A DNA stretch of 64,000 nucleotides from the IMG/VR virus record IMGVR_UViG_3300005529_000023, positions 96,001 through 160,000 of that record. One strand, given 5' to 3'. The number at the start of each line of letters is the position of its first letter. The stretch's first letter is position 1. This DNA comes from a virus. Positions 1-64,000 of this stretch are shown here, piece after piece. The position numbers were made by a program, and so were the translations under genes. The notes beneath the pieces were generated by a model. It had not been told where the DNA came from, ran no database searches, and saw only the letters and a list, made by a program, of their open reading frames with translations.

Positions 1-1452
1 TTCGATCCTTTTCTCCAGGTGGGCACCTTGTTGCTCGCAGTCATAGATGTTGAAATCCCAAATTGTGGCTTTGTCCTTTTGGACACACTTGTCTTTCCAG
101 GGATTCTGATTATGCAAGCGAACTGATCGGCCTACAGCACCTTGTTTGGTCTTAATCTCACTCGTCCCGCCCTGCCAGTTAATCGTATGGTGGGTAGGGT
201 AAATGTTAGTTCCCGTAGAAATACAAGAGGTTCCGACCAAAGCATCCACTTCGTGCTTATTAAAAGCTTCAACACTCTCTGCGGGATCGACTTTGTGTAG
301 GCCAATCTCCGCGAGTCTTGCGGCGTTTTTCTCCGCATGTGCGATGGCTACTCGGCACTTCAGAAGAGGTAGAATCATTCTAATTTGGTCTAATTCCTCA
401 ACAAGAATAAGAGTTTGTCTTCCTAGGGCTGCCGCTTGTGCATTGGCCAATTTTGCGGAGAATGCGGCGATATTCTTGTTACCAAGGAAGTGAACGCGCT
501 TCATTTCGAGAGCGTCATTGCTGGCAAAGCTCGGATCGCTAGATTCTAGGCTCACGATTCCGAATTCGTGGGGGCAGATGTATCCTTTTGCGACTGCTTC
601 AGCAGTCGTAAGTGTGTGGACCGTCTTTCCAATGATGCTTTGTAGTAGCTTCTCCGCGCCGTCGCCACGAGTTTGGGTACCAGAAAAGAATAAGCGATAA
701 GGAACAGCAGAAAGTACACCATGACAGATTTTCTCCAGAGTTTCTGCGCCCCAAGTATGACTCTCGTCCACGCATATCATTTGTAGTTTAGAAAAGAACT
801 CCCACTCGGGCATTCCAGGCTTTACGTTTGCGATCGAATCTCCGATACAGATGGTAAACTTCTTACCTAGAACCTTCTTGCCATCGCCAAAACGGCCTAC
901 CATTCCCTTGCCAAAGTGGTGCTCGAACTTTTCTAGCAACTCGTTGAAGATGCTTCGCGAAGGAGCGATGATGGCAGAGTTGAAGCCGGTTTCTCTGCAA
1001 AGTTTGAGTAGGATGGCAGATTTGCCGGACCCCGTACAAAGTTCGACATTGCCATGTTTGATTGCTAGAAGCTTTTCCCAGCTTTCCTCTTGGTAAGGAT
1101 GCAATTCAAAAGGCAAAAGGTGCTTCCACGGCACCTTTTTTGGCTCTGGATACGTTACTGTACTTGCTACTTCGAGTGTAAGACCTTCAAGATAAGGTAA
1201 AGACCCAGGCCGAATAAACTGTCCACCATCACTAAAGAGAAGAGTATTTTTAATGCTCTTTTTAAGTTCATCGAGTCTTGCTTCCCACGCCACCCTGTTC
1301 TTCGAACGAAACCAGTGATTCTGGTAGTGACGTTTCAAAAGGTGTTGATTGGCAGTATTTGTATAGGTGAGCTGAGTGATCAGAGATTGCATCTCTGCCT
1401 CGGAACAAACTCGAATGTCCGCCCTGCTTGGCGAATCTACCTGAAATTGCAT
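1..1452 (-). CDS. Superfamily 2 DNA helicase (UvsW/DEAD-like), 3'-truncated by the window edge
   Basis: Not in the ORF track (no stop in window). Manual translation from the ATG at 1452 (MQFQVDSPSR...) is open to position 1, with Q-motif LHPYQ, Walker A CTGSGKS, Walker B ICVDESH, motif III FSGT and motif VI QGAVGRSVR. Confidence 0.88.
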   Translation of the reverse strand, partial: MQFQVDSPSRADIRVCSEAEMQSLITQLTYTNTANQHLLKRHYQNHWFRSKNRVAWEARLDELKKSIKNTLLFSDGGQFIRPGSLPYLEGLTLEVASTVTYPEPKKVPWKHLLPFELHPYQEESWEKLLAIKHGNVELCTGSGKSAILLKLCRETGFNSAIIAPSRSIFNELLEKFEHHFGKGMVGRFGDGKKVLGKKFTICIGDSIANVKPGMPEWEFFSKLQMICVDESHTWGAETLEKICHGVLSAVPYRLFFSGTQTRGDGAEKLLQSIIGKTVHTLTTAEAVAKGYICPHEFGIVSLESSDPSFASNDALEMKRVHFLGNKNIAAFSAKLANAQAAALGRQTLILVEELDQIRMILPLLKCRVAIAHAEKNAARLAEIGLHKVDPAESVEAFNKHEVDALVGTSCISTGTNIYPTHHTINWQGGTSEIKTKQGAVGRSVRLHNQNPWKDKCVQKDKATIWDFNIYDCEQQGAHLEKRIE

Positions 1453-1457
1453 GCCCC

Positions 1458-1492
1458 TAGAATATCACAACTAGCGAACTATGTGATATAGC
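1458..1492. promoter_or_regulatory. Divergent extended -10-like promoters between helicase and chaperonin
   Basis: TG-A-TATAGC on + (1484-1492) and TG-A-TATTCT on - (1466-1458); together they form the inverted repeat TATCACA/TGTGATA. Confidence 0.4.
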
Positions 1493-1518
1493 CAGTTAGA
1501 GAAAATTGGAGGATAACA

Positions 1519-3291
1519 ATGTCATCTCGCAAGGCAAAGAGCGCACCTAAGATTTTTGAAATCGATTCGAAAACGCTCAAGAAGAAAGTACTTGATACAA
1601 TGCATAGAGTATCTGAAGCTGTGGGCCGCACTATGGGTCCAGGCGGAAGAAACATCCTGATCGAAAGTGATTACCCAGGTATCCCAAACAAGAACACTAA
1701 AGACGGCGTGACTGTTTTTAAGAGTCTCGGCGCAATCGATGCCTACGAGCACCTTATCATCGAACAGGCTCGCGACGTTGCTCAAAGAACTGCAACAGAA
1801 GCCGGCGACGGCACTACGACAGCTACAGTACTTGCCTACTCCATCATTGATAATCTTTTTGAGTTCTGCGAAAAGAATCCAAAATACAGCCCTCAAAAAG
1901 CCGCACGACGCATCACAAAGGTCACGGATGACCTACTTATTCCCTTCATCGAATCGCGCAGTATCGCAATTGGTGTAGAGAACAAAGACATGCTCAAGAT
2001 GGTGGCTACTATCTCTGCTAACGGAGATTCGGACATGGCCGCTGCCGTAATCGATGCCTTTGAACAAATTGGCTACGGGGATTCCTCGCACGTCACAATT
2101 CGCGAGCTAAGCGGCAAGAAGGGTTACAAGGTCGAGCGCATCGAAGGATTTCCAATTGCGGTAGGCTTCGAAGAGTCTATCGGCAAACTCCATACTGCGT
2201 TTATCAACGATCAAGCCAATCAGCGCTGCTACCTGGAGAATCCCTTGTTTCTTCTCTACGATGGAAACGTGAACGATCTAGTCATGTTCATTCCGCTCAT
2301 GGAATCGATCGGCAACAAGTTCGTTACCGAAGGAAACAGCGACTTCAAGAATCTCGTAATTTTCGCTCACGGATTTAGCGAGAATGTACTCACGCAACTT
2401 GCATTCAATTTCTCAAACCCAAACACGATCAATGTTTTACCGATGATCACTCCTATGGCCCAATTTCTCAACAGCCAAACTCATTTCCTCCATGATTTGG
2501 CTGCATTCACTGGTGCCAAAGTATTTGGTCTGAAGGATCAAGTCTCACAAGCCACGCTATCAGACCTGGGCCGTGGTATGGAGAGCTTCGAAGCTTATCG
2601 CTTCAGATCTACTGTCATCGGCGACCCTGACCCCGTTAACGTCGAGGTCAGGGCCGAAGATTTGAAAACCATGATGGAAAATGCGGAAAGCCAAGCAGAA
2701 AAGATCCTGCTTGAGGAACGCATCGGCAAGATCACAAACGGTATTGCCAAACTGACCATCTATGGTGGCTCAAATGGCGAGTTGAAGGAAGCTCACGATC
2801 GCTGCGAAGACGCAGTTTGCGCAGTTCGCTCTGCGATCTCACACGGCGCCCTTCCCGGTGGATGCCGAATGGCCATCGACATGGCGATTAAGCTCATGCA
2901 GGACATTCCCGAAGGAGATCCTGCCCGAGAAGTGCTGGTCCCCGCACTTTTGTCGCTTCCAAGCAAACTCCTAGATAACGCTGGTTACGACAAAGAAGAG
3001 ATCAATGATGTTATCTCCAAGCTTGTCCAAGACCAGGATACTGTCTACGATATCGAGAACCAAAAGTACGGAAAAGCTGAAGAACTTGGCCTATTTGACG
3101 CTACTAAGGCAGTTTCTGAGTCACTAAGAAATGCAGTTTCGATCGCCTCGGTTCTAGGAACCATGGGCGGCCTTGTTTGCCATCCTCGCGATGATGTTTT
3201 CGAACGTGCCGAAGCAAGGTTGGACTCTGAGTACATGCGTGCGACAGAGAATCCCAACCAATTTATCAACGAAGCTAACGAACGCCCTTAG
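1519..3291 (+). CDS. groEL: Phage-encoded GroEL-like chaperonin
   Basis: 590 aa with TMGPGGRN, TKDGVTV and AGDGTTTATVLA motifs, ISANGD, and DAVCAVRSAISHGALPGG; GGAGG RBS. Confidence 0.95.
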   Translation: MSSRKAKSAPKIFEIDSKTLKKKVLDTMHRVSEAVGRTMGPGGRNILIESDYPGIPNKNTKDGVTVFKSLGAIDAYEHLIIEQARDVAQRTATEAGDGTTTATVLAYSIIDNLFEFCEKNPKYSPQKAARRITKVTDDLLIPFIESRSIAIGVENKDMLKMVATISANGDSDMAAAVIDAFEQIGYGDSSHVTIRELSGKKGYKVERIEGFPIAVGFEESIGKLHTAFINDQANQRCYLENPLFLLYDGNVNDLVMFIPLMESIGNKFVTEGNSDFKNLVIFAHGFSENVLTQLAFNFSNPNTINVLPMITPMAQFLNSQTHFLHDLAAFTGAKVFGLKDQVSQATLSDLGRGMESFEAYRFRSTVIGDPDPVNVEVRAEDLKTMMENAESQAEKILLEERIGKITNGIAKLTIYGGSNGELKEAHDRCEDAVCAVRSAISHGALPGGCRMAIDMAIKLMQDIPEGDPAREVLVPALLSLPSKLLDNAGYDKEEINDVISKLVQDQDTVYDIENQKYGKAEELGLFDATKAVSESLRNAVSIASVLGTMGGLVCHPRDDVFERAEARLDSEYMRATENPNQFINEANERP

Positions 3292-3325
3292 CTCTATTAA
3301 AAAATATAGTGCGACAGTAATCTTA

Positions 3326-3508
3326 ATGATTATGAAGCCTTACAAGACTATACGCGGTGACGAAGGCTATTGTTGTGAGTGGGACGATGGACCATACAAA
3401 GACTTCAAAAGAAAACATCGCAGAACAAAGAAAAGAGCAGACAAAAATCTGGTCAAGGAAGAACTTTCTAAGGAACTGGCGTCAGTGGCTAAGAAAGTTA
3501 AAGTGTAA
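3326..3508 (+). CDS. Small basic hypothetical protein
   Basis: MIMKPYKTIRG...KKVKV, the 3' part of track ORF 3173..3508; starts right after an AATCTTAA motif. Confidence 0.4.
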   Translation: MIMKPYKTIRGDEGYCCEWDDGPYKDFKRKHRRTKKRADKNLVKEELSKELASVAKKVKV

Positions 3509-3641
3509 GCTCGGTTTCCATGACTGCGAGAACTATTTCTACGTCATGTCGATTCCAGGGAAGGACGAAGAGTATCCCTGGCGAACTTATGGGAGAAGGT
3601 ACTGTAAGCACTGTCCTTACTGGTGCCTCATAAGCAAATGA
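3357..3641 (+). CDS. Small Cys-rich hypothetical protein (true start uncertain)
   Basis: Its stop overlaps the terminase ATG (ATGA at 3638-3641); contains KLKCKLGFHDC and CKHC. Confidence 0.5.
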   Translation: MTKAIVVSGTMDHTKTSKENIAEQRKEQTKIWSRKNFLRNWRQWLRKLKCKLGFHDCENYFYVMSIPGKDEEYPWRTYGRRYCKHCPYWCLISK

Positions 3642-5551
3642 ACTTCAAAGACCTATCAGAAGAGTTAACCAAAGAGTACTCGGACGAGATGTTCCGAATT
3701 CTGAACTCTGCCGATGAGCTAAAAGACTGGATCATGTTCTACCTTGGTTTGGATATGCCTAACGGTCATGTCGATCCCGATAGCAACTCTAGTCCCGTAG
3801 AAGCCATGTGGGAAATCTACGACACGATCAAGAACAACAAGGGCGAGGACAGTCCTGGCTACATCATGTTGTCGGCTCGTGAAGGCTACAAAACGCTTTC
3901 TTCTTCTATTCTAGAAACACTTCTGATGCTGCACTTTCAGGTGACCATCGCTCACATGGCGGCCATCAAAGAGCAGTCTTCGAAATCGATATCTTATATC
4001 AATTACTTCTTCAGTAAGATCGAACCACTCCTGGTCTATCGTGGATGGGTCAATAAGAGCCAAAACAAAACCAAAGTAGAATGGCGTTCGCCCGAAGGCG
4101 AAGATGTATACATCCAGGTCATCGTGGCCACCATGTCCGGTGCTAACTCTGCGCATACGAACCTCATGTTCATTGATGAGATCGACGTTGTGAAAGATCC
4201 TCAAGCTTATGAGGAAGCAAAGCTTATCCCTGGTTTCGCTAAGGGTATATTCCCGGTAACGGTCAAGCTTTCTACGCGTAAATTTGCATTCGGTCTTATG
4301 CAAATCGAGATTGATAAGGCAACCAAGCCTATCGACCCTTCTGGTGATAAGATCCTTCGCTGGAACATTATTGATGTTACTGCTAGGTGTGAAACTACTA
4401 GGCATAAGCCCGACCTTCCTAGAGAAGATCGCTATGTAGCAAAAGGACTGCCGCTCAGACAGATCAGCGTTGAAGACTTTGAAGGTCTTCCAGAGATTGA
4501 AAAAGACAAATGGGAAAAAGTAGAACAAGCATTCGAGGGATGTAAGAGTTGTAAACTTCTCCCTGTTTGTAAAACAAGACTAGCCAAACGTCCAGAATCA
4601 GACGTGCCTAGTCCAACTAAACTCTACAAGCCAGTTGGCACCGTAATCAACACTTTCAAGAAAACCAATCCCGACATGGCTGAAGCTCAGCTTATGTGCT
4701 GGAAACCTTCCAGCAAGGGCATGGTGTACCCACGCTTCGAGAACGTGGTCGATAACGGTAACGTGTTGAGCCTGGAGAAGGCTTGGGAAATTCTATCTGG
4801 CGACAAGCCTAAGAAGTCCAAGATTTCAGACATCGATTTGATCTTCTTGATGAAGATAGCCGGCATCCGATTCTTTGCCGGAGTGGATTGGGGCTATACG
4901 CATGACTTCGTTATCGTTGTATTCGCCATGATCCCTAACGGTGACGTTTGGGTCGTAGACTGTTACTCCAACTCTGGCCTTGAATTTCCTGACTGCTTGG
5001 AAATTGCCAAAACCTACAGGGACAAGTACACAATAGAACGCTGGTTCTGCGACCAAGCGATGCCTTCGCATATCAAGTCCTTCAATAAGAACCATATGAA
5101 GTCTCCGAAGTTCACCAAGGATGTTATTGGAGGTATTGAGGCCCTACGCTCGAAGATTGTGGATACTACCGGGCGCCGCTATCTTCAGGTGCTAAACGTT
5201 GAAGCAAACCAAAAAGTGATCTTCTCTTTTCTTAAGCACCACTTCAAACTCGGCCCGGACGGCAACCCAACTCTTGAGCCAGATGATACTCCAGGAGTAG
5301 CCGACCAGGCGGACGCCATGCGCTACGTGGGACAGAACATGTTCCCTGTAAAAGGCCCTCAGAAGCCCGAGGCAGTTTGGGTAGACCAATCAGGCCAACG
5401 CATGGACCCAAACGATCCTATAGCCAGGGAACAGGCTAGGATCGCATCCCAGCATGAGATCCAGATGCGCGACGAAATAGCCAAGAGAATCGGGGCAGAA
5501 CCCTCCTCGGGTGGAACTGTACGTAAGGGTGGGTTCCACTGGAGTTTTTGA
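3638..5551 (+). CDS. Terminase large subunit
   Basis: Walker A-like SAREGYKT, Walker B LMFIDEID, RNase H-like nuclease FAGVDWGY...DQADAMRY; lies upstream of the portal. ATG 3638 preferred to the track start 3623. Confidence 0.92.
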   Translation: MNFKDLSEELTKEYSDEMFRILNSADELKDWIMFYLGLDMPNGHVDPDSNSSPVEAMWEIYDTIKNNKGEDSPGYIMLSAREGYKTLSSSILETLLMLHFQVTIAHMAAIKEQSSKSISYINYFFSKIEPLLVYRGWVNKSQNKTKVEWRSPEGEDVYIQVIVATMSGANSAHTNLMFIDEIDVVKDPQAYEEAKLIPGFAKGIFPVTVKLSTRKFAFGLMQIEIDKATKPIDPSGDKILRWNIIDVTARCETTRHKPDLPREDRYVAKGLPLRQISVEDFEGLPEIEKDKWEKVEQAFEGCKSCKLLPVCKTRLAKRPESDVPSPTKLYKPVGTVINTFKKTNPDMAEAQLMCWKPSSKGMVYPRFENVVDNGNVLSLEKAWEILSGDKPKKSKISDIDLIFLMKIAGIRFFAGVDWGYTHDFVIVVFAMIPNGDVWVVDCYSNSGLEFPDCLEIAKTYRDKYTIERWFCDQAMPSHIKSFNKNHMKSPKFTKDVIGGIEALRSKIVDTTGRRYLQVLNVEANQKVIFSFLKHHFKLGPDGNPTLEPDDTPGVADQADAMRYVGQNMFPVKGPQKPEAVWVDQSGQRMDPNDPIAREQARIASQHEIQMRDEIAKRIGAEPSSGGTVRKGGFHWSF

Positions 5552-5575
5552 ACTCAGAAGCAATCTTTAACCTAT

Positions 5576-6181
5576 ATGGAAGCTTATATTTACAAAATCA
5601 CTAATAAAATCAACGACAAAGTTTACATTGGTCAAACAGTTCAGAAGCTCAATAAGAGATGGAGCGAACACTGTCACAATGCAAGTAGCTGTAAAGTTCT
5701 CAGAAGTGCAATTCAGAAATATGGCCCAGAAAACTTTGAGATGACACCGTTACACATTATTCATGGAGATGACAAAACGCTAATTAGAAAAGAGTTGAAT
5801 GTCTTAGAGATGCAAGAAATAAAATCACATTCTTCTTTGATCCCCCATGGATACAACATACTGAAAGGTGGGAATACTTCTCCTGGTAGGCGATGGAAAG
5901 TGCCGCCATTTCAGGGAAGAAAACACACGGAAGAAACAAAGCAAAAAATTGCTAAAGCAAACGTTGGACTCAAACGCCCCTGGATGCTCGAACATGCTCA
6001 TAAAATGACCGAGCAAAGAAAAAGACAGATTGTCTGCAATGAAACTGGTCAAGTGTGGAACTCGATCAAAGAGTGCGCAAAGAGTTTCGGGGCTAAGCCA
6101 GAAGCTGTCCACAGAGTACTTAGAGGAAAACGTAAGCATTTCAGAAAACTCACCTTTTCCTATTTTCCAAAGCAATCTTAG
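5576..6181 (+). mobile_element. Free-standing GIY-YIG homing endonuclease with NUMOD3 and C-terminal HTH
   Basis: AYIYKITNKINDKVYIGQT; NUMOD3-like GRKHTEETKQKIAKA; NUMOD1-like IVCNETGQVWNSIKECAK. Confidence 0.9.
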
Positions 6182-6212
6182 ATAGTGAGTAGTCTAAACA
6201 AGAGGTTCTTGA

Positions 6213-6599
6213 ATGCCAAACTTTAATTTCGAAGTGTTTCTAAATAGTTATGCGGATGCTATCTCGACGAATAGCCCATCCATGAACAACTTCAAATGGG
6301 ATAGAAACGTAAACGGACTTTCCGTAAATAATCCAACTAGTTTGACAGCACAGATCGCCGCTTCTGGATCGCAAACTCTCTTCACTGGCGGCAACACTAA
6401 GAGAATGGTCTACCTAGAAGTTGACCAGATTTGTACGGTTACTATCAACGGCAGTATCACCTTCACCGTTAAGCCTCTTGTCCAGGGAACTAACGTCTAC
6501 CCCGGAGTTCTCATGTTGGTCAGTGATATAACTTCTTTAAGCGTTACAAATACTAGCGGCACAACTGCAGCAAACGTGTTTATGGCGGCTATCGAGTAA
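6213..6599 (+). CDS. Hypothetical virion-associated protein (beta-rich)
   Basis: 128 aa, rich in T/S/N/V; sits between terminase and portal behind the candidate late motif. Confidence 0.7.
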   Translation: MPNFNFEVFLNSYADAISTNSPSMNNFKWDRNVNGLSVNNPTSLTAQIAASGSQTLFTGGNTKRMVYLEVDQICTVTINGSITFTVKPLVQGTNVYPGVLMLVSDITSLSVTNTSGTTAANVFMAAIE

Positions 6600-6605
6600 T
6601 AGACT

Positions 6606-8456
6606 ATGAGCGACCAAAACAAACAACAGCCTCAGCCTGATCCAAAGGCAGTTACCATTCCTCAGAAGATGGTGTTTGCTATGAGTCAGTCTGCCGGTGA
6701 GTTGCTAGAAAAGTCTGGCTATGAATCAGCGAATCCTTACTCTCCGCTGATGTACGCCCTCTCGTCTAGCTTGACGAACCCAGTGAACAAGAAAGCTCCA
6801 CGACTTGCTTTCACAGAAAACCCTGCTCCATCCGATAACTACCTCGGCCTTTTCAAGTCGAAGCGTCGCCTACTACCCGACGAAGTCTTAAAGCAGATCC
6901 GCGTACAGGACCATCTAGTTGCGTCGATTCTACGTGCTCGCGGAAGCATGCTCAGCCTCTTTGGCCATCTCCGCAAGGACCGATTCGATGTAGGCGTAGA
7001 GATCGCACTCAAACCAGATTTTTACGATGTCCTCACTCCCGAACAGTATTCCAAAGTAACTGAACGCATGAAGAAGTTCGAAAAGCTTCTTCTCAACTGC
7101 GGTCATACTGCTGGCCTAGAACTTCAAGACAAGATGACTCTTGCGCAGTTTATGGACATTCAAACACAGAACGGCCTCAACTTTGGCAGGTTCGCTACAG
7201 AAATTATCTACGATCGTACAGCTGAAGAAGATGAGGATGGCAATTTCCCATTTCATCGCTTCCGTCCAGTTGATGTGGCCACGATCTATCGCTGTGTTCG
7301 TAAGGGCGAGTATGTAGGCAACAACCTACGTGAAATCGCCATGAAGATGCTGGAAAGCATCACAGGCGACAAGCCTAAGATCGACATGAGCAAACTCAGG
7401 GAAGACCAATATGCCTGGTTACAGGTGATTGATGGAACGCCAAGGCAGGCGTTCACCCATCGTGAAATGCTCGTCTTCAACCTATTTCCATGTACCGACA
7501 TCGAAATGAATGGGTATCCTGTATCTCCGCTTGATACAGTTGTTAGCTCGGTCACAACGCACATTTCTATCGATGCGTACAAAAAACTCTACTTCCAAAA
7601 CGGACGTGCCTCAAAGGGTATGCTCGTTATCAAGTCTGACGAAATCGACGGCCAGACACTAAATGACATCAAACTGCAATTCAACGCGTCGATTAACAAC
7701 GTTACAAACAGTTTCCGTACTCCTATCTTCGGTATGGGCAAGGAAGACGACGTTGACTGGTTACCCTTCAACGGCGAAGGAATGCACGATGACGACTTCC
7801 AGTTCATGTATGACCAGATCGCTAGAAACATTCTATCGGCTTTCTCGATTAGTCCTGATGAGCTACCTGGCTATAGTCATTTGTCTCGTGGTACTAACAG
7901 TCAGACTCTGTCTGAAAGTAACAACGAGTTTAAGCTTACTGCTGCTCGCGATACTGGGCTACGTCCCCTCATCCTTAAGTTCCAGACCTTCTTCAACGAA
8001 ATCCTCTTCCCAATTGTAGATCCACTTCTAGCTAAAATCGCAGAAGTGAAGTTCAGTGGTATCGACGCTCAATCCAAGGAACAGGAGTCTACACGTCTAC
8101 AGCAAGACATGCCTACTCACATGACCTACGATGAGGTTCTTCGTGAGGTAGACAAGGAACCAGTAGGCAAGATCCTGGCCGGCGAGTTCCCATTCAACGA
8201 ACGCTGGCAGTTGATCGTAGATAAGTACAAGAACGTTGGCGAACTCATGGGCGAAACGCTCAATGATTGTGCCGCTATCGTAGATCCACTACTGCGCTAC
8301 AAACGCGATCCATTTCATTTACAGTGGCTACAACTAATGGCTCAAGCAAACCCTGCAGCAGTGCAGGCATACTTTGCTCCAAGACCTTACGCTATGGAAA
8401 TCCTAAAGATGTGCGTAGAGGATTCTTTGGAAGCCGAAGAGAATATCGGAGAGTAA
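6606..8456 (+). CDS. Portal protein
   Basis: 616 aa with HK97-family portal motifs FRPVDVATI, GYPVSPLD, KLYFQNGRASKGML, DDFQFM...ARNILSAFSISPDELPG, GLRPLI; follows the terminase. Confidence 0.9.
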   Translation: MSDQNKQQPQPDPKAVTIPQKMVFAMSQSAGELLEKSGYESANPYSPLMYALSSSLTNPVNKKAPRLAFTENPAPSDNYLGLFKSKRRLLPDEVLKQIRVQDHLVASILRARGSMLSLFGHLRKDRFDVGVEIALKPDFYDVLTPEQYSKVTERMKKFEKLLLNCGHTAGLELQDKMTLAQFMDIQTQNGLNFGRFATEIIYDRTAEEDEDGNFPFHRFRPVDVATIYRCVRKGEYVGNNLREIAMKMLESITGDKPKIDMSKLREDQYAWLQVIDGTPRQAFTHREMLVFNLFPCTDIEMNGYPVSPLDTVVSSVTTHISIDAYKKLYFQNGRASKGMLVIKSDEIDGQTLNDIKLQFNASINNVTNSFRTPIFGMGKEDDVDWLPFNGEGMHDDDFQFMYDQIARNILSAFSISPDELPGYSHLSRGTNSQTLSESNNEFKLTAARDTGLRPLILKFQTFFNEILFPIVDPLLAKIAEVKFSGIDAQSKEQESTRLQQDMPTHMTYDEVLREVDKEPVGKILAGEFPFNERWQLIVDKYKNVGELMGETLNDCAAIVDPLLRYKRDPFHLQWLQLMAQANPAAVQAYFAPRPYAMEILKMCVEDSLEAEENIGE

Positions 8457-8457
8457 C

Positions 8458-9168
8458 ATGGCTGAAATCAATTACAAAAAGAAGTATTTCGACCTGAGAA
8501 CTAGATATATCAACGATCTAGATATGGCATTTCGCCTTGGCATCGAACAAGGCGCCCAACAGGAACAGATCAATCAGGCTAACCAGCAGCAACAGCAACA
8601 AGCTGAACTTGAAATGGCTCAGGCACAAGCTGCGGCTGGCGGTGGACAGCCTGGCGAAGGCGGACCTCCAGGTGCTGGCGGCCCAGAAGGCGCCCCTAAA
8701 GAAGGCGGAGAGAAGCCCCCAGGACAAGAATCTGGACAAGAATCTGGACAGATGTCCAGTTCCAGTCCAGATGGCGCACCAGCTATCGGCGGCGGTTCGG
8801 AACTAGATCAGCACATCTCTCAGCTAGAATCCATGCTCGGTAAGCCAGCTGGATCTCCCGAAGAAATGCAGAGTAACATCAAGAAAGCCCTAGGCGAGAT
8901 TAAGTCTCTTCGTAAGGCTCAACTCCAAGCAATCGAATTAAAGAAGTCCGCTGCAGCTATTCCAGCCATTGCTAAGGCCCTTCACAGGCCAGCTTTCAAG
9001 ATGAGCAGACTTGCTTCTCAAAACTTGAACGACAACGCCAAAAAAGCCGTAACGATGCAAGAAAAAATCGTTGGCGACATCATGAAGAAGTGGCAAGAAG
9101 AAGAAACTAAGGCTGCCAAAGATATCGTGAACGTTCTGAGCGTTGAAGGCTTGACCAAGAAGGAGTAA
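8458..9168 (+). CDS. Hypothetical head-associated protein with Q-rich and G/P-rich low-complexity segments
   Basis: Coupled to the portal (1-nt gap); 236 aa. Confidence 0.75.
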   Translation: MAEINYKKKYFDLRTRYINDLDMAFRLGIEQGAQQEQINQANQQQQQQAELEMAQAQAAAGGGQPGEGGPPGAGGPEGAPKEGGEKPPGQESGQESGQMSSSSPDGAPAIGGGSELDQHISQLESMLGKPAGSPEEMQSNIKKALGEIKSLRKAQLQAIELKKSAAAIPAIAKALHRPAFKMSRLASQNLNDNAKKAVTMQEKIVGDIMKKWQEEETKAAKDIVNVLSVEGLTKKE

Positions 9169-9171
9169 GCC

Positions 9172-9939
9172 ATGTTTGGCATCTCCTCTTCAGGGAAAGA
9201 AGCCTTAGCGCAAACTATAGAAGACCTATTCGATAGAATTGCCCTAGAGTTTCTTGGTGAAATCCCTAGCCTCAAAGACAAGAAAAAGCTGATCATCAGC
9301 TACGCAAGGAACTTTGGCCTTCCGCACTTATTCATTCAGGCAATGGCCAACAGAACTCCGAACGCTATTGAGGCAGACGTTCTCAAAAGCCTACTCGCAA
9401 GTTCTCATGGCTACATTGAGTCCCTAAAGAATAAGACTCGCTCAAACGTTACCGAAAGAATCGATGGTTTGGCCAGAGAAGCCCGCCTGCAAAAGCGCAA
9501 GCTAGCTGTAGAAGAAGTCCAAGCTGTCCTGGATGACGAACTAGGAAAGGCCAAGAGCCACCTTCAAGCGATCGTAGAGTCTGAGAGCACGAAACTGCGC
9601 AACCTTGGCACAGCCATGGATATCACGCGTGTAGCGGCTGATCTTGGGGACAGCGACCCTACGGTATTTTTTGTAGTAGTAAGGGATGGAGCGACCTGCA
9701 AAGAATGCGTTCGCCTGCATCTTTCGGAAGATGGCGTGACGCCTAGATTGTGGAAGTTTTCGGAACTTAAACAGGGTTACCATAAGCGTGGGGAAGAGAA
9801 TCCTTCAGCATTCGGCTTACATCCTCATTGCCGCTGTACTCTTACATACTTGAGCAGAGGGTTTGGTTTTAACGAAAGTGGCAAGCTACAATACCAAGCA
9901 GAAGCACACGACGAATACTCTCACCAGAGAAAGAAATAG
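9172..9939 (+). CDS. Head morphogenesis protein (Mu gpF/SPP1 gp7-like)
   Basis: C-terminal DGATCKEC...LHPHCRCTL motif; lies downstream of the portal. Confidence 0.8.
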   Translation: MFGISSSGKEALAQTIEDLFDRIALEFLGEIPSLKDKKKLIISYARNFGLPHLFIQAMANRTPNAIEADVLKSLLASSHGYIESLKNKTRSNVTERIDGLAREARLQKRKLAVEEVQAVLDDELGKAKSHLQAIVESESTKLRNLGTAMDITRVAADLGDSDPTVFFVVVRDGATCKECVRLHLSEDGVTPRLWKFSELKQGYHKRGEENPSAFGLHPHCRCTLTYLSRGFGFNESGKLQYQAEAHDEYSHQRKK

Positions 9940-9940
9940 T

Positions 9941-9969
9941 TTGACTGCTTAACTACACATTGATACTCT
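9941..9969 (+). promoter_or_regulatory. Sigma70-like promoter
   Basis: TTGACT-17 nt-TACTCT with TG extension, 6 nt before ATG 9976. Confidence 0.6.
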
Positions 9970-9975
9970 GAGTAT

Positions 9976-10410
9976 ATGCAGTGGGTATACAATGACGGTG
10001 GAAGAAAAGAAGCCGGTTACAAAGGCGCAGCACGCGACTGCGTAACTAGGGCGATCTGCATAATCACGAAAAAGTCATATCAAGAAGTCTACGAGGCTCT
10101 AGTTGAAGAAGCAATGCGGGAGCGTCCACGAAATGGAAAGAAGCGCTCGCACTCTAGAACGGGCGTCCAAAAACCCACCATAAGACGGTACCTAGAATCT
10201 TTAGGGTTCGAATGGGTGCCTACCATGAAGATCGGCTCGGGATGCAAAGTTCACTTGAATAAAGATGAGCTACCGAGCGGCGAATTGATCGTGAGTGTAA
10301 GCAGACATCTAGTTGCCGTCGTTGACGGCATCGTGTATGACACGCATGATCCAACTCGTGGAGGTAACCGTTGTGTCTATGGTTATTTCCGCAAAACCGA
10401 AAGGAAGTAG
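9976..10410 (+). CDS. Conserved phage hypothetical protein, possible Cys/His peptidase-like fold
   Basis: YNDGGR...RDCVTRAI...RHLVAVVDG.VYDTHD gives a plausible Cys-His-Asp arrangement. Confidence 0.65.
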   Translation: MQWVYNDGGRKEAGYKGAARDCVTRAICIITKKSYQEVYEALVEEAMRERPRNGKKRSHSRTGVQKPTIRRYLESLGFEWVPTMKIGSGCKVHLNKDELPSGELIVSVSRHLVAVVDGIVYDTHDPTRGGNRCVYGYFRKTERK

Positions 10411-10411
10411 T

Positions 10412-10660
10412 ATGCCACGTACATTAATAGAACAGGCTCTCAAGGACTTCATTCTCGAAACGATCTCTGAACACTTCTCTTCCCTTGGCCAAACCTCCAG
10501 GCCACGACCACAGGCACAAGAGGCTCAGCGAGTGATTGGCGTCCGGTTCCGGCCCCAGCGGGTTACTCGTAGGAGACGTTCTGGCCCGAAGGGACGGGTC
10601 ACCGATCCCAGCACCGACAAGCGTCTCAAGGCTAACCGACAAAAGGCTGGGAACGCATAA
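10412..10660 (+). CDS. Small basic hypothetical protein
   Basis: MPRTLIEQ...KGRVTDPSTDKRLKAN; start follows the stop of the previous gene by 1 nt. Confidence 0.65.
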   Translation: MPRTLIEQALKDFILETISEHFSSLGQTSRPRPQAQEAQRVIGVRFRPQRVTRRRRSGPKGRVTDPSTDKRLKANRQKAGNA

Positions 10661-10714
10661 AATTATTGCCTGGGAGAGGAAGCCAGGGTAAAGCAGTCCG
10701 CTAGGAGGAAATGT

Positions 10715-10930
10715 ATGGAGCAAAAATTTGAAGACGGCCAGAGAGTCAAATTGATCGGCCATTCAGACTGGAAGTACAACAATCGTCGCGCAGGAACGAC
10801 AGGAACCATCTTTGATGTGTTTCAATCTGAAAAATCTGGCGACATCGTTTACGAAGTGGACTTTGAGGCGACCAATACCTCGGGCAGTGGCTACCAGCTT
10901 GTTCATCAAGCGGATCTCGAAGCAGAATAA
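10715..10930 (+). CDS. Small SH3/KOW-like hypothetical protein
   Basis: AGGAGG RBS; FEDGQRVKL...GTTGTIFDV...YEVDF. Confidence 0.7.
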   Translation: MEQKFEDGQRVKLIGHSDWKYNNRRAGTTGTIFDVFQSEKSGDIVYEVDFEATNTSGSGYQLVHQADLEAE

Positions 10931-11016
10931 GCAGGCCGTTTATAGTCGTCGTTTAACCCACCGAGACGGTTATGGCGTATTCTAGCACTGAAGGCTTTTG
11001 GCACCTGCTAAAAGGC

Positions 11017-11055
11017 TAGGTCGGCAAAGAGATTCTCGGCCTCTTTGCCGACCTA
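11017..11055. repeat. Perfect 15-bp inverted repeat (hairpin)
   Basis: TAGGTCGGCAAAGAG-9 nt-CTCTTTGCCGACCTA, between convergent transcription units. Confidence 0.9.
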
Positions 11056-11204
11056 TCGACTTCTTACCTGCCTACACTCTAGAGAGGCGGAACCAACTCC
11101 ACGTCTTCCGGGGTTTCAAATCCCGGCGTGCTTTTGGCTTGCAGGCCAGGTTCCTGGCAGGCGTGGGACGGTCTGCAAGAACCGTGATTATCCCACTTTA
11201 AATT

Positions 11205-11282
11205 TGGTAGCGGGTAATGGTATCGCACCATTCTGATTTGGCTTATGAGACCAAGCTGGATCTATCTCCAGTCCAACCCGCT
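11205..11282 (-). tRNA. tRNA with CAT anticodon (Met or lysidine-Ile), atypical D-arm and T-loop
   Basis: AGCGGGT/ACCCGCT acceptor, A73, encoded CCA; TTGGT-CTCATAA-GCCAA anticodon arm; T-loop TGCGATA. Confidence 0.8.
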
Positions 11283-11294
11283 ATTTGAAATCTA

Positions 11295-11606
11295 TCACAT
11301 CTCTCTGGCGTTGTTCAATGCCAAATTTGCACACATCACTGTTATTTCATCCTCAGTCATCTTCCTGGCATAGTCCACGATGTAACCCCAAACTAGGTCA
11401 TAGTCCAGATTCATGACCATCTGGGTAGTTTCCTTGGTTTTACTGTCATAGTGATCCATCAGAAAACCGGGGCGCGCCTTATTGCACATCACGATAGTAT
11501 GGCCGCTCGCTAGTTTGATGTCTCCACCAAGCGCAAGCCACTCCAAACAAGTTCTCATAGCCCAGATGAATCTCTTGCCGGTTGCTTCTAGATCAAGTCG
11601 TTGCAT
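11295..11606 (-). CDS. Hypothetical protein
   Basis: 103 aa ORF overlapping the end of the upstream gene; consistent operon spacing. Confidence 0.65.
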   Translation of the reverse strand: MQRLDLEATGKRFIWAMRTCLEWLALGGDIKLASGHTIVMCNKARPGFLMDHYDSKTKETTQMVMNLDYDLVWGYIVDYARKMTEDEITVMCANLALNNAREM

Positions 11607-11853
11607 TTGCCCTCCAAAACCTAATCAGTGAAACGACCTTCTTTCTATCGGCAACGATAGCCCCATGGATGATAGCCAGCGCTATTTTTGTTCTACAAAT
11701 ATCGTAATGGGGTGTGCTGCCCGGTTGAAACCACTTCCTGGCGACACCGATCTTATCCGCCATAGCGTGCAGCTCTTCTAAGCTGTCCGCTAGCATGTGG
11801 CACATGATCATGCCACGATAATGAGCCTGCATGGTATCTACATAGACGCTCAC
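11593..11853 (-). CDS. DUF4031-like protein
   Basis: GTG start overlaps the ABC ATPase stop (GTGA); MSVYVD...CHMLADSLEELHAMA..IGV...WFQ...PHYD. Confidence 0.8.
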   Translation of the reverse strand: MSVYVDTMQAHYRGMIMCHMLADSLEELHAMADKIGVARKWFQPGSTPHYDICRTKIALAIIHGAIVADRKKVVSLIRFWRANATT

Positions 11854-12671
11854 AGATTCTTGAACTCTTCTTTCACTTCCCTTACGAAGTCGTAAAATCT
11901 CGAAGTCTTCATGATCTCTGGATGCCAGCACAAATCGCGTTCGATCAAGTTGTATTCCTTCATGATCCTGGAACCGGGAATCTTGGTTCCATCTGGTGCG
12001 GAGTCCCTGCCCATGAGCCAAAGATGATTGGAGATCGAGGCCGCTGCAGTGATGTCATGAGTAACAACAATGATAGTGTTCAGCTCATCCTTACTGGCGA
12101 GTTTGTTCAAGAGCTGACATGTCTTGTCGAGCATTAACGGATCAAGACCGGAAAACGGTTCGTCCATGAGCAGGAAATGCTCGGAACATAACGCTTGCTG
12201 AATAATTGCACATCTCTGCCTCTGACCACCTGAAAGCTGGGCGGGATAGTGATGAGCTTTATCAATCAGATTGAACTCGTTAAGGTACTCCACCACCTTT
12301 TCGCGTGCGATCTTCGAATTGCTTTCATTCTGCATGGCCGAAACCATAAGGTTAGAAAAGACAGTACGATGATCAAAAAGGGGATAGCTTTGAGCAACTA
12401 CACCGACCTCGCCAGCGATCACGGATCTATCTTTCTCATTGATACAAACCTTGCCGGAAGTAGGTTTATTCAGACCCGCAATGATCCTAAAAAGTTGAGT
12501 TTTTCCGATACCCGATGGACCAAGGAAACCGACTACTTGACCCGGCTTTTTGCCTGTAGAAGTGAGGATATTCTTGATTTCACCGTTGACGTTCTTAAGA
12601 ACCGGCTTACCATCATATTCCAGGCAGACATTTTCGATTCTAAGAAGAGACTTACCAAGTGAGTAGTTCAT
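11850..12671 (-). CDS. ABC transporter ATP-binding protein (TauB/SsuB-like)
   Basis: Walker A GPSGIGKT, signature LSGGQRQR, Walker B LLMDEPFSGLD, H-loop VTHD. Confidence 0.95.
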   Translation of the reverse strand: MNYSLGKSLLRIENVCLEYDGKPVLKNVNGEIKNILTSTGKKPGQVVGFLGPSGIGKTQLFRIIAGLNKPTSGKVCINEKDRSVIAGEVGVVAQSYPLFDHRTVFSNLMVSAMQNESNSKIAREKVVEYLNEFNLIDKAHHYPAQLSGGQRQRCAIIQQALCSEHFLLMDEPFSGLDPLMLDKTCQLLNKLASKDELNTIIVVTHDITAAASISNHLWLMGRDSAPDGTKIPGSRIMKEYNLIERDLCWHPEIMKTSRFYDFVREVKEEFKNL

Positions 12672-12674
12672 TTA

Positions 12675-12965
12675 TTAAACTATGAAAGCAATGCTCCCAT
12701 AGCCCTCCGGTTCATCAACTTGTTTCATGCTTCCATCTTCTTGCATCATGAGCCAAATACGATTCTTACTCTTTGGCCACTCATGACCAAACTGTCTTTC
12801 TTCGATCACCGCGCCTTCGTACCATCCGGCTTCATCACAAAAAGACATCTTTTCTCGGGCTTCTTCAGCTGTCTTCCAAATCGTCTGAAGATGCATTCTC
12901 TCAAAACCGTAGTTTTGGCCTCTCTTATCGAATTTGAAGAAGCCTACCAAGAATACTGACTTCAT
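12675..12965 (-). CDS. Hypothetical protein inserted in the ABC operon
   Basis: ATG overlaps the permease stop (ATGA); MKSVFLV...EAGWYEGAVIEE. Confidence 0.7.
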   Translation of the reverse strand: MKSVFLVGFFKFDKRGQNYGFERMHLQTIWKTAEEAREKMSFCDEAGWYEGAVIEERQFGHEWPKSKNRIWLMMQEDGSMKQVDEPEGYGSIAFIV

Positions 12966-13744
12966 TTTCTCTCCGTGGTCAGGGTAGAGTAAGGGCAAAA
13001 TACATTCTTGAGTATGCCGATGGCGTAGTCTTGACCGAGACCGACCAACAGAATTAAGAGCTGAATCGCCATAACTGAACTCAGATGGAAGTGCTTATTT
13101 TGGTTCAGAAGAACCGCCCCGATTCCACCTTCGCTGCGCGACATACCCTCGATCATAGTCAACATCATCCAGCCGATGGCTGCGTTCTGTCTTAAGCAGT
13201 CGAAAACCTTATCGGCCTGCCCGAGAACAATAACTTCCCAAACTTCACGCCAGGCACCCATTTTAAGTGTCTTGGCCAAATCAAACTGAACATTGGGGAT
13301 TGAAGCAAGCACGTCTAACATGCTAGTTACAAAGAACACCGCGATAGAGTAGACGAGTAAGTATAGTTTCAATTCATGGCCGCTTTTAGCCGCCATCGTG
13401 AAGAAGAAAGTGAGACCTGCCAGGGACAGGAAGCGAAGCTTCCCAAAGAAAGCGATGATCGGTTTGAAGAAAGGGATGACACTCAAATAGGCCAATCCAA
13501 TGGATGCTAAAAGGGCGATGCCGATAGCCTGAAGGTTCAAGTAAAAACTCGTAATCAGCTCAGATCCGAGTCCTTCTTGCCAAAGTTCTCCAAAGGAATG
13601 CAGGGTTTCGCCTGGGCTTGGCAGAAACACGAAATTCGAGGAAGCCCAAAACAGGAATAGGCCGATCACCTGTGCTACGACCAGTAGCGTCCCAGTAGAC
13701 TTGGATAAAACTTTGTTTGGTGAAAAGATCTCTAAGAACTTCAC
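12962..13744 (-). CDS. ABC transporter permease (NitT/TauT, SsuC-like)
   Basis: About 6 hydrophobic segments; FLPSPGETL; EAA-like loop FDLAKTLKMG.W...VIV; GWMMLTMIEG...GGIG. Confidence 0.9.
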   Translation of the reverse strand: MKFLEIFSPNKVLSKSTGTLLVVAQVIGLFLFWASSNFVFLPSPGETLHSFGELWQEGLGSELITSFYLNLQAIGIALLASIGLAYLSVIPFFKPIIAFFGKLRFLSLAGLTFFFTMAAKSGHELKLYLLVYSIAVFFVTSMLDVLASIPNVQFDLAKTLKMGAWREVWEVIVLGQADKVFDCLRQNAAIGWMMLTMIEGMSRSEGGIGAVLLNQNKHFHLSSVMAIQLLILLVGLGQDYAIGILKNVFCPYSTLTTERK

Positions 13745-14142
13745 AGATTTAATCCAATCCCAAAACTAGCAGAAAAGCTAAATGTGCCTGAATAGAGTAG
13801 GCTGTTGTTTTCTTTTATATAGACCAGGCTAGAAAGATTCTGCTGCCAGCCAGCCTCGGGACCAAGAGCGTACACTGCTGATCCATCTGTCCTAGAAAAA
13901 GTGATCGCTTGAGCAAATCCCACGTTGATGTGTTCGCCCTGAATACCAAAGGAAAGATAGGGTTGAATGTAGCTGGAGTTTCCGGTCAAAGAGATGTCTG
14001 CATAAGGCCAATCTTTTACGAACTCATAATCAAAGCCGTAGAAAGGTCTCGTTCCGTTACCAAAGCCTGCGTCTAAAGCCATCATGTCCGCTTGAGCGAC
14101 GAGTGGAACCATCGTCAAAAGCAGGATCGCCAGAAACTTCAT
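13741..14142 (-). CDS. Secreted protein, possible small outer-membrane beta-barrel
   Basis: Signal peptide ending AQA; alternating aromatic/Gly beta-strands; C-terminus FSFSASFGIGLNL. Confidence 0.55.
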   Translation of the reverse strand: MKFLAILLLTMVPLVAQADMMALDAGFGNGTRPFYGFDYEFVKDWPYADISLTGNSSYIQPYLSFGIQGEHINVGFAQAITFSRTDGSAVYALGPEAGWQQNLSSLVYIKENNSLLYSGTFSFSASFGIGLNL

Positions 14143-14163
14143 AACAAACCTTTCTTTTGGTGA

Positions 14164-14192
14164 GGGGCACCCGTTAATCAGACGGGTGCCCC
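14164..14192. repeat. GC-rich 11-bp intra-operon stem-loop
   Basis: GGGGCACCCGT-TAATCAG-ACGGGTGCCCC with no U-tract on either side; possible mRNA stability or attenuation element. Confidence 0.7.
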
Positions 14193-14200
14193 GAATTGGA

Positions 14201-16015
14201 CTACTTAACCAGAGTGATCTCGACTCGGCGATTCGCAGCGCGACCCGCAGAAGTCGAATTTGAACTCACAGGCTGCATGGAACCATGTCCACTGACCCTA
14301 AAGCGAGAGCCAGGGAAGTTGCTCGGAGCAGCCTGCTGCAAGAAGCTCTTCACCGCCTGAGCGCGAGCGATAGACAGAGGAAGATTGGTCTTCTGTTCAT
14401 CGCCGGTATTATCGGTGTGACCATCGATTCTGATGTTCAAGCCGGTAATAGCGAAGTTGTCCTTAAGGAAGTTCAGCTGACGAATGCCTTCCGCCGTAAG
14501 AGTAGCCTGCCCAACGTTGAAGTTAATACTATACGAGCGCGTGGAAACGACCGTATTACTACTCGAAACGTCGAAGGTCGGAGTATCAGCGGCAGCGCCC
14601 GATGAATCGGCCACGGCCTGAGCACCAGTCACGAAGGACTTGTCTTCGATATCGCGAACTTCGGGAAGCGGGGTATCCTTGAACAGCTCGCCATACTGCT
14701 GCATGACGATACTGCCGAACAGGGTGTACGTGGACCTGAAGTTGTCGTTCACGCCCGGACGAAGTCCGAACAGAATGACATTGTCTTCCAGACCATTCAC
14801 CGCCGAACCACCGAGTGAAACTTGGTTTCCTTCGCGATCCGTTTCGGTCACGCCCTTATAGTAACGATACCAGTAAGCGGCGTCCTGGTCATTGTACACT
14901 TTAGCTGAGATCTCAGCTGCCTTGTACAGCGCCTTGTCATAAGCACGAACTTGGTCGCCACCTTCGAAAGCGCCCGCAAGAAGGTTAGTGACCTCATCGC
15001 GATTGGTATTGAAGAAGGTGCGAGAGCCAATAATGACCGCAGGCATCTGAGAACGATATTCCTTCGAAGAGACGATCTTGATAAGGCCGCCCTTATTCTT
15101 GAATGCCGTCACGTCGCCAGGGGTCCAAGTGACCACTGAGTCGATGCAAACGTGCTTGGTTTCGCCCGTAGGATGGCCGTCCTTGACTACACGACGATCT
15201 TCGCACTGACCAGCAACGTACATTTCTGCTGCCTTATTGTAGTCAGGAGCGTTGACCCAGTTGATCGCGTCGGGATCATAGGTCTTCTCATCCGGGTTGT
15301 TCTTGATGTTGTTATCGCCAGCCCACTTGAGAGCGATATTCCAGTCGCCATCGCGAATAACGCCCGCCGTGAGCAAGCCCTTGGCGTTCTGAGGGTTATT
15401 CTTAACGCGAGGAGGAACCATGAAGGAGTCCTCACCACGACTGTAACCGACAGCTCCGATCACGACGAGAGAATCATTCAGCTTCTTCAGCTGGGGATTC
15501 ACTGCAGCCGCGAACTGAGCGCTACCGTCACCCATAATGACGACGAAGTTTGCCCCGGTAGAGCACTGCTTAGCACCATCGTGGATCTCCTTTGCACAAG
15601 CGAGGAGGTCTTCCTGCATCTTATTGGTGTCATCCTGGCGAGTAAGCTGGAGGTTCACCTTACGTTTTTCAAGCAGCGAGCCACGAGTCGTGGTGGCGCC
15701 ACCGTTGGCATACAGGAGACCCATCTGAGCGTTCCACTCCCAAATCTCACCACGAATGAGGGTGTTGGCCACAGATGCTTCGGAAGTCCCAGGAAACGGA
15801 GCCGGAGCCACGTTTTGAACCTGAGCGTCCTTGAGTTCAGGCAGCTGGACTTGGCTCGGGATCAGAGACTTAACGATACCCGGAGTCGGGATCACGCCAA
15901 GTTCTGCGCCCTTGCGAAGGCCAAAAAATGCTACCGCACATACAAACACAGTGATCAGGAGCTTCGCAAGAAGCGTGGCCCGGCCACTTTCATCGTTCCA
16001 GATATCAGTTTTCAT
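14201..16015 (-). CDS. Membrane-anchored periplasmic substrate-binding protein fused to a C-terminal OmpA-like peptidoglycan-binding domain
   Basis: N-terminal TM; PBP2/NMT1-like body; OmpA motifs SINFNVGQA, IDGHTDNTG, LSIARAQAV, GRAANRRVEI. Confidence 0.85.
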   Translation of the reverse strand: MKTDIWNDESGRATLLAKLLITVFVCAVAFFGLRKGAELGVIPTPGIVKSLIPSQVQLPELKDAQVQNVAPAPFPGTSEASVANTLIRGEIWEWNAQMGLLYANGGATTTRGSLLEKRKVNLQLTRQDDTNKMQEDLLACAKEIHDGAKQCSTGANFVVIMGDGSAQFAAAVNPQLKKLNDSLVVIGAVGYSRGEDSFMVPPRVKNNPQNAKGLLTAGVIRDGDWNIALKWAGDNNIKNNPDEKTYDPDAINWVNAPDYNKAAEMYVAGQCEDRRVVKDGHPTGETKHVCIDSVVTWTPGDVTAFKNKGGLIKIVSSKEYRSQMPAVIIGSRTFFNTNRDEVTNLLAGAFEGGDQVRAYDKALYKAAEISAKVYNDQDAAYWYRYYKGVTETDREGNQVSLGGSAVNGLEDNVILFGLRPGVNDNFRSTYTLFGSIVMQQYGELFKDTPLPEVRDIEDKSFVTGAQAVADSSGAAADTPTFDVSSSNTVVSTRSYSINFNVGQATLTAEGIRQLNFLKDNFAITGLNIRIDGHTDNTGDEQKTNLPLSIARAQAVKSFLQQAAPSNFPGSRFRVSGHGSMQPVSSNSTSAGRAANRRVEITLVK

Positions 16016-16040
16016 TGTTTTCCCTTTCTTTCAGTTTCAG

Positions 16041-17066
16041 TTATTGCAGTACGTTCTTGAACTTGCCTGACTTTGCAGGAACGGCAACTTTCTGCGGTTC
16101 CTTAGCAAAGTCCACGACCTGGGTGGGATCGTAAGCCTGTGAAATCAACACAGCCTTGTCGGTTCCCAAGAGAGCGCTGCTACCGCTCTTTTCCCATTGC
16201 TCAAGCATTTTAAGCGCATCATCCTGGATGACACCCTTTTCGAGGTCCACACCCTTGATGATACCCTGAGAGAGGTCCATGATGTCGTCGATCTCTGCCA
16301 ACTGCTTGTTCGCAGTTTCAGCAATATTCTCCATCGCGCGATTGAACATCTCAGCTTCAGGGCCACTGCCGCCGATAACCTTCCATCCTTTGACCATACC
16401 CGCATGGGCAGCCATGATGGCTTTTCTTTCTTCCTTCTTGATCTCAAGTTCGCTGCGCGTCTTCTTGATGTTGAAATCGACGGTCGAAACCATCTTGTCA
16501 AGCACGCGATACATGAGTTCAATCTTGTTCTTCGTCTCAGTGAGAGACTTATTAGACAGTGTCAGCTGTTGAGCTTCGAGAGCCATCAAGGTTCGGCCCT
16601 GAACATCGCCCTGCTTTTCAGCCTGCTGAGCCATCTTAAGGTCTCTCTCAGCGCGATCTGCATTCGACTTGATCTTAGCCGTGAGACCCTTGAGTTGGCC
16701 ACCGACTTCGGCCTTACTTGACGACATCTCGTCCAAGCGAGACTGCATGATCTTGATGCTGGTCTCGATGACACCGATTGGATCTTGGTTTACGATGGCA
16801 TATCCAATTGCTCGGGTGAGAGACTTCCAAGCGTAGTACACCGCCGTGTGGACGTTCTTGTCTAGGGCCGCGAAAACCAAGGCCGCAAGAACTCCCATGA
16901 GGAAAACTGCGTAGATCGTGTTGGTCGCAGCCAAAATCACGAACGGCAGAAGATGGATCGCAGCGTAAGTCAGAAGTGCCGCCAAGGCCAATCCAACCAC
17001 GGGAGCGCCAATGAAGTTTTCACTCTTCTTCCACCAAGGCTTTCTCGAAACAGTCGTCGTATCCAT
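16041..17066 (-). CDS. PspA/IM30-like coiled-coil protein with N-terminal transmembrane hairpin
   Basis: Two TM segments, then QDPIGVIETSIKIMQSRLDEM and a long heptad region. Confidence 0.65.
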   Translation of the reverse strand: MDTTTVSRKPWWKKSENFIGAPVVGLALAALLTYAAIHLLPFVILAATNTIYAVFLMGVLAALVFAALDKNVHTAVYYAWKSLTRAIGYAIVNQDPIGVIETSIKIMQSRLDEMSSSKAEVGGQLKGLTAKIKSNADRAERDLKMAQQAEKQGDVQGRTLMALEAQQLTLSNKSLTETKNKIELMYRVLDKMVSTVDFNIKKTRSELEIKKEERKAIMAAHAGMVKGWKVIGGSGPEAEMFNRAMENIAETANKQLAEIDDIMDLSQGIIKGVDLEKGVIQDDALKMLEQWEKSGSSALLGTDKAVLISQAYDPTQVVDFAKEPQKVAVPAKSGKFKNVLQ

Positions 17067-17089
17067 ATTTTCCTCTTTTCCTTATTGCA

Positions 17090-17734
17090 TTATTGCAGAT
17101 ATTGACCAATTTTGTCAATGTTTGTTTTGATCGTATTCCTCAGAGTGTCAAGAGTGACACTGAAGGCAGCCTTTCTGGAATCAAGCTTCGCCTTTTCGGC
17201 ATGTAATTCCTGAGTCAGCGTAGCGCTGTCCTCGGTCAGCTGACTCAGCTGCTTTTTAAGGTCGGCGATCGTAGATTCGACCTTGGCTAACTTGGCTTCA
17301 CGGGCTTGGACCTGAGCCCTCTCGTACTCCGCGCAGTCGGCATTGAAATCATTTTCGTCCTGGTTCAGCACATCGATATAATGCTGGCCAGACTTGAGGA
17401 GGGAGTTCTTGTCCACGCCAAGCTGCTTGGCCGTGGAAAACGTCACCTTGTAACAAGCTTCCTCGGCAAGACCCGTAGATTTGGTTTCCTGGACCGCAGA
17501 AATGAACTTGAGATAGTCGAAACCGGCCAGCTTGTTTTCCTCAAGCGACTTGGTCAACATCTCGTTGAGTGCAGGGTCGATACTCGGGGCCGGCACCGAG
17601 AAACTGAATGATGTAGAGGAAGGGATCGGAGTTCCAGTGGACACGTTGGTTGTGGCAGTTGGTGCCGCAGGCTTGGCCTTCGCAACCGGCATATCGTCTT
17701 CAACCAAACCAAGCTTCGTCAGAAAGTTCTTCAT
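17090..17734 (-). CDS. Coiled-coil hypothetical protein, first gene of the envelope operon
   Basis: MKNFLTKLGLVE, P/T-rich linker, GFDYLKF, C-terminal coiled coil. Confidence 0.75.
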   Translation of the reverse strand: MKNFLTKLGLVEDDMPVAKAKPAAPTATTNVSTGTPIPSSTSFSFSVPAPSIDPALNEMLTKSLEENKLAGFDYLKFISAVQETKSTGLAEEACYKVTFSTAKQLGVDKNSLLKSGQHYIDVLNQDENDFNADCAEYERAQVQAREAKLAKVESTIADLKKQLSQLTEDSATLTQELHAEKAKLDSRKAAFSVTLDTLRNTIKTNIDKIGQYLQ

Positions 17735-17761
17735 GCTATCTCCTTATTCAAACTCTAGTAC

Positions 17762-17790
17762 AGTTTTCCATAGAGCCTTATTTTCGTCAA
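17762..17790 (-). promoter_or_regulatory. Sigma70-like promoter of the envelope operon
   Basis: TTGACG-17 nt-AAAACT with TG extension; spacer contains AAAATAAG, as do other early promoters here. Confidence 0.5.
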
Positions 17791-18108
17791 CTATTTTTTG
17801 GAATTTAATTCTTTAATGATTTCATCCAACTTGATGTGCAAACCCTTGATATATTCTCGATCTCGCTCCACTTGCCTGTTCTGGCTCATCATAATAATGG
17901 GACTTTGCATCGTACTAACAATAGTCAAAAACAAATTTAAAAGAATGAAAGGATAGGGATCAAAATGGGCGCACAAAACCAGTAGAGTATTGAGTAAAAC
18001 CCATACTGTGATTCCAGCAGAAAACCAAAAAACAAATCCCCATGATCCGCAGAATTCAGCGATGTTATCGGACCAGCGCTGCGACCTACTTCTGTTGTCC
18101 GTTTCCAT
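17791..18108 (-). CDS. DUF1003-like membrane protein
   Basis: IAEFCGSWGF...FDPYPFILLNLFL...QSPIIMMSQNRQ. Confidence 0.85.
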   Translation of the reverse strand: METDNRSRSQRWSDNIAEFCGSWGFVFWFSAGITVWVLLNTLLVLCAHFDPYPFILLNLFLTIVSTMQSPIIMMSQNRQVERDREYIKGLHIKLDEIIKELNSKK

Positions 18109-18733
18109 CGCTCTCCCATTGTTTTGTGAATTTTACCCAAGAAGACCATGAAAGTTCGAGTCTGTTGCCAAGCGTATCCAGGCTTTCGTAGCCCCATTCG
18201 GTGTCCTCGGCATTTTTGGTAGCCAGAGCAAGTTTTTCTAGCTCTGGATAATCTCGAATGTAGCTTCGCCAATACTCCATGGGACAGGAATGGTAATTTT
18301 CTTCCTTGCCATAGAGAGTACGTGCCTGAGCAATAGCATCAGCTTGTTCGGGATGGTAAGTAAGCAAATAGGCCCCAAAGACCGTAACGGATCTGTGGGT
18401 GCCTGCATCGCAGTGGATAAATACGTGGCTGAGCTTCAGCTGGTCGATCCAATAGTGAAGCGTACGCAAAGAACCATGAATCACTTCTGGTGAAGGAGGG
18501 CCAGATTCGCGCCATGGAAACCATGCCTGGAAGGTCCACATTGGCTGCGGGACAAAGCGATCGGTAATGTTCATCCATGCATCGATTTCATCCAGGTCAA
18601 ACTCGCTATCGCAGCTAGAGGGGTAATCTGGCCTTCCAGCCACTAAAACAGTGGTTTCTCCTACTTTATATGAGGCCGCCCGAACCCTCTTCTTGCTTAT
18701 ATCGCCATTCCACCAATGTCCTGTCCTATTCAT
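18086..18733 (-). CDS. Cys-based (tyrosine/dual-specificity) phosphatase
   Basis: CX5R P-loop VFIHCDAGTHRS. Confidence 0.8.
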   Translation of the reverse strand: MNRTGHWWNGDISKKRVRAASYKVGETTVLVAGRPDYPSSCDSEFDLDEIDAWMNITDRFVPQPMWTFQAWFPWRESGPPSPEVIHGSLRTLHYWIDQLKLSHVFIHCDAGTHRSVTVFGAYLLTYHPEQADAIAQARTLYGKEENYHSCPMEYWRSYIRDYPELEKLALATKNAEDTEWGYESLDTLGNRLELSWSSWVKFTKQWESDGNGQQK

Positions 18734-18751
18734 GGTTTATATCCTTTTCTT

Positions 18752-19216
18752 TTAAAAAACTATTCGTTCAACGTCGATCTCTCGTAGCAATTTGCCAATT
18801 TTTATAAATTCTTTATGTGTAAATTCAGAAGATTTCACTCTATTACATCTTCCGCAACAAACTACCAAATTGCTATATTCGTAATCTATTTCGTTGTTGA
18901 TTCTATCCAAATTGTAAGCCGTAGTGTTCCACGAAACTAGTCCGCTGCAATAGAAACAATCATTTTGAGCCACAAAATCTAGAAATTGTTCGTAGGTAAT
19001 GAAAACTTCCCTATTAGATCTTTTCGCTTCTCTGCATAAAACTCTGAATAGACTTTCATAGGGTCTCAAGGTTCTCTTTTTAACAGCTGCCGCATTAGCT
19101 ATTTTGTGATTTCTCCGACCTAAACATTTTCTACAAACACCAGTTTGACCTTTGTTTTTGGTAAATCTTTCATATTTGCAATCTGGACATATTATCAAAT
19201 ATGGTTTACGCGGCAT
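18752..19216 (-). mobile_element. HNH-type homing endonuclease
   Basis: CFYC...LDRINN...SNLVVCCGRCNRVK; N-terminal CxxC pairs; AT-rich relative to flanks. Confidence 0.75.
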
Positions 19217-19218
19217 AT

Positions 19219-20376
19219 TTACTCATAATCTCTGATACTTAGACCTACAGGAAACCTTGGTACCTTTTCTGCACCAGTTAGCCCTTGGTACTGCACAGTA
19301 AGCAGTTTTCCAGTCCACAGAGAGTGGTTATCGAAAAATTCTTTAAGCCGAGATGTCTCTCCACGCATTTTAGCAAGAAAGTCTTTCCCGCTCTTCGTCC
19401 TACAAAGAAAACTACCGACGTGTCCGGCCAGCTTTCCACGGCCTTCTTCAAATCCGACAATAGGGAATTCGTCATCATCAAACTCTTTAACTTTCTGGAG
19501 GTCATACGATCTTTTATTGGCATACTTGCCTTCAAGATTGCGTAACATGGCTCCTTCATATCCATCAGCTCTGAATTTTTCGAAGACATCTGTGACCTGA
19601 TCCTCATTTTCTACTACCCATGTATCTACCTTGACGATACTGCCCTCGAACCAACTCGACTTCATATAGCGAAGTTTAAGCATTCTCCTAGAGAAAGGCT
19701 CATCTGTAACTACATCGTAGACGTGGTATTCAACCAATTCATATCCTTCTTCGGGCTTTTCTTTCCTTACTGCCGAAACAATCTTCTCGAAGTCCTTTTT
19801 GAACTGGTGATTGTATAGTTCGCCGTCCAAAATGATTTCAGTGCCGGCAGGAAAGCCTTCTTCGATCTGCTTGATGATATGCGGCATGGAAGTAATTGGC
19901 TTTCTAGTACGAGACCAAAGGGTACACCTGCCATCCTTCAAAATAGCGATACAACGAATACCGTCCAGCTTAGGCTGCGCTGCAGCAGGATACTTGATCT
20001 TATGGCCGTGCTCGGAGAATTTGTGAGCTAGCATCGGAACGATGCCGCCCTCGATTAGGTCGTCGGTTTCCTCGGCTTCTGCGGCCTTCTTGGTCTCGAC
20101 GTAACCCTTCTTCTTTTGCTTTTCCCACTTCGCTTTTGCCTCTGCTTCGGCCTGCTGGAACGCGGACGTTTCATTCTTTTTCCCCTTGTTTTTGCCTTCA
20201 GAGATCGTATCTTCAGTCTTTTGCGGACTTTCAGTGCCTAGCTGCCCGTACTCGGTTATGATCACCCCTCGCCAATCGCCAGAGCCCTGCGGCCCGCAGG
20301 CTCTTTCGACTGATATGGTCCAGTATTGGATTGCTCCGGTGCTTGTTTTCTTGTAGAGGGTAGGGAAATTTACCAT
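19219..20376 (-). CDS. ATP-dependent DNA ligase with N-terminal WGR-like domain
   Basis: Motif I QPKLDGIRC, ILDGELY, YHVYD, YEGAMLR, LQKVK, OB-fold PRFP. Confidence 0.93.
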   Translation of the reverse strand: MVNFPTLYKKTSTGAIQYWTISVERACGPQGSGDWRGVIITEYGQLGTESPQKTEDTISEGKNKGKKNETSAFQQAEAEAKAKWEKQKKKGYVETKKAAEAEETDDLIEGGIVPMLAHKFSEHGHKIKYPAAAQPKLDGIRCIAILKDGRCTLWSRTRKPITSMPHIIKQIEEGFPAGTEIILDGELYNHQFKKDFEKIVSAVRKEKPEEGYELVEYHVYDVVTDEPFSRRMLKLRYMKSSWFEGSIVKVDTWVVENEDQVTDVFEKFRADGYEGAMLRNLEGKYANKRSYDLQKVKEFDDDEFPIVGFEEGRGKLAGHVGSFLCRTKSGKDFLAKMRGETSRLKEFFDNHSLWTGKLLTVQYQGLTGAEKVPRFPVGLSIRDYE

Positions 20377-20648
20377 ACTTTTTCTAGCCTTTCTTGAAGT
20401 TCTTTGACGGTCATCTTGTCTCCAAAGACCTTGAAGAGTCTTTCTGAGACTGACTGAATCAGTTGTTCTTGTCTCTCGGTTATCTGGCCACTTGGAAGGT
20501 TGTAGACTTCGTGAAGTGCCAGCATTATTTCAAACCTAATGACATTAGAAAAGAAACCTTGTTTCGTCAGTGACACTTTATATCCTTTTTGTCCATTTTG
20601 GACAGAAGAACATATGGATCTGAGGAAAGCTAGTGTAAATTGCGCCAC
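20370..20648 (-). CDS. Hypothetical protein (start uncertain)
   Basis: 92 aa; its end overlaps the ligase start. Confidence 0.5.
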   Translation of the reverse strand: MAQFTLAFLRSICSSVQNGQKGYKVSLTKQGFFSNVIRFEIMLALHEVYNLPSGQITERQEQLIQSVSERLFKVFGDKMTVKELQERLEKVW

Positions 20649-20904
20649 ACTCGCATTTTGTTCCTCCGTACCCCATCATACTCTCAATTGAGACATAAAC
20701 AGTTGCATGCCAATTTGGATCGTAACTCTGTACTCCGGCAAACACGCAGTTGTAGTCTGATGCGCCAGTAAGATCCTCTTCGTAGATGACAAACTCATAC
20801 TTCTTATCTTTGTAAGTCACCAAATACGGAAAGTCTTTTATCTCTTTCCACCAGTTCATCTCTACTTTAGAACCGCTTAGGCCAAAATGAAGGGTCAACT
20901 TCAT
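20578..20904 (-). CDS. Hypothetical protein with C-terminal Zn-ribbon-like motif
   Basis: KCECGA...HMFFCPKW; starts 6 nt after the oxygenase stop. Confidence 0.6.
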   Translation of the reverse strand: MKLTLHFGLSGSKVEMNWWKEIKDFPYLVTYKDKKYEFVIYEEDLTGASDYNCVFAGVQSYDPNWHATVYVSIESMMGYGGTKCECGAIYTSFPQIHMFFCPKWTKRI

Positions 20905-20910
20905 CTAGTC

Positions 20911-21732
20911 TCATACCTTCTGGTAGATCTGCGCGATTCTTTGGTTCAGATACTCTTGAGCCGTGAAGCCTGGAGCTAGAAGCGTATCGCCGTGAGGATG
21001 AACAAAAAGAGGCATGCTAACACGATCAGAAGAGGAGTCATCAGGGTTGATAACCCTGTGAGTAGTAGACTTAAAAAGACCTTTAGAAGCAAGCTGAAGC
21101 ATATCGCCAATATTGACAACAATAGAATTTTCTTCATGGGGAACGTCATGCCATTTTCCTTCTTTGTCGAGAACCTGCAAGCCAGGTGCGCTTGCAGCTA
21201 CAAGCAATGTAATGAAGTTGATATCTTCATGTGCGGCTGCTCGAACTGCGCCCGGCTGAGCAGTGAAGTTCAATGCTGGGTAGTAGATCGTGCGAAGGAT
21301 CGTATTATCACTCTCTTCGCAAGCGGCTCTGTATTCAGTAAGACCATCTTGAAAATCGTCGATCACCTTGAGGATCTGACTTGAGATGTCTTCCAGTTGA
21401 AAGAAAATAGACTGGGTTACCGTAGAGACATCGCCCGGAAGAAGCTTGCCTGGCTGCCAGTGATAGAACTCCTTCAGATCTGAAACTTTAGCGCCGACAG
21501 CCTTCTCGGAACCGAAAGCCTTATAGCCCAAGTTTCCATCTTCTTTATTGACGAACTTGCTCTTGTAGCTTGGCTTATCAAGGAAAAACATGCGCCATGC
21601 CGACTGCACGTCGCGAATAAGACCATGATCAATTCCGTGATGAGTGATAACTGCAAACCCGGTGTTGATTACTGAATCAATAAACTCAGCTCCAAAGTCG
21701 CTGGAACGCAAATTACAGACCTTGATATTCAT
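20911..21732 (-). CDS. 2OG-Fe(II) oxygenase, isopenicillin N synthase-like family
   Basis: GFAVITHHGI, DLKEFY, LRTIYYP, AAAHEDINFITLL (HxD), VNIGDMLQ, STTHRV, RVSMPLF. Confidence 0.92.
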   Translation of the reverse strand: MNIKVCNLRSSDFGAEFIDSVINTGFAVITHHGIDHGLIRDVQSAWRMFFLDKPSYKSKFVNKEDGNLGYKAFGSEKAVGAKVSDLKEFYHWQPGKLLPGDVSTVTQSIFFQLEDISSQILKVIDDFQDGLTEYRAACEESDNTILRTIYYPALNFTAQPGAVRAAAHEDINFITLLVAASAPGLQVLDKEGKWHDVPHEENSIVVNIGDMLQLASKGLFKSTTHRVINPDDSSSDRVSMPLFVHPHGDTLLAPGFTAQEYLNQRIAQIYQKV

Positions 21733-21786
21733 CTTATGGCTCCAATCTTTAAGTATAGGATAGAGCAAATAAGGAAATAAGACAAT

Positions 21787-22236
21787 ATGATTTCGAAAGA
21801 TGAACTACTCAAAGGCAGAGACAAGTTGTATCCAAGCGACTACACGCAGCAGATTTCCGACAACCTCGATCAACTACTCGTACCAATGAATCAGATCAGA
21901 ACTGCATGGGGACAGCCGATGACCGTTGATTCTGGATGGCGCTCACCAGAAGAAAATGCAAATACAGCTGGTGCAGCTCCACACTCTAAGCACATGCTCG
22001 GTCTCGCATGCGACATCGCTGATGCAGACGGATCTCTTTGGGCTTGGGTTCTCCAAAATCTTGCGCTCATGAAGCAGCTAGGGATCTACTTCGAAGATAA
22101 GCGCTGGACACCAACATGGGTGCATTTTCAGCTCGGTGGACCTGCGAGCGGCCACAGGATCTTCGTACCTTACACTACAAGACCGTCCGCTCCAGATGCT
22201 TGGGACGGCAATTACGACCATTCTTTTGATGGATAA
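21787..22236 (+). CDS. Peptidase M15A-like Zn peptidoglycan hydrolase (endolysin candidate)
   Basis: SGWRS...SKHMLGLACDI...WVHFQ; preceded by the candidate late motif CCAATCTTTAA. Confidence 0.85.
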   Translation: MISKDELLKGRDKLYPSDYTQQISDNLDQLLVPMNQIRTAWGQPMTVDSGWRSPEENANTAGAAPHSKHMLGLACDIADADGSLWAWVLQNLALMKQLGIYFEDKRWTPTWVHFQLGGPASGHRIFVPYTTRPSAPDAWDGNYDHSFDG

Positions 22237-22361
22237 GAAACGAGCGACTACAAAAAGATCTAGAGCTGAGTAACTTTTTGGGTCAAGCTGATGAATGAGG
22301 GGTGTCGGCGAGACATCACGATTTCACGACCTAGTTTCTCTCCGACGCCCCGGATTTAAAA

Positions 22362-22434
22362 CGCCAACTGCCGGATTCGAACCGGCGTTTCTGCCCGATA
22401 GTGGGAGCGTCCTAGGCCCCTAGACGAAGTTGAC
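22362..22434 (-). pseudogene. tRNA-Glu-like body with aberrant anticodon arm, no CCA
   Basis: GTCAACT/AGTTGGC acceptor; Glu-type D-arm TCGTCTAGGGGCCTAGGAC; perfect T-arm GCCGG-TTCGAAT-CCGGC; anticodon arm CTCCC-ACTATCG-GGCAG is non-canonical. Confidence 0.7.
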
Positions 22435-22499
22435 TGCCCGTTGTAGCGGGATTGTAACCATCACCGGCTTCTACAAAAGCATGTGGCGGATTACATAAA

Positions 22500-22575
22500 T
22501 GGTGGAACCGAAGAGAGTTGCACTCTTCACAGTCCCCGTGCAAGGGGGACTCGCCACTACGGAACATGCGATCCC
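22500..22575 (-). tRNA. tRNA-Ala(TGC), atypical T-loop
   Basis: GGGATCG/CGGTTCC acceptor with G3:U70, A73, CCA; loop CTTGCAC; T-loop TGCAACT. Confidence 0.85.
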
Positions 22576-22594
22576 AATAGAACTATATCACATC

Positions 22595-22725
22595 ATTTCT
22601 GTGGCTGGGAATCCCGATTCTCCACCCAGCTCTACCCCACTGCCTAGTCCATTAATCTAGGCGTTTCGGATTGCTAGTAGGTGAGGCGTGCGTTTTTATA
22701 CTCGTCTCGTACACTACACAGAAAT
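22595..22725 (-). ncRNA. Candidate structured RNA (element C), cloverleaf-like
   Basis: Closing stem ATTTCTGTG/CACAGAAAT; GCTGGG/CCCAGC arm abutting the 3' strand; internal GCCTAG/CTAGGC hairpin; no ORF. Confidence 0.45.
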
Positions 22726-22727
22726 TG

Positions 22728-22878
22728 TTGGTGGGTCGGGCTTGATACCGACTACTCTCACTTAACAACAACCCCCTTGAAGGTTACATTCAACAAGGGC
22801 GTCTGAGAGTTGCTTTCGGCGTTTCTTTGCCTGTAACTGCCAGCCTACATTATGCGTGTCCATCCACGCCGCCACCAA
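22728..22878 (-). ncRNA. Oversized tRNA-shaped RNA (element A, 151 nt)
   Basis: Acceptor TTGGTGG/CCACCAA, CG linker, D-like stem GCGTG/CACGC, T-like arm GTCGG/CCGAC; homologous to 33134..33362. Confidence 0.7.
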
Positions 22879-22925
22879 TTTTAGAGTTTAGAAGTAACCG
22901 TAACCGTCACTTCCTCAACGTAAAA

Positions 22926-23108
22926 CTAACTTTTCTTATTTTCGAGATTGTAGACCTTTGCGGCCTCTTCGATCTCGTTGGCGAACGTGCGAATACTCGA
23001 CACGACGACCTCAGCGTTTGCCGGATCAAAAGGATCAACTTCATTTTCTAGATCATTGATCTTGTCGAGAGATTCACCTACAGCGTCTGCATATCTATCT
23101 TTTGTCAT
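22926..23108 (-). CDS. Small acidic hypothetical protein
   Basis: 60 aa; AAGGGAAG RBS; TTGTTT-16-TAGATT promoter upstream. Confidence 0.7.
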   Translation of the reverse strand: MTKDRYADAVGESLDKINDLENEVDPFDPANAEVVVSSIRTFANEIEEAAKVYNLENKKS

Positions 23109-23164
23109 TTTCTTCCCTTTCGAACTAACAATTTGAATCTATCACACCTATTTTCTAAAACAAG

Positions 23165-23656
23165 CTATTTCGTAAAATTTATTTTTGCCTTAAAATCTTC
23201 TCTGACCCTGGTCAAAATCTGGCCAAGCCAGTTCGTACCATCCCAGTTTTCCTTATCCAAAATCAAGGGGTTATCCTCAGCAAGACCAACTCCCCAAATT
23301 TTGTCGTAAGGGCTCGCTTCGACGATTTCCCTATCACCAGTATCCAAAAGGATCTTTTGGAGTTCAGGATCAGAGAATTTGGCCTTGTTCGCCACGTAAA
23401 CAACTTCTTTGCAGACGATATTCCATGAGTCTGGATTAAAATTCTTGACGGTCCTGCCTATCGCCTTCTGTTCCTTTGGATTCTTTGCAGCCATGATCTT
23501 ATGCCAAGCCTCGAAGTCGCTAAACATCTTGGCTTTCATCGCCATCATGAACTGTTCGCAGCAGTTGTATTCTACTTCGCCGACAACAAAGGGGTGCTGG
23601 TACCACTGGCTAAATGGGCCACCCCAAAAGAATACGAATTTATCGGTAACTCTCAT
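23165..23656 (-). CDS. NADAR (YbiA-like) family protein
   Basis: FFWGGPFSQWY, EQFMMAMKAKMF, EQKAIGR, IVEASPYDKIWGVG, GTNWLGQILTRVR. Confidence 0.92.
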   Translation of the reverse strand: MRVTDKFVFFWGGPFSQWYQHPFVVGEVEYNCCEQFMMAMKAKMFSDFEAWHKIMAAKNPKEQKAIGRTVKNFNPDSWNIVCKEVVYVANKAKFSDPELQKILLDTGDREIVEASPYDKIWGVGLAEDNPLILDKENWDGTNWLGQILTRVREDFKAKINFTK

Positions 23657-23916
23657 AACTTTTTGATTTCCTTTTTTGCAGCCTTTTTGATTGAACCACC
23701 CCAGCCCCAACAAAAGAAGTCTTTCAGTGTGAATGCATATTCGACAGCCTTTCTATAGGTGCCTTCTACACATTCCAAAAAAGCTTCATGATGAGATCCC
23801 CCGAGGTCGGGATTTGTGTCCTCTGCGTAGATTTCCCAAATCCCGTATTCCTCGGGGTCATGTTTTGACCATGAATACTCCGACCTTTCCTTAATGTACT
23901 GGTCAACAGTTTTCAC
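23653..23916 (-). CDS. Hypothetical protein between the NAMPT-like gene and NADAR
   Basis: GTG start 1 nt after the NAMPT stop; stop overlaps the NADAR ATG region; IWEIYAED..PDLGGSHH...LECVEG. Confidence 0.7.
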   Translation of the reverse strand: MKTVDQYIKERSEYSWSKHDPEEYGIWEIYAEDTNPDLGGSHHEAFLECVEGTYRKAVEYAFTLKDFFCWGWGGSIKKAAKKEIKKL

Positions 23917-23917
23917 G

Positions 23918-25456
23918 TTACACCTTTGCTCTAGCCCTAACTTCCTCAAACGTAGTTGCGTTGAGGATCTTACCGTTCTCGAAGATCGGAACCAACATGT
24001 CGCCAGACATCTCGTGATCAAGAGTCAGTCCATCTGTGTAGTTGATCTTCCCGTTAGCATCCTTCCAAACAGCAACCTTACCCTTTTGGCTCTTCTTGAT
24101 CCCGTCATCGGTCTTAGGATTCTTGAAGATCTGCTTCTCTTTTCCGTTGATCACGCACGCAGTAGACTTGAGTGCGAAACCAAAAGTATCTCGGGTGTTG
24201 TATTGATAGGTGTACGAACCAATCCCGAAGACTACGTTGATCGAAGCGAAACCCTTGGCTTTAAGCCTATCCATAATCTCTTTGGCGCGATTGAGTGTGA
24301 TCGCATCACCGTAGATCAGGCCAATATGGGAGTCAAGCAGGCAGTAGCCATTGGCGGTGACAGTTCCACCGAAGATATCCCAAAGAGCTTCGACGGCGCC
24401 TTTATGTTGAAGGCTTCCCCTCGGAGCATCGGGATCGCCGCAAACGATAAGGACTGGATCTCCTGAGTCAGGACGAATGACTACTTTGTCGAGACCGATC
24501 GGGCTGCCCTTGCGAGCGAGAATGTCCTTCTTGAGAGCAGGAATCACTCGTCCGATCACATCCCAAAAGTCGTATCCATCGGAAACGATCGACACTGGAC
24601 CGCTAGGATGAACGACATTGATGAGAGTTCTCAAATATTCCATGTCGTCGCCATAAGCGCACTGGATGCTGTGCTCGGAAGCAGGAATGGAAGTTCCAAC
24701 GAGTTCCTTTTCGATGTTAGCCTTGTAGTAGTACTCAGCTGAGGAAATCGACGGACACGTATCTGTTCCAGAGAACTGAGTCAGATGGCCCATGCCAGTG
24801 AGCATTCCAGCGTGAACACCCATCATTCCTCTCATCGAGAAATCATGGCCTTGGAACATCACAAAGCCCGTATCACCGACAGTTTCCATTGCTGCCTTAT
24901 TGAGGATCTTACGATACTCACGAGCGATGGTAGCTGCGGTGTAGCAAGGCCACAGTTCGCAGGAGGCCAAAGTCTCGATGTAGTTCGTGAGCCAAAAGAA
25001 TCGGGGATCGGTGTTCTGGATCGTGAGAACTGGCGTACGAAGAGGAACAACCGTTCCTTCTGGAAGTGCCTTGATGAGCAAGGGCAGATAACCCAAGTCA
25101 TGAAGCTCTTCAAGATGCTTCGTTTCAGGGTTTTGATCGCCGAGAGTAAATTTCACGAAGCGAGTGTACTCCGCGAGCACTTCTTGCTTATTTCTCTTAA
25201 AGAAGTTCTTGTTGAAGTAGTCGATCAAGAACCTCTTAGTGAAAGCCTGATTACCGAAAACGGCGACTTCACAGACATCCTTCATGCGCGTAGCGCGAGG
25301 AGTCCAAGTGGAGTACACGAGCTGCGTTCCCTTGGGATACATCGGCCTGTGTGCGAGCTTGTAGAAGTCGCACAAAGCAGCTGCCAAAGGCTCAAATTCG
25401 CCCGGCGTGTTTAGGGGAAACTCCATACCAATATCGTGACTGTAGTAGTTGCTCAT
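23918..25456 (-). CDS. Nicotinamide phosphoribosyltransferase-like protein (candidate Namat of NARP1)
   Basis: CDFYKLAH, WLTNYIET, QGHDFSMRG, IPASEHSI, SIVSDGYD, VIRPDSGDP, IYGDAIT, VFGIGSYTYQYNTRDTFGFALK. Confidence 0.93.
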   Translation of the reverse strand: MSNYYSHDIGMEFPLNTPGEFEPLAAALCDFYKLAHRPMYPKGTQLVYSTWTPRATRMKDVCEVAVFGNQAFTKRFLIDYFNKNFFKRNKQEVLAEYTRFVKFTLGDQNPETKHLEELHDLGYLPLLIKALPEGTVVPLRTPVLTIQNTDPRFFWLTNYIETLASCELWPCYTAATIAREYRKILNKAAMETVGDTGFVMFQGHDFSMRGMMGVHAGMLTGMGHLTQFSGTDTCPSISSAEYYYKANIEKELVGTSIPASEHSIQCAYGDDMEYLRTLINVVHPSGPVSIVSDGYDFWDVIGRVIPALKKDILARKGSPIGLDKVVIRPDSGDPVLIVCGDPDAPRGSLQHKGAVEALWDIFGGTVTANGYCLLDSHIGLIYGDAITLNRAKEIMDRLKAKGFASINVVFGIGSYTYQYNTRDTFGFALKSTACVINGKEKQIFKNPKTDDGIKKSQKGKVAVWKDANGKINYTDGLTLDHEMSGDMLVPIFENGKILNATTFEEVRARAKV

Positions 25457-25635
25457 TTTGCACCCCCAACTTCATCACGGGACTTTCCGCAAATTTCGCA
25501 CAAGCTGCTATTCTTGAACCAGTGCAAGTGTGGGGTCTTCGCCAGCCTGGCCTTGGGTTCTCTACTGTGATACACAGTTTCCATTTGTTTCTTGGTCATT
25601 CCTAAGGAATTGACCTTCTCTACTGTTTTTTCCAT
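25453..25635 (-). CDS. Small hypothetical protein with CxxC
   Basis: AGGAG RBS; stop overlaps the NAMPT start; H..HW...LCEICGK. Confidence 0.65.
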   Translation of the reverse strand: MEKTVEKVNSLGMTKKQMETVYHSREPKARLAKTPHLHWFKNSSLCEICGKSRDEVGGAK

Positions 25636-25652
25636 ATAATCTCCTATATGGG

Positions 25653-26432
25653 TTAAGCTTCACTCTTCTCGCCATCGCGAGTGAAGACACGTTTGATGCC
25701 TGATTCATGTAGGGTCTTCACACCGCGTGAGAAGATCCCGTGAGTGACAAAGAGATTTACCTCTTTTGCACCTGCGGCCAACAGGTCTTTGGCCAACAAC
25801 TTGAAGGTGGCGCCACCATCGCAGATATCGTCTACAATTAGGACGTTTTTGCCGGCGCAATCACCGATAACTTTGTAACTGAGAATGTTTCCACTGAGCT
25901 GATCGCGAACTTTTTCACCGTAAATGTGCGGCCTGAAACAAGTAGAGTAAACCTTCGAGTACTTGGTCAGCGCACCCTTGTCTGGATAGCAGAAAATTGT
26001 GAATGCGCCGTTTTTGTCCATTTCTTGAGCAACTTCTTCGACCTTCTTAACAGGGTAGATGGCTTCAGCGGAACAACTCGGACGAACAGCGTCCCAATTA
26101 TGGGGATCGTGAATGATCAGATGATTGACGAATGTGAATGTGTTGAAGAGTTTGAAAAAGGTCTTGAGTGCAAAACAACTATCATTCGCTATCGGCTTGT
26201 CTTGGCGAGCATACGGCAAATAAGTAATTTCGATCTCGCTTTGAACAGCAAGGGTGTCGAAGAGATGAAGAAGCTGGAACAGCTGCATCACTTCTGCTTC
26301 ATTCGAATATTGCCAGAGAATTTTTGCTGGATTGGAACGAGAACCAGTGAGCGGTTCGGGAAGTTTCCAGACCTGGGAGGTCTTATCGGGGAAAACCGTA
26401 ACATTCAACGGTTGACCGTTTAGGTAAATCAT
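25653..26432 (-). CDS. Ribose-phosphate pyrophosphokinase-like protein (candidate Adps of NARP1)
   Basis: FPDKTSQV, YLPYARQDK, YPDKGA, PRT loop VLIVDDICDGGATF, FVTHGIFS. Confidence 0.9.
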   Translation of the reverse strand: MIYLNGQPLNVTVFPDKTSQVWKLPEPLTGSRSNPAKILWQYSNEAEVMQLFQLLHLFDTLAVQSEIEITYLPYARQDKPIANDSCFALKTFFKLFNTFTFVNHLIIHDPHNWDAVRPSCSAEAIYPVKKVEEVAQEMDKNGAFTIFCYPDKGALTKYSKVYSTCFRPHIYGEKVRDQLSGNILSYKVIGDCAGKNVLIVDDICDGGATFKLLAKDLLAAGAKEVNLFVTHGIFSRGVKTLHESGIKRVFTRDGEKSEA

Positions 26433-26506
26433 TTGGGCTCCTTATCGAGTTCACTCCGAGTTCCATCAATCTCGAACTTCGGTGGCGAACTTGCCTTACA
26501 CTTAAG

Positions 26507-26535
26507 GTTATATCAGAGCCTATTTAGCGAAACAA
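26507..26535 (-). promoter_or_regulatory. Sigma70-like promoter of the NAD operon
   Basis: TTGTTT-17 nt-TATAAC with TG extension. Confidence 0.6.
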
Positions 26536-26549
26536 GGAAAATAAGGAAA

Positions 26550-26574
26550 TAAAAAAGGCGCCATCCCTGGCGCC
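26550..26574 (-). terminator. Intrinsic terminator of the prohead-protease transcript
   Basis: GGCGCCA/TGGCGCC stem followed by a T-run on the minus strand. Confidence 0.7.
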
Positions 26575-26615
26575 CCATCTTTTGAAAAGATGTCTCTGTG
26601 TCTTCCTGACACGTA

Positions 26616-26786
26616 CTAGAGTTTTAGAACAATTTTAACAGCTTGCACAGCTGCATCGACAGCAGCCTTGATCAGTCCATGACCAAAGTAGCCGATTGCG
26701 ATGCCGCAAGCAAGATGTGACCAGCCATAAGCTTTCGCAAGCCAAGGCTGAACTTGTGCCCAAAGGGCGAGTAATTTAGCTTTCAT
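26616..26786 (-). CDS. 56-aa hydrophobic protein (not in ORF track)
   Basis: MKAKLLALWAQVQPWLAKAYGWSHLACGIAIGYFGHGLIKAAVDAAVQAVKIVLKL; AAGGAG RBS; overlaps the protease stop. Confidence 0.7.
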   Translation of the reverse strand: MKAKLLALWAQVQPWLAKAYGWSHLACGIAIGYFGHGLIKAAVDAAVQAVKIVLKL

Positions 26787-28248
26787 TTTTCTTCTCCTTC
26801 TTTTCGGCCATCATTATGCCGAGATTGTCGTTACCAGTTGAAAACGGTCCAGTACCAGTCATCTTGCGCAGACTTTTTTCGGCCCTGAGCGACTTGCTGA
26901 GAGCTAAAGTCCTACCGATTGCGTCAATTTCTCCCTTTGTAAGATGGGGAAGACGCTCTTGCATGAACTTGACGAACTGCTCGCGCTTTTCCCATTTCTG
27001 GTACTCTTCTTCCGCGCGAGCAAACCATTGCGACTTTTCTAGCTTTGGCTTGATCTGCTTCATCTCTTTGAGCGCTACTTTGGCATGTCGGCGTGCCATT
27101 TCTTTCGAACCATGGCCGGCGCTAGATGGCTGCCTGATGTGAGTTCCCATTACGCTAGTTCCACCCTTGGGATTGGAAGCGGGAGCCATATGTACGCCCT
27201 TGATGTTTTTGTCGAGATCTTCTTTTGCTAGAGCAGCACCTTGTGTAAGTTCTGAAGGCGCAGCTAGACCAGATCCTGCATCGAGGGCTTTGTGAAGAGT
27301 TGGCGCAAGTCTGGTTTGTTTTCTTTCAGCGGTACCAGCTGCCTGCATGTGAAGTTTCATCTTGTCTACGTGGTGAGCGCCAAGCTTAGGGTCTTTGGCT
27401 TTTCCAGCGGCAGCATGATGAAAGCCAGCAGCTTCCGTGTGGTCTTGGCTAGAAAACCCATGGTATTCATGAATTTTTGCGTGAGTGAAAACTTTCTTGC
27501 CTGACTTCGTAGTACCCATGTGAAGACCGGGGTTGCTAGTTGGCGATGCAATCGCAGGAGTATGCGCTTTTGGAGCAGCAGGAGGAACTTGGCCAGTTGT
27601 AGTCAGAGATTTTTGTATATCTTCTTGTTTCACTAGTTCTACGTAAGAAGGTTGAGAGAACTGAAACAGCTCAATCTCAGTCGATTCAGTCTTAAACAGT
27701 TCATTTATGTCTTTTGGCTTTCTTGGAGGCATGATTTCAGCAACCGCTGTCTTGTTACAGGGAGTCACAGTAATCGTGACTTTGCGGGCGATAGAACGAG
27801 GAATATCCATTCCCTTCTTTTCGATTCTTGCGCCTTCGATAGAGAAATTATTTACGTAAGCCTGATTCTGGCCCTTTTTGTCATGATCATAACGGAACTT
27901 TCCAGCCAAATCGCGAGCTGCGTCTGTGTAGTCATCAAATAGTTCACCCATCACATATAAGTAGGGAGTTTCGATTTTGCGCCAGAATTTCAATTGATGA
28001 TCGTCGTCGCAGTCTTCTTCTTTGAAGATCTTCTTAGCCTTAAGAATTTTTCCAACAACCATTGCAGGAACTTTGATTTGCAATTCTACGGGCCTACCAT
28101 CTTTATCTGGTACTTTTCCAGTTTCATGTTCAAAGTTGAATACTCCATCTTTTTCAAGACTTGAGATATCCATTCCAGCAATTGAAATACGTTCACCCGA
28201 ACTGTCAATGTTTTCTGAGGCAGCGATGCCGTGAATGAAAGTACTCAT
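26776..28248 (-). CDS. Prohead (head maturation) protease with long C-terminal extension
   Basis: FIHGIAASENIDSSGE, FNFEH, NFSIEGAR, VTITVTPCNKTA (HK97/U35-type His/Ser motifs). Confidence 0.85.
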   Translation of the reverse strand: MSTFIHGIAASENIDSSGERISIAGMDISSLEKDGVFNFEHETGKVPDKDGRPVELQIKVPAMVVGKILKAKKIFKEEDCDDDHQLKFWRKIETPYLYVMGELFDDYTDAARDLAGKFRYDHDKKGQNQAYVNNFSIEGARIEKKGMDIPRSIARKVTITVTPCNKTAVAEIMPPRKPKDINELFKTESTEIELFQFSQPSYVELVKQEDIQKSLTTTGQVPPAAPKAHTPAIASPTSNPGLHMGTTKSGKKVFTHAKIHEYHGFSSQDHTEAAGFHHAAAGKAKDPKLGAHHVDKMKLHMQAAGTAERKQTRLAPTLHKALDAGSGLAAPSELTQGAALAKEDLDKNIKGVHMAPASNPKGGTSVMGTHIRQPSSAGHGSKEMARRHAKVALKEMKQIKPKLEKSQWFARAEEEYQKWEKREQFVKFMQERLPHLTKGEIDAIGRTLALSKSLRAEKSLRKMTGTGPFSTGNDNLGIMMAEKKEKKNES

Positions 28249-28250
28249 AT

Positions 28251-28706
28251 CTATAAGATTAACTTGTTGTTCTTTTTGCGATTCTCATCTGCGGATAAGT
28301 ACTGAAGATTCCAAGGAACATGTAGTCCACAAACATCTCTGCCACGTAAAGGAACTATGTGATCTACGTGAAAACCCACTGGACAACTGTCATATATCGC
28401 GGAAATCTCTTTCTCGAAATTCCCAATAGTAGCCTTGAGTTGGATAGCACGTCTTTTGGCTTGATTTATCCTATGTTTATGTTTTCTCACTGGATTCTGA
28501 AAATATTTTCTATCCAATTCCCTAAGTCTTTCTGAGTTATTTTCTTTCCATTTCTCTCGTCTTAACGAATATTTATCCTTATTTGGTTTGTAATAAATAT
28601 CTATAAAACAGGGCTTACAGACAGAAGTCCTTCCAAACTTTCCCTTCTTTTGCTTATTAAATTGATCAAGCTCTTTTTCTAAACCGCAATTTTTACAAAT
28701 TTTCAT
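28251..28706 (-). mobile_element. HNH homing endonuclease
   Basis: KICKNCG...CKPC; FHVDHIVPL...VCGLHVPWNLQYL...N..KNN; AT-rich. Confidence 0.88.
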
Positions 28707-28887
28707 ATGTAGAAGATTCGTTCTTGTGAATACGTAGTTAAAGAATTTACAAACTTGCATCATAAACTATCGTTTTTACACGATAAAGTTGATGAGCGAC
28801 ATTCTTTAACAGTATCGAGAAGTTAAGCCACTTAGGAAATAAGTGGAATAAATGTGTCACGACACAAAATACTAAGGAGAATTTACA

Positions 28888-29355
28888 ATGCCAAGTTCAA
28901 ATGCAAAAGCCGTAGCACTTGCTCGCGACCTAGCTGACAAGCTAGCTAAGCGTTATGCTGGTGGTTCTGGTCTAAATACAATCCGCCAAGCTTTCGATGC
29001 TAATGGCTGGCCAATGATTTTCGTTTCCCACGGTGGAAACGAAGCTGAAGGACAAGCAGTTGTTCTCATCCGTATCAAGGGTGTAGACGCTGTTTCGAAG
29101 GACATCTTCGGCAACGCAACGACTGCCTATGCTCCTCACACGCTTGAGTTGGCATATGAGCTTACTGCGACTTCGAACTGCCCAATTCCAACTCTCGCTG
29201 ACCTAGCTCAGGCTGAGTTCGAAGCTATCAAGACTGGCGTTCGTTACCAGCTTAAGGAAATTGCTAACGCTACTCAGGTTACTGAAGCGGCTATCAACGC
29301 AAAGTCTGCAGACGCGGATATCGACGAACTATACTGGCCAACGAAGTCTGTGTAA
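28888..29355 (+). CDS. Hypothetical head-module protein
   Basis: AAGGAG RBS; 155 aa; first gene of the scaffold-capsid operon. Confidence 0.75.
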   Translation: MPSSNAKAVALARDLADKLAKRYAGGSGLNTIRQAFDANGWPMIFVSHGGNEAEGQAVVLIRIKGVDAVSKDIFGNATTAYAPHTLELAYELTATSNCPIPTLADLAQAEFEAIKTGVRYQLKEIANATQVTEAAINAKSADADIDELYWPTKSV

Positions 29356-29379
29356 TTGGTTACGTAGGGAGAAACCACT

Positions 29380-30471
29380 ATGTATACCGAAACACAGCTT
29401 TCAAAGCTAATCGAGGACGTGGAAAAAGAATTCACGGCTCATTTGGCGAAGGCGGAGGAAGGCTTCAAAGTCTCTCTCGCTAAGTCAGAAGAAGCCAATG
29501 CTAATTCCGAACCTCTAGCTAAGGCTGAAGAAGGCGAAAAAAAGCCTCCTACAGAAAAAAAGCCTGAAGCTAAAGAAGGAAAGGAAGAAGGCAAGGAAGC
29601 CCCAAGTCACGATGGTAAGGAAGCTGCGCCAGCACCAGCTGAAGGCGAAAAGCCAGCAGAAGGCGCTCCAGCACCAGAAGCTAAGGAAGGCGCTCCAGCA
29701 CCAGCAGAAGGTGCTCCAGCTCCTGCACAAGGCGGAGACCAATGTGACTACGACGCGGAAGACTTGGAACACATGAGCAAAATGTACATGTCCATGTCTA
29801 AAGGTGAACTACTAGCTCACCACGACGCTGTCAGGAAGGCTTTAGATACAAAAGGAATGGGTGAACCCATGATGAAGTCTGAACTAAATGCTCATCCTGA
29901 TAATGCGCCAAAGCCAAAGGACAACGGTAAGTCGTTGGACAGCGATCCTGCCAACGGCGGAATTGTTGAACAGGCTCCTGACAATACGCCAGGTGCTAAG
30001 TCCGAAGCTAGCGGCCCAGCAGGTAAGAAGCCAAAGAAGGCTCCTGACTCTAAACGCAATGGTGGAGAAGAAGAGGGTCAAGAACCCCACGGCTCCCCAG
30101 GCGCTAAGTCGGAAGCTAGCAAGGCGGAAGGAAATCAAATGGAAAAGTCAGAAGTAGAACTAGTGAAGGCAGAACTCGATGCTGAGAAGGCCAAGAATGT
30201 AAGTCTTCAGAAGAACTTCGACGCAGTCCAGGTTTTTCTAACCAAGCTAGTTGAGAAGAAAGTTGCTCCAGCAGGTAAGGCTATTACCTCATTGGACGCT
30301 ATCACTAAGAGTGAAGGTATCGAAGAAAAGACCCTTACTAAGAGTGAGATCGATCAAATTCTTTTTAAGAAGTCCTCGGACCCTCTTCTAAAGAGTGAAG
30401 ATAGACAAGCAATCAACGCCTATTACCTAAATGGGGCAGGCATTAACAGTATCAGCCATTTGCTCAAATAA
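29380..30471 (+). CDS. Capsid scaffolding-like protein
   Basis: Immediately upstream of the major capsid gene; charged, low complexity; APAPAEG repeats; many LxK-S/A motifs. Confidence 0.7.
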   Translation: MYTETQLSKLIEDVEKEFTAHLAKAEEGFKVSLAKSEEANANSEPLAKAEEGEKKPPTEKKPEAKEGKEEGKEAPSHDGKEAAPAPAEGEKPAEGAPAPEAKEGAPAPAEGAPAPAQGGDQCDYDAEDLEHMSKMYMSMSKGELLAHHDAVRKALDTKGMGEPMMKSELNAHPDNAPKPKDNGKSLDSDPANGGIVEQAPDNTPGAKSEASGPAGKKPKKAPDSKRNGGEEEGQEPHGSPGAKSEASKAEGNQMEKSEVELVKAELDAEKAKNVSLQKNFDAVQVFLTKLVEKKVAPAGKAITSLDAITKSEGIEEKTLTKSEIDQILFKKSSDPLLKSEDRQAINAYYLNGAGINSISHLLK

Positions 30472-30499
30472 GCAGTGGAATTAACTAAGGAGAAGAAAA

Positions 30500-31897
30500 A
30501 TGATTGAACAACTTCAGTCACTAATGAAAGCTCTCGAAGCAGGTAGTTATAACGCTGCTCCAGGGCAACTTGCACAGGGCGCTGCCTTGATGGTTGAGGA
30601 TCTCTCGGCCGTCATGCAGAACGTCACATTTGATGACTCTCACATTAAGCTTCAGAAGATTCTTCCAAGCAAAGATGTGAAGTCTCAGCTACACCAATTC
30701 AACCGTCAGCTAGACTACGGTATCTTCGGTGGTTCCGCTCAGTTTGAAGGCGGAATCGGCGAAGAAGACACGAGCAACTACGTTCGTGCAGTAGTGCCTA
30801 TGGCATACTACAGCACGACTCGTCGTGTCACCGTTGCTGCTAACATGATCGGTGCATTCGACGGCGTTAAAGCCGAAGATCGCGCCGCTGCAGATGCAGC
30901 AATGAAGCTCGCGGGCGACATCGAATTTGACTGCTTCCGTGGTCAGAGCGATTTCTCGAACGCAGGTGTTTTCGATGGTAACCCTCTTGCCGTCGCAAAG
31001 CTTCCTAACATGATCGGTGTGGACCAACAGGTTCGTCAGTCCGATGCTCAACAGAACACTCAAGACCTGATGTTCGCTGAGTTCGGTTCTGATCAGACTG
31101 TTGTTCTCTCGGCAGGTGGAACTCTAACCCAGTCCATCATCGAGGACTCGTCTGTCCGTTCTGCAATGAACATGGGCGCTGCTGACCGTCTAATCCTAGA
31201 TCCAATCAGCCTCTCGGCCTATAACAAGATCGCGCACGCTAAGGAACGCATCATGCTCGCTGGCTCAGCCCAGGAAGCAACCGGCGCTCACCTTCGCACT
31301 CAGTGGACTTCCAGCGCAGTTGTATCCCTAGAAGCTTCGCGCTTCCTATCGGGTAAGACTCGCCCAGCTCGTCCACGTACCGGATCTCCATCGGCTCCTA
31401 CTGTCAGCCCAGCTGACGGTGGCGCAGCTGGATCGCTACTCCAGACAGGAACGTACACGTACTTCGTTACTTCCTGCTCGATGCGTGGCGAGTCGCTACC
31501 TTCGGCTTCTGCTTCGCAGGCAGTTACCGCAGGCGACAAGGTTGTTCTAACGATCACTGGTGCAGGCGCATACTTCAACGTCTATCGTTCGGACGTTGGT
31601 GGATCGGCCGCTTCGGCTAAGTTCATCGGCAAGGTCGCAGTCAATGCGGCTGGCACTGGTGCAACCTTCACCGACCTCGGCAATCGCCAGCCTGGTTCTG
31701 TCACTGGATTCCTAATCCAGGGCAACACTCTCGGCCTAGCTCAGCTTGCTCCTTACAGCAAGTTGAAGCTTGCGATCAGCGACCTCAGCTTGCCAGAAGC
31801 GCACTTCCGCTTCCTTTCGTTGGCTGCTTACCAGCCACGTAAGAACGTTCTCGTTGAGAACATCACTGGCCAGCTAAGCGCTAACTCTCAGAGCTAA
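30500..31897 (+). CDS. Major capsid protein (SPO1/Twort-like)
   Basis: 465 aa; N-terminal LMK-A processing-like site; GAALMVEDLS; Ig-like C-terminal insertion; strong codon bias; followed by a terminator. Confidence 0.9.
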   Translation: MIEQLQSLMKALEAGSYNAAPGQLAQGAALMVEDLSAVMQNVTFDDSHIKLQKILPSKDVKSQLHQFNRQLDYGIFGGSAQFEGGIGEEDTSNYVRAVVPMAYYSTTRRVTVAANMIGAFDGVKAEDRAAADAAMKLAGDIEFDCFRGQSDFSNAGVFDGNPLAVAKLPNMIGVDQQVRQSDAQQNTQDLMFAEFGSDQTVVLSAGGTLTQSIIEDSSVRSAMNMGAADRLILDPISLSAYNKIAHAKERIMLAGSAQEATGAHLRTQWTSSAVVSLEASRFLSGKTRPARPRTGSPSAPTVSPADGGAAGSLLQTGTYTYFVTSCSMRGESLPSASASQAVTAGDKVVLTITGAGAYFNVYRSDVGGSAASAKFIGKVAVNAAGTGATFTDLGNRQPGSVTGFLIQGNTLGLAQLAPYSKLKLAISDLSLPEAHFRFLSLAAYQPRKNVLVENITGQLSANSQS

Positions 31898-31920
31898 TCT
31901 GATAGTGACTTAAAATATTG

Positions 31921-31953
31921 AAGGCTCGGTACCGATGGTACCGGGCCTTTTTT
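31921..31953 (+). terminator. Intrinsic terminator after the major capsid gene
   Basis: AAGGCTCGGTACC-GAT-GGTACCGGGCCTT followed by TTTT. Confidence 0.85.
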
Positions 31954-31973
31954 ATTTGTGATATATCCTTGTT

Positions 31974-32654
31974 ATGTATATCCAAGGACTATCGATTGAT
32001 TGCATCTCTGACACGCATCGTCAACATGGCTGTCTCAGGCTCATGGGCGGAGACATTCTTATTTGTGCTGGCGACGTATCTTCTCGTGGATCATTGCCCG
32101 AGATCAAACAGTTCCTGGATTGGTTTGCCGACCAAGACTACAGTTACTTGATTCTCATTCCTGGAAACCACGACTTTGGCTTCGAGAAGTCTTGGGATTA
32201 CCTCAAACAGTATTGTGAAGATAAGGGCATTATTGTACTTAACGACTCTGGATGCGAAGTCGAAGGTATTAAAATATGGGGTAGCCCCATTCAACCTTGG
32301 TTCCATGACTGGGCTTTCAATCGTTGGCGTGGAGCGCCGATCAAGAAACATTGGGATCTCATACCAGAAGATACTGAAATTCTAATCACTCATGGACCTC
32401 CATACGGGATTCTCGATAGAACTCGTCACGGCGATATCGTGGGATGCAAAGATCTTCTTGAAAAAATCAAGAAAACCAAAATCAAACTGCACGTTTTTGG
32501 TCACATTCACGAAGGCGCTGGCTATCAGTACAAAGACGGTATTACGTATGTAAATGCGTCTGTTCTTGATGAGTACTATGGAGACCATGGTAAGGGAATA
32601 ATTCGTGTTATTAAGGACTTAGCCGGTGAGTACTTGGTTGAGAAGGAATCTTAA
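31974..32654 (+). CDS. Calcineurin-like metallophosphoesterase
   Basis: ISDTH, CAGD, PGNHD, LITHGPP, HVFGHIHE. Confidence 0.92.
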   Translation: MYIQGLSIDCISDTHRQHGCLRLMGGDILICAGDVSSRGSLPEIKQFLDWFADQDYSYLILIPGNHDFGFEKSWDYLKQYCEDKGIIVLNDSGCEVEGIKIWGSPIQPWFHDWAFNRWRGAPIKKHWDLIPEDTEILITHGPPYGILDRTRHGDIVGCKDLLEKIKKTKIKLHVFGHIHEGAGYQYKDGITYVNASVLDEYYGDHGKGIIRVIKDLAGEYLVEKES

Positions 32655-32704
32655 GGGTGATTCCCTACACATGCTGTGTAGGTTAAACCTTAATGGAGTT
32701 TAAA

Positions 32705-33055
32705 ATGGCATCTCAAGCAATGAAACAATCTTGGCTTCGTCGTCTGATTATCGCTCTCGCGGGCACTGACGCAGGCAACGGCGTCGCTAGCATGATCGAA
32801 AACGGAAACGCAATTTCTGCGGCTTCTGCTTTTGCAGTTCCTGCTGCAATCGTAGCTGCTCACACAAGCACTACAACTGACTTCGCAGCTCTCGCAGTAG
32901 GCGATCTCGTCGCGCACATCCCAGCAACCGCTGGCAACTCGCAGCTTCTTACAGTAGTTACCGCTGGAACGCTTCCAATTGCAGCAGTAGTTGGCGATCT
33001 GTATCTGGTGATTCGCGCATACGCTGCACCAGCCGCTCACGCATTTAAGCTATAA
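32705..33055 (+). CDS. Ala-rich putative virion (decoration-like) protein
   Basis: GGAG RBS; candidate late motif upstream; terminator downstream. Confidence 0.7.
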   Translation: MASQAMKQSWLRRLIIALAGTDAGNGVASMIENGNAISAASAFAVPAAIVAAHTSTTTDFAALAVGDLVAHIPATAGNSQLLTVVTAGTLPIAAVVGDLYLVIRAYAAPAAHAFKL

Positions 33056-33095
33056 GCTTTATCACTCATAACTATTCGTGGTTATGATCCTGCGC

Positions 33096-33130
33096 AGCCC
33101 CGCCAGATCCCTTTCTCTGGCGGGGTTTTA
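33096..33130 (+). terminator. Intrinsic terminator
   Basis: CCCCGCCAGA/TCTGGCGGGG stem followed by TTTTA. Confidence 0.75.
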
Positions 33131-33133
33131 TTT

Positions 33134-33362
33134 GCTGTGGGTCAGTCGCTACTCTGACTAGTGGGCCTTCAGCATAGATGCAGCCCAACGCCTGGGTTTG
33201 GCTTTTAAGGTTTACTTCGGGATGGCCTTATGACGCCCAAATCCACGTCATACCCGGTCTATTTTCGCTGCGTGTCTCTAGGAGCACCCCGGTAATTTCC
33301 AGGTATTTTAAAGTGCCTAGGCTTTCGCCACATGCTACTCCAGCTTTCCACGCCGCCACAGC
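33134..33362 (-). ncRNA. Oversized tRNA-shaped RNA (element B, 229 nt)
   Basis: Acceptor GCTGTGG/CCACAGC, CG linker, GCGTG...CACGC D-like stem with enlarged loop, T-like arm GTCAG/CTGAC; homologous to 22728..22878. Confidence 0.7.
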
Positions 33363-33403
33363 TATTCAAGATTTTACACTATTCGATTTATTTTGAATAG
33401 TGC

Positions 33404-34054
33404 TTAATATCGAATAGTGCCCAATTCGTCCAAAATTCCATCTAGTTGACGACGAACATTTTCGATGTCTTGATTGGCATCAACCAGGAAAAGCTTCTTA
33501 TAGCCAAGTTCCAAAGCCGACTCATTCATGTGGCGAAGGAAAGAGTCGCGAACCTTCTCCTGGAAAGGAACACCCTTCATTTCGATAACGTCCATGCCAG
33601 TTCCACGTTTTACGCGACGCGCAAGAGCGGTATCGGTATCGACCTTGAAGTAGATTACCACATCGGGAAGAAGAGTTCCCTTGCCAACAACGCCCTTATA
33701 AAGAGCTTCTGTGAACTCTTGATTGACGTTGTGATCGGTATATGCGAGATGGCTGAACCAACCGCGATCCGACACAACGAAGTCAGGAGCATCGGTCCTG
33801 GCGGACAGGTCTCGAAGCCAGCGATCATTCTCATAGCGCATCGCCGAGAAGATCAACTCCATAGCCTCACCGCAGAGGTGGCTATTTGGGTCAAGTACTG
33901 TTTCACGTAACTTCACGCAGATAGGAACATTGGGGTTTCCCACTTCGCGAGTTTCAACTACCGATAGGCCGCGTGCGCGTGCCTGATCAATAAAATACTT
34001 TAATCCCGTGGTCTTACCTGCGCCATCTGTGCCTTCAAACTCAATTTTAAGCAT
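33404..34054 (-). CDS. tmk: Thymidylate (dTMP) kinase
   Basis: IEFEGTDGAGKTT, TREVG, VVSDRGWFSHLAY, LPDVVIY. Confidence 0.92.
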   Translation of the reverse strand: MLKIEFEGTDGAGKTTGLKYFIDQARARGLSVVETREVGNPNVPICVKLRETVLDPNSHLCGEAMELIFSAMRYENDRWLRDLSARTDAPDFVVSDRGWFSHLAYTDHNVNQEFTEALYKGVVGKGTLLPDVVIYFKVDTDTALARRVKRGTGMDVIEMKGVPFQEKVRDSFLRHMNESALELGYKKLFLVDANQDIENVRRQLDGILDELGTIRY

Positions 34055-34128
34055 ATTTCTCCTTTTCCTTAAATGTCTTAAATACTTATAAAGACGTGAT
34101 ATTTCACGCTCATAAGGGACTTTGTTCC

Positions 34129-34137
34129 AATCTTTAA
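34129..34137 (+). promoter_or_regulatory. Representative copy of the candidate late-promoter motif AATCTT(T)WA
   Basis: Similar copies precede late genes at 3319, 5562, 6174, 21744, 28260(-), 32647, 38095, 43217, 44124, 49723, 50365, 56769 and 58955. Confidence 0.65.
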
Positions 34138-34168
34138 CTTAGAGTATACCCTATTTGGAGTAAAAACG

Positions 34169-34615
34169 ATGAGACTTTCCGCAAGACCCCTACTAAATTA
34201 CAATAGCGCGAATGACTATGACTACGCCAATCAGTGGACTATCAGAGCGGGTGATCCCAACATTCTCTACTTCCAATTAGTAGATTTAGATAAGATCCAA
34301 AACAATGTTCCACTTCGTTATATCGCGGGAGTGGGCGGTGGTAATCAACCCGATAGCATTGTAGTCACATTTCCTTCGATCGATGCCACCTTACAGTTTA
34401 CTGCCAACGCTACGCAAGATCCCAATGACGGTTCTATTTGGTCTATCACCCTAGACGGCACAAAAACTCCCCAAAGCGGAAGCGTGCGCTTTCAAGTTAC
34501 TGAAGGAACCAATATTCGCAAATTCACCGTCATGGCAATGATCGGCGTAGAGAGTCCAAACGACGGATGTGACGGTGGCATTCCAGACGCCAACACCTTC
34601 ACCTTCAATCCATAA
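34169..34615 (+). CDS. Hypothetical virion protein (Ig-like, beta-rich)
   Basis: GGAG RBS; late motif upstream; 148 aa. Confidence 0.75.
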   Translation: MRLSARPLLNYNSANDYDYANQWTIRAGDPNILYFQLVDLDKIQNNVPLRYIAGVGGGNQPDSIVVTFPSIDATLQFTANATQDPNDGSIWSITLDGTKTPQSGSVRFQVTEGTNIRKFTVMAMIGVESPNDGCDGGIPDANTFTFNP

Positions 34616-34624
34616 GAGGTTTAG

Positions 34625-35455
34625 ATGGCTAATTTCAACTATGTAAAAAGCTATGGTACAGCCATGTACCCTGTTCACGCTTTGGAGACTTCCGGTCTCT
34701 TAAAGCGTGTTGAGCCATTTCTCACGCCAGAACAGCTAGTAAGTCGTTTTCTGAAAGGTATTCCTCTCGCATTTCCAAATGGCGATGTATTCACGCCAGA
34801 AGATCTCAAAGACCGTCTTTATTTGGCTCAAAACGAAGCGGAGCTAAGACTCAAAACTACAATCACCCGCGAACTTCGCCAAGAAAAGCTACCATTCAAG
34901 TCCGAAGACTACAAAGCTTACATTCACCTTCAGGCAGAACAAGGTCCGCTTTGTACGATTCACCAGCTTGCCATTTTCAGTGCCGACAAGAACAATATTT
35001 TCGAAATCCCACCAGAATGGATTGAAACATCAAATTTCAGCAAGAGCTTGATCAACGTCATCCCTCTACTTGCGGCATACGGCGTCAATTCCGTACAGGG
35101 TGCGGTTGGCAATGCTGGTATCGCATTCCTTACCGTTATTGATGGTTTGAATTGGGTTCCTGCTTATTGGCAAATTCAGTACACAAGCGGATTATCGAAT
35201 CAAGAAGGTAAGGTACCAGCCATCGTTAACGAGTATATTGGCTGTATCGCGGCTATCGCAATTCTCAGTGAAATTGCGCCTAGTTTCATTTATAATAGCC
35301 AGAGTCAGACACAAGACGGCATTTCTCAGTCCTCAAGCGGTCCTGGCCCAAGAATTTACATGCTTCGCATCGAAGAACTTACCAAGAAACAAGACGACCT
35401 AGAACGAAAGATCAAAACTATCTTCAACCAGCGCTTTAAGATCGGAAACTTCTAA
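34625..35455 (+). CDS. Head-tail connector/adaptor-like protein
   Basis: Position after the capsid genes; LTPEQL..RFLKGI; ELRLKTTI; C-terminal SQSQTQDGISQSSS pattern typical of SPO1-like neck proteins. Confidence 0.65.
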   Translation: MANFNYVKSYGTAMYPVHALETSGLLKRVEPFLTPEQLVSRFLKGIPLAFPNGDVFTPEDLKDRLYLAQNEAELRLKTTITRELRQEKLPFKSEDYKAYIHLQAEQGPLCTIHQLAIFSADKNNIFEIPPEWIETSNFSKSLINVIPLLAAYGVNSVQGAVGNAGIAFLTVIDGLNWVPAYWQIQYTSGLSNQEGKVPAIVNEYIGCIAAIAILSEIAPSFIYNSQSQTQDGISQSSSGPGPRIYMLRIEELTKKQDDLERKIKTIFNQRFKIGNF

Positions 35456-35464
35456 GAGGTTTGT

Positions 35465-36277
35465 ATGGAAAGTACATTACTTGATCTAGTCAAAGCTGAA
35501 AACCCTGAGGCGTACAAAAAGATCGCTGAAAAGGGTTTGATGCTCGCATACCCAGCCACTATCAGAGGTAAGACTCATAGACCCGACATTGGCATGCGCT
35601 ATCACACTACAATCAAGATGTTCGATTCAGACAAGGAAACTCCAGAATCTGTCAGTGGCCATGTTGAAAAACTGGACTATCCTAGTATCGACCCAAGAAA
35701 AGTGAGGGTCTCTCCGGCCGTACTAAAAGATCGCTTCGGTAATGACACGTACGCGATCAAACTTCAAGGTGAACATGATTCTCACATCCAGGAGAATAGA
35801 AAGAAACTTCAACAGTTCGGTTATCCTGGACATAAAATTGATCACCCTTCTCACATCACGGTAGATAAAAAGACGTTTGATGAAGTCTTCGCGAAAAAGC
35901 CAACTACCGCCCATGAAGCCGGTATTACATGGGGTCCAGCAGAACTTCGTGCGGGACACAAGGTACTTGATATCTACCATTCCAAGGAAGAGTCACACGA
36001 GAAGTTAGCAGCTTCTGAAAAGCATCTAGACACTTCTTCCATTCGCACTCTTATCATTATCACCCCAGAGCTTCAGCCACACATGAAGGCTCTTGCTCTA
36101 GACGACAAGATTCTAAAAAACTATGTCGAAGATCATCCTGTTTTGGCTAAATCGCTAGTTGAAAGACAGGACAAAAGATTTGAACACCACTTTGGTGAAG
36201 ATATTGAACTCATCAACATCGCTTGGACAAGAGGTCTAGGCGAAGCATATAAAGTTTTGAATAACAGAGGAAAGTAA
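35465..36277 (+). CDS. 2H phosphoesterase-like protein (two HxT motifs) in the virion module
   Basis: RYHTTIKMF and PSHITVD, about 87 residues apart. Confidence 0.65.
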   Translation: MESTLLDLVKAENPEAYKKIAEKGLMLAYPATIRGKTHRPDIGMRYHTTIKMFDSDKETPESVSGHVEKLDYPSIDPRKVRVSPAVLKDRFGNDTYAIKLQGEHDSHIQENRKKLQQFGYPGHKIDHPSHITVDKKTFDEVFAKKPTTAHEAGITWGPAELRAGHKVLDIYHSKEESHEKLAASEKHLDTSSIRTLIIITPELQPHMKALALDDKILKNYVEDHPVLAKSLVERQDKRFEHHFGEDIELINIAWTRGLGEAYKVLNNRGK

Positions 36278-36278
36278 G

Positions 36279-36785
36279 ATGCAAATTACTCCAAACGAAA
36301 TTGACACCGTAGAGCATGCCGGGGAACTGAATAAGAACCCTGTCAAAATGGTCCGAACCAAGGGCGGTTTCTGGATCGCCGTTGGTCGTCCAAAAGGAAA
36401 GCAGCGCGAGGAAGCTCTAGCAGCCGGCAGTCACCCTGCCATTGTTCGTTATAATCTAGAAAAGCAGTATGAAGATTTTCAACCTGCGATGATGAAAAGC
36501 GAACTGTTGCAGGACAACTCCGTAGTTGAAAGTCACTCGCATTACCTTAGCGATTCACTTCGTAAGTCTGGTCATGACATCTACTCTGTTCAAAACGGTA
36601 ACGATGTAGAATTTCACATCACTAAGCAAAATATGAAAGTTTCTACGGTTCCAGGGAAAATCGAAAACGATTCATTAGTTCTTAAGGAACTCAACATTCC
36701 CAGAGAATTCAGCAAGGCCATGGCCGGTGCCACAGTTGAAAAGGCGATGGGATGCAAAGTAGGACTAAAGCTAAAGAGTAAGTAA
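36279..36785 (+). CDS. Hypothetical head-module protein
   Basis: 168 aa; tightly coupled; MMKSE and LRKSG motifs. Confidence 0.75.
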   Translation: MQITPNEIDTVEHAGELNKNPVKMVRTKGGFWIAVGRPKGKQREEALAAGSHPAIVRYNLEKQYEDFQPAMMKSELLQDNSVVESHSHYLSDSLRKSGHDIYSVQNGNDVEFHITKQNMKVSTVPGKIENDSLVLKELNIPREFSKAMAGATVEKAMGCKVGLKLKSK

Positions 36786-37139
36786 ATGTGCATTAAAATC
36801 GTCCGAACCAAAGAAGAACTTGTTTATGATTCCTCGAAGCCCATCGAGGAACAGATCCGTGGCGCCAAACAGATCGTCATCAACTATGAACCATCCGATC
36901 CTGATTTGAACAGGTTTTTGGACGAGGTTGAAAGGCTTTGTAAGACTGGCGTTAGCGCACAGATGAATATCAAAGTGGTCCACAATGACTATCTCAATGG
37001 TGCTAAGACTAAAAAAGAAATATTGCATATGGTCAATGACCTGAAATTCAACGAAGTAATTAAGGCTATGGTTAAAGGCCAACATGAAACCGACAAGAGA
37101 CTTGAGGAACTACTCAATCTCTGCCGAGTTAGCAAATAG
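36786..37139 (+). CDS. Hypothetical protein
   Basis: 117 aa; abuts the previous stop. Confidence 0.7.
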   Translation: MCIKIVRTKEELVYDSSKPIEEQIRGAKQIVINYEPSDPDLNRFLDEVERLCKTGVSAQMNIKVVHNDYLNGAKTKKEILHMVNDLKFNEVIKAMVKGQHETDKRLEELLNLCRVSK

Positions 37140-37153
37140 GATATATAACAGGT

Positions 37154-38077
37154 ATGTCAAAGAGGCCCGCAGACGGCACGCAGACCGACACTATCAGTAG
37201 ATTCAGCCCACAAGTGCAAGAATCCTTTGATCTCAAAAAACTAGACGGTTTCGTTACCGGACTAGGGGTGGACTTTCTTCACTACCGAGCCATGCCTAGT
37301 CCTATCGGGAAAAAAGACCGTGGAGACTACCGCAGAGAAGACGGAGTGGACACAATTACTTCCAACGGCATGATCTACACCTGCGCAGGTAAGTTCACAG
37401 GAACTATGACCGACAACAGTCGCGAACAGAAACGTTCAGCTGGCGGAGTTCTAGATCCTTCTGAAGCCAGACTTGTAATGCCCCGCTTCTATAATTCTTG
37501 CACGGGAATGTCTGACGCTGATCGTATCTATTTAATGCCTGGTGACCGCCTCTATGTCGCTGACAAAGACGCCGATGTTCTCGTAGCTAATGCGCAAGAA
37601 ATTGATTATGACCCCGACAGAGACAATGAAGCTCTCTATCCCATCGTCAAGATTCAAGACATCGTTGATAGTCGCAATCAACCCTTCACATGTGGAACCG
37701 ATTTCGAAATCACTCCAATGGGCAACATCCGTTGGATCGCAGGTGGAAGAAATCCCGGCATAGACAACGATACCGGCAAAGGTCGCATCTATTCAGTCAG
37801 GTATTTATACAAAGCCTTTTACTACGTCGTAGCACTCCCAAAAGAAGTTCGCGTAACGAACGTCACTACTGCTGGAGTGAGAGCACCTGAAAGAATGGCT
37901 TATCACGCTATTATCGTTAGGGAATACATTTTCCACAATCAAAACAGGGGCGATAAACAGAATCAAAATCAGCCCAAGCAACCTCAAAGAGCGGATGCGC
38001 CTCCTACTGAATCCACCAATCCCAATAGGTATGCGATTCCAGTGGATATGTCCACTATTTACGAGGGAGACGAATAA
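37154..38077 (+). CDS. Neck/head-completion-like protein
   Basis: 307 aa in the neck region; GVDFLHYRAMPSP; RIYSVRYLYKAFYYV. Confidence 0.65.
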   Translation: MSKRPADGTQTDTISRFSPQVQESFDLKKLDGFVTGLGVDFLHYRAMPSPIGKKDRGDYRREDGVDTITSNGMIYTCAGKFTGTMTDNSREQKRSAGGVLDPSEARLVMPRFYNSCTGMSDADRIYLMPGDRLYVADKDADVLVANAQEIDYDPDRDNEALYPIVKIQDIVDSRNQPFTCGTDFEITPMGNIRWIAGGRNPGIDNDTGKGRIYSVRYLYKAFYYVVALPKEVRVTNVTTAGVRAPERMAYHAIIVREYIFHNQNRGDKQNQNQPKQPQRADAPPTESTNPNRYAIPVDMSTIYEGDE

Positions 38078-38134
38078 ATTGTATCGGGCAAAGCAATCTT
38101 AAAACAGGAATAACTATAAGGAAGTAAAGGATTT

Positions 38135-38578
38135 ATGAAAAATATTCGCAATATTCCAGGACACAATGTTCAAGACCCAGCAATACTCCACAACCTAGAG
38201 TACAACGATGCTGCGGGTTCGAAAAAGGTATCAGAAGTAGGTAGACACCTAATTCCAGTTCCTTACATCAACTCCGGCTCTCTTGCTTTCAAGACGGACC
38301 TATCGGCTGCCGCACAGGCACTCCCACAGCCAGGACTATGTTTAGCTATTTACAACAACTCCGCTTCTCTAGGATCAGTTACACTTGGGGAAGATGGCAC
38401 CATCACTTCACTAGCCCCAGGAGTTACTGATGGCAGTGGGCACGTTGGTGTTCCTTGTAAACCAAACGACTGGACGTATGTTGCTTGCGGGTCACAGCAG
38501 TGGGCAATTACTAGCGCGTCCACTCTACTTGTTTTCATTATCGACGACAACACTACTGTCAAAACTGAAGTCAAGTAA
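38135..38578 (+). CDS. Hypothetical virion protein
   Basis: 147 aa; late motif and AAGGA RBS upstream. Confidence 0.75.
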   Translation: MKNIRNIPGHNVQDPAILHNLEYNDAAGSKKVSEVGRHLIPVPYINSGSLAFKTDLSAAAQALPQPGLCLAIYNNSASLGSVTLGEDGTITSLAPGVTDGSGHVGVPCKPNDWTYVACGSQQWAITSASTLLVFIIDDNTTVKTEVK

Positions 38579-38592
38579 GAGGGACAGCTGCC

Positions 38593-39636
38593 GTGTCTAA
38601 CGCCGAACTCTTTCTAAAGAAAACTCTGGGCGAGGACTTTATGGAGTCCTTAGCCAAGGTTGAACTTTGGAAACCGGGTACCAGAAGTACCATCGATCAT
38701 GAAGAGCTTAAAACAGCTCTACAGATCGTGCCACGTACTGTTATGTCGCTACTCATTCGTGAGCTTGCGCCTATGGCTGTTGGAGAAACTAAAGAAGTAA
38801 ACCTTTTCGTTGCCGGCAACGCTATGATGCGCGTCACCAAGCACGAGCGCGACGTATATTCTGGTGAAATAGAACAGGACAATAAGAAAGTAGTCGATTT
38901 CAAATTCCGCGCTCTTCCCGGCGTCGGCCTTGTCATTATGAGTGCATTTGAACTCTACGACATGGAAAACCTAATCAATGCTTCTGACCGTAACATGCAA
39001 AATCCTATGGTAGAAGATGCCGAAGCCAAAGTACAAAGGATGATCGACGAACGTATTTCCATGACCGATCTAGTCAACAAAGTTGTTGATAGGAAGATGA
39101 TGGAGCGTCAGGCTATTCACGAAATGATGATGACTAAGCTCACCGATGAACTTCAGGCAATGAAAAGCATCGCTGCAGCACAGCAAGAAGTGATTATTGA
39201 TCACCAAAACAAGCATCGTCAAATTGCGGATCTTCGCGAAATGCAGGAAAGAACTACCCCTCAGACAGAAGAATACTTCAGGGGAATGACAAACGGACTA
39301 GAAGTAGCTAATGCTACAGTAAACAACCATGAACCCAAGTTCGTGGAGCCTCAAAAGAAGGTTCGTCCTCTCAAGGAATTCCTCGAAGGAAGAAAAAAGA
39401 AACCTTCCGAATTTTCGATCCAAGTAGCTAAGGGTGAAACCATTAGCTGCCCAGATTGCAAGAAAAACATCTTTGATGGCGCAGTATTCTCAGGCTGTAT
39501 TTGTCTTGGCGACGACAGAGAAAGAAAAGTGTTTATCAAGAAAAGCGAAGATGGGATCAAAGTTCGCTTTAGCCGTGGCTGGGACCAGGAAAACATTGAA
39601 ATGCTCCTAGAAGTGTTGAGGAGGAAGCGTGGCTAA
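38593..39636 (+). CDS. Hypothetical protein with coiled coil and C-terminal Cys cluster
   Basis: GTG start; CPDCKK...GCICLG. Confidence 0.75.
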   Translation: MSNAELFLKKTLGEDFMESLAKVELWKPGTRSTIDHEELKTALQIVPRTVMSLLIRELAPMAVGETKEVNLFVAGNAMMRVTKHERDVYSGEIEQDNKKVVDFKFRALPGVGLVIMSAFELYDMENLINASDRNMQNPMVEDAEAKVQRMIDERISMTDLVNKVVDRKMMERQAIHEMMMTKLTDELQAMKSIAAAQQEVIIDHQNKHRQIADLREMQERTTPQTEEYFRGMTNGLEVANATVNNHEPKFVEPQKKVRPLKEFLEGRKKKPSEFSIQVAKGETISCPDCKKNIFDGAVFSGCICLGDDRERKVFIKKSEDGIKVRFSRGWDQENIEMLLEVLRRKRG

Positions 39637-41242
39637 GATGTTGTATTTGAGCTACGACGGCGACAACTGCGGTAAAAAGGTAGGTCGCGCCATCCTGGCA
39701 AACGATGAAAAAGCACTACATGAGATCTCAGCCAAGATCGATCTTGGCCATGAGATTGTCAATCATTGGGTTGCCGAACACGGCGGAAAGAGAATTTCAG
39801 GCGGTGGAGACGAGGGATCTTTCAAGATTCCAGAAGAAACTGCTGGGGAGATTGAGTCCCTAAGAAAAGACTATCACTATGCGACTGGTATTACTATGTC
39901 TGTTGGCATTGGCAATAACCTCTCGGAAGCTGGAAGAGCACTTCTTGCTGCAAAGTTCAGAGGTAAAGATCAAGTCGCGCACTTTGACGAAAATGTCGAA
40001 AAGGATATTAAGAAAGCACGTCAACGTGTAAAAAAGGGCAAGGCTTCTCAAGATGAAGTGAAGCTTGCAGAAGCATATCTTGAAAAAGCTGAGGCTCCTA
40101 TGGAAAAAGAAAATGAAAAGAAGCCAGAAGAGGCTTTAGAACAGGCACCACAAGAAGGTGCTATACATGAATCTGAGTGTCCTTATTGTGAAGCTACAGA
40201 TGGCGTAGATCCAGACCATTGCAAGTACTGCCATGACGCAGATACTGCAGCTGGTCATGATGATTGTCCTTACTGCAAGCGAACGGAGGTAACGGGCGAT
40301 GACTGCCCTTACTGCAAGCAAATGGGTGAAACAGCAGGCGATGACTGTCCTTACTGCAAGCGCCCTGGCGGAGAAGCAGTGGGCGCCGCTGCGCCTGCCG
40401 ACCTAAGTGCCCCTGGCGCCGCAGCTGCCCTAGAAGCAGAGGCTTGCAAACAAAATGATCTAAATCCTCCTGGTATTGGCAAACCTGATCCAATCAGAGA
40501 AGTTCCAATCGAGGCGGCTCCTTCTAATGCAAGAGCGCTTCCTGAAATGCCACAAAAGCCAGATCCAGCTGCTCCATCTGGAGATGGTCCTATGGCCGGA
40601 ATCGATCCAGAAGACAACCACTCTACGGATGCTCTCAAGGCTATTGCTTCTCAAATCGAAGCCGAAGGCAATCCGCCAGCTAGCGAAGTAAACGCCATTG
40701 ATACTACCGAAACAGTAGAAGGTAGTAACATGGAAGGTACCACTTCGCGCCCCGAGGGATACGCACAGAACGTTCCTTCCGATATGGGGCTAGGACAGGC
40801 CAATAGTCCAGAAGGCGCAATTGAAGGACAGTCACAAGAAGATAGCAACCCTGATCTAACCTCAGTCCTTCAAGACGGGCTCCAGCAAGAAGCTTCGAGC
40901 ATTCAAAAAGATCGAGCCGTACAAATGGTTTCGTCTGCACTTCAAGGGTTCAAAGCAAACAAGCAGTATTTAGAACAGGCAAAACAAGCCGCTCCACAAC
41001 TCTACCAGTCCACCATCATGATGCTCAAAGCGATGATCGAAATGGCGAAAGCCCTTGGTTTAGGCGGTGGCGTAGAAGGATCTCCTAGTCCTCTTGACGC
41101 TGCGGCAGCGGGACAACAAACGGTAGCCGGTGGAAATGAATGGGACGACCCATTCCCAACACACCCTGATCAAGGCGGCGCACAGAAGCCTGGTCATCAT
41201 GCAGCGGGCCAGGAGGCCGCTGCTAAGGCCCCACAGCGATAA
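39629..41242 (+). CDS. mCpol/GGDEF-like nucleotidyltransferase domain fused to CxxC repeats and an acidic low-complexity tail
   Basis: LSYDGDNCG, ISGGGDEG, TMSVGIGNNLSEAGRALLAAKFRGKDQ; five CxxC units (four CPYC, one CKYC). Confidence 0.75.
   Translation: MAKMLYLSYDGDNCGKKVGRAILANDEKALHEISAKIDLGHEIVNHWVAEHGGKRISGGGDEGSFKIPEETAGEIESLRKDYHYATGITMSVGIGNNLSEAGRALLAAKFRGKDQVAHFDENVEKDIKKARQRVKKGKASQDEVKLAEAYLEKAEAPMEKENEKKPEEALEQAPQEGAIHESECPYCEATDGVDPDHCKYCHDADTAAGHDDCPYCKRTEVTGDDCPYCKQMGETAGDDCPYCKRPGGEAVGAAAPADLSAPGAAAALEAEACKQNDLNPPGIGKPDPIREVPIEAAPSNARALPEMPQKPDPAAPSGDGPMAGIDPEDNHSTDALKAIASQIEAEGNPPASEVNAIDTTETVEGSNMEGTTSRPEGYAQNVPSDMGLGQANSPEGAIEGQSQEDSNPDLTSVLQDGLQQEASSIQKDRAVQMVSSALQGFKANKQYLEQAKQAAPQLYQSTIMMLKAMIEMAKALGLGGGVEGSPSPLDAAAAGQQTVAGGNEWDDPFPTHPDQGGAQKPGHHAAGQEAAAKAPQR
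40178..40357 (+). repeat. Coding repeat of DDCPYCK-type units
   Basis: GATGA(C/T)TG(C/T)CCTTACTGCAAGC three times plus two diverged units. Confidence 0.85.
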
Positions 41243-41309
41243 GCCAATTGGGCAACCAATTGGCAAACTCTCGGCAAAACATACCACGGAACACGTAGCT
41301 AGGACGCCT

Positions 41310-41468
41310 ATGCCTCCTGGCGGTGTGAATGCTAAGGGTCAGCAAAAAGTGATCGATCCTAAAACCGGAAAAACAAGGTGGATTGACAGGAAGTCTGGAA
41401 TGGTGCAGAGCGCCACAGGGGTTCCAGTTAAGCCTCCTAAGCGAGGCAATGATGCCCCTCAAAATTAA
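41310..41468 (+). CDS. Small basic protein (or frameshift extension of the previous gene)
   Basis: MPPGGVNAKGQQKVIDPKTGKTRWID...; AGGA 5 nt upstream; the frame is open back across the previous stop. Confidence 0.5.
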   Translation: MPPGGVNAKGQQKVIDPKTGKTRWIDRKSGMVQSATGVPVKPPKRGNDAPQN

Positions 41469-42207
41469 GATCGATACGAGCGCAATCGCCAAGCAGATGA
41501 AAGAGTTCGCTACGGAAGTAGAGCAGGACTTAAGGAAGGGCGTTGCAAATCTCGCAGCTATTACTCACGCCAAAGTGAAAGAGATGGCGAGTGAGGAATT
41601 GAAATCGTCTCGTCAAGAAATGATGGACAACATCGGTTTTGAAGAAGTTGCCGAGGGAGTCTGGATTGTAAGTATCGCCGAAGACGCACTTTGGATCGAA
41701 GAAGGCATCGAAGCAAACAAGGACATGAAGCCTGATTTGCTCAAGAACGCCAAGCACACGTCTAAAGATGGCCACAAGTATCGCACCATTCCCTTCGATT
41801 ATGGCAAGCCCCCAACGCAGCTCACTGGTTACGCTCAAAATATAGTTGCTAGGATCAGATCGAACTTGAAAAAACAAGGCGTACCATTCAAGAAAATTGA
41901 AAAGGGTGCAAATGGTCAGCCTCTTACTGGGAAGCTTCACTCATTTGACTTTGGCGGAGAGATTCCTGGAAAAGGCAATACTCCAGTACTTCAAGGAGTG
42001 TCGATCTACCAGACCATCACGAAAACGGGTAACGTCCGACGTGATATATTGACTTTTAGAACTGTCAGTGGCGGCCCTGCAAGCGCAGGAAAATGGATTC
42101 ACCCAGGTTTTACCGCCAAGAAGTTCCTTGATCGTGCTCAGGATTGGGCTCTCAAGGAATGGGAAGACAAGATCCTCCCTGAGATTTTGGGGAAATACGG
42201 TAAATAA
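41452..42207 (+). CDS. Tail completion/neck protein (HK97 gp10-like position)
   Basis: GAGG RBS; MPLKIKID...KWIHPGFTAKKFLDRA. Confidence 0.65.
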   Translation: MPLKIKIDTSAIAKQMKEFATEVEQDLRKGVANLAAITHAKVKEMASEELKSSRQEMMDNIGFEEVAEGVWIVSIAEDALWIEEGIEANKDMKPDLLKNAKHTSKDGHKYRTIPFDYGKPPTQLTGYAQNIVARIRSNLKKQGVPFKKIEKGANGQPLTGKLHSFDFGGEIPGKGNTPVLQGVSIYQTITKTGNVRRDILTFRTVSGGPASAGKWIHPGFTAKKFLDRAQDWALKEWEDKILPEILGKYGK

Positions 42208-42209
42208 CC

Positions 42210-43214
42210 ATGGCTGGTATTTTTCAAGGCGACATCATCATCAAAACAGCTCTTGAGCTTGGCATCGAAGACATGCGCAAGAATCCATGGCTTATTGAGC
42301 ACATGTTGCTTGATCTGAAAAAGAATACTTACTTCTCTGACAAATACGGTCAGAAACAGATCGATGCGTGCAAAGAATGGCTCGCGAATAACCAAATCGA
42401 TGTCTATATGAGAGGAAGAGACGACAAGGATCGTCTTCCATGTGTAACGATCGAGATGGGCGGAAGTTCCGAAAAAGAAGAAATGAAACACATGGCCGAC
42501 CAATCTACTGAGAAGGTCGTCCTTTTACCCAACCAGATTAATAAGCCAATCGCTTATGTCCTCAAGCCATTCACGATCACTAACTACGACAATACTAGCG
42601 GCGAAGTAACAGTCGATCCAAGTATCGATCTAACCAGCGTCGCCCCCGGAATGATTCTCGTCGATCCTACTACCGGACAAGGGTACGTCATCCAAGATGT
42701 CATTGGAGAGGGTCTTCTTCTTGAACCAGCGCTTGATATCACTGCCACTGTATTCGGGATTGTTCCAGAGAATCAATTCTACGAAGCCAGGGTAGAGCAC
42801 TCGTTCTTTCAGGAAACGTACAATATAGGCTGCCACGCGCATGGTGACCCTCAGAACCTCCTATTCCTTTGGTCCATCGTGAAGTATTCAATTTTACGCT
42901 ACAGAGAAAGCTTGCTTGAAGCAAACGGTTTCATGGAAAGTTCCGTGAGTAGTACTGAACCAGATTTTGACGGTGCCTTCACAACTCCTGGCGGAGAAAA
43001 GGCATGGACTCGCGGCATCTCTTTGACAGGCCAAATTGAAAATACTTGGATCAAGTCTCCCCGCCGTATCATTGAATCTGTAGGTCTCAAGAAAAAGACA
43101 AATACTGGATATATTGGTGGAATTAGCATTATTTCTAACACAGATCCAGGCTTAGACGATAAAAGCCAAGTGAATTGGTACACCGATACTGAAGAAGAAA
43201 TTGATAACGAGTAA
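42210..43214 (+). CDS. Tail terminator-like structural protein
   Basis: 334 aa just upstream of the sheath region; RLPCVTIEMG; YNIGCHA. Confidence 0.6.
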   Translation: MAGIFQGDIIIKTALELGIEDMRKNPWLIEHMLLDLKKNTYFSDKYGQKQIDACKEWLANNQIDVYMRGRDDKDRLPCVTIEMGGSSEKEEMKHMADQSTEKVVLLPNQINKPIAYVLKPFTITNYDNTSGEVTVDPSIDLTSVAPGMILVDPTTGQGYVIQDVIGEGLLLEPALDITATVFGIVPENQFYEARVEHSFFQETYNIGCHAHGDPQNLLFLWSIVKYSILRYRESLLEANGFMESSVSSTEPDFDGAFTTPGGEKAWTRGISLTGQIENTWIKSPRRIIESVGLKKKTNTGYIGGISIISNTDPGLDDKSQVNWYTDTEEEIDNE

Positions 43215-43228
43215 CCAATCTTACACTT

Positions 43229-43570
43229 ATGCCATACCGTTCAGATGCTCAAAGAAGATGGGCTCACACTGCCGAAGGAAAGAAAGCGCTGGGTGGCAAA
43301 GCCGCTGTCCACGAATGGGACGAAGCTACTAAAGGCAAGAAGTTGCCTGAAAAAGTGGGCAAAACAGAGGATTTAGAAAAGGCCGTCAAAATGCCTTCAA
43401 CCTCCGTTCCTAGCGTCAAACCTCCGAATCCAAGTAACGCCGGTCAGCTTTCTGTTAAAAGTCCAAAAGCGAAGAAGATGGCTGATCCATTCGGTAAACC
43501 CTCGTTATTTTTCAAAGCAGAAAGTATTCAAAAGCTCCATTCTTTTTTAGAAGGCAGAAAGAAAAAATGA
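43229..43570 (+). CDS. Small basic virion-associated protein
   Basis: MPYRSDAQRRWAH N-terminus; late motif upstream. Confidence 0.7.
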   Translation: MPYRSDAQRRWAHTAEGKKALGGKAAVHEWDEATKGKKLPEKVGKTEDLEKAVKMPSTSVPSVKPPNPSNAGQLSVKSPKAKKMADPFGKPSLFFKAESIQKLHSFLEGRKKK

Positions 43571-44133
43571 GAAAATGCCTAGAATGTAAGCAAATTAAAC
43601 CAATAAAATGGTTCTATAAAGGGACACGAATTGGCGATGGAGTATTTTCTAAATGTGCTACTTGTAAACAAAAAGAACGTAAAAGAAGCGCATATCACTA
43701 CAAGAAGAAACTGGCTAAAAAGCTTACTCCTAAAAAAACAAAAAATCAGTACATGAAAGAGAGGAAACAAAAAGATCCTCTTTTTAAGCTACTAGTTAAT
43801 TTAAGAAATAGAAACTATTTCATATTTTCTGGACTAAACAAATCAAGTACTACCATTGACCTCTTGGGGTGCTCCATAGAGCATGCCAAAAATCATTTAG
43901 AAAAACAATTTAAACCAGGAATGAGTTGGCAGAATTACGGAAAAGAATGGCAAGTAGACCACATAATTCCGCTCAGAAGCGCTAAAAATAAAGAAAGTCT
44001 AGAAAGACTTTGTCATTTCAGTAATTTGCAACCCCTTTTCAAAGAAGAACACAAAATTAAAACCAAAGAAGACATGAAGTTAATAAAATCAATAACTTAT
44101 GTCAACAAAGATGTAAACAACCCAATCTTCTAA
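43567..44133 (+). mobile_element. HNH-type homing endonuclease
   Basis: CLECK...CATC; LLGCS...HLEKQF..GMSWQNYG..WQVDHIIP...CHFSNLQPL; very AT-rich. Confidence 0.85.
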
Positions 44134-44151
44134 TAGATAAGAGGTTTAAGT

Positions 44152-44700
44152 ATGGCTCATGAAAAACAGTATACACCTAAGCAAGTCACTATCGCCTTAC
44201 TCGGTAAGGTCGAAGAATTGCTTAAGAAGTCAGAGCTTACAAAAGCCAAAGACGACGCCAAAATGGTTCAGTGCAACAAATGTGGCGACATGTACAAAGC
44301 AGAAAGTAAGCATGATCGTTGTGTAGAACACGTAAAGCAAGTCAGCCCAGGAGTTAACAACCCACATGCTGTTTGCGTAGCGGAAGGCGTGAAGCCAGAG
44401 TCGTGGAACAAATCAGAAGGCGAATACAAACCTGAGAATGAACAAAAGCCAAACGCTCAGCCCTCTGAACACAACTCGCAAGATGCAAGTCAGCCAGCGC
44501 AGGGCAAGGCACCAGCAGGCGAGATTAAACCAAAAGAACAAGAGCAGGCGCCTTCTGACAACGTTCGCCCTACCGAGGGAACAGTTCCACACAACGGAAA
44601 TCCTCAATGGGGAGATGACCCGCAGGTGAGAGGTCATTTCAAATTGGCAAAGTTCATCGGCCATATGGAATCGAAGCGAAAGAGAAAGGTAGTCATCTAA
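44152..44700 (+). CDS. Hypothetical protein with Cys/His cluster
   Basis: CNKC...RCVEHVK..SPGVNNPHAVC; late motif upstream. Confidence 0.7.
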   Translation: MAHEKQYTPKQVTIALLGKVEELLKKSELTKAKDDAKMVQCNKCGDMYKAESKHDRCVEHVKQVSPGVNNPHAVCVAEGVKPESWNKSEGEYKPENEQKPNAQPSEHNSQDASQPAQGKAPAGEIKPKEQEQAPSDNVRPTEGTVPHNGNPQWGDDPQVRGHFKLAKFIGHMESKRKRKVVI

Positions 44701-44975
44701 TGGCTAAGAAAGAAAAAGATCAACAGGAGTCAGAAGAAATGACTCTAGAAGAAGCGAGAGCATTTAGAGCATCGCTTTACAAGCCTCAAAAGACGATTCT
44801 TACTCAGGCGCAAAAAAGAGAAGAATTTAGAAAGTTTTGGGCGAGAGAAAAGAAGAATTACGGAAAGTCCAAAGACTTGGAACAAATCTTATGGGTACAC
44901 CTTCTAGCAACCAAAATGGATGACCCCGAAAAGTTTGAAGCTGGCGTAAAGCACTTTGGACTTCAAAAAAGGTAA
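44700..44975 (+). CDS. Hypothetical protein upstream of the sheath
   Basis: 91 aa; TAATG overlap with the previous stop. Confidence 0.7.
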   Translation: MAKKEKDQQESEEMTLEEARAFRASLYKPQKTILTQAQKREEFRKFWAREKKNYGKSKDLEQILWVHLLATKMDDPEKFEAGVKHFGLQKR

Positions 44976-44991
44976 TTAAGGAGAAAAGACA

Positions 44992-47142
44992 ATGTCTCTA
45001 AGAGTAGTAACACCATTCGTAAATACGAACATTCCCGGCGCGTATCCTAACGTCACGGTTCAGAGTAACCCAGTAGGACTTGGCGCTTCCGGCATCGTCG
45101 TGCTCATCGGTGAAGCTGATGGCGGCAACGGCTATCAGAACGTAGCACTAAAGAACAACTCGTTTACTCCTGACCAGCTTGATAAGGTGATGGCGACATA
45201 CCTCAGCGGCCAAGTTGTAGACGCATTCCGCGCTCTCTCGGCACCTTCGAGCGATCCAGATATTACCGCTTCGGCAAACTTAGTTTACATCGTCAAGACC
45301 AATCAGGGCAACAAGGCTTCTGCTTTGGTTGACACGGACTATGGTACGCTCCAGGACCAAAACTGGGGTAAGCCAGGTAACCTGTACAAATATGACATTA
45401 CATCGACCCAAGCAGAAGTTGCTCCTACCCTTCAGGGCGGAACAATTCCATCACTTGGCGCAGCCCTTAACGGCGTTAGTTTCACTATCCGCTTGAATGG
45501 TGCAGCTGCAAGCGTTGTAACCCTAAGCAACACGACTGGCAACCACGATACGATTCCACATCTTGTTTCGGAGCTAAACCCTCTTCTCCCAGCGGGTGTG
45601 ACTGCTTCGGCAGGTACCGCTCCAAGCTCGATCGCTCTAACGGTAACTGCAGACGCTGCAGCTTATCGCAAGGGCTGGGGCAAATCGTTTGAACTCAATG
45701 ACTCAACTCCTGGCGATCTAACAGCGCTAGGACTAGTTGCCGGCCTCCAAGTTTCGTCTGAAGAACCAGGCGTAGAAGTCGCAGTTGTTCGCCCAGACAA
45801 CAACACTAACGAAACATTCGATATTAGCGCTGTAGTCGCTCTCCAGGTTGGTTATCAGGGTACAACTGGTACTCTAACCATCAATGGAACTACGGTCAGC
45901 ACTACTGTTGTTGGTGGATCTGGAGCAAACCTAAGTATCCCCGTCTCGCAGTTTAAGACTTGCGCTGACCTTGCAACTTTCATTGCAGCTCAGACAGGTT
46001 ACAGCTGCGTTTGCGCCCCAGCCGCACAGCAACTTGCTCCAAGCAAGCTTGACCAAGTTACGGCTATCGGAATCTGCTCTACAGGCGCTGGACTACTTCC
46101 AGGCCGCGTAAAGAAGGCAGCAAGCGACTTCCAGGCTACCATGGCTACTTCGCGTGTTACCAGCTTCGTTGTTGGGGCTAACGGCAATGCCGGACTACCT
46201 AGCCCAATGACTGCTGCTGCATTCCTATCGGGTGGAACTCGTGGTTCTACCGCAGCTGCAGACATCGTTAATGCCTTGAGCCAGATTGCTGGTATTCAAT
46301 GCAACATCATTGTTCCTCTGTTCTCTCAGGACGCTTCGGCTGACATTACCGCAGGTAAAACTGACAGCGGCAGCACATATACAATTGCTGCAATCAACGC
46401 TGCAACTAAGTCTCACTGCCTAGAGTTCAGTACGCCAAAGCTCAAAAAGAACCGTATGGCGATGCTTTCGTACCTCAATACTTACACAAACTGTAAGGCA
46501 CAGGCACAGAGCCTCGGCAACTACCGCGTTTCTCTCTGCATGCAGCAAGTCACTCAGGTTGATAGTACTGGCAACGTCCAGACCTTCCAGCCTTGGTATC
46601 TTGCAACCGTAGCAGCTGGTATGCAGACTGGTGGATTCTACAAGTCCATCACAAACAAGGCTGCAAACGTCATTGCCCACATCGATCCAAGTGGATTCGA
46701 TTCGGGAAGCCCTGGCGATGTTGAAGATGCAATCAGCGCAGGTATTTTGTTCCTATCCAGAGACACTTCTCGTGAATACTGGGTCAGCGACCAGACGACT
46801 TACGGCTTCGATACCAACTTCGTATACAACAGCATTCAGGCTGTTTACGATTCGGACATCATTGCACTCGATCTAGCTTCGAGCTTCCAGACAAGCTTTG
46901 TTGGTAAGTCTCTTGCCGACGTTGACGCTGCTACTGGCCTAGCTTTCCTAGCTCAGAAGATGGACGGCTATAAGAAGTTGAAGCTAATCGCTGCAAGTGA
47001 CGACGCTCCTCTTGGTTACAAGAATCAGAAAATCTCGATTAGCGGTCCAGAGATGGATGTATCGGTTGAGATCAAGCTCGCTACTGCGATCTACTTCATC
47101 CCAATCAGCATCAACTTCTCGCAAGTACAGAGCGCCGCTTAA
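44992..47142 (+). CDS. Tail sheath protein
   Basis: 716 aa; IPGAYPNVTV, VLIGEADGG, C-terminal sheath motifs (AISAGILFL, DQTTY, IYFIPISI); followed by the tube gene. Confidence 0.92.
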   Translation: MSLRVVTPFVNTNIPGAYPNVTVQSNPVGLGASGIVVLIGEADGGNGYQNVALKNNSFTPDQLDKVMATYLSGQVVDAFRALSAPSSDPDITASANLVYIVKTNQGNKASALVDTDYGTLQDQNWGKPGNLYKYDITSTQAEVAPTLQGGTIPSLGAALNGVSFTIRLNGAAASVVTLSNTTGNHDTIPHLVSELNPLLPAGVTASAGTAPSSIALTVTADAAAYRKGWGKSFELNDSTPGDLTALGLVAGLQVSSEEPGVEVAVVRPDNNTNETFDISAVVALQVGYQGTTGTLTINGTTVSTTVVGGSGANLSIPVSQFKTCADLATFIAAQTGYSCVCAPAAQQLAPSKLDQVTAIGICSTGAGLLPGRVKKAASDFQATMATSRVTSFVVGANGNAGLPSPMTAAAFLSGGTRGSTAAADIVNALSQIAGIQCNIIVPLFSQDASADITAGKTDSGSTYTIAAINAATKSHCLEFSTPKLKKNRMAMLSYLNTYTNCKAQAQSLGNYRVSLCMQQVTQVDSTGNVQTFQPWYLATVAAGMQTGGFYKSITNKAANVIAHIDPSGFDSGSPGDVEDAISAGILFLSRDTSREYWVSDQTTYGFDTNFVYNSIQAVYDSDIIALDLASSFQTSFVGKSLADVDAATGLAFLAQKMDGYKKLKLIAASDDAPLGYKNQKISISGPEMDVSVEIKLATAIYFIPISINFSQVQSAA

Positions 47143-47165
47143 TTTAAGGAATAAGGAGATAGCAT

Positions 47166-47618
47166 ATGCCATCTAAAGTCTTAACAGGTGCGAGAGCAAA
47201 GGTATACGTCAACAACAAGTTGGTCGGTATCTTCGAAACTTGCACGTACAACATGAACATCGGAACGGAGCCAATTCATCTTCTAGGCCGTTACAGCCCT
47301 GATGAAATTACTCCTACTTCATACGAAGCAGTTACAATTTCGTGCTCTGGATTCCGCGTTGTTGGCCAAGGCCCACACGTTCTTCCAGCAGTTCCAAAGA
47401 TTCAGGATTTGCTCACCCTTGATGGTGTTACCCTTGCGGTAGTCGATCGTCAGTCGGGAACTACAATCCTTACTGCAATTGGGTGCGTCCCCAATTCGTA
47501 CAACGGAAACCATAACGCTCGCGCTACAAGCCGTGTTACTATCAACTACACAGGACTTAGACTCAGCGACGAATCTGGTGACCAAGACGAAGGTACCGGC
47601 GCAGTCAACCTCCCATAA
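47166..47618 (+). CDS. Tail tube protein
   Basis: 150 aa; LTGARAKVYVNNKLVG; EPIHLLGRY..DEI. Confidence 0.88.
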   Translation: MPSKVLTGARAKVYVNNKLVGIFETCTYNMNIGTEPIHLLGRYSPDEITPTSYEAVTISCSGFRVVGQGPHVLPAVPKIQDLLTLDGVTLAVVDRQSGTTILTAIGCVPNSYNGNHNARATSRVTINYTGLRLSDESGDQDEGTGAVNLP

Positions 47619-47645
47619 CCTGACCGATTCATTACATTATTCGGA

Positions 47646-47684
47646 AAGGCTCTTGGGAGGTATCCCAAGGGCCTTTTCCTTTTT
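47646..47684 (+). terminator. Intrinsic terminator after the tube gene
   Basis: AAGGCTCTTGGGA-GGTA-TCCCAAGGGCCTT followed by a T-rich tail. Confidence 0.8.
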
Positions 47685-47770
47685 ATGCGGCATTGATGCT
47701 AGTGGCAACATGCCTGACTTCCAATCAGGATTCATCAGTTCGATTCTGATATGCCGCTCCACTTTTTTGG

Positions 47771-47800
47771 TTGTTTTCTAAAAAACGACTATGATATAGT
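47771..47800 (+). promoter_or_regulatory. Sigma70-like promoter of the tRNA array
   Basis: TTGTTT-18 nt-TATAGT with TG extension; ends 3 nt before the tRNA-Ile acceptor strand. Confidence 0.6.
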
Positions 47801-47803
47801 CCC

Positions 47804-47879
47804 AAATGTGTAGCTCAGTTGGTAGAGCAGTTGCTTGATAAGCGAAAGGTCGTTGGTTCGAATCCAGCCACGCCGACCA
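47804..47879 (+). tRNA. tRNA-Ile(GAT), acceptor positions 1-3 mismatched
   Basis: Canonical D- and T-arms; loop TTGATAA; CCA; 5' AAATGTG vs 3' CACGCCG. Confidence 0.75.
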
Positions 47880-48014
47880 CGTAAGAGCGGTAATCTATAA
47901 GGTAAGTATGAACATGAGTAGATTTTATAAACATAATCAACGCCCAGAGGAACTCCCTGATATGTAGGACTGTGTTCATTATTGCCCAATCTCCTTAAAT
48001 AGAAACCCGAACAC

Positions 48015-48045
48015 AGCCCTCCTACGAAAGTACGAGGGCTTTTTT
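48015..48045 (+). terminator. Intrinsic terminator-like hairpin
   Basis: AGCCCTC/GAGGGCT stem followed by TTTTT. Confidence 0.6.
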
Positions 48046-48064
48046 ATTTCTACGAGACGAATTT

Positions 48065-48304
48065 ATGGAATTTTACAGACAATGCAAACTTAGATCCAAT
48101 GGCACCGAGCTGACGTGTTGGATCGAGGAAAGAGGGGCCAGGGTAGGTTGGCTCATTACGTTAGAGGACTACCCTGGCCAGTTGTGGAAGGTTATGGACG
48201 TTTATACGAAGCTACCTAAGCACGTAGTCTTTGAACAAGAACGTGACTACCTGAATCAAAGAAAGGCTTCCGACATTAAGAGCGGAAGTAGAGAGAGGTT
48301 TTAA
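48065..48304 (+). CDS. Hypothetical protein within the tRNA array
   Basis: 79 aa; YRQCKL...TCWI...GWLITL...WKV. Confidence 0.7.
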   Translation: MEFYRQCKLRSNGTELTCWIEERGARVGWLITLEDYPGQLWKVMDVYTKLPKHVVFEQERDYLNQRKASDIKSGSRERF

Positions 48305-48331
48305 CAGAATAGGGCGCATAGCGCCGACAAG

Positions 48332-48421
48332 CTAGCGGCAGACCAGTCTGGAGTGGTCGCCTGCCTTGGAAGCAGGAGAGACAGTGTCCTTGCGAAGGTT
48401 CAAATCCTTCCCGCTAGACCA
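48332..48421 (+). tRNA. tRNA-Pro(TGG) with long variable arm
   Basis: CTAGCGG/CCGCTAG; CCTGC-CTTGGAA-GCAGG; 17-nt variable region; CCA. Confidence 0.85.
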
Positions 48422-48430
48422 TTTTAAAAT

Positions 48431-48508
48431 AGTGCCTTCGTTCAGCCTGGTCCAGGACACTTGCCTGTCAAGCAAGAAACGCGGGTTCAAATCCCGTAGG
48501 CACTGCCA
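48431..48508 (+). tRNA. tRNA-Asp(GTC)
   Basis: AGTGCCT/AGGCACT; loop CTGTCAA; G73; CCA. Confidence 0.92.
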
Positions 48509-48565
48509 GTTTTGTAGGAAAAAATATACGGATCTTTGTAGGAGAAAAATACGATTTTGAAAGAG

Positions 48566-48641
48566 CTTTGCCAAGCTAACTCAGTAGAAGCGCGTGTTTG
48601 AAGCACACGAGGACTCGGGGCAGCACCGAGGGCAAGCACCA
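48566..48641 (+). tRNA. tRNA-Phe(GAA), atypical T-loop, imperfect acceptor top
   Basis: CGTGT-TTGAAGC-ACACG; T-loop GGCAGCA; CTTTGCC vs GGCAAGC; CCA. Confidence 0.8.
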
Positions 48642-48672
48642 ACTTTATAGGAGAAATATACGGTTCAAAAAG

Positions 48673-48761
48673 CTTGTGGAGGTGACTGTCGGCTGGTCAC
48701 AACGGTCTGTAAAACCGTCGTCCTTAACTGGGCCTCGTAGGTTCAACTCCTACCCACTCGA
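48673..48761 (+). tRNA. tRNA-Tyr(GTA), acceptor positions 2-3 mismatched, CCA not encoded
   Basis: ACGGT-CTGTAAA-ACCGT; long variable arm; CTTGTGG vs CCACTCG. Confidence 0.75.
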
Positions 48762-48767
48762 CATTGT

Positions 48768-48842
48768 CTCGCAGTAGCTCAATGGAAGAGCAGGGCACTT
48801 CTAAGGCCAAGGTTGTAGGTTCGAGTCCTACCTGCGAGACCA
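48768..48842 (+). tRNA. tRNA-Arg(TCT)
   Basis: CTCGCAG/CTGCGAG; loop CTTCTAA (weak anticodon stem); CCA. Confidence 0.85.
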
Positions 48843-48847
48843 AAAGA

Positions 48848-48933
48848 ATTCAGGTGGTGGAATGGCAGACACCCTAGTCTTAGAAACTAGTGCCTGAGAA
48901 GGCGTGTGGGTTCAAGTCCCACCCTGAGTACCA
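48848..48933 (+). tRNA. tRNA-Leu(TAG)
   Basis: CTAGT-CTTAGAA-ACTAG; long variable arm; CCA. Confidence 0.92.
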
Positions 48934-48943
48934 TTTATACAGA

Positions 48944-49018
48944 GTTGCTTTCGTCTAGCGGCTAGGACAACAGACTTTCACTCTGAGAACACGGGTTCGA
49001 GTCCCGTAAGCAATACCA
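48944..49018 (+). tRNA. tRNA-Glu(TTC)
   Basis: GTTGCTT/AAGCAAT; loop CTTTCAC; CCA. Confidence 0.9.
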
Positions 49019-49043
49019 AAAGGAGAATATGATGTAAAGATAT

Positions 49044-49120
49044 CGCGCTGTAGTATTAACTGGACAAAACCATAGCCTACGAAGCTAGAGTTCTCGGTTC
49101 GAATCCGAGCAGCGCGGCCA
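49044..49120 (+). tRNA. tRNA-Arg(ACG)
   Basis: CGCGCTG/CAGCGCG; loop CTACGAA; CCA. Confidence 0.9.
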
Positions 49121-49123
49121 GTA

Positions 49124-49198
49124 CCCTCAGTAGCTTATAGAGTAAAGCCGTCGCCTGTGAAGCGATGTAAGAGGATGCAAGTTCCTCCTGTCGGACCA
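49124..49198 (+). tRNA. tRNA-His(GTG), A73, no encoded G-1, acceptor positions 3-4 mismatched
   Basis: GTCGC-CTGTGAA-GCGAT; T-loop TGCAAGT; CCCTCAG vs CTGTCGG; CCA. Confidence 0.8.
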
Positions 49199-49202
49199 AA
49201 TC

Positions 49203-49278
49203 TGTGCTGAAAGCTTTAGTAGATGAGCAGCGGACTTTTAATCCGTGGAAGAGGGCGCGATTCCCTACAGCACAACCA
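49203..49278 (+). tRNA. tRNA-Lys(TTT)
   Basis: TGTGCTG/CAGCACA; loop CTTTTAA; T-loop CGCGATT; CCA. Confidence 0.88.
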
Positions 49279-49282
49279 AGAT

Positions 49283-49357
49283 GGGGTTAAAGCTTTGACG
49301 GTGAAGCTCTTGGCTCTTAACCATGAGAATCGGGTCCAAGTCCCGATAGCCCCACCA
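49283..49357 (+). tRNA. tRNA-Lys(CTT)
   Basis: GGGGTTA/TAGCCCC; loop CTCTTAA; CCA. Confidence 0.88.
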
Positions 49358-49361
49358 AAAT

Positions 49362-49435
49362 TGCGGATTCGTTTAGTGGGAGGACCACGGTTTCTGACAC
49401 CGAAAGCCTGAGTTCGATTCTCAGATCCGCAGCCA
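49362..49435 (+). tRNA. tRNA-Gln(CTG)
   Basis: TGCGGAT/ATCCGCA; G73; loop TTCTGAC; CCA. Confidence 0.88.
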
Positions 49436-49443
49436 GATTATGT

Positions 49444-49518
49444 TGCGCCATCGTACAGCGGCTAGTACGGCGGTCTTTGACACCGACAACCTGGGTTCGA
49501 GTCCCAGTGGCGCTACCA
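49444..49518 (+). tRNA. tRNA-Gln(TTG), U1xU72 mismatch
   Basis: TGCGCCA vs TGGCGCT; loop CTTTGAC; CCA. Confidence 0.88.
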
Positions 49519-49574
49519 AATTATAATTAATGAATTTAGTGGAAGTTCAGGTTTTAAGTAAATATAATTAGAGA

Positions 49575-49616
49575 GCTGGTGTCCCATAGTAGGTGCGAAT
49601 CCTACCACCAGCTCCA
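49575..49616 (+). ncRNA. 42-nt acceptor-stem/T-arm minihelix with encoded CCA
   Basis: GCTGGTG-TCCCATA-GTAGG-TGCGAAT-CCTAC-CACCAGC-T-CCA. Confidence 0.7.
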
Positions 49617-49625
49617 GAAATTTGA

Positions 49626-49700
49626 TGCGGAGTAGCTCAGCGGTAGAGCAGTCGGCTGTTAACCGAAAGGTCGTTGGTTCAATCCCAACCTCCGCAGCCA
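49626..49700 (+). tRNA. tRNA-Asn(GTT)
   Basis: TGCGGAG/CTCCGCA; loop CTGTTAA; CCA. Confidence 0.93.
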
Positions 49701-49734
49701 TTTTCCAGCCAATCCCAGCCATAATCTTAAGTGG

Positions 49735-50091
49735 ATGAAGAATTGTGCTAGACCAATGTGTCCAGAGATAAATCCTCAACCAATATCTAGGTTTACTAAA
49801 AATAGAACTAGAAAAGACGGTCACCATCAGTGGTGTAAAACTTGTGTAAGGGAAAATGACAGAAAGCGAGATAGGGCGAGACAGTTACATAAACGTCCTT
49901 ATCTAAAACACAAAAAAGAGCATTGTGAAAAGTGCGCTTTTATAGCTATTCATCCGTGTCAGTTGGATGTTGATCATGTTGATGGAAACCACGAAAACAA
50001 TGATCCGAATAATTTACAGACCTTATGCGCTAATTGTCATCGGTTAAAAACTCAATTGAATAAAGATTTTTTAAAGTCTAAAGTGTTATAG
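49735..50091 (+). mobile_element. HNH endonuclease inserted in the tRNA array
   Basis: CEKC...QLDVDHVDGNHENNDPNNLQTLCANCHRLK; its stop overlaps the first bases of tRNA-Ser. Confidence 0.9.
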
Positions 50092-50179
50092 AGGGCTGTG
50101 TGAGCGGCTGAAACAGCTTCTTTGCTAAAGAAGTAGTCCCGCTAGGGACTCACAGGTTCGAATCCTGTGCCCTCTGCCA
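50090..50179 (+). tRNA. tRNA-Ser(GCT)
   Basis: AGAGGGC/GCCCTCT; loop TTGCTAA; long variable arm; G73; CCA. Confidence 0.92.
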
Positions 50180-50286
50180 AAATTCGGAGTACCTATCTGG
50201 ACGACTACCAGGAATAACGCGGTACACCTAAGCGAGGGGTAACAGTCAAAGAAAGTCACTTTGATATGCGCCCCTTGTTGATTTTT

Positions 50287-50360
50287 AGGGGAGTAAGATA
50301 ACGGCAGTCACATTGGCTCCAACCCAATGGGTGTTGGTTCAAATCCAGCCTCCCCTGCCA
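50287..50360 (+). tRNA. tRNA-Trp(CCA)
   Basis: AGGGGAG/CTCCCCT; ATTGG-CTCCAAC-CCAAT; CCA. Confidence 0.92.
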
Positions 50361-50414
50361 TCCTAATCTTTACTATATCAGCGAAAGGTCGCTGATTTTT
50401 GGCAAGGATAAGGT

Positions 50415-53400
50415 ATGGCTTTAGAAAGAAAATGGCCAGCGGTAGCTCCGCAGGCGTTTACCTCTGACGGTAATCAATTTGGTCTAATCATCGTTGCTGA
50501 CACGAAAGGTTTTCGTGTTAAGCAATCAGCTGTACTAACCAATAGCACTCCTGGCGTAACACTCCCAGTTCAGATCAAAAGAGTCATTAGCAAGACGCAA
50601 CTCGTTGTTGGCCAAATAGACAACAAGATCGCGCAATGGCCACCTCTTGATATTTCGACCTGGACGGTAGCATCTGGCGCAGCTATCAGCGCTGGAGAAC
50701 AAGATAAAAATAACGTCCCTGAAAAGGATCATTGGTCGGCTATTTACGAGGGAGATCCTGTAGTAGCCGATCGCGTCATCTTCGTCGATCAATACGGCAA
50801 TTTCTACGATGACAACAATCCACTTCCGATCTCATTCGATGGAACCGTCACAGTCGGAGCAGTCAAAATTCAAGACAGCGCCGGCAACCCACTTACTTCT
50901 ACCAGTGGCTCACTAAACGTAAACGTTACTGGCGGTGGATCAGGCGGAGGTATCGCTCAAACCCAAGTCAGAAGCGCACTGAACGTTTGGACTGACGTAG
51001 GTTACGCAGGTGGCGATCTAAACATGCCCGTGCAAGTGCAATCGGCACTCCCAGCAGGAACAAATCTACTTGGCAAGGTAGGGATCGATCAAACAACCCC
51101 CGGAACTACTAATAGGGTAGCTGCCAACCTAGATCTTTTGGCTGGCTCACCTTTCAGCGCGACCAACTATTTACCCGCAAGAATCACCAATGGAACGGCG
51201 TATGTTGATCCAACGCAAATCAGGGCGCTCACCGCCTCAGATGTCGTTAGTGCTGCACAATCTGGAGCTTGGACTGTTAAAGCCCAGCTACAAGATAATG
51301 CCGGTACAGCAATTACGCTTGGCCAAAAGACTATGTCGTCTTCGTTGCCGGTTACTCTATCTTCTGACCAGTCCGCACTTCCTGTAAGCCAGTCTGGAAC
51401 GTGGACAGTTCAACAGGGAACTTCTCCTTGGAGTGTTAGTCAATCAGGAACTTGGACTACGGGGCGTACATGGACCCTAGGATCTGGCACCGACTCCGTA
51501 ACAGCTATACAAGGTGGTTCTTGGAGCGTCGCTAACTTTCCTACTACCGTAGACACCAATTATGGTACTATAGGCGCAAGTTCACTAAGAACAGCTGCTC
51601 AAATTGGCAACGCTACAGGCGCAGCTGCTTTTGGAGCAGGAACCACATCTGCTCAAGTGCTTCGTGTCGTTCTTCCAACAGACCAATCGGCAATTCCAGC
51701 ATCCCAGTCGGGTACATGGAATATCAATAACATCAGCGGTACAATCTCTTTGCCAACTGGCGCTGCGACATCCGCCAACCAGACTACGCAAATTACTTCT
51801 CTTAATCAAATCGACACCGATTTACTTGCTTTCAAATCAGCAAATCATACAGATTTGGCGGCGTTGCTTGCTGTTTTTCCTTCTCCTATTGATGTCAATT
51901 ATGGGACCGTTGGTGCTAAAACACTTAGAAGTGCTGCTCAAATTGGTAATGCCACAGGTGCTGCCGACTTTGGATCAGGAGCTACAGGCGCTCAAACACT
52001 CAGAACAGCAACAAACCTATATGATGGTTCCGCAAATGCTCTTACATCTGAACTTATCGGATCAAAACGTGCATTAGATGTCTCCTCACTAACGAATAAT
52101 ACCGCGACTTCTGGTAGTGCAAATTCGCTTAATGGTATTGTTTTCACCTTAGATGCTACTGGATACACCACTGCCTATATTTACTCATCTGCTTCCCCTG
52201 CAAATGGTGCGGCAACTACTGTTACTTCTATATTCGAAGTTAGCAATGATAATGTAAACTGGATCACTACTCCAGCTCAAACTCTTCAATATGAACTTGC
52301 ACCAGCTGGTGGTAGTCCAGGTGGCATAACTGGTAGTACATATATGGTGCAAAGCGGAGCTGCTACCCAACCTTATATGTTTAAGGTTCGGATTAACGGA
52401 CGTTATTTGCGTCAACGCCTCGATTTCTATACTGGCTCAGGTTCAACCGTAACTTCGACTGTATATTTGAGTAGTGTTGATTCGAACGACTACATCATCA
52501 ATACCAACACAGTCATTACAGATCAGTTGGGACTCAATTCAATGGAGTTTGGTCAGAATACTATGTCAAGTAGTATACCTGTGGTTATCGCTTCTGACCA
52601 AACCGCAATTCCGGTTACAGTTTCTAGCTTACCTAGCACAGTAGATACCAACTTTGGAACGGTAGGAGCAAACACTTTACGAAGTGCTGCTCAAATTGGC
52701 AACGCTACAGGCGCAGCTGCTTTTGGAGCAGGAACTACATCTGCACAAGTTCTCCGCGTAGTTCTTCCAACAGACCAATCGGCAATTCCAGCTACTCAGT
52801 CAGGAACTTGGACAGTTCAACAAGGTGGAGCACCTTGGAGTGTAAGCCAATCTGGTGCGCCTTGGTCAGTATCTCAGTCTGGTACATGGACAGTCCAGCA
52901 AGGGACTCCTCCGTGGTCGGTTGTTGGTAACATTGCTTCAGGATCTGCAGATTCTGGCAATCCTTTAAAAGTAGGCGGTGTTTTCAACACAGCCTTTCCA
53001 ACTCTATCGAATGGTCAAAGAGGTGACATCCAGCTCGATTCATCGGCCAGACAGGTCATCGCACCACTCACGAATGCAAGCATTGTAAAATCCCAACTAC
53101 AAGACAATGCGGGCACCGCCATTACCCTTGGCCAGAAAACAATGGCTTCTTCTTTACCAGTCGCCATTGCTTCGGATCAAACCGCTATCCCTGCTTCTCA
53201 GTCTGGCACTTGGACCGTACAGCAAGGCGGTGCGCCTTGGTCTGTCAGTCAGTCAGGCACATGGACCGTACAGCAAGGAACTCCTCCTTGGCAGACGGTA
53301 GGTAACGTTGCTTCTGGCGCTGCAGATTCTGGCAATCCAGTTAAAGTTGGCGGAGTGTTCAATACAGCATTTCCAACTCTCACGAATGGCCAACGCGGAG

Positions 53401-54893
53401 ATATCCAACTAGATTCTTCCGCTAGACAGGTTATTGCTCCTCTAACTAATACCAGCGTAGTCAAATCTCAATTACAGGATAATGCTGGTACGGCGGTTAC
53501 TCTTGGTCAAAAGACCATGGCTTCTTCTTTACCTGTCGCTATCGCTTCAGACCAAACAGCCATTCCAGCGAGTCAGTCAGGTACCTGGACAGTCCAGCAA
53601 GGCGGAGCACCTTGGTCCGTAAGTCAATCTGGAACATGGACAGTTCAACCAGGAAACACTCCTAACACTGCACCCTGGTTAACTGCAAATAAAGATTTAA
53701 CTTCCATTACTCAAAGCCTAAACATGACAGCTACCACAAATGCTGTCACATTGGCATTAGGCACTGGACAATCTGTAACAGGAGTGCAGATCACCGGAGC
53801 GACGTGGACTGGAACCATTATCTTTGAAGGAAATATAGACGGTACCAATTGGTTCACTATTAATGCAGTAGTTCCTACTAGCGGCTCTATCGCCACTACT
53901 ACCACGGCCAATGGCCAATGGCTCGTCCCGGTTGCTGGTTTGGCAAGTTTTCGCGTTAGATGCTCCGTCACTGGCACAAACAGTGCGACAGTATCTCTCC
54001 AAGCAAGTACTGGCGAAACACCTACACAAGGAAATTCCTTACCTACTGGATCTAATACAATCGGTGCGGTAACTCAAGCTTCAGGACCATGGACTAATAA
54101 CGTCACTCAATTTGGTGGAACAAACATTTCTACTGGCACAGGAGCAGGCGGAGCTGGAATACCAAGAGTTACGGTATCAAATGATTCCAACGTACTTGCT
54201 ACTCAATCGGGCAACTGGACAGCTCGTATTGTAGGCAACACTGGCGTTGCTTTGGATGCTGCTGACAACGCAACCGCTCCTACTAACTCCGTCTTATATG
54301 CTGGATTATATAGCACTACCATTCCTGCGCTATCTTCAGGAAACTCTGCTGCAGCACGTTTAGATTCTACTGCAGCACAGTACGTTAATAACGAAGGTAG
54401 GAAAGCAACATACAGCTGTGCAGTTGTAGACTTTGCACCTATTTCAACTGCTACAGCTCCAAGCTTTTCTATCACCGGCAGCGCTACAAAAACTGTACGT
54501 ATTACGCGTATCGCTATCTCTGCAACAGCTGCTACTGGCGGTGTAGCGACTCTTAACTTACAAAGATTTTCCGCTTTATCAGGCGGAACTAGCGCAAGCC
54601 AATCTGGAAACATTGCAAAACATGATACTAATAACGCGACGGCAACGGCAGTGGTACGAACATGGTCCGTAGCCGCTACCACAGCTACTGGTGCTGGATT
54701 CTTCCGAAGCCTTCGTTTCGAATTTCCAACCCCTGCTGTTACTGTTCAGCCAGTACTCTATGAATGGGATTTCGGTGATAAGAACGGACAATCTTTAGTT
54801 CTTCGTGGAACCTCAGACTTTATTGGACTTTGCTTTAACGGAATTGGTACTACGCCTACTGCTGAAATTTACGTAGAGTGGACAGAAGAATAA
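50415..54893 (+). CDS. Long repeat-rich fibre-like virion protein
   Basis: 1492 aa, rich in T/S/G/A/Q; many SQSGTWTVQQG units; late motif upstream. Confidence 0.75.
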   Translation: MALERKWPAVAPQAFTSDGNQFGLIIVADTKGFRVKQSAVLTNSTPGVTLPVQIKRVISKTQLVVGQIDNKIAQWPPLDISTWTVASGAAISAGEQDKNNVPEKDHWSAIYEGDPVVADRVIFVDQYGNFYDDNNPLPISFDGTVTVGAVKIQDSAGNPLTSTSGSLNVNVTGGGSGGGIAQTQVRSALNVWTDVGYAGGDLNMPVQVQSALPAGTNLLGKVGIDQTTPGTTNRVAANLDLLAGSPFSATNYLPARITNGTAYVDPTQIRALTASDVVSAAQSGAWTVKAQLQDNAGTAITLGQKTMSSSLPVTLSSDQSALPVSQSGTWTVQQGTSPWSVSQSGTWTTGRTWTLGSGTDSVTAIQGGSWSVANFPTTVDTNYGTIGASSLRTAAQIGNATGAAAFGAGTTSAQVLRVVLPTDQSAIPASQSGTWNINNISGTISLPTGAATSANQTTQITSLNQIDTDLLAFKSANHTDLAALLAVFPSPIDVNYGTVGAKTLRSAAQIGNATGAADFGSGATGAQTLRTATNLYDGSANALTSELIGSKRALDVSSLTNNTATSGSANSLNGIVFTLDATGYTTAYIYSSASPANGAATTVTSIFEVSNDNVNWITTPAQTLQYELAPAGGSPGGITGSTYMVQSGAATQPYMFKVRINGRYLRQRLDFYTGSGSTVTSTVYLSSVDSNDYIINTNTVITDQLGLNSMEFGQNTMSSSIPVVIASDQTAIPVTVSSLPSTVDTNFGTVGANTLRSAAQIGNATGAAAFGAGTTSAQVLRVVLPTDQSAIPATQSGTWTVQQGGAPWSVSQSGAPWSVSQSGTWTVQQGTPPWSVVGNIASGSADSGNPLKVGGVFNTAFPTLSNGQRGDIQLDSSARQVIAPLTNASIVKSQLQDNAGTAITLGQKTMASSLPVAIASDQTAIPASQSGTWTVQQGGAPWSVSQSGTWTVQQGTPPWQTVGNVASGAADSGNPVKVGGVFNTAFPTLTNGQRGDIQLDSSARQVIAPLTNTSVVKSQLQDNAGTAVTLGQKTMASSLPVAIASDQTAIPASQSGTWTVQQGGAPWSVSQSGTWTVQPGNTPNTAPWLTANKDLTSITQSLNMTATTNAVTLALGTGQSVTGVQITGATWTGTIIFEGNIDGTNWFTINAVVPTSGSIATTTTANGQWLVPVAGLASFRVRCSVTGTNSATVSLQASTGETPTQGNSLPTGSNTIGAVTQASGPWTNNVTQFGGTNISTGTGAGGAGIPRVTVSNDSNVLATQSGNWTARIVGNTGVALDAADNATAPTNSVLYAGLYSTTIPALSSGNSAAARLDSTAAQYVNNEGRKATYSCAVVDFAPISTATAPSFSITGSATKTVRITRIAISATAATGGVATLNLQRFSALSGGTSASQSGNIAKHDTNNATATAVVRTWSVAATTATGAGFFRSLRFEFPTPAVTVQPVLYEWDFGDKNGQSLVLRGTSDFIGLCFNGIGTTPTAEIYVEWTEE
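52881..53640 (+). repeat. Tandem duplication of a 375-nt (125-aa) unit within the fibre gene
   Basis: Copies start near 52881 and 53256: GTWTVQQGTPPW...GQRGDIQLDSSARQVIAPLTN...GGAPWSVSQS. Confidence 0.85.
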
Positions 54894-54914
54894 GCCATCC
54901 TTGGCCTATTGAAC

Positions 54915-55502
54915 TTACTGAGCCGGAGCGTAAGTTGTTACCCAACCACCTGCAGCTGTGCTGTAGGTTGCAGTGTAACTGTATCGTTTTGACTGATAAT
55001 CGGACCAATAAGAAGGAAGTTGATCTGCCGTGCAGGGATTCGACCCAATTTTGGAAGGGTCTGCACCACCGTTAGTGACATCGCCTACATCGCAATTCGT
55101 GAAGTAAAATTCGTAGAGCGTATCCGATGTAGAGCCATCAACATTACTATCAGTTGATTCAAAGCCGAATCCAGCTGGCGCACAACCAGCGTAGGTGTTG
55201 CCATCACCACCCCAACTAGGATCGTCGTACCAATTCTCACAGGTGTCATAAGACGTAGGAGTCTTATCGACCAACGTGAACGTATCTCCATCCGAAGGGC
55301 CGGTAGGAAGATAAGTGAGAAGACTGGTCGTACCAGCATCGGCTTGAGTAGCATTCACAATGCACTGGCTAGCCGTAAGATGATCATAGGGATCGGCTTG
55401 CGACCAAGTGAGATCGCTAGTGTTACTACAACCAGAGCTTCCTGCCTGAGCATTGCCGCAAGCAAAGACCAAAAGACTAAGGACAAGAACAAACAATTTC
55501 AT
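54915..55502 (-). CDS. Secreted/lipoprotein-like Cys-rich acidic protein
   Basis: Signal peptide with VFAC lipobox-like motif; 7 Cys; rich in D/S/T/G. Confidence 0.7.
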   Translation of the reverse strand: MKLFVLVLSLLVFACGNAQAGSSGCSNTSDLTWSQADPYDHLTASQCIVNATQADAGTTSLLTYLPTGPSDGDTFTLVDKTPTSYDTCENWYDDPSWGGDGNTYAGCAPAGFGFESTDSNVDGSTSDTLYEFYFTNCDVGDVTNGGADPSKIGSNPCTADQLPSYWSDYQSKRYSYTATYSTAAGGWVTTYAPAQ

Positions 55503-55587
55503 TTTTTGATTTCTCCTAAAAGTTAAGTGACCTAGAACGCCAGGCTACTATGCCGCTCGCTGTAGGTCAATTAAGAAAATAGCGTAT

Positions 55588-55980
55588 TTAACGACCAATG
55601 AGCCTGGCCGTCATGAAACCAACTGCTACCGTCGAAAGTACACCAAGGCCGAAATAAAGCCAATCGTTTTTCTTTTGTAGTTCATCGACCTTAGTTAAGC
55701 GATCCGTTAGTTTGTCACTAGTATCCATCCATAACTGAGTTCTGCTATCGGCCTTTGTAATAGCAAGATCCTTCAGATTGATAGCCTGAACATAATCTGC
55801 GATCTGCTTATCTTTGGTTGCATTGTCCTGAATCAACTGTCCTACCTTTTGATGGCATTCTTCGCTGTAGATGAAAGTATGATTTGGACCCGGGGTGATC
55901 CCCTTCGAGAAGTCGCAATCCGCATAAGCTGCGCTCGAAAGACAGCTAAAAATTAAAACACTAGCTATGACCTTTTTCAT
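55588..55980 (-). CDS. Spanin-like protein (signal peptide, coiled coil, C-terminal TM)
   Basis: MKKVIASVLIFSC...; C-terminal WLYFGLGVLSTVAVGFMTA; third gene of the lysis-like cassette. Confidence 0.5.
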   Translation of the reverse strand: MKKVIASVLIFSCLSSAAYADCDFSKGITPGPNHTFIYSEECHQKVGQLIQDNATKDKQIADYVQAINLKDLAITKADSRTQLWMDTSDKLTDRLTKVDELQKKNDWLYFGLGVLSTVAVGFMTARLIGR

Positions 55981-56078
55981 GTTCAATCAATTCCTTCAAA
56001 GTAAAATTCTTTACTACGTAACAAATCCTATAAGCAGCCAGTCCAATACAAAACAAAGCGCCCAAAAGGACGATCAAG

Positions 56079-56438
56079 CTACGGCTTCTTTTTATACCAG
56101 TCATCGTCCACCGGCTGCTCTTGCGAAGGAAGCTGTTCAGCCTTCTTCACCAAATCATTTGCTTGTTGGTTTGCTTGATTCTCTTGGGCGGCTAACTTAC
56201 CATCCTTGTTTTCAGCGTTCTTTTCAATGTTCTTTCCGCTGTTGACAAGAATGTCAATTAAGATATCTCTGAACTTGATAATCAAAATCAGTGCTCCAAA
56301 GATAATAACAAACCACTTATCCTTCTCCCATAGCTCTCCAATATCCGAGTTGATCTTATCGAGAAAAGTAGGCTTAGTTGGTTGTGGTGCTGGCGCAGGC
56401 GTCTGCGGAGGAGTTACGGGAGTTTGTTCGTCTGCCAT
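56079..56438 (-). CDS. i-spanin-like protein (single TM, Q/N-rich periplasmic tail)
   Basis: WFVIIFGALILII TM followed by a coiled coil; coupled to the holin-like gene. Confidence 0.5.
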   Translation of the reverse strand: MADEQTPVTPPQTPAPAPQPTKPTFLDKINSDIGELWEKDKWFVIIFGALILIIKFRDILIDILVNSGKNIEKNAENKDGKLAAQENQANQQANDLVKKAEQLPSQEQPVDDDWYKKKP

Positions 56439-56743
56439 TATGAACCCGCCTTTGGAGTAGCTTCTTCGTCACCCGAAACAACGTCATCACCCTGAGGCTG
56501 AGCTTGCACGGTAGTCAGCTGGCCCTTAGCGTTGATGTATTCTTTTACGGTAGTCATGATGTGCTCTACACCATTGCCGGCAACGAAACCCATGAAGATG
56601 GATTTCTGAAGATCCACAAACTGAGAACCTTCAATTAAGCCCTTTAGGCGAAATACAACTGCAACGACGAAAAGTGCTAACCATGCGATAAACTTACGGA
56701 AACCGTAAACTACATTGATCCAATCGGCGATTTTCTGTTTCAT
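56438..56743 (-). CDS. Holin-like membrane protein
   Basis: YGFRKFIAWLALFVVAVVF...IFMGFVAGNGVEH (two hydrophobic segments). Confidence 0.6.
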   Translation of the reverse strand: MKQKIADWINVVYGFRKFIAWLALFVVAVVFRLKGLIEGSQFVDLQKSIFMGFVAGNGVEHIMTTVKEYINAKGQLTTVQAQPQGDDVVSGDEEATPKAGS

Positions 56744-56795
56744 AATCAGGATATATCACATGTCGAGTAATCTTAAATGAAGTCGGAGATTTCGC

Positions 56796-57173
56796 ATGGA
56801 CCTTTCACAATACCAAAACTTAGTTCCAGAAGCCGGAGTTGTAATCACTCTCGGCACAGCTTGGCTCACAGTAAGAAAGATCGCCCGCGATTTTGAGCGC
56901 TCTAAAAAGGAACAGGCTGCGGAGATCCTACAATCGGCCAAAGAAGCCGACGCGGCAATGAAGCTCAAACTTGAAGGGAAGATCCATGACCTAGAAAGTC
57001 AGGTAAAGAACTTCAAGGAAAACGTTGAAAAAGACTTAAATCACTTACGAGAAACGTACAATGGCGAACTCAAGTTTCTCGGCCAGAAGATCGAGGAGCT
57101 TCGTTCCGAGGTTCGTAATCAGCATAGTCAGCTTGTTCAGCTTCTGACGAAGATGATTGAGAACCGCGACTAA
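56796..57173 (+). CDS. Single-TM coiled-coil protein (holin/antiholin-like)
   Basis: N-terminal TM, heptad repeat, late motif upstream. Confidence 0.6.
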   Translation: MDLSQYQNLVPEAGVVITLGTAWLTVRKIARDFERSKKEQAAEILQSAKEADAAMKLKLEGKIHDLESQVKNFKENVEKDLNHLRETYNGELKFLGQKIEELRSEVRNQHSQLVQLLTKMIENRD

Positions 57174-57301
57174 TCTCCCTAGCACATGCTATGTGCAGCA
57201 CCCGCAGATGGCCATCCACTAGCATTTCCCTGAAGCTGAAATAGTTACGAAGTCTATTCCCGCATTCCCAACAAAACTTCACTCGCGCTCTAGGTTTCAT
57301 A

Positions 57302-57577
57302 TCAATCCTTTAGCTGGTGACTTTCCACTCTATATCTGAGAGCGAAGTCAATCTTCTGATACTTATCGCCCATCTCCCAATCCCTGGCCAAAGGCTCTGC
57401 AAGCCTCGTTACAGCCTCTCCCATGGCCTTTATAGCGCCCTGAATAGTCCTATAGTACCCAAGGGTCTCTCCTACAAGCTCGTCATATAACTCGTAGAAA
57501 CAATCATTACGGAAGGAAATAGGTTCCAACTGCTCTCTCCAGTATGGCCAAATCAGCCATGGTAATGAAGACCTCAA
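57302..57577 (-). CDS. Hypothetical protein (start uncertain)
   Basis: ORF in the minus-strand early cluster. Confidence 0.5.
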   Translation of the reverse strand: MRSSLPWLIWPYWREQLEPISFRNDCFYELYDELVGETLGYYRTIQGAIKAMGEAVTRLAEPLARDWEMGDKYQKIDFALRYRVESHQLKD

Positions 57578-57752
57578 GCTGGCCTTCCATCAAAAGAATG
57601 TTTGTTCGCCTGACGATTACACCTTCGAAGTTATCATCTTCTTCACTCGCGATAGTAGCCACAACCATAGTTGGATTGATGGTCACGCGGGCCTTGGAGC
57701 CATCCTCGGCATGATTCATTAAGGTTAAAACTCTTTCCTGCATATCTTCCAT
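57507..57752 (-). CDS. Hypothetical protein
   Basis: GAGG RBS; 81 aa. Confidence 0.65.
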   Translation of the reverse strand: MEDMQERVLTLMNHAEDGSKARVTINPTMVVATIASEEDDNFEGVIVRRTNILLMEGQLEVFITMADLAILERAVGTYFLP

Positions 57753-57754
57753 GT

Positions 57755-58072
57755 TTACCTCACCAGATGTTCAAGGTCTTTGATCGCATTCTTGAACTCT
57801 ACCATTTTTTCAGTCAGAGACTTCAGATCTACTTTAAGCTGGCCAACCGTGAGTTCAGGACCGTAGTACTTGCGGCAATCCTCGCATGACCAACCAGCAC
57901 TCACCGCAACGAAATGAACGCAGCCACAGGAACAAGAGTCGGGCGCCCCAGCATGGCCTCTGACTGTTTTGACCAGTCTAAGGCTCACGCGTACACCCGT
58001 TCTTTTCACGATGATCTTGCTTTCTCTGCCAGTACTTTCTACCGCGAAGGTGAATGATCCTGCACTTCTCAT
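57755..58072 (-). CDS. Hypothetical protein with Cys cluster (start uncertain)
   Basis: CSCGC...WSCEDCRKYYG. Confidence 0.55.
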   Translation of the reverse strand: MRSAGSFTFAVESTGRESKIIVKRTGVRVSLRLVKTVRGHAGAPDSCSCGCVHFVAVSAGWSCEDCRKYYGPELTVGQLKVDLKSLTEKMVEFKNAIKDLEHLVR

Positions 58073-58232
58073 CGCAAAAGTCGAATCTGAGAGTATGGCC
58101 GGGCTGACCCTTTCGAGGAGCGCTAATCGTTTCCCAATTAATTGCGGTATTGGAACTCACTGGCGCCAAAATCTTGCGACAACGATCACAAAGCCATTTA
58201 GAGCCGGTACCATCAAAGCTATTCTTGAACAT
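57978..58232 (-). CDS. Hypothetical protein with CxxC
   Basis: Start coupled to the upstream stop; WLCDRCRK...FDFCDEKC. Confidence 0.5.
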   Translation of the reverse strand: MFKNSFDGTGSKWLCDRCRKILAPVSSNTAINWETISAPRKGQPGHTLRFDFCDEKCRIIHLRGRKYWQRKQDHREKNGCTREP

Positions 58233-58573
58233 TACTTCTTTCCAAATCGATCGAAACAGTCAACCTGCTCATCGGCATGACCCTTAGAGCTAGTTGTGAA
58301 CTTGTCTCCATAGGTATCTATCACTTCGTAACTGAAGCGACCCACTGCAATGACCTTAAAAAGCTTTGCTTCTGAGTGAGAACCATTCGGCGCAGAAATG
58401 TAACAATCGCCTACTTGAAGATCCTTTTCTGGCTCCATGGGAGTTGGAGGAGGCAACGTCCTTATGGAGCAACCAGAGAGAACCAGGAACAACAGGCTAA
58501 CTAGCCCTTTTGACACTTTTGAACTCCTTATTAAAAGAGAAAATGAAACCTTTGTACATCCCGAAGTGAGCAC
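58232..58573 (-). CDS. Putative lipoprotein (start uncertain)
   Basis: LLFLVLSGC lipobox followed by a P-rich linker. Confidence 0.6.
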   Translation of the reverse strand: MLTSGCTKVSFSLLIRSSKVSKGLVSLLFLVLSGCSIRTLPPPTPMEPEKDLQVGDCYISAPNGSHSEAKLFKVIAVGRFSYEVIDTYGDKFTTSSKGHADEQVDCFDRFGKK

Positions 58574-58763
58574 CGTTATGTCCGTTCTTAGTCATTTCAC
58601 CAATAGCTTCTTCAATCTCAGTAGCCTTGAAACCAAGAACAGAGATTGCATGACGAGCTACCTTGTAAAACGTACCAGAAAAGACTGACCCACCTTTTAC
58701 GTGCAAGAACCAAAGGTCTCCTACCTCGTAGAGATCGTAGCCAGCAGTGTTCAACTCGAACAT
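58497..58763 (-). CDS. Hypothetical protein
   Basis: AGGAG RBS and a good promoter upstream. Confidence 0.75.
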   Translation of the reverse strand: MFELNTAGYDLYEVGDLWFLHVKGGSVFSGTFYKVARHAISVLGFKATEIEEAIGEMTKNGHNGAHFGMYKGFIFSFNKEFKSVKRAS

Positions 58764-58781
58764 AACCTACTCCTACTATCT

Positions 58782-58810
58782 ACTTTAGCTACTTATTTTT
58801 CTTAAGTCAA
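58782..58810 (-). promoter_or_regulatory. Sigma70-like early promoter
   Basis: TTGACT-17 nt-TAAAGT; spacer contains AAAATAAG. Confidence 0.7.
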
Positions 58811-59000
58811 AATTATTTTCTTATTTTCGCAAAATCGCAAAATTCACATGATATATAGTTATATCCTCCCCTGTTCCCTCTCACTATATTATAATAATAG
58901 AAATAGGGACTTACACATTCTTTTGGTCCACTTTTCCTTTGGTTTCCAGGACTGAATCTTTAATACATCTGATATAAGTCAGTAAAATGGTGGGAGATTT

Positions 59001-59504
59001 ATGGAAGAAAGCGAAAAGAAGAAATATTTAGACCGCTCTGACGTGATTATCGAAGGAAATACAGCACGTTGGGATATGAGGATCGAAGGGAGCATCTACG
59101 GAACCTACACAGGAACGTTCCGTTTCAAATGTTTCTTGACTCCTACAGAAAAGCTGTCTGCCGGCAGGAAGTACCGAGAACTCCTTGGTCCTAATCCTAC
59201 GATCGCGCTTGAGCATGAAGACAACCTAGCCTTTGCACTCGCTCAGCTTGAGCATCGTATCATTAGTGCCCCACCTTTTTGGTCTTCTACTCTACAACAG
59301 AACGGACAAGCAGGAGATATCGCAGACGAGAATGTCGTTCACGAAGCTCTTGATGCCGCCATTGCAGCCGAACTCAAGTTCGCTGCGCAATTACAACAAA
59401 AAAAGAAAGAAGTCCTAGAGAACGCCAGGAAGGCAGCCGAAAGGCTTCTCAAGAATCAGGACGAGGAAATGGATGAAAGCCAAAGTCAAGAGGATGGAAA
59501 TTAA
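59001..59504 (+). CDS. Tail assembly chaperone-like protein
   Basis: YTGTFRFKC.LTP.EK..AGRKYRELLG...LAFALAQL...PPFW pattern; late motif upstream. Confidence 0.6.
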   Translation: MEESEKKKYLDRSDVIIEGNTARWDMRIEGSIYGTYTGTFRFKCFLTPTEKLSAGRKYRELLGPNPTIALEHEDNLAFALAQLEHRIISAPPFWSSTLQQNGQAGDIADENVVHEALDAAIAAELKFAAQLQQKKKEVLENARKAAERLLKNQDEEMDESQSQEDGN

Positions 59505-59709
59505 TCCACAAGCCTTTTTCATGATCATGGAGAATGATACCGCTTGGCGAGTAGCCAAGGGAATACCGAAAGGTGCGCGCCTTAGAGGTTTCACTCTCGA
59601 CCCGTACACCCAAGTGCTTCACTTATTCGTTGAACATGACAGCTTTCCTCTAGTCGATCTCGATACTCTAATCCCCAAACTTGAAACCTTCTTTAAGAAG
59701 ATCCAATAA
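59473..59709 (+). CDS. Hypothetical protein
   Basis: GAGG RBS; 78 aa; coupled to both neighbours. Confidence 0.6.
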   Translation: MKAKVKRMEINPQAFFMIMENDTAWRVAKGIPKGARLRGFTLDPYTQVLHLFVEHDSFPLVDLDTLIPKLETFFKKIQ

Positions 59710-60188
59710 TGGAATTCAAAGATTTACTCGACTACTGCAAGGCAATTGCGATCCAATCCCTGATCTCCCCTACGCAGGAATCCATCTGGCGCGCTATCTG
59801 CCGAGCCTACTCAAAGAAGTTCAACACTCCGCTTCACATAGTTGAACAACTCGATCCGCAAAAAGTGATGATAGCGGAATTCGAAGATCAGCTTTCTCAG
59901 TTCAACCTCGAAGAAGACATCCATGTCCTTTTGGATCTTATCTATACGCTCGAAGATCCTGAGTATGAGCGCGAGAAGAGAGAAGAGCTTTCCCAGTTCA
60001 TCAAACAGGCTGAGAAAGAAGACATCGCCCGTATCAAAGCTGGAAAGCCCATTCACAAGGCGCTCAAGGACGAAAAGAATATTGCCGATTTGGTCGAAGA
60101 AGAAGCTAAGAAAATGCCTAAAGGCGGCAGCATCAATTTGTCGTATCTTGAAAAAGAAGAGAATCAGTACGGACAGTTTGAAGACTAG
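59709..60188 (+). CDS. Possible second tail assembly chaperone
   Basis: IWRAICRAYSKKFNTPLHIVEQL; acidic C-terminus. Confidence 0.5.
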   Translation: MEFKDLLDYCKAIAIQSLISPTQESIWRAICRAYSKKFNTPLHIVEQLDPQKVMIAEFEDQLSQFNLEEDIHVLLDLIYTLEDPEYEREKREELSQFIKQAEKEDIARIKAGKPIHKALKDEKNIADLVEEEAKKMPKGGSINLSYLEKEENQYGQFED

Positions 60189-60427
60189 AGTCCCATTATT
60201 CCCTGCATTTGCTGAAACAGGAAGGCATGTTCCGCGTGAACAGTGAAAGCACTAAAGGACATACCAGGAAGGATCAAGTTTTCTTCTTCCAACTTAACCC
60301 ACATGGGTTTCAGCTGCGAAATGATCTGATCGTTGGTACAATCAGGATATCCAATTGACTTGGTAAGATGCTCGACCATTGAGTTCTTGATCTTCTCTTT
60401 GATTACTTGTAGTTCTTCGGCAGTCAT
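60185..60427 (-). CDS. Hypothetical protein
   Basis: 80 aa; coupled to the Thg1 stop. Confidence 0.65.
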   Translation of the reverse strand: MTAEELQVIKEKIKNSMVEHLTKSIGYPDCTNDQIISQLKPMWVKLEEENLILPGMSFSAFTVHAEHAFLFQQMQGIMGL

Positions 60428-61311
60428 TACCCGCCCATTTCATCGACCATACAATCGATAATCTCAGTATTGAGAGGAATTAGTTTACGAAGAAAAGAGC
60501 GATCTTGCGTAAATACTGGGATTTCATTCTCCATTCCAGTACCGTCGTAAGAAACCCATCGTGTACGATAGACAGGTTCGCTGACTTCTAACTCGCCGCT
60601 CACACCGGCTGTCTCGGTGTCGATAAGCACATAGCGATCTTTTTTGATCACACGTCCACGTTTCTCCCCGCTCCAGTAATCATTCCAGTTGATGTCTTTG
60701 GCAAAGAGCATGTTGTGCAGTTCGCTGGTATTCTTTCCCTCTAGCTGCTTATGGCTATACACCGATCTGGCAGCCATCTGAATGCTATTTCTGCTCGCGT
60801 CTTGTTGGCGCCAAATGAAGTAGTTCTCCACTTCGACCGGATCGGGGATAGTGAACACCCGAGAATCAAAATAGCCAGTCTTGAGTTGACCGTAATCGCC
60901 AGTCATATATTCGTTAGCATTGCCCCGAATTTCATTCGCCGTCTTAGCTGCTGTCGCAAACGCCTTGTTGAATTCGGCAGTAGCGATTGCAGCAGAGATT
61001 GACGCCATCTTCTGTACGTTGCCATCGAACCACGCACAAGTTTGTGGGCTGTCAAAGTCTGTCAGAAGAATAGAAATCTCATCCGATTGCACATAAGCGA
61101 ACTGCGCTCCTTGGATCTGTTTGCACATGTTGATCGCAGTTTGATCCATGACAAACATGAATTCATGATCAAATGGCCTACGAAAGTTGCGCGTTAGTGT
61201 GTGGAATGCTTTCCCATCCACGCGAATGATCGTGTATGTTCTCCTCGGAAGAAAGTACCGTGTGCGATCCTCGTACTGACCTTTGATTCTATCGCCTAGA
61301 GTGTCTTGCAT
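60427..61311 (-). CDS. thg1: tRNA-His guanylyltransferase / Thg1-like 3'-5' polymerase
   Basis: IIRVDGKAFH, YVQSDEISILL, WFDGNVQKMASISA, FDSRVF, NYFIWRQQDASRNSI. Confidence 0.95.
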   Translation of the reverse strand: MQDTLGDRIKGQYEDRTRYFLPRRTYTIIRVDGKAFHTLTRNFRRPFDHEFMFVMDQTAINMCKQIQGAQFAYVQSDEISILLTDFDSPQTCAWFDGNVQKMASISAAIATAEFNKAFATAAKTANEIRGNANEYMTGDYGQLKTGYFDSRVFTIPDPVEVENYFIWRQQDASRNSIQMAARSVYSHKQLEGKNTSELHNMLFAKDINWNDYWSGEKRGRVIKKDRYVLIDTETAGVSGELEVSEPVYRTRWVSYDGTGMENEIPVFTQDRSFLRKLIPLNTEIIDCMVDEMGG

Positions 61312-61498
61312 CTTCTTCGTCCATTTCCCAGAGTGAGACCTCTGCCTCGAATTCTCTAGTTATTGTGTTCATGTCTTCAAGAGCTTGTTTGTACCCTCGC
61401 CTATAAGAAGCCTCTGCGAGTCCTTGCCTAGATACTTTAAGTTCTTTAAGTGTATACCAAGCAAGTCCAAAAAGATGGCCAATTCTGTTGAATTCCAT
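61289..61498 (-). CDS. Hypothetical protein
   Basis: 69 aa; coupled to both neighbours. Confidence 0.6.
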   Translation of the reverse strand: MEFNRIGHLFGLAWYTLKELKVSRQGLAEASYRRGYKQALEDMNTITREFEAEVSLWEMDEEDARHSRR

Positions 61499-62013
61499 TA
61501 CTTTTCTCCTGGGTCCATCCAGCCGCTATGAGAACCGCCGCCCGTCTCAACGTGGTAGTAAACGGGCTTATTAAGTCTATTTGCGTATTCCTTCGCCATG
61601 TCGGTGCCACGATCGAAGATCCCTTCCTGGGGCTCCTCATCCTTGTGAAGGATCTCGGAAAGCTCAGGCAGCCATTTCCCTGGTTTGTGCTCGGCTTTCA
61701 GCGCCAAGACCACTTTGGTAGAGTGCTTGTCTCGAATGTCATAGCCAGTGTCAGCGAATAAAGCAGACGCATTGCAGTGCCATGGTCCAGTTAGTTCCAG
61801 GGTAGATCCATCCTCAAGTTTGAACTTAAGGGTTGCTCCAGCGTATCCGCGACTGTTCGGCCCACCCGAAACATGAACATTATCGGCGGCAAATTTGCCA
61901 ATGGGTACAAGCCAAATGTCGCCTGATTTGCCGATCAGTTTTTTATACACAGGTTGTACGGCCTCGTACTGACCACACTTCATAGGAGCTTCTTTTAGCT
62001 GTAGCTTTTCCAT
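61498..62013 (-). CDS. Hypothetical protein
   Basis: 171 aa; GYAGATL.FKL.DG...GPWH.N. Confidence 0.75.
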   Translation of the reverse strand: MEKLQLKEAPMKCGQYEAVQPVYKKLIGKSGDIWLVPIGKFAADNVHVSGGPNSRGYAGATLKFKLEDGSTLELTGPWHCNASALFADTGYDIRDKHSTKVVLALKAEHKPGKWLPELSEILHKDEEPQEGIFDRGTDMAKEYANRLNKPVYYHVETGGGSHSGWMDPGEK

Positions 62014-62017
62014 ATCC

Positions 62018-62215
62018 TCACCCGAAGTTCAGCTCTGGAACTTTTTCACTGTAGCCGATCTCTTTGAGGATGCGGCGCGCAATACCACGGTGAATCGTGC
62101 GGTCTTTGGTCACTGCGACATGGCGCTGCCCGTTACTCCATATCCTATGGCCGTTTACCCTGACAAGGACAAAACCAGCGTTAGTCAACAGTCTCTCGAA
62201 ATCACGCGTTTTCAT
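62018..62215 (-). CDS. hicA: HicA-like mRNA interferase
   Basis: MKTRDFERLL..AGF.LVRVNGHRIW...HVAV...I..G.ARRILKEIG. Confidence 0.7.
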   Translation of the reverse strand: MKTRDFERLLTNAGFVLVRVNGHRIWSNGQRHVAVTKDRTIHRGIARRILKEIGYSEKVPELNFG

Positions 62216-62420
62216 CGGCAATCCCTTCGATAATGGCATCGGTTTTTTCAGAATAGAAAGCATCCTCAGCTGCGATCGTCGCAAACTCGTGGATGTTCTC
62301 GTCAGTCATGGGTCGATCAGAGCAAATGATGTTGACGCTGATCAGTTCCTTGAGTTCTTGTTTGGCGAACTCGATGGCTTGATCCTGCTGTTCTTTAGTT
62401 AGTTCATGGAACCGCTTCAT
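62202..62420 (-). CDS. Small acidic hypothetical protein
   Basis: AGGAG RBS; MKRFHELTKEQQ. Confidence 0.7.
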   Translation of the reverse strand: MKRFHELTKEQQDQAIEFAKQELKELISVNIICSDRPMTDENIHEFATIAAEDAFYSEKTDAIIEGIADENA

Positions 62421-62428
62421 AATTTCTC

Positions 62429-62740
62429 CTACGAGTACAGCTTTCTGTAGACAGCCATCATCTTCTTGCGGCCCACAGGGTTTGCGGTCACGAACACGAT
62501 TTCCTTTGGAAGGAATTGAGGGTTCTCTTCCAGAAAGCACATCACGTCGTATCCAGTTCTCTCCACGAACTTGTTGTAATCTCCAAGGTCGTGATCGAGG
62601 TAGAGCAGGTCAAAAGGGCCTTCTTCTTTAAGAGCTTTAATTCCTTGATCGTAGTCGCGCGCTACATGTGTTGGCCGCTTACCATAGGTGATCTCGATGA
62701 TGTCCTCGCTACGAAGATCGTCGATCAAGAGGATCTTCAT
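62429..62740 (-). CDS. Cyclic-phosphate-processing receiver-like (cREC) protein
   Basis: ILLIDDLR...LLYLDHDLG...TGYDV...VTANPVGRKKM. Confidence 0.8.
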   Translation of the reverse strand: MKILLIDDLRSEDIIEITYGKRPTHVARDYDQGIKALKEEGPFDLLYLDHDLGDYNKFVERTGYDVMCFLEENPQFLPKEIVFVTANPVGRKKMMAVYRKLYS

Positions 62741-62973
62741 GCGGCCTCCAGCATAGGGCGATAAGCGATCTTAGAAGCCTCATGAACAATGCATTCCTTG
62801 AGGTACTGGGTCCACTGATGCTTCGTAACATACACCGCATCGGCTGGGGCAGTGAGCGCCCATTCCGCGATCCATTGGTCAAGAGACATGGACTCCACGC
62901 ACGAAAGCGCATCGACGTAAATTCTTAGCCTGCTACCTTCCTTAGTTCTCCTATTTCTCATACGTACCTCCAA
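62737..62973 (-). CDS. Hypothetical protein
   Basis: GGAGG RBS near 62961; TTGACC-17-GAAAAT promoter upstream. Confidence 0.6.
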   Translation of the reverse strand: MEVRMRNRRTKEGSRLRIYVDALSCVESMSLDQWIAEWALTAPADAVYVTKHQWTQYLKECIVHEASKIAYRPMLEAA

Positions 62974-63078
62974 CTCTATTTTCTTATTTCCCTATAATCA
63001 GGTCAAGTATTATTTTCATGGCCTCATAGACCACGTACAGACCCGCGAAACAAATAAAGAAAGCAAGTAAGTCCTTCC

Positions 63079-63243
63079 TCAAGAATATTCCTCTTCATCT
63101 TCCACGATCTCTTCTTCGTACTCGAACTCATCGTTCTCAAGAGCTTCTTGCATTGCTTCTTTAATGGCTTCGCGCACTGTTTCGTCATCGTCATCAGGTA
63201 CACGAATCTCCAACGCAACTTTTACGTGTAGCGTCTTGGCCAT
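63079..63243 (-). CDS. 54-aa highly acidic protein (not in ORF track)
   Basis: MAKTLHVKVALEIRVPDDDDETVREAIKEAMQEALENDEFEYEEEIVEDEEEYS; abuts the upstream stop. Confidence 0.7.
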   Translation of the reverse strand: MAKTLHVKVALEIRVPDDDDETVREAIKEAMQEALENDEFEYEEEIVEDEEEYS

Positions 63244-63492
63244 TTAAGCACCGAGTGTGTTGAGGAATGTGTGGATTGCATTCCTATTTTGCTCAGTCTT
63301 ATCCTTCACTTCGACGTTCGAGAACGCCTGAAGGATTACATCGAGGGTCACGTCTTCGCCCGTGGGATGTGCGAAGATCTTAAAGCTACCCACGGGAAGC
63401 TTGAGAACATCCGTCACCGTGATGTAGCGCGATTGCTCGACATCGTAGAGCTTCCTGTTCTGATACCTCTTAAACACCTTAACGTTTTCCAT
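63244..63492 (-). CDS. PhaR-type (PHB-regulator) N-terminal DNA-binding domain protein
   Basis: KVFKRYQNRKLYDVEQSRYIT..DV...GEDVTLDVILQ. Confidence 0.8.
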   Translation of the reverse strand: MENVKVFKRYQNRKLYDVEQSRYITVTDVLKLPVGSFKIFAHPTGEDVTLDVILQAFSNVEVKDKTEQNRNAIHTFLNTLGA

Positions 63493-63503
63493 TGCTTTCC
63501 TCC

Positions 63504-63986
63504 TTATTTGACAGTTACATGTCCAGGGCTAAAGTCAATAGCTTTGACTTTCCCCTTGTAGTACATGATGTTATCCCAGTGCAAGTCGCCATGGGAGATT
63601 CCGTTGACTCGAAGTTCGTTTTCCAAATCCTCCGCAAGTTTGTGCGCGATAGAGCTGTCGATGCAAGCTTCGCTTAGCATTCGACCCTTCGCATGCTCCA
63701 TTTCGATTCCCACCGCATACCTACCGTCTTGTTTTACTAAACGCACTCCGTAGCATGTGGGAACCTTGTTTGTTTTTCTGCGAGCTTTCCTTAAGAGTCT
63801 AGCTTCCTCTTTAGCTTCATCATATAAATCACTTTGCGTTGCCTCTTTTTGGGTATCAAAAACGCAACCCCCTTCTCCATCGAGAACTTTGATCCCTCTT
63901 CGAGCGGAAATCTGATAATAACTTCCATAATTGCCGCCACCTGTGCTGCAATGTCTCTTACTCAAAGTTGCAATTTTCCTAGCCAT
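63504..63986 (-). CDS. Minimal protein kinase-like (RIO/APH-type) protein
   Basis: STGGGNYG, GIKVL, IEMEH, ISHGDLHWDNIM, KAIDFS. Confidence 0.85.
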   Translation of the reverse strand: MARKIATLSKRHCSTGGGNYGSYYQISARRGIKVLDGEGGCVFDTQKEATQSDLYDEAKEEARLLRKARRKTNKVPTCYGVRLVKQDGRYAVGIEMEHAKGRMLSEACIDSSIAHKLAEDLENELRVNGISHGDLHWDNIMYYKGKVKAIDFSPGHVTVK

Positions 63987-64000
63987 GCTATCTCCTTATT

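Follow-up and report, generated by a model that had tools for sequence, protein, structure and literature searches.

A probable capsid-cargo 2H phosphoesterase of an uncatalogued family in the late structural block of an Mx1-like myophage

The gene at positions 35465-36277 of the window analysed here, a stretch of 64,000 nucleotides, encodes a protein whose 2H phosphoesterase fold is confirmed, whose placement in the Acb1 family is not upheld and whose role as a capsid cargo is probable, with its function standing as a prediction from sequence and modelled structure. The 2H family to which it belongs is uncatalogued, since it is absent from Pfam, PHROGs and NCBIfam, and current phage annotation is hence blind to this family. 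The gene fills a variable cargo slot in the head and neck block of Mx1-like myophages, in which different domains are shuffled, and its product carries on both sides of the 2H domain short motifs of a type that is repeated nine times in the scaffold-like protein of the same phage.

Source phage and gene organization

The window covers bases 96001-160000 of a single viral contig (176,870 bp; GC 46.6%; CheckV completeness 100% in the IMG/VR record) of an uncultured, Mx1-like member of a myophage group. Its major capsid protein (30500-31897) shares 52% identity with that of the cultured Myxococcus phage Mx1, and the next relatives of the capsid protein, with 25-29% identity, include those of SPO1-like Bacillus phages and of phages of Exiguobacterium, Lysinibacillus, Bordetella and Thermus. 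The ORF has the coordinates given in the initial annotation and a length of 270 aa. A GAGG ribosome-binding site lies 7-10 nt 5' of its start, and only 9 nt separate it from the upstream gene and 1 nt from the downstream gene; a promoter and terminator scan of 33900-45100 returned signals at chance level. The product, designated P0001 (the protein collection searched contains a 100% identical entry), and the parts discussed below are as follows.

35465-36277, plus strand: whole ORF of 270 aa with leader, 2H domain, linker and SLT remnant; ATG at 35465, TAA ending at 36277
35465-35500, plus strand: N-terminal leader, residues 1-12, ending in LVKAE (residues 8-12), a putative head-protease site; pLDDT below 50 for residues 1-11, K10 and E12 invariant
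35531-35989, plus strand: 2H phosphoesterase fold, residues 23-175, from the AlphaFold2 model (pLDDT mostly above 90), Foldseek matches and VIA-align Z scores
35603-35614, plus strand: first catalytic motif, H-T-T-I (H47), from alignment conservation
35852-35863, plus strand: second catalytic motif, H-I-T-V (H130), from alignment conservation
36005-36019, plus strand: linker motif LAASE, residues 181-185, a putative second protease site, from conservation in 11 homologues
36032-36271, plus strand: helical C-terminal domain, residues 190-269, corresponding to the rear half of an SLT lytic-transglycosylase domain and lacking its catalytic Glu helix, from alignment to the C-terminal part of long homologues

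An exhaustive phmmer search yielded 99 cluster representatives, and the 2H family amounts to about 100 clusters at 50% identity. P0001 itself had no match in Pfam, PHROGs or NCBIfam, and a profile search of PDB sequences with it returned nothing meaningful. Neither megablast of the locus nor tblastn of P0001 found a match among 50,697 phage records, so that this 2H family is absent from the cultured phages of that set; the gene context of relatives was taken from IMG/VR and GTDB contigs.

A 2H fold with conserved catalytic motifs

Two HxT motifs with the spacing of a 2H fold had been noticed in the initial annotation, and they prove to be real. YHTT occupies residues 46-49 (H47) and SHIT residues 129-132 (H130), with a His-His spacing of 83 residues. 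In an alignment of 62 sequences, the first position is His in 56 of 57 filled cells, with Thr or Ser at +2 in 54 sequences, and the second is His in all 61, with Thr or Ser at +2 in 58; such near-invariance of both histidines argues against a chance pair of motifs. The AlphaFold2 model built with 62 aligned sequences has a mean pLDDT of 91, and in it both motifs open beta strands of the 2H fold. Whether the fold might be other than 2H was checked, and the model, Foldseek (probability 0.99-1.0) and VIA-align all return the bilobed alpha+beta 2H fold.

Every clear Foldseek match in the PDB is a 2H enzyme, comprising Usb1, a phosphodiesterase of phage BCSR5, Acb1, LigT-like proteins, CPDase, rotavirus VP3, AKAP18, the penguinpox cGAMP phosphodiesterase and ASCC1, with the best E-values obtained for Usb1 (5e-4). 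For the BCSR5 phosphodiesterase (PDB 9Q2G), a literature search found no paper. Similarly, the top 38 entries in VIA-align are all 2H enzymes (Z 6.4-10.0) and cover residues 23-175 of the model. The highest-scoring is Arabidopsis CPDase 1JH6 (Z 10.0, rmsd 3.4 A over 141 residues), followed by VP3 (9.4), 1VDX (9.2), YjcG (9.2), Usb1 (9.1), LigT (8.8) and Acb1 7T26 (7.8). The best structural matches, namely CPDase 1JH6, the VP3 C-terminal domain 5AF2, LigT 5LDI, YjcG 2D4G and Usb1 6D31, align over 130-144 residues with Z 8.8-10.0 and rmsd 3.1-3.7 A, but these cellular and viral enzymes share only 5-15% identity with the phage protein and none of them is a virion component. At the level of sequence profiles, the LigT and 2_5_RNA_ligase2 models (PF13563, PF02834) matched neither P0001 nor the genome at E<=10, PF13563 weakly matched one of 67 homologues at 6e-4, and profile searches found no other 2H or Acb1 gene elsewhere in the genome. 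Given the 2H model, the structural matches and the near-invariant H47 and H130 with Thr or Ser at +2, the enzyme looks catalytically intact.

A variable slot in the head and neck block

The major capsid gene (30500-31897) and the tail sheath gene (44992-47142) lie to either side of the gene, and the synteny in eight related contigs bears out its location in a late structural block. The genes that frame it in this block are the following.

26776-28248, minus strand: homologue of the Mx1 'putative prohead protease', 37% identical to WNM70322.1 of Mx1 over the N-terminal part of the latter, and with a weak phrog_1028 match
29380-30471, plus strand: scaffold-like protein encoded upstream of the capsid protein, in which hydrophobic-x-K-[AST]-E was counted 9 times
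34625-35455, plus strand: upstream neighbour, adaptor-like (phrog_772), syntenic in all relatives; the records of phages Nachito and ST4 label its homologues as head-to-tail adaptor
36279-36785, plus strand: downstream neighbour of 168 aa, in which residues 71-75 form an MMKSE-type site that all six homologues, including that of Mx1, retain

The more specific description of the gene as lying among neck genes holds in part: the capsid-to-sheath block and the adaptor labels of the upstream homologues agree with it, but Pfam, PHROGs and NCBIfam revealed no neck family for the other neighbours, and a family search with the downstream neighbour gave no match.

Relatives of the gene were found in six IMG/VR loci (L002-L007) and on two MAG contigs (L011 and L012), one of these MAGs being a bog deltaproteobacterium bin. 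From the protease or scaffold gene onward, the gene order is kept in seven of the eight relatives; L011 is a 2.5-kb contig on which only the upstream neighbour is visible. In L002-L007 and L012 the slot is bounded by the adaptor-like gene and the homologue of 36279-36785, and its products measure 276, 296, 377, 408 plus 432, and 547 aa; that of 296 aa combines 2H with a small 'AQRRW' module, and that of 377 aa is 2H-SLT. The slot of Mx1 is occupied by a protein of 1479 aa that has GNAT, ART-PolyVal and NUDIX domains (WNM70333.1, annotated 'NUDIX hydrolase'; OR576727.2, 24404-28843; L001, 18690-23129) and is followed by a PI3/4-kinase-like protein. This Mx1 protein has in common with P0001 its position after the adaptor-like gene and an SLT-type C-terminal module, which is the only part matched by the family profile; it differs in its GNAT, ART-PolyVal and NUDIX heads, in its length and in having no 2H domain. 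Among the homologues, the domains joined to 2H in one protein are NUDIX (7 members), GNAT (5), VTC (4), SLT (3) and a PI3/4-kinase-like domain (1). While P0001 consists of the 2H domain and the SLT remnant only, homologues and the Mx1 slot protein have three to five domains. In BFVD, the best matches are 2H domains within large actinophage proteins labelled as capsid morphogenesis or structural proteins.

In four homologues, P0013, P0027, P0050 and P0106, the 2H, NUDIX and VTC (triphosphate-tunnel) domains occur in one polypeptide, in varying order and sometimes with SLT at the end. Such a set may amount to a three-enzyme processing of nucleotides or RNA ends that is delivered by virions. A genome search found no NUDIX domain in the phage studied here, so the NUDIX partnership of its relatives does not apply to it.

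An analogous kind of protein has been described by Iyer, Burroughs, Anand, de Souza and Aravind (2017), who treated the 2H domains of phage 'polyvalent' virion proteins and of their solo counterparts and predicted that packaged 2H domains degrade nucleotide signals or act as RNases (PMC5512222). Judged by its sequence, the present locus fits this class, and a cargo enzyme of its kind had thus already been predicted. Shared features are a 2H domain encoded in a virion block, relatives that carry NUDIX, GNAT, ART and cell-wall lytic domains, the lack of linkage to RNA ligases, and the predicted injection and action on nucleotide signals or RNA. What sets P0001 apart is that it is a small two-domain protein rather than a giant fusion, that its family is uncatalogued and that its domain borders bear a motif in common with the scaffold.

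A recurrently truncated SLT domain

Among the close homologues of P0001, short forms (266-287 aa) can be told from long ones (357-382 aa). After LAASE, the long forms have an additional Ala/Gly-rich hydrophobic stretch and a segment with V-E-S-x-x-G-K, which holds the catalytic Glu in the E-S helix. In the alignment with long homologues, the V-E-S-x-x-G-K segment is absent from P0001, which retains only the counterpart of residues 278-375 of the long homologue P0003. The model of P0003 (pLDDT 85.7) comprises the 2H domain, a disordered linker and then a domain that matches Cj0843, Slt70 and Pseudomonas Slt. Residues 191-266 of P0001 match residues 611-687 of P0106, which fall inside the Pfam SLT match of that protein (572-692). 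By the Pfam SLT model, P0023 scores above the cut-off (24.1 bits), and P0106 and the L005 ORF score more weakly, below it. A search of the genome with SLT (PF01464) gave no match at 36032-36271; a canonical SLT gene is present elsewhere in the genome.

In the tree of 2H domains the short forms are scattered, with P0001 sister to the long P0003, P0008 sister to the long P0010 (support 96/94), and P0006 grouping with P0007 and P0009, from which it follows that the same truncation arose at least three times. The short-type homologues P0001, P0005, P0006, P0008, P0016, P0030 and P0052 have all lost the hydrophobic linker and the catalytic half of SLT and kept the last ~85 residues. Because the truncation recurs in at least three branches, the retained SLT half probably has a role of its own, which could for instance be docking in the capsid.

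Protease-type motifs and probable packaging

The two putative protease sites that had been noted on either side of the domain, LVKAE at residues 8-12 and LAASE at residues 181-185, are both present and conserved. Among the 11 closest homologues, K10, E12, L181, A182 and A183 are invariant and S184 and E185 are conserved to at least 90%; in more distant homologues the place of LAASE is taken by K[AS]E. Both segments are poorly ordered or linker-like, and the word LVKAE also occurs in the scaffold protein. Genome-wide, hydrophobic-x-K-[AST]-E is found 28 times, of which 9 copies lie in the scaffold (363 of 54,661 residues) and 19 in the other 54,298 residues, and the scaffold homologues of four relatives and Mx1 retain such motifs. 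At the N-terminal border, K[AST]E occurs within 14 residues upstream of the 2H domain in 37 of 74 complete domains (about 2% expected), and at the C-terminal border [KA][AST]E occurs within 45 residues downstream in 44 of the 57 2H domains with a C-terminal tail (about 5% expected). With expectations derived from the within-domain rate of 0.0012 motifs per residue, this is an enrichment of about 15-30 fold. In 24 cases more than 40 residues lie ahead of the 2H domain, and in 12 of these the motif stands before it. In the 1479-aa protein of Mx1, K[AS]E lies at 131, 309, 608 and 1253, outside the mapped GNAT, ART, NUDIX and SLT domains, and at 955 within NUDIX.

Since the motif is present nine times in the scaffold and borders the 2H domain in a majority of the homologues, it can reasonably be inferred that the protein is packaged and then released by the head protease. 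By analogy with known systems, it is probably a capsid cargo that would be set free by cleavage within the capsid and be injected along with the DNA. The T4 internal proteins are packaged and injected (PMC9958956), and the head protease of SPN3US cuts after A-x-E (PMC10052503). The T4 proteins IPI-III and Alt and the ejection proteins of SPN3US and phiKZ are likewise non-structural proteins that are loaded into the prohead, where the head protease trims them at a short motif whose last residue is Glu, and that are injected with the DNA (PMC9958956, PMC10052503). The motif of the present phage differs from these, being hydrophobic-x-K-[A/S]-E instead of L/I-x-E or A-x-E, and its cleavage is predicted from the sequence pattern. 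Counted against packaging are the lack in LAASE of the Lys of the scaffold motif and the occurrence of the upstream motif in only half of the homologues, and a motif so rich in Lys and Glu could partly reflect linker composition.

The alternative is a late cytoplasmic enzyme that is never packaged, with incidental flanking motifs, which would destroy nucleotide signals or heal RNA late in infection, when capsid or protease proteins trigger CBASS-type systems. Co-transcription with the late genes, with tight spacing and no internal promoter or terminator signal above chance, suits such an enzyme, as do the half of the homologues that miss the upstream motif and the precedent of T4 Acb1, which is cytoplasmic and whose gene adjoins late and neck genes in T4. 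Against it stand the enrichment of the motif at the domain borders, the fusion to SLT, an ejection-type domain that acts in the periplasm, and the slot shared with the ART-PolyVal protein of Mx1, and we regard it as rather unlikely.

Two further observations concern this motif type. In the downstream neighbour (36279-36785), six phages, Mx1 among them, share an invariant hydrophobic-x-K-S-E near residue 75, and from its sequence this neighbour is probably another protease-processed head protein. IAASE at the N-terminus of the protease itself, which is similar to LAASE, was considered as a cut site and rejected, as relatives have IAASQ or IASSQ there.

Predicted mode of action and substrate

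Fold, catalytic motifs, synteny, slot shuffling and motif enrichment are observed; packaging, cleavage, ejection and substrate are predicted. In the resulting scheme, the protein would be synthesized late and enter the prohead, where the prohead protease would cut at sites of the hydrophobic-x-K-[A/S]-E type, at LVKAE (residue 12) and probably also at LAASE (residue 185). A 2H enzyme of 19.6 kDa (residues 13-185) would thereby be freed from the small SLT-remnant domain and be ejected with the DNA, becoming active ahead of any phage gene expression. Its most likely task would be the hydrolysis of a host nucleotide-based immune signal, with cyclic or 2'-5'/3'-5'-linked oligonucleotides or 2',3'-cyclic phosphate compounds as candidate substrates. 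Such a signal is favoured by analogy, on account of the viral precedents (Acb1, VP3, ns2 and the poxvirus cGAMP phosphodiesterase) and the conflict-type domain company; NUDIX, VTC/TTM and GNAT partners would be equally in keeping with RNA-end chemistry and with nucleotide signals. For the complete chain, from an active, packaged and protease-released 2H enzyme to its ejection with DNA and hydrolysis of a host nucleotide immune signal, we see about even chances.

Physiologically, a packaged and injected enzyme would be present ahead of any host nucleotide alarm. This advantage in timing was predicted by Iyer et al. (2017; PMC5512222), and we found no report that demonstrates it for a phosphodiesterase. 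The locus makes for a clean test, with one small enzyme and two defined candidate cut sites, in a slot where related phages exchange enzyme heads such as GNAT, ART, NUDIX and VTC.

RNA rather than a nucleotide signal has to be weighed as the substrate in two forms. Repair of RNA ends, already proposed in the initial annotation, would make the protein a 2',3'-cyclic phosphodiesterase of RNA which, together with the phage Pnkp and RNA ligase, mends the ends left in tRNA or mRNA by host anticodon nucleases. LigT-like proteins, YjcG and plant CPDase are indeed among the best structural matches (Z 8.8-10.0), and Pnkp and an Rnl2-type ligase are encoded in the genome. However, the Pnkp-ligase pair is located about 115 kb away and already has its own HAD 3'-phosphatase domain, virion-type 2H domains never occur in linkage with RNA ligases according to Iyer et al. 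(2017, PMC5512222), and repair gives no role to the flanking protease-type motifs or the SLT fusion. The proposal is thereby weakened and appears quite improbable. The other form is a Usb1-like RNase, or an attacker of host RNA, delivered at entry to start host RNA decay, with the NUDIX and TTM domains of fused relatives acting on 5' ends. It is one of the two options given by Iyer et al. (2017, PMC5512222), the best Foldseek E-values are those of Usb1 (5e-4), and NUDIX and VTC/TTM partners could act on RNA 5' ends; with no special preference for Usb1 in VIA-align (Z 9.1 versus 10.0 for CPDase) and no RNA-binding domain in the protein, we consider it decidedly improbable.

Relation to Acb1

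The label 'Acb1-like' does not survive as a statement of family membership. The Pfam Acb1 model PF23474 has no match to P0001 at E<=0.1, none in a six-frame search of the genome at E<=10 and none among the 67 homologues at E<=0.001. Aligned by hhalign, the family profile and T4 57B reach a probability of 1.4%, with an alignment that covers only the second H-I-T motif. In VIA-align the Acb1 structures range from Z 7.4 to 7.8, with 7T26 at rank 32, and CPDase, VP3, LigT-like proteins and Usb1 outscore them, seven other 2H families in all being higher. The comparison by Foldseek with Acb1 and LigT that had been suggested finds both among the clear 2H matches. Protein-language-model neighbours (score 0.92) include viral clusters in which 25-97% of the members carry Pfam Acb1, a proximity that shows only a resemblance to viral 2H proteins. 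By profile searches, the protein is outside the Acb1 family, and a true but divergent Acb1 orthologue, an anti-CBASS nuclease with the Acb1 substrate range, is highly improbable: the language-model neighbours and the alignable Acb1 structures are outweighed by the absent profile relation and the higher structural scores of the seven other families.

Acb1 (T4 gene 57B; Erwinia phage FBB1, PDB 7T26/7T27; Hobbs et al. 2022, PMC9117128) resembles the present protein in being a 2H enzyme of phages, in its pair of H-x-T motifs and in its overall fold. The present protein, for its part, has a larger domain (about 155 versus about 140 aa) with one more helix at the N-terminus, and in addition protease-type motifs on both sides and a remnant of SLT. 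We know of no report of Acb1 as a packaged protein, and T4 Acb1 works without packaging.

Other genes in the late block and beyond

The same virion block encodes, at 39629-41242 (plus strand), a protein of 537 aa whose residues 6-117 form an mCpol (minimal CRISPR polymerase) domain (Pfam 2e-14) with a GGDE motif. LEKAE lies at 151-155, just after the cyclase domain, and homologues exist in all related contigs including Mx1. A pairing at entry can be imagined, in which the 2H enzyme and this mCpol protein, encoded three genes downstream, would both be capsid cargo, the former erasing host cyclic-nucleotide alarms and the latter supplying a decoy nucleotide by which a Panoptes-type guard effector is kept silent; we hold this to be a long shot. 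If true, the pair would defeat the alarm and also the guard that watches for alarm-erasers.

At 43229-43570 (plus strand), a separate gene of 113 aa corresponds to the small module found in some slot products, with the words AQRRWAH...VHEWDEATKGKKLP; a family search with this module gave no match. It is fused directly after the K[AS]E site downstream of the 2H domain in L005, L007 (10001-11644), L012 (7980-8870), P0012, P0037, P0040 and P0101.

Outside the window (G000:C1, about 14835-16960; L008), the genome encodes a T4-like RNA repair pair, in which Pnkp (AAA_33 kinase plus HAD_PNKP) adjoins the Rnl2-type RNA ligase (PF09414 plus PHA02142 OB domain). Within the late region, a metallophosphoesterase gene (phrog_1649; 31974-32654, plus strand) directly follows the capsid gene, and an endonuclease VII/HNH-like gene (43567-44133, plus strand) lies in the structural block, both being further non-structural inserts.

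Follow-up and report, generated by a model that had tools for sequence, protein, structure and literature searches.

Thg1-like proteins (TLPs) are 3'-5' polymerases, and BtTLP of Bacillus thuringiensis prefers to fill in 5'-truncated tRNAs in a templated manner, whatever their identity (PMC3061083). Templated repair of this kind is known for BtTLP and MaTLP only (PMC3061083), and natural substrates of bacterial and phage TLPs have so far been approached only through in-vitro repair of artificial truncated tRNAs. A recessed 5'-triphosphate end is a TLP substrate in vitro, and on such ends no ATP activation is needed and TLPs add several templated nucleotides (PMC11404450). Mitochondrial tRNA 5'-editing is described in Acanthamoeba, Dictyostelium (DdiTLP3) and chytrids (PMC5041481, PMC4284800). 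Leaderless transcription of tRNAs is known from Nanoarchaeum equitans (PMC10100707, PMC3491384), and loose associations of Thg1, RNA ligase and Pnkp have been described in jumbo phages (PMC7824862).

Here we analysed a 64,000-nucleotide stretch (positions 96,001 to 160,000 of IMG/VR record IMGVR_UViG_3300005529_000023; the window) of an uncultured 177-kb phage that carries about 18 tRNA genes together with a Thg1-like 3'-5' polymerase. The nearest isolate to its clade is Myxococcus phage Mx1, with 43% identity in the tail sheath. A first-pass annotation had proposed that five array tRNAs mispaired in the outer acceptor stem are incomplete and are finished by the phage's own enzyme. We think it probable that the locus is instead a composite of an ordinary tRNA array, a general repair enzyme and a tRNA-Ile(GAU) gene that is a truncated transcription unit.

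The tRNA array and its mismatched acceptor stems

The array (47687-50360) holds 18 tRNAs or tRNA-likes by our count, not the 17 given before (Table 1). Outer acceptor mismatches were present as first described in Ile (1-3), Tyr (2-3), His (3-4) and Gln(UUG) (1). The fifth proposed case, a Phe-like element without a D stem, was missed by ARAGORN, Rfam and our acceptor-blind core model and gave a folding z-score of 0.21.

Table 1. Features of the window, in window coordinates.
Feature	Coordinates	Strand	Description	Basis
tRNA-Gly(UCC)	47687..47761	+	fully paired; between upstream terminator (47643-47678) and Ile promoter	
Ile promoter	47771..47800	+	TTGTTT (47771-47776), 18-nt spacer, extended -10 TATGATATAGT (47790-47800)	enriched motif and calibrated start
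tRNA-Ile(GAU), predicted 5'-truncated	47804..47879 (nominal)	+	encoded body from position 4/5 (47807/47808) to ACCA	core model, Rfam, homolog alignment
Intrinsic terminator	48016..48045	+	10-bp stem, GAAA loop, T6; closes Ile transcription unit	read from sequence
Main array	48332..50360	+	Pro, Asp, Phe-like, Tyr, Arg, Leu, Glu, Arg, His, Lys-UUU, Lys-CUU, Gln-CUG, Gln-UUG, Asn, (HNH ORF 49735-50091), Ser, Trp	
Phe-like (GAA) element	48566..48641	+	C1/C72; no D stem; non-canonical T loop GGCAGCA	read by eye, folded
tRNA-Tyr(GUA)	48673..48762	+	U2/C71 and U3/U70; CCA not encoded	ARAGORN; Rfam 26.8 bits, under gathering score
tRNA-His(GUG)	49124..49198	+	C3/C70 and U4/U69; A73; -1 = A, no encoded G-1	
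tRNA-Gln(UUG)	49444..49518	+	U1/U72	
Promoter motif	11299-11289	-	TGTGATAGATT, 6-nt spacer, then gene	motif match
Non-canonical tRNA-Met-like gene	11282-11205	-	unit 11205..11299	position 1 = predicted start site
Promoter motif	22592-22582	-	TGTGATATAGT, 6-nt spacer, then gene	motif match
tRNA-Ala-like gene	22575-22500	-	G3:U70, ACCA; unit 22500..22592	position 1 = predicted start site
Thg1-like protein (TLP)	60427..61311	-	294 aa, intact, bacterial BtTLP type	PF04446, 4KGK, PHROG 4717

The eight mismatched acceptor pairs of the window tRNAs are all at positions 1-4, and positions 5-7 have none. Together with the intact TLP this speaks for mitochondrial-type editing, in which the five defective tRNAs (Ile, Tyr, His, Phe, Gln) would lose their first 1-4 bases and have them resynthesised by the phage enzyme. 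The individual genes speak against such a system. Tyr, which lacks an encoded CCA and falls under the Rfam threshold, looks like decay, and the Tyr genes of relatives pair fully and have an encoded CCA. The Phe-like element cannot be recognised as a tRNA. Mismatches are confined to positions 1-3 in Ile, Tyr, Gln and the Phe-like element; in His they reach position 4, which falls outside classical editing, and the pattern as a whole is not significantly off the phage background. Tyr and His would also need a 5' nuclease, and no candidate for one was found in the phage. In Gln, the U1/U72 mismatch loosens a pair that is opened by GlnRS in any case, and repair is not required for the 1:72 mismatches of Gln and of the Phe-like element.

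Acceptor mismatches are equally frequent in phages without Thg1

The first pass had set a correlation of acceptor mismatches with thg1 across phages as a check, and no such link was seen. The core model yielded a comparison set of 596 phage tRNAs, 454 from phages with Thg1 and 142 from phages without. At least one outer mismatch was found in 51/454 (11.2%) of the former and 18/142 (12.7%) of the latter (P = 0.65), and at least two in 18/454 (4.0%) and 6/142 (4.2%), respectively (P = 0.81). ARAGORN gave closely similar mismatch rates of 52/447 (11.6%) with Thg1, 19/141 (13.5%) in complete phages without it and 123/1039 (11.8%) in background arrays. The profile of mismatch positions was also the same in phages lacking Thg1, where the pattern of His, open at positions 3-4 only, occurs as well. 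Measured against the 596-tRNA background, 4/18 window tRNAs with at least one outer mismatch gave a binomial P of 0.15 (0.06 when counted as 5/19). Three of 18 with at least two outer mismatches were nominally above background (P = 0.034), and there may be a modest local excess. With 68% of all phage acceptor mismatches at outer positions, the bias of the window towards them was not significant (P = 0.11). All of these P values are uncorrected for the choice of the window, which had been picked for looking odd.

Carriage of the enzyme does not follow the tRNA genes either. TLPs are common in phages whatever their tRNA content; tRNA genes are absent from 4 of 17 complete phages with Thg1, the phage with the closest homolog among them, and a complete relative (G001) has no Thg1. 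We therefore regard a dedicated editing system, whose mismatches recur at the same frequency and in the same positions without Thg1, as highly improbable. The mismatches of Tyr, His, Gln(UUG) and the Phe-like element are equal in kind and frequency to those of phages without Thg1, and these tRNAs are used as encoded or are decaying. The array would then be an ordinary, rather sloppy phage tRNA array in which no multi-tRNA 5'-editing system takes part. Acceptor mismatches do not go with Thg1 across some 600 phage tRNAs, so their presence beside a Thg1 gene is not enough to infer editing.

The phage encodes an intact TLP of the bacterial type

The presence of a Thg1-like enzyme in the same genome was borne out by PF04446 (99 bits against a cut-off of 29.2, E 2.6e-28) and PHROG 4717 (E 1.8e-78). 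The best solved relative was BtTLP (4KGK, E 9.4e-49), alignable over residues 3-227, and eukaryotic Thg1 proteins scored only 1e-7 to 1e-11 as compared to 9e-49 for BtTLP. The catalytic DG..FH and SDE motifs aligned (rvDGkaFH and qSDEis in the phage, RIDGAHFH and QSDEIS in BtTLP), and the equivalents of the metal-binding carboxylates D29, D76 and E77 of the human enzyme are present. The protein carries the TLP-type motif WRQQDASRNSI and is missing the HINNLYN anticodon-recognition motif of Thg1 (WRQQDASRNSIQ as compared to WRQVDCHINNLY in Candida Thg1). By these motifs and scores, the phage protein belongs, as an intact TLP, to the templated 5'-repair type. The gene lies about 10 kb from the tRNA array and about 140 kb from an adjacent pair of genes for a Pnkp phosphatase/kinase and a PF09414 RNA ligase (genome G000, about 14986-16961, outside the window). 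The three enzymes look like a general tRNA-repair kit.

The A73 and -1 A of the window tRNA-His raise another use for the enzyme, the addition of N-1 to this tRNA, and BtTLP does add G-1 opposite A73 weakly and complements a yeast thg1 deletion (PMC3061083). The templated preference of the enzyme would, however, put U and not G opposite A73 (PMC3061083), and the motif of the phage protein is that of a TLP and not the anticodon-recognition motif of Thg1. Most phage His genes encode G-1:C73 regardless of Thg1 (12/21 vs 20/38). Other viral contigs contain a class of His genes with A73 and no G-1, suggestive of hosts that can do without G-1. We consider N-1 addition a very unlikely job for this TLP.

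A promoter class with a calibrated start site

The sequence ahead of the Ile gene contains a promoter motif, T[GA]TGATA[GT]A[GTA][TC], with 10 copies in the whole phage genome as compared to 2.15 in shuffles, an enrichment of about 5-fold. To calibrate the start site we used four leaderless ORFs together with two tRNA-like genes (Met-like and Ala-like). Four motif copies have the ATG of an ORF (75-226 aa) at nt 6-8 past the motif, i.e. leaderless mRNAs, and two have position 1 of a tRNA-like gene at nt 7. A fixed promoter distance that puts the predicted start at tRNA position 1 thus holds for both the Met-like and Ala-like genes, each with the same 6-nt spacer. By this calibration transcription from the promoter class is predicted to start at nt 7±1 past the motif, with a play of ±1-2 nt. 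A tRNA-Ala of a relative without Thg1 is preceded by the same promoter type with an 8-nt spacer. A promoter class predicted to give leaderless mRNAs and tRNAs that begin at position 1 provides an annotation handle for a poorly sampled phage clade.

The tRNA-Ile(GAU) gene is predicted to be transcribed without its 5' end

Nominal positions 1-3 of Ile(GAU) (AAA) stand opposite C70, C71 and G72; they are followed by U4:G69 and paired positions 5-7, and ACCA is encoded. The -10 hexamer TATAGT ends at 47800, 3 nt ahead of nominal position 1 as had been stated, and the AAA is part of the promoter's discriminator. Nt 7 past the motif corresponds to tRNA position 4, and by likeness to the other copies of the promoter we infer a transcription start at position 4±1. 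The calibration on these other copies strengthens the earlier claim of a transcription start within the acceptor strand. Because the predicted start falls at position 4±1, the gene appears to be truncated and not mismatched. Phage tRNA-Ile homologs align to it only from position 4/5 onward, the Rfam match covers model positions 5-66 only (48.5 bits), and the gene was not called by ARAGORN at default settings.

With the promoter abutting the gene, transcription would run from position 4±1 and the primary transcript (ppp-U4 or ppp-G5...) would be without the 5' strand of the outer acceptor stem, leaving G69-C70-C71-G72-ACCA intact. Such a transcript would fit a TLP substrate, since it would have a 5'-triphosphate, 3-4 missing bases and an intact template strand, and the TLP could fill in (C4)-G3-G2-C1 on the triphosphate end. 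If transcription began at A1-A3, the transcript would retain mismatched bases, which a TLP is unable to remove. The lowest-energy fold of the unrepaired transcript sequesters the 3' acceptor strand. TLP fill-in has been shown on tRNAs for 1-2 missing bases (PMC3061083); in Ile it would have to span 3-4 bases on a 3-bp stem remnant. Fill-in would rescue an otherwise dead gene as opportunistic buffering by a repair enzyme and not as a designed editing pathway. We rate rescue of Ile by the TLP in vivo as plausible but somewhat short of an even chance. Of the proposal that the phage enzyme finishes incomplete tRNAs, the five-tRNA version is not supported, given the equal mismatch rates without Thg1, and Ile stands as a candidate truncated tRNA.

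The body of the gene bears on whether it is simply dead, a remnant of a tRNA gene that lost its 5' end when a deletion or recombination event joined it to the array promoter, so that the transcript would never be completed and the TLP would serve only infection-damaged host or phage tRNAs. A fusion by deletion is plausible, since relatives carry this promoter type after the tail-tube terminator, where it drives first an ORF and then the tRNA array. Relatives have no Ile(GAU) gene at all, and the one other copy of the phage, identical in sequence, gives no sign of selection on it. Phages with Thg1 hold two further tRNAs with a strong core and a broken outer stem, both without the promoter logic, and the wide occurrence of TLPs irrespective of tRNA content also fits a remnant. 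Decay is, however, not visible in the body of the gene: its core (47808-47871) scored 68.1 bits, second best in the window (core model R1), as compared to 15.7-38.3 bits for Lys-UUU, Tyr and His. The ACCA, promoter and terminator are all intact, and the same genome encodes an enzyme apparently fit to complete such an end. We hold a dead remnant to be quite possible, though it is not the account we favour.

The TLP might have a wider role as a quality control on tRNA 5' ends that come from transcription initiation and not from RNase P, here those of the stand-alone Met-like, Ala-like and Ile-GAU genes on the phage promoter. Imprecise or shifted initiation would yield recessed 5'-triphosphate tRNAs that the TLP would extend back to position 1, and Ile would depend on it fully. 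We offer this role tentatively and consider it rather unlikely.

Comparison with known systems

The phage enzyme shares its catalytic motifs and the WRQQDAS(K/R)NSI motif with BtTLP (PDB 4KGK/4KGM; PMC3061083, PMC3701042), and by analogy it is expected to fill in 5'-truncated tRNAs of any identity in the same templated 3'-5' manner. It differs in being phage-encoded, in carrying about 18 inserted aa (around residues 118-140) and in having a C-terminus longer by about 50 aa. For the host of BtTLP itself, genomically truncated tRNAs are not known (PMC3061083), whereas the phage has a candidate in its Ile gene, whose predicted transcript is a substrate of the kind so far made artificially. If completed as proposed, Ile(GAU) would be the first case of a tRNA that is truncated in its gene and finished by a viral reverse polymerase.

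As in the tRNA-repair pathway of phage T4 (Pnkp and Rnl), the genome has Pnkp and an RNA ligase, here together with a TLP, but no anticodon-nuclease context is known and the TLP is distant from the Pnkp-ligase pair. As in mitochondrial editing, the TLP would rebuild tRNA positions 1-3(4) on the 3' acceptor strand as template. Mitochondrial editing acts on many tRNAs with mismatched encoded bases that a nuclease removes first, whereas here a single gene is concerned and no nuclease would be needed, because the missing bases are predicted never to be transcribed; the other mismatched phage tRNAs occur at background frequency. The closest parallel in transcription is Nanoarchaeum equitans, where a promoter is likewise placed so that the start coincides with tRNA position 1, as predicted here for the Met-like and Ala-like genes. 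The phage differs in using a bacterial-type extended -10 promoter, in confining this arrangement to stand-alone genes while the tandem array still needs RNase P, and in having one gene, Ile, at which the predicted start overshoots into the acceptor strand.

Acceptor stems in the tRNA array

ARAGORN called 15 tRNAs in the array (47687-50360), and Rfam added Ile(GAU), with a match (48.5 bits) confined to model positions 5-66, along with a Lys(UUU) that scored below threshold. The first-pass annotation had proposed that a phage Thg1-like protein (TLP), a 3'-5' polymerase, edits the 5' ends of five mispaired tRNAs. On reading of the stems the mismatches it described in Ile, Tyr, His and Gln(UUG) were present (see table). 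Its Phe tRNA stood in part: the C1/C72 mismatch and a good GAA anticodon arm were found, but the D stem was absent, the T loop read GGCAGCA and no tRNA tool called the element. The remaining array tRNAs had fully paired acceptor stems.

Several other features of the array were recorded. Homologues of tRNA-Pro(UGG) in relatives, with the same CTAG... acceptor, are 78 nt long with an ordinary variable loop. The tRNA-Gly starts 9 nt past a strong 16-bp terminator, upstream of the array promoter, and its own promoter was not visible. An HNH endonuclease ORF is inserted between Asn and Ser and was absent from exact-protein records. Just 5' of tRNA-Asn is a hairpin (or minihelix), GAGCTGGTG...CACCAGCTC, whose loop resembles that of a T arm; its Rfam match to YrlA (Y RNA-like) is weak (23 bits; gathering score 69). 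Among the tRNAs here only Ile(UAU) and Tyr lack an encoded CCA, and as no CCA-adding enzyme was found in the phage genome (nor was RtcB) these two would need a host enzyme.

Features of the phage genome and of other viral contigs (window coordinates unless marked)
Feature	Position	Strand	Description
Ile(GAU)	47804-47879 (nominal)	+	A1-A3 vs C70, C71, G72; U4:G69; 5-7 paired; ACCA encoded
Ile(GAU) extended -10	47790-47800
Ile(GAU) terminator	48016-48045
Tyr	48673-48762	+	U2/C71 and U3/U70 mismatched
His	49124-49198		C3/C70 and U4/U69 mismatched; A73; -1 = A
Gln(UUG)			U1/U72
Phe-like element	48566-48641
Pro(UGG)	48332-48421		90 nt; variable region ~17 nt
Gly	47643-47761 region
HNH ORF	49735-50091		118 aa
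Hairpin	49565-49683
Ile(UAU)	22362-22434	-
Met-like gene	11205-11282	-	non-canonical; 4 nt between acceptor and D stems; T loop TGCGATA
Ala-like gene	22500-22575	-	non-canonical; G3:U70
Promoter motif	1482-1492	+
Promoter motif	23136-23146	-
Promoter motif	31957-31967	+
Promoter motif	56750-56760	-
Promoter motif	5856 (genome)	+
Promoter motif	9895 (genome)	+
Promoter motif	34868 (genome)	-
TLP ORF	60427-61311	-
Pnkp-like gene and RNA ligase	~14986-16961 (genome)		outside window
Other A73 tRNA-His	L013:14238, L114:125, L139:8663, L178:335 (contigs)
Broken-stem tRNA	L213:8263-8324 (contig)
Broken-stem tRNA	L227:4147-4208 (contig)
Broken-stem tRNA	L238:8292-8354 (contig)

Acceptor mismatches in phages with and without Thg1

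We compared tRNA-rich stretches from 21 Thg1+ viral records with those from 10 Thg1- records whose rated completeness was 90% or more. Any acceptor mismatch was seen in 52/447 ARAGORN tRNAs from Thg1+ records, 19/141 from Thg1- records and 123/1039 from unselected arrays, with similar position profiles in all three, though badly mismatched stems are invisible to ARAGORN. For that reason a covariance model was built on tRNA positions 5-68 only, making detection independent of pairs 1-4, and the four outer pairs were scored separately after core detection with a ±1 register shift permitted. This acceptor-blind model found at least one outer mismatch in 51/454 Thg1+ and 18/142 Thg1- tRNAs (P = 0.65), at least two in 18/454 and 6/142 (P = 0.81) and at least three in 4/454 and 2/142. 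Strong cores alone (at least 45 bits) gave the same picture, and the pattern of the window His (two pairs, two mismatches, three pairs) occurred exactly in 2 of 106 strong Thg1- cores. An excess of outer mismatches in Thg1+ phages was seen without register correction and was gone with the ±1 correction and the full sample.

Against background the window array gave P = 0.15 for at least one outer mismatch (4/18), 0.06 (5/19) and 0.034 for at least two (3/18), with P = 0.11 for its outer-only bias, and stands out marginally at most. No tRNA genes were present in four of the 17 complete Thg1+ phages, one of which carries the closest TLP homolog (57% identity), and a complete relative, G001, has no Thg1. 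The association of acceptor mismatches with thg1 that the first-pass annotation had set as a check was not seen, and with mismatches equally frequent in Thg1- phages, Thg1 present in tRNA-less phages and G001 without it, a general tRNA editing system is unsupported. The array is ordinary, and we regard editing of all five tRNAs as very improbable. Strong cores (49-61 bits) with broken outer stems were also observed in other Thg1+ phages; one has an apparently defective 3' side and none an obvious abutting promoter.

An encoded G-1 in phage tRNA-His was independent of Thg1, and G-1 addition was rejected on this ground as the main role of the TLP. The window His belongs to a class of phage tRNA-His that has A73 and does not encode G-1. 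Several members start with C1-G72, C2-G71, and in several two neighbouring acceptor pairs are mismatched, not always at the same positions; the class hints at hosts with a HisRS not requiring G-1.

A promoter abuts the Ile(GAU) gene

With the acceptor-blind model the Ile(GAU) core scored 68.1 bits, rank 2 of 18 in the window, and the Lys(UUU), Tyr and His cores 15.7-38.3 bits. The Ile(GAU) body shows no decay. It is directly abutted upstream by TTGTTT, an 18-nt spacer and TATAGT, the -10 being of the extended type (TATGATATAGT), and the close -10 box described in the first-pass annotation was confirmed at a spacing of 3 nt. A simple sigma-70 scanner did not call this promoter because the -35 matches at only 3/6 positions; it was identified through recurrence of the 11-mer class T[GA]TGATA[GT]A[GTA][TC], present in 10 genome copies compared to 2.15 in shuffles (~5-fold).

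Three copies are followed by an RBS and ATG. At four copies the ATG of an ORF (75, 183, 226 and 101 aa) lies at nt 6, 8, 7 and 7 past the motif, as at 31974 and 56743, indicating four leaderless mRNAs and hence a start site at nt 7±1. Two further copies are followed by exactly 6 nt and then position 1 of a stand-alone tRNA-like gene; in these Met-like and Ala-like genes all 7 bp of the acceptor stem are paired and ACCA is encoded, and both genes fall below the Rfam gathering threshold. In relatives (contigs L001, L003, L012 and L013) a TGTGATA(G/T)A motif follows the tail-tube terminator, and in the Thg1- relative G001 the motif lies 8 nt 5' of G1 of a canonical tRNA-Ala. Spacings of 8, 6, 6 and 3 nt, G001 included, make promoter-abutted tRNAs a clade trait.

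At Ile(GAU), nt 7 past the motif is tRNA position 4 (47807), and the pyrimidine-purine rule favours a start at G5; A3 is a second candidate. The unit ends at a strong terminator. The predicted transcript would carry a 5'-triphosphate, start at position 4±1 and lack the strand opposite (G69)C70 C71 G72. It cannot form an acceptor stem, and its lowest-energy fold sequesters the 3' strand. Alignment of GenBank phage tRNA-Ile genes with Ile(GAU) begins only at position 4/5 and runs through to CCA.

The phage TLP and the fate of Ile(GAU)

The TLP ORF belongs to the Thg1 family (PF04446, E 2.6e-28). Its best solved relative is the Bacillus thuringiensis TLP (BtTLP; 4KGK, E 9.4e-49), with which the catalytic DG..FH and SDE motifs align, and it carries the TLP-type WRQQDASRNSI in place of the eukaryotic HINNLYN. 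Judged by its sequence, the enzyme is a further member of the already known phage/bacterial TLP group. Thg1 homologs were annotated in 161 GenBank phage records and found in 74 IMG/VR contigs, and Thg1 is listed among the RNA-repair genes of jumbo phages (PMC7824862). Genes around the TLP gene yielded no annotation pointing to RNA processing.

The preferred reaction of BtTLP is the templated restoration of bases missing from 5'-truncated tRNAs, whatever their identity (PMC3061083). A 5'-triphosphate end makes activation unnecessary, and a TLP can extend its substrate by several templated bases (PMC11404450). The predicted Ile transcript end would be of the kind that TLPs extend in vitro, and the phage TLP would add (C4)G3 G2 C1. 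That it completes the Ile(GAU) 5' end is a tentative reading, to which we give somewhat less than an even chance: the tRNA body is pristine, the transcription unit complete and the TLP encoded in the same genome, but the start-site estimate carries ±1-2 nt, fill-in of 3-4 nt on a 3-bp remnant is without precedent, and exact viral-contig and ENA searches found no relatives informative on the gene. Ile(GAU) may instead be a dead remnant, the recent casualty of a promoter fusion, a serious contender that we likewise place a little below even probability.

The phage genome is one contig of 176,870 bp (46.6% GC), rated complete, in which the window is bases 96001-160000. Its sole isolate relative among GenBank phages is Myxococcus phage Mx1 (tail sheath 43% identity), and IMG/VR holds 17 same-clade contigs (sheath protein identity 59-73%). 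The Ile(GAU) T-arm plus 3' acceptor had no exact match in viral contigs, and megablast of the tRNA array against GenBank phages gave no match. Exact-protein look-ups returned an ENA contig identical to the window phage (0 differences/6240 bp) and one Logan contig, nothing else.

Comparison with known systems

Ile(GAU) is possibly a new element: a viral tRNA encoded in 5'-truncated form as a result of promoter placement. In amoebozoan mitochondria editing involves mismatched bases and a nuclease, whereas truncation here would come through the placement of the promoter instead. Elsewhere in the genome a Pnkp-like gene (HAD_PNKP E 2.8e-30 and a kinase fragment) adjoins an RNA ligase (PF09414 and a PHA02142 OB-fold). 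A search of the genome for a T4 Rnl1-type ligase gave no match, but the positive control also matched nowhere, so this negative carries no information. Together the Pnkp-like gene and ligase form a T4-like tRNA break-repair pair.
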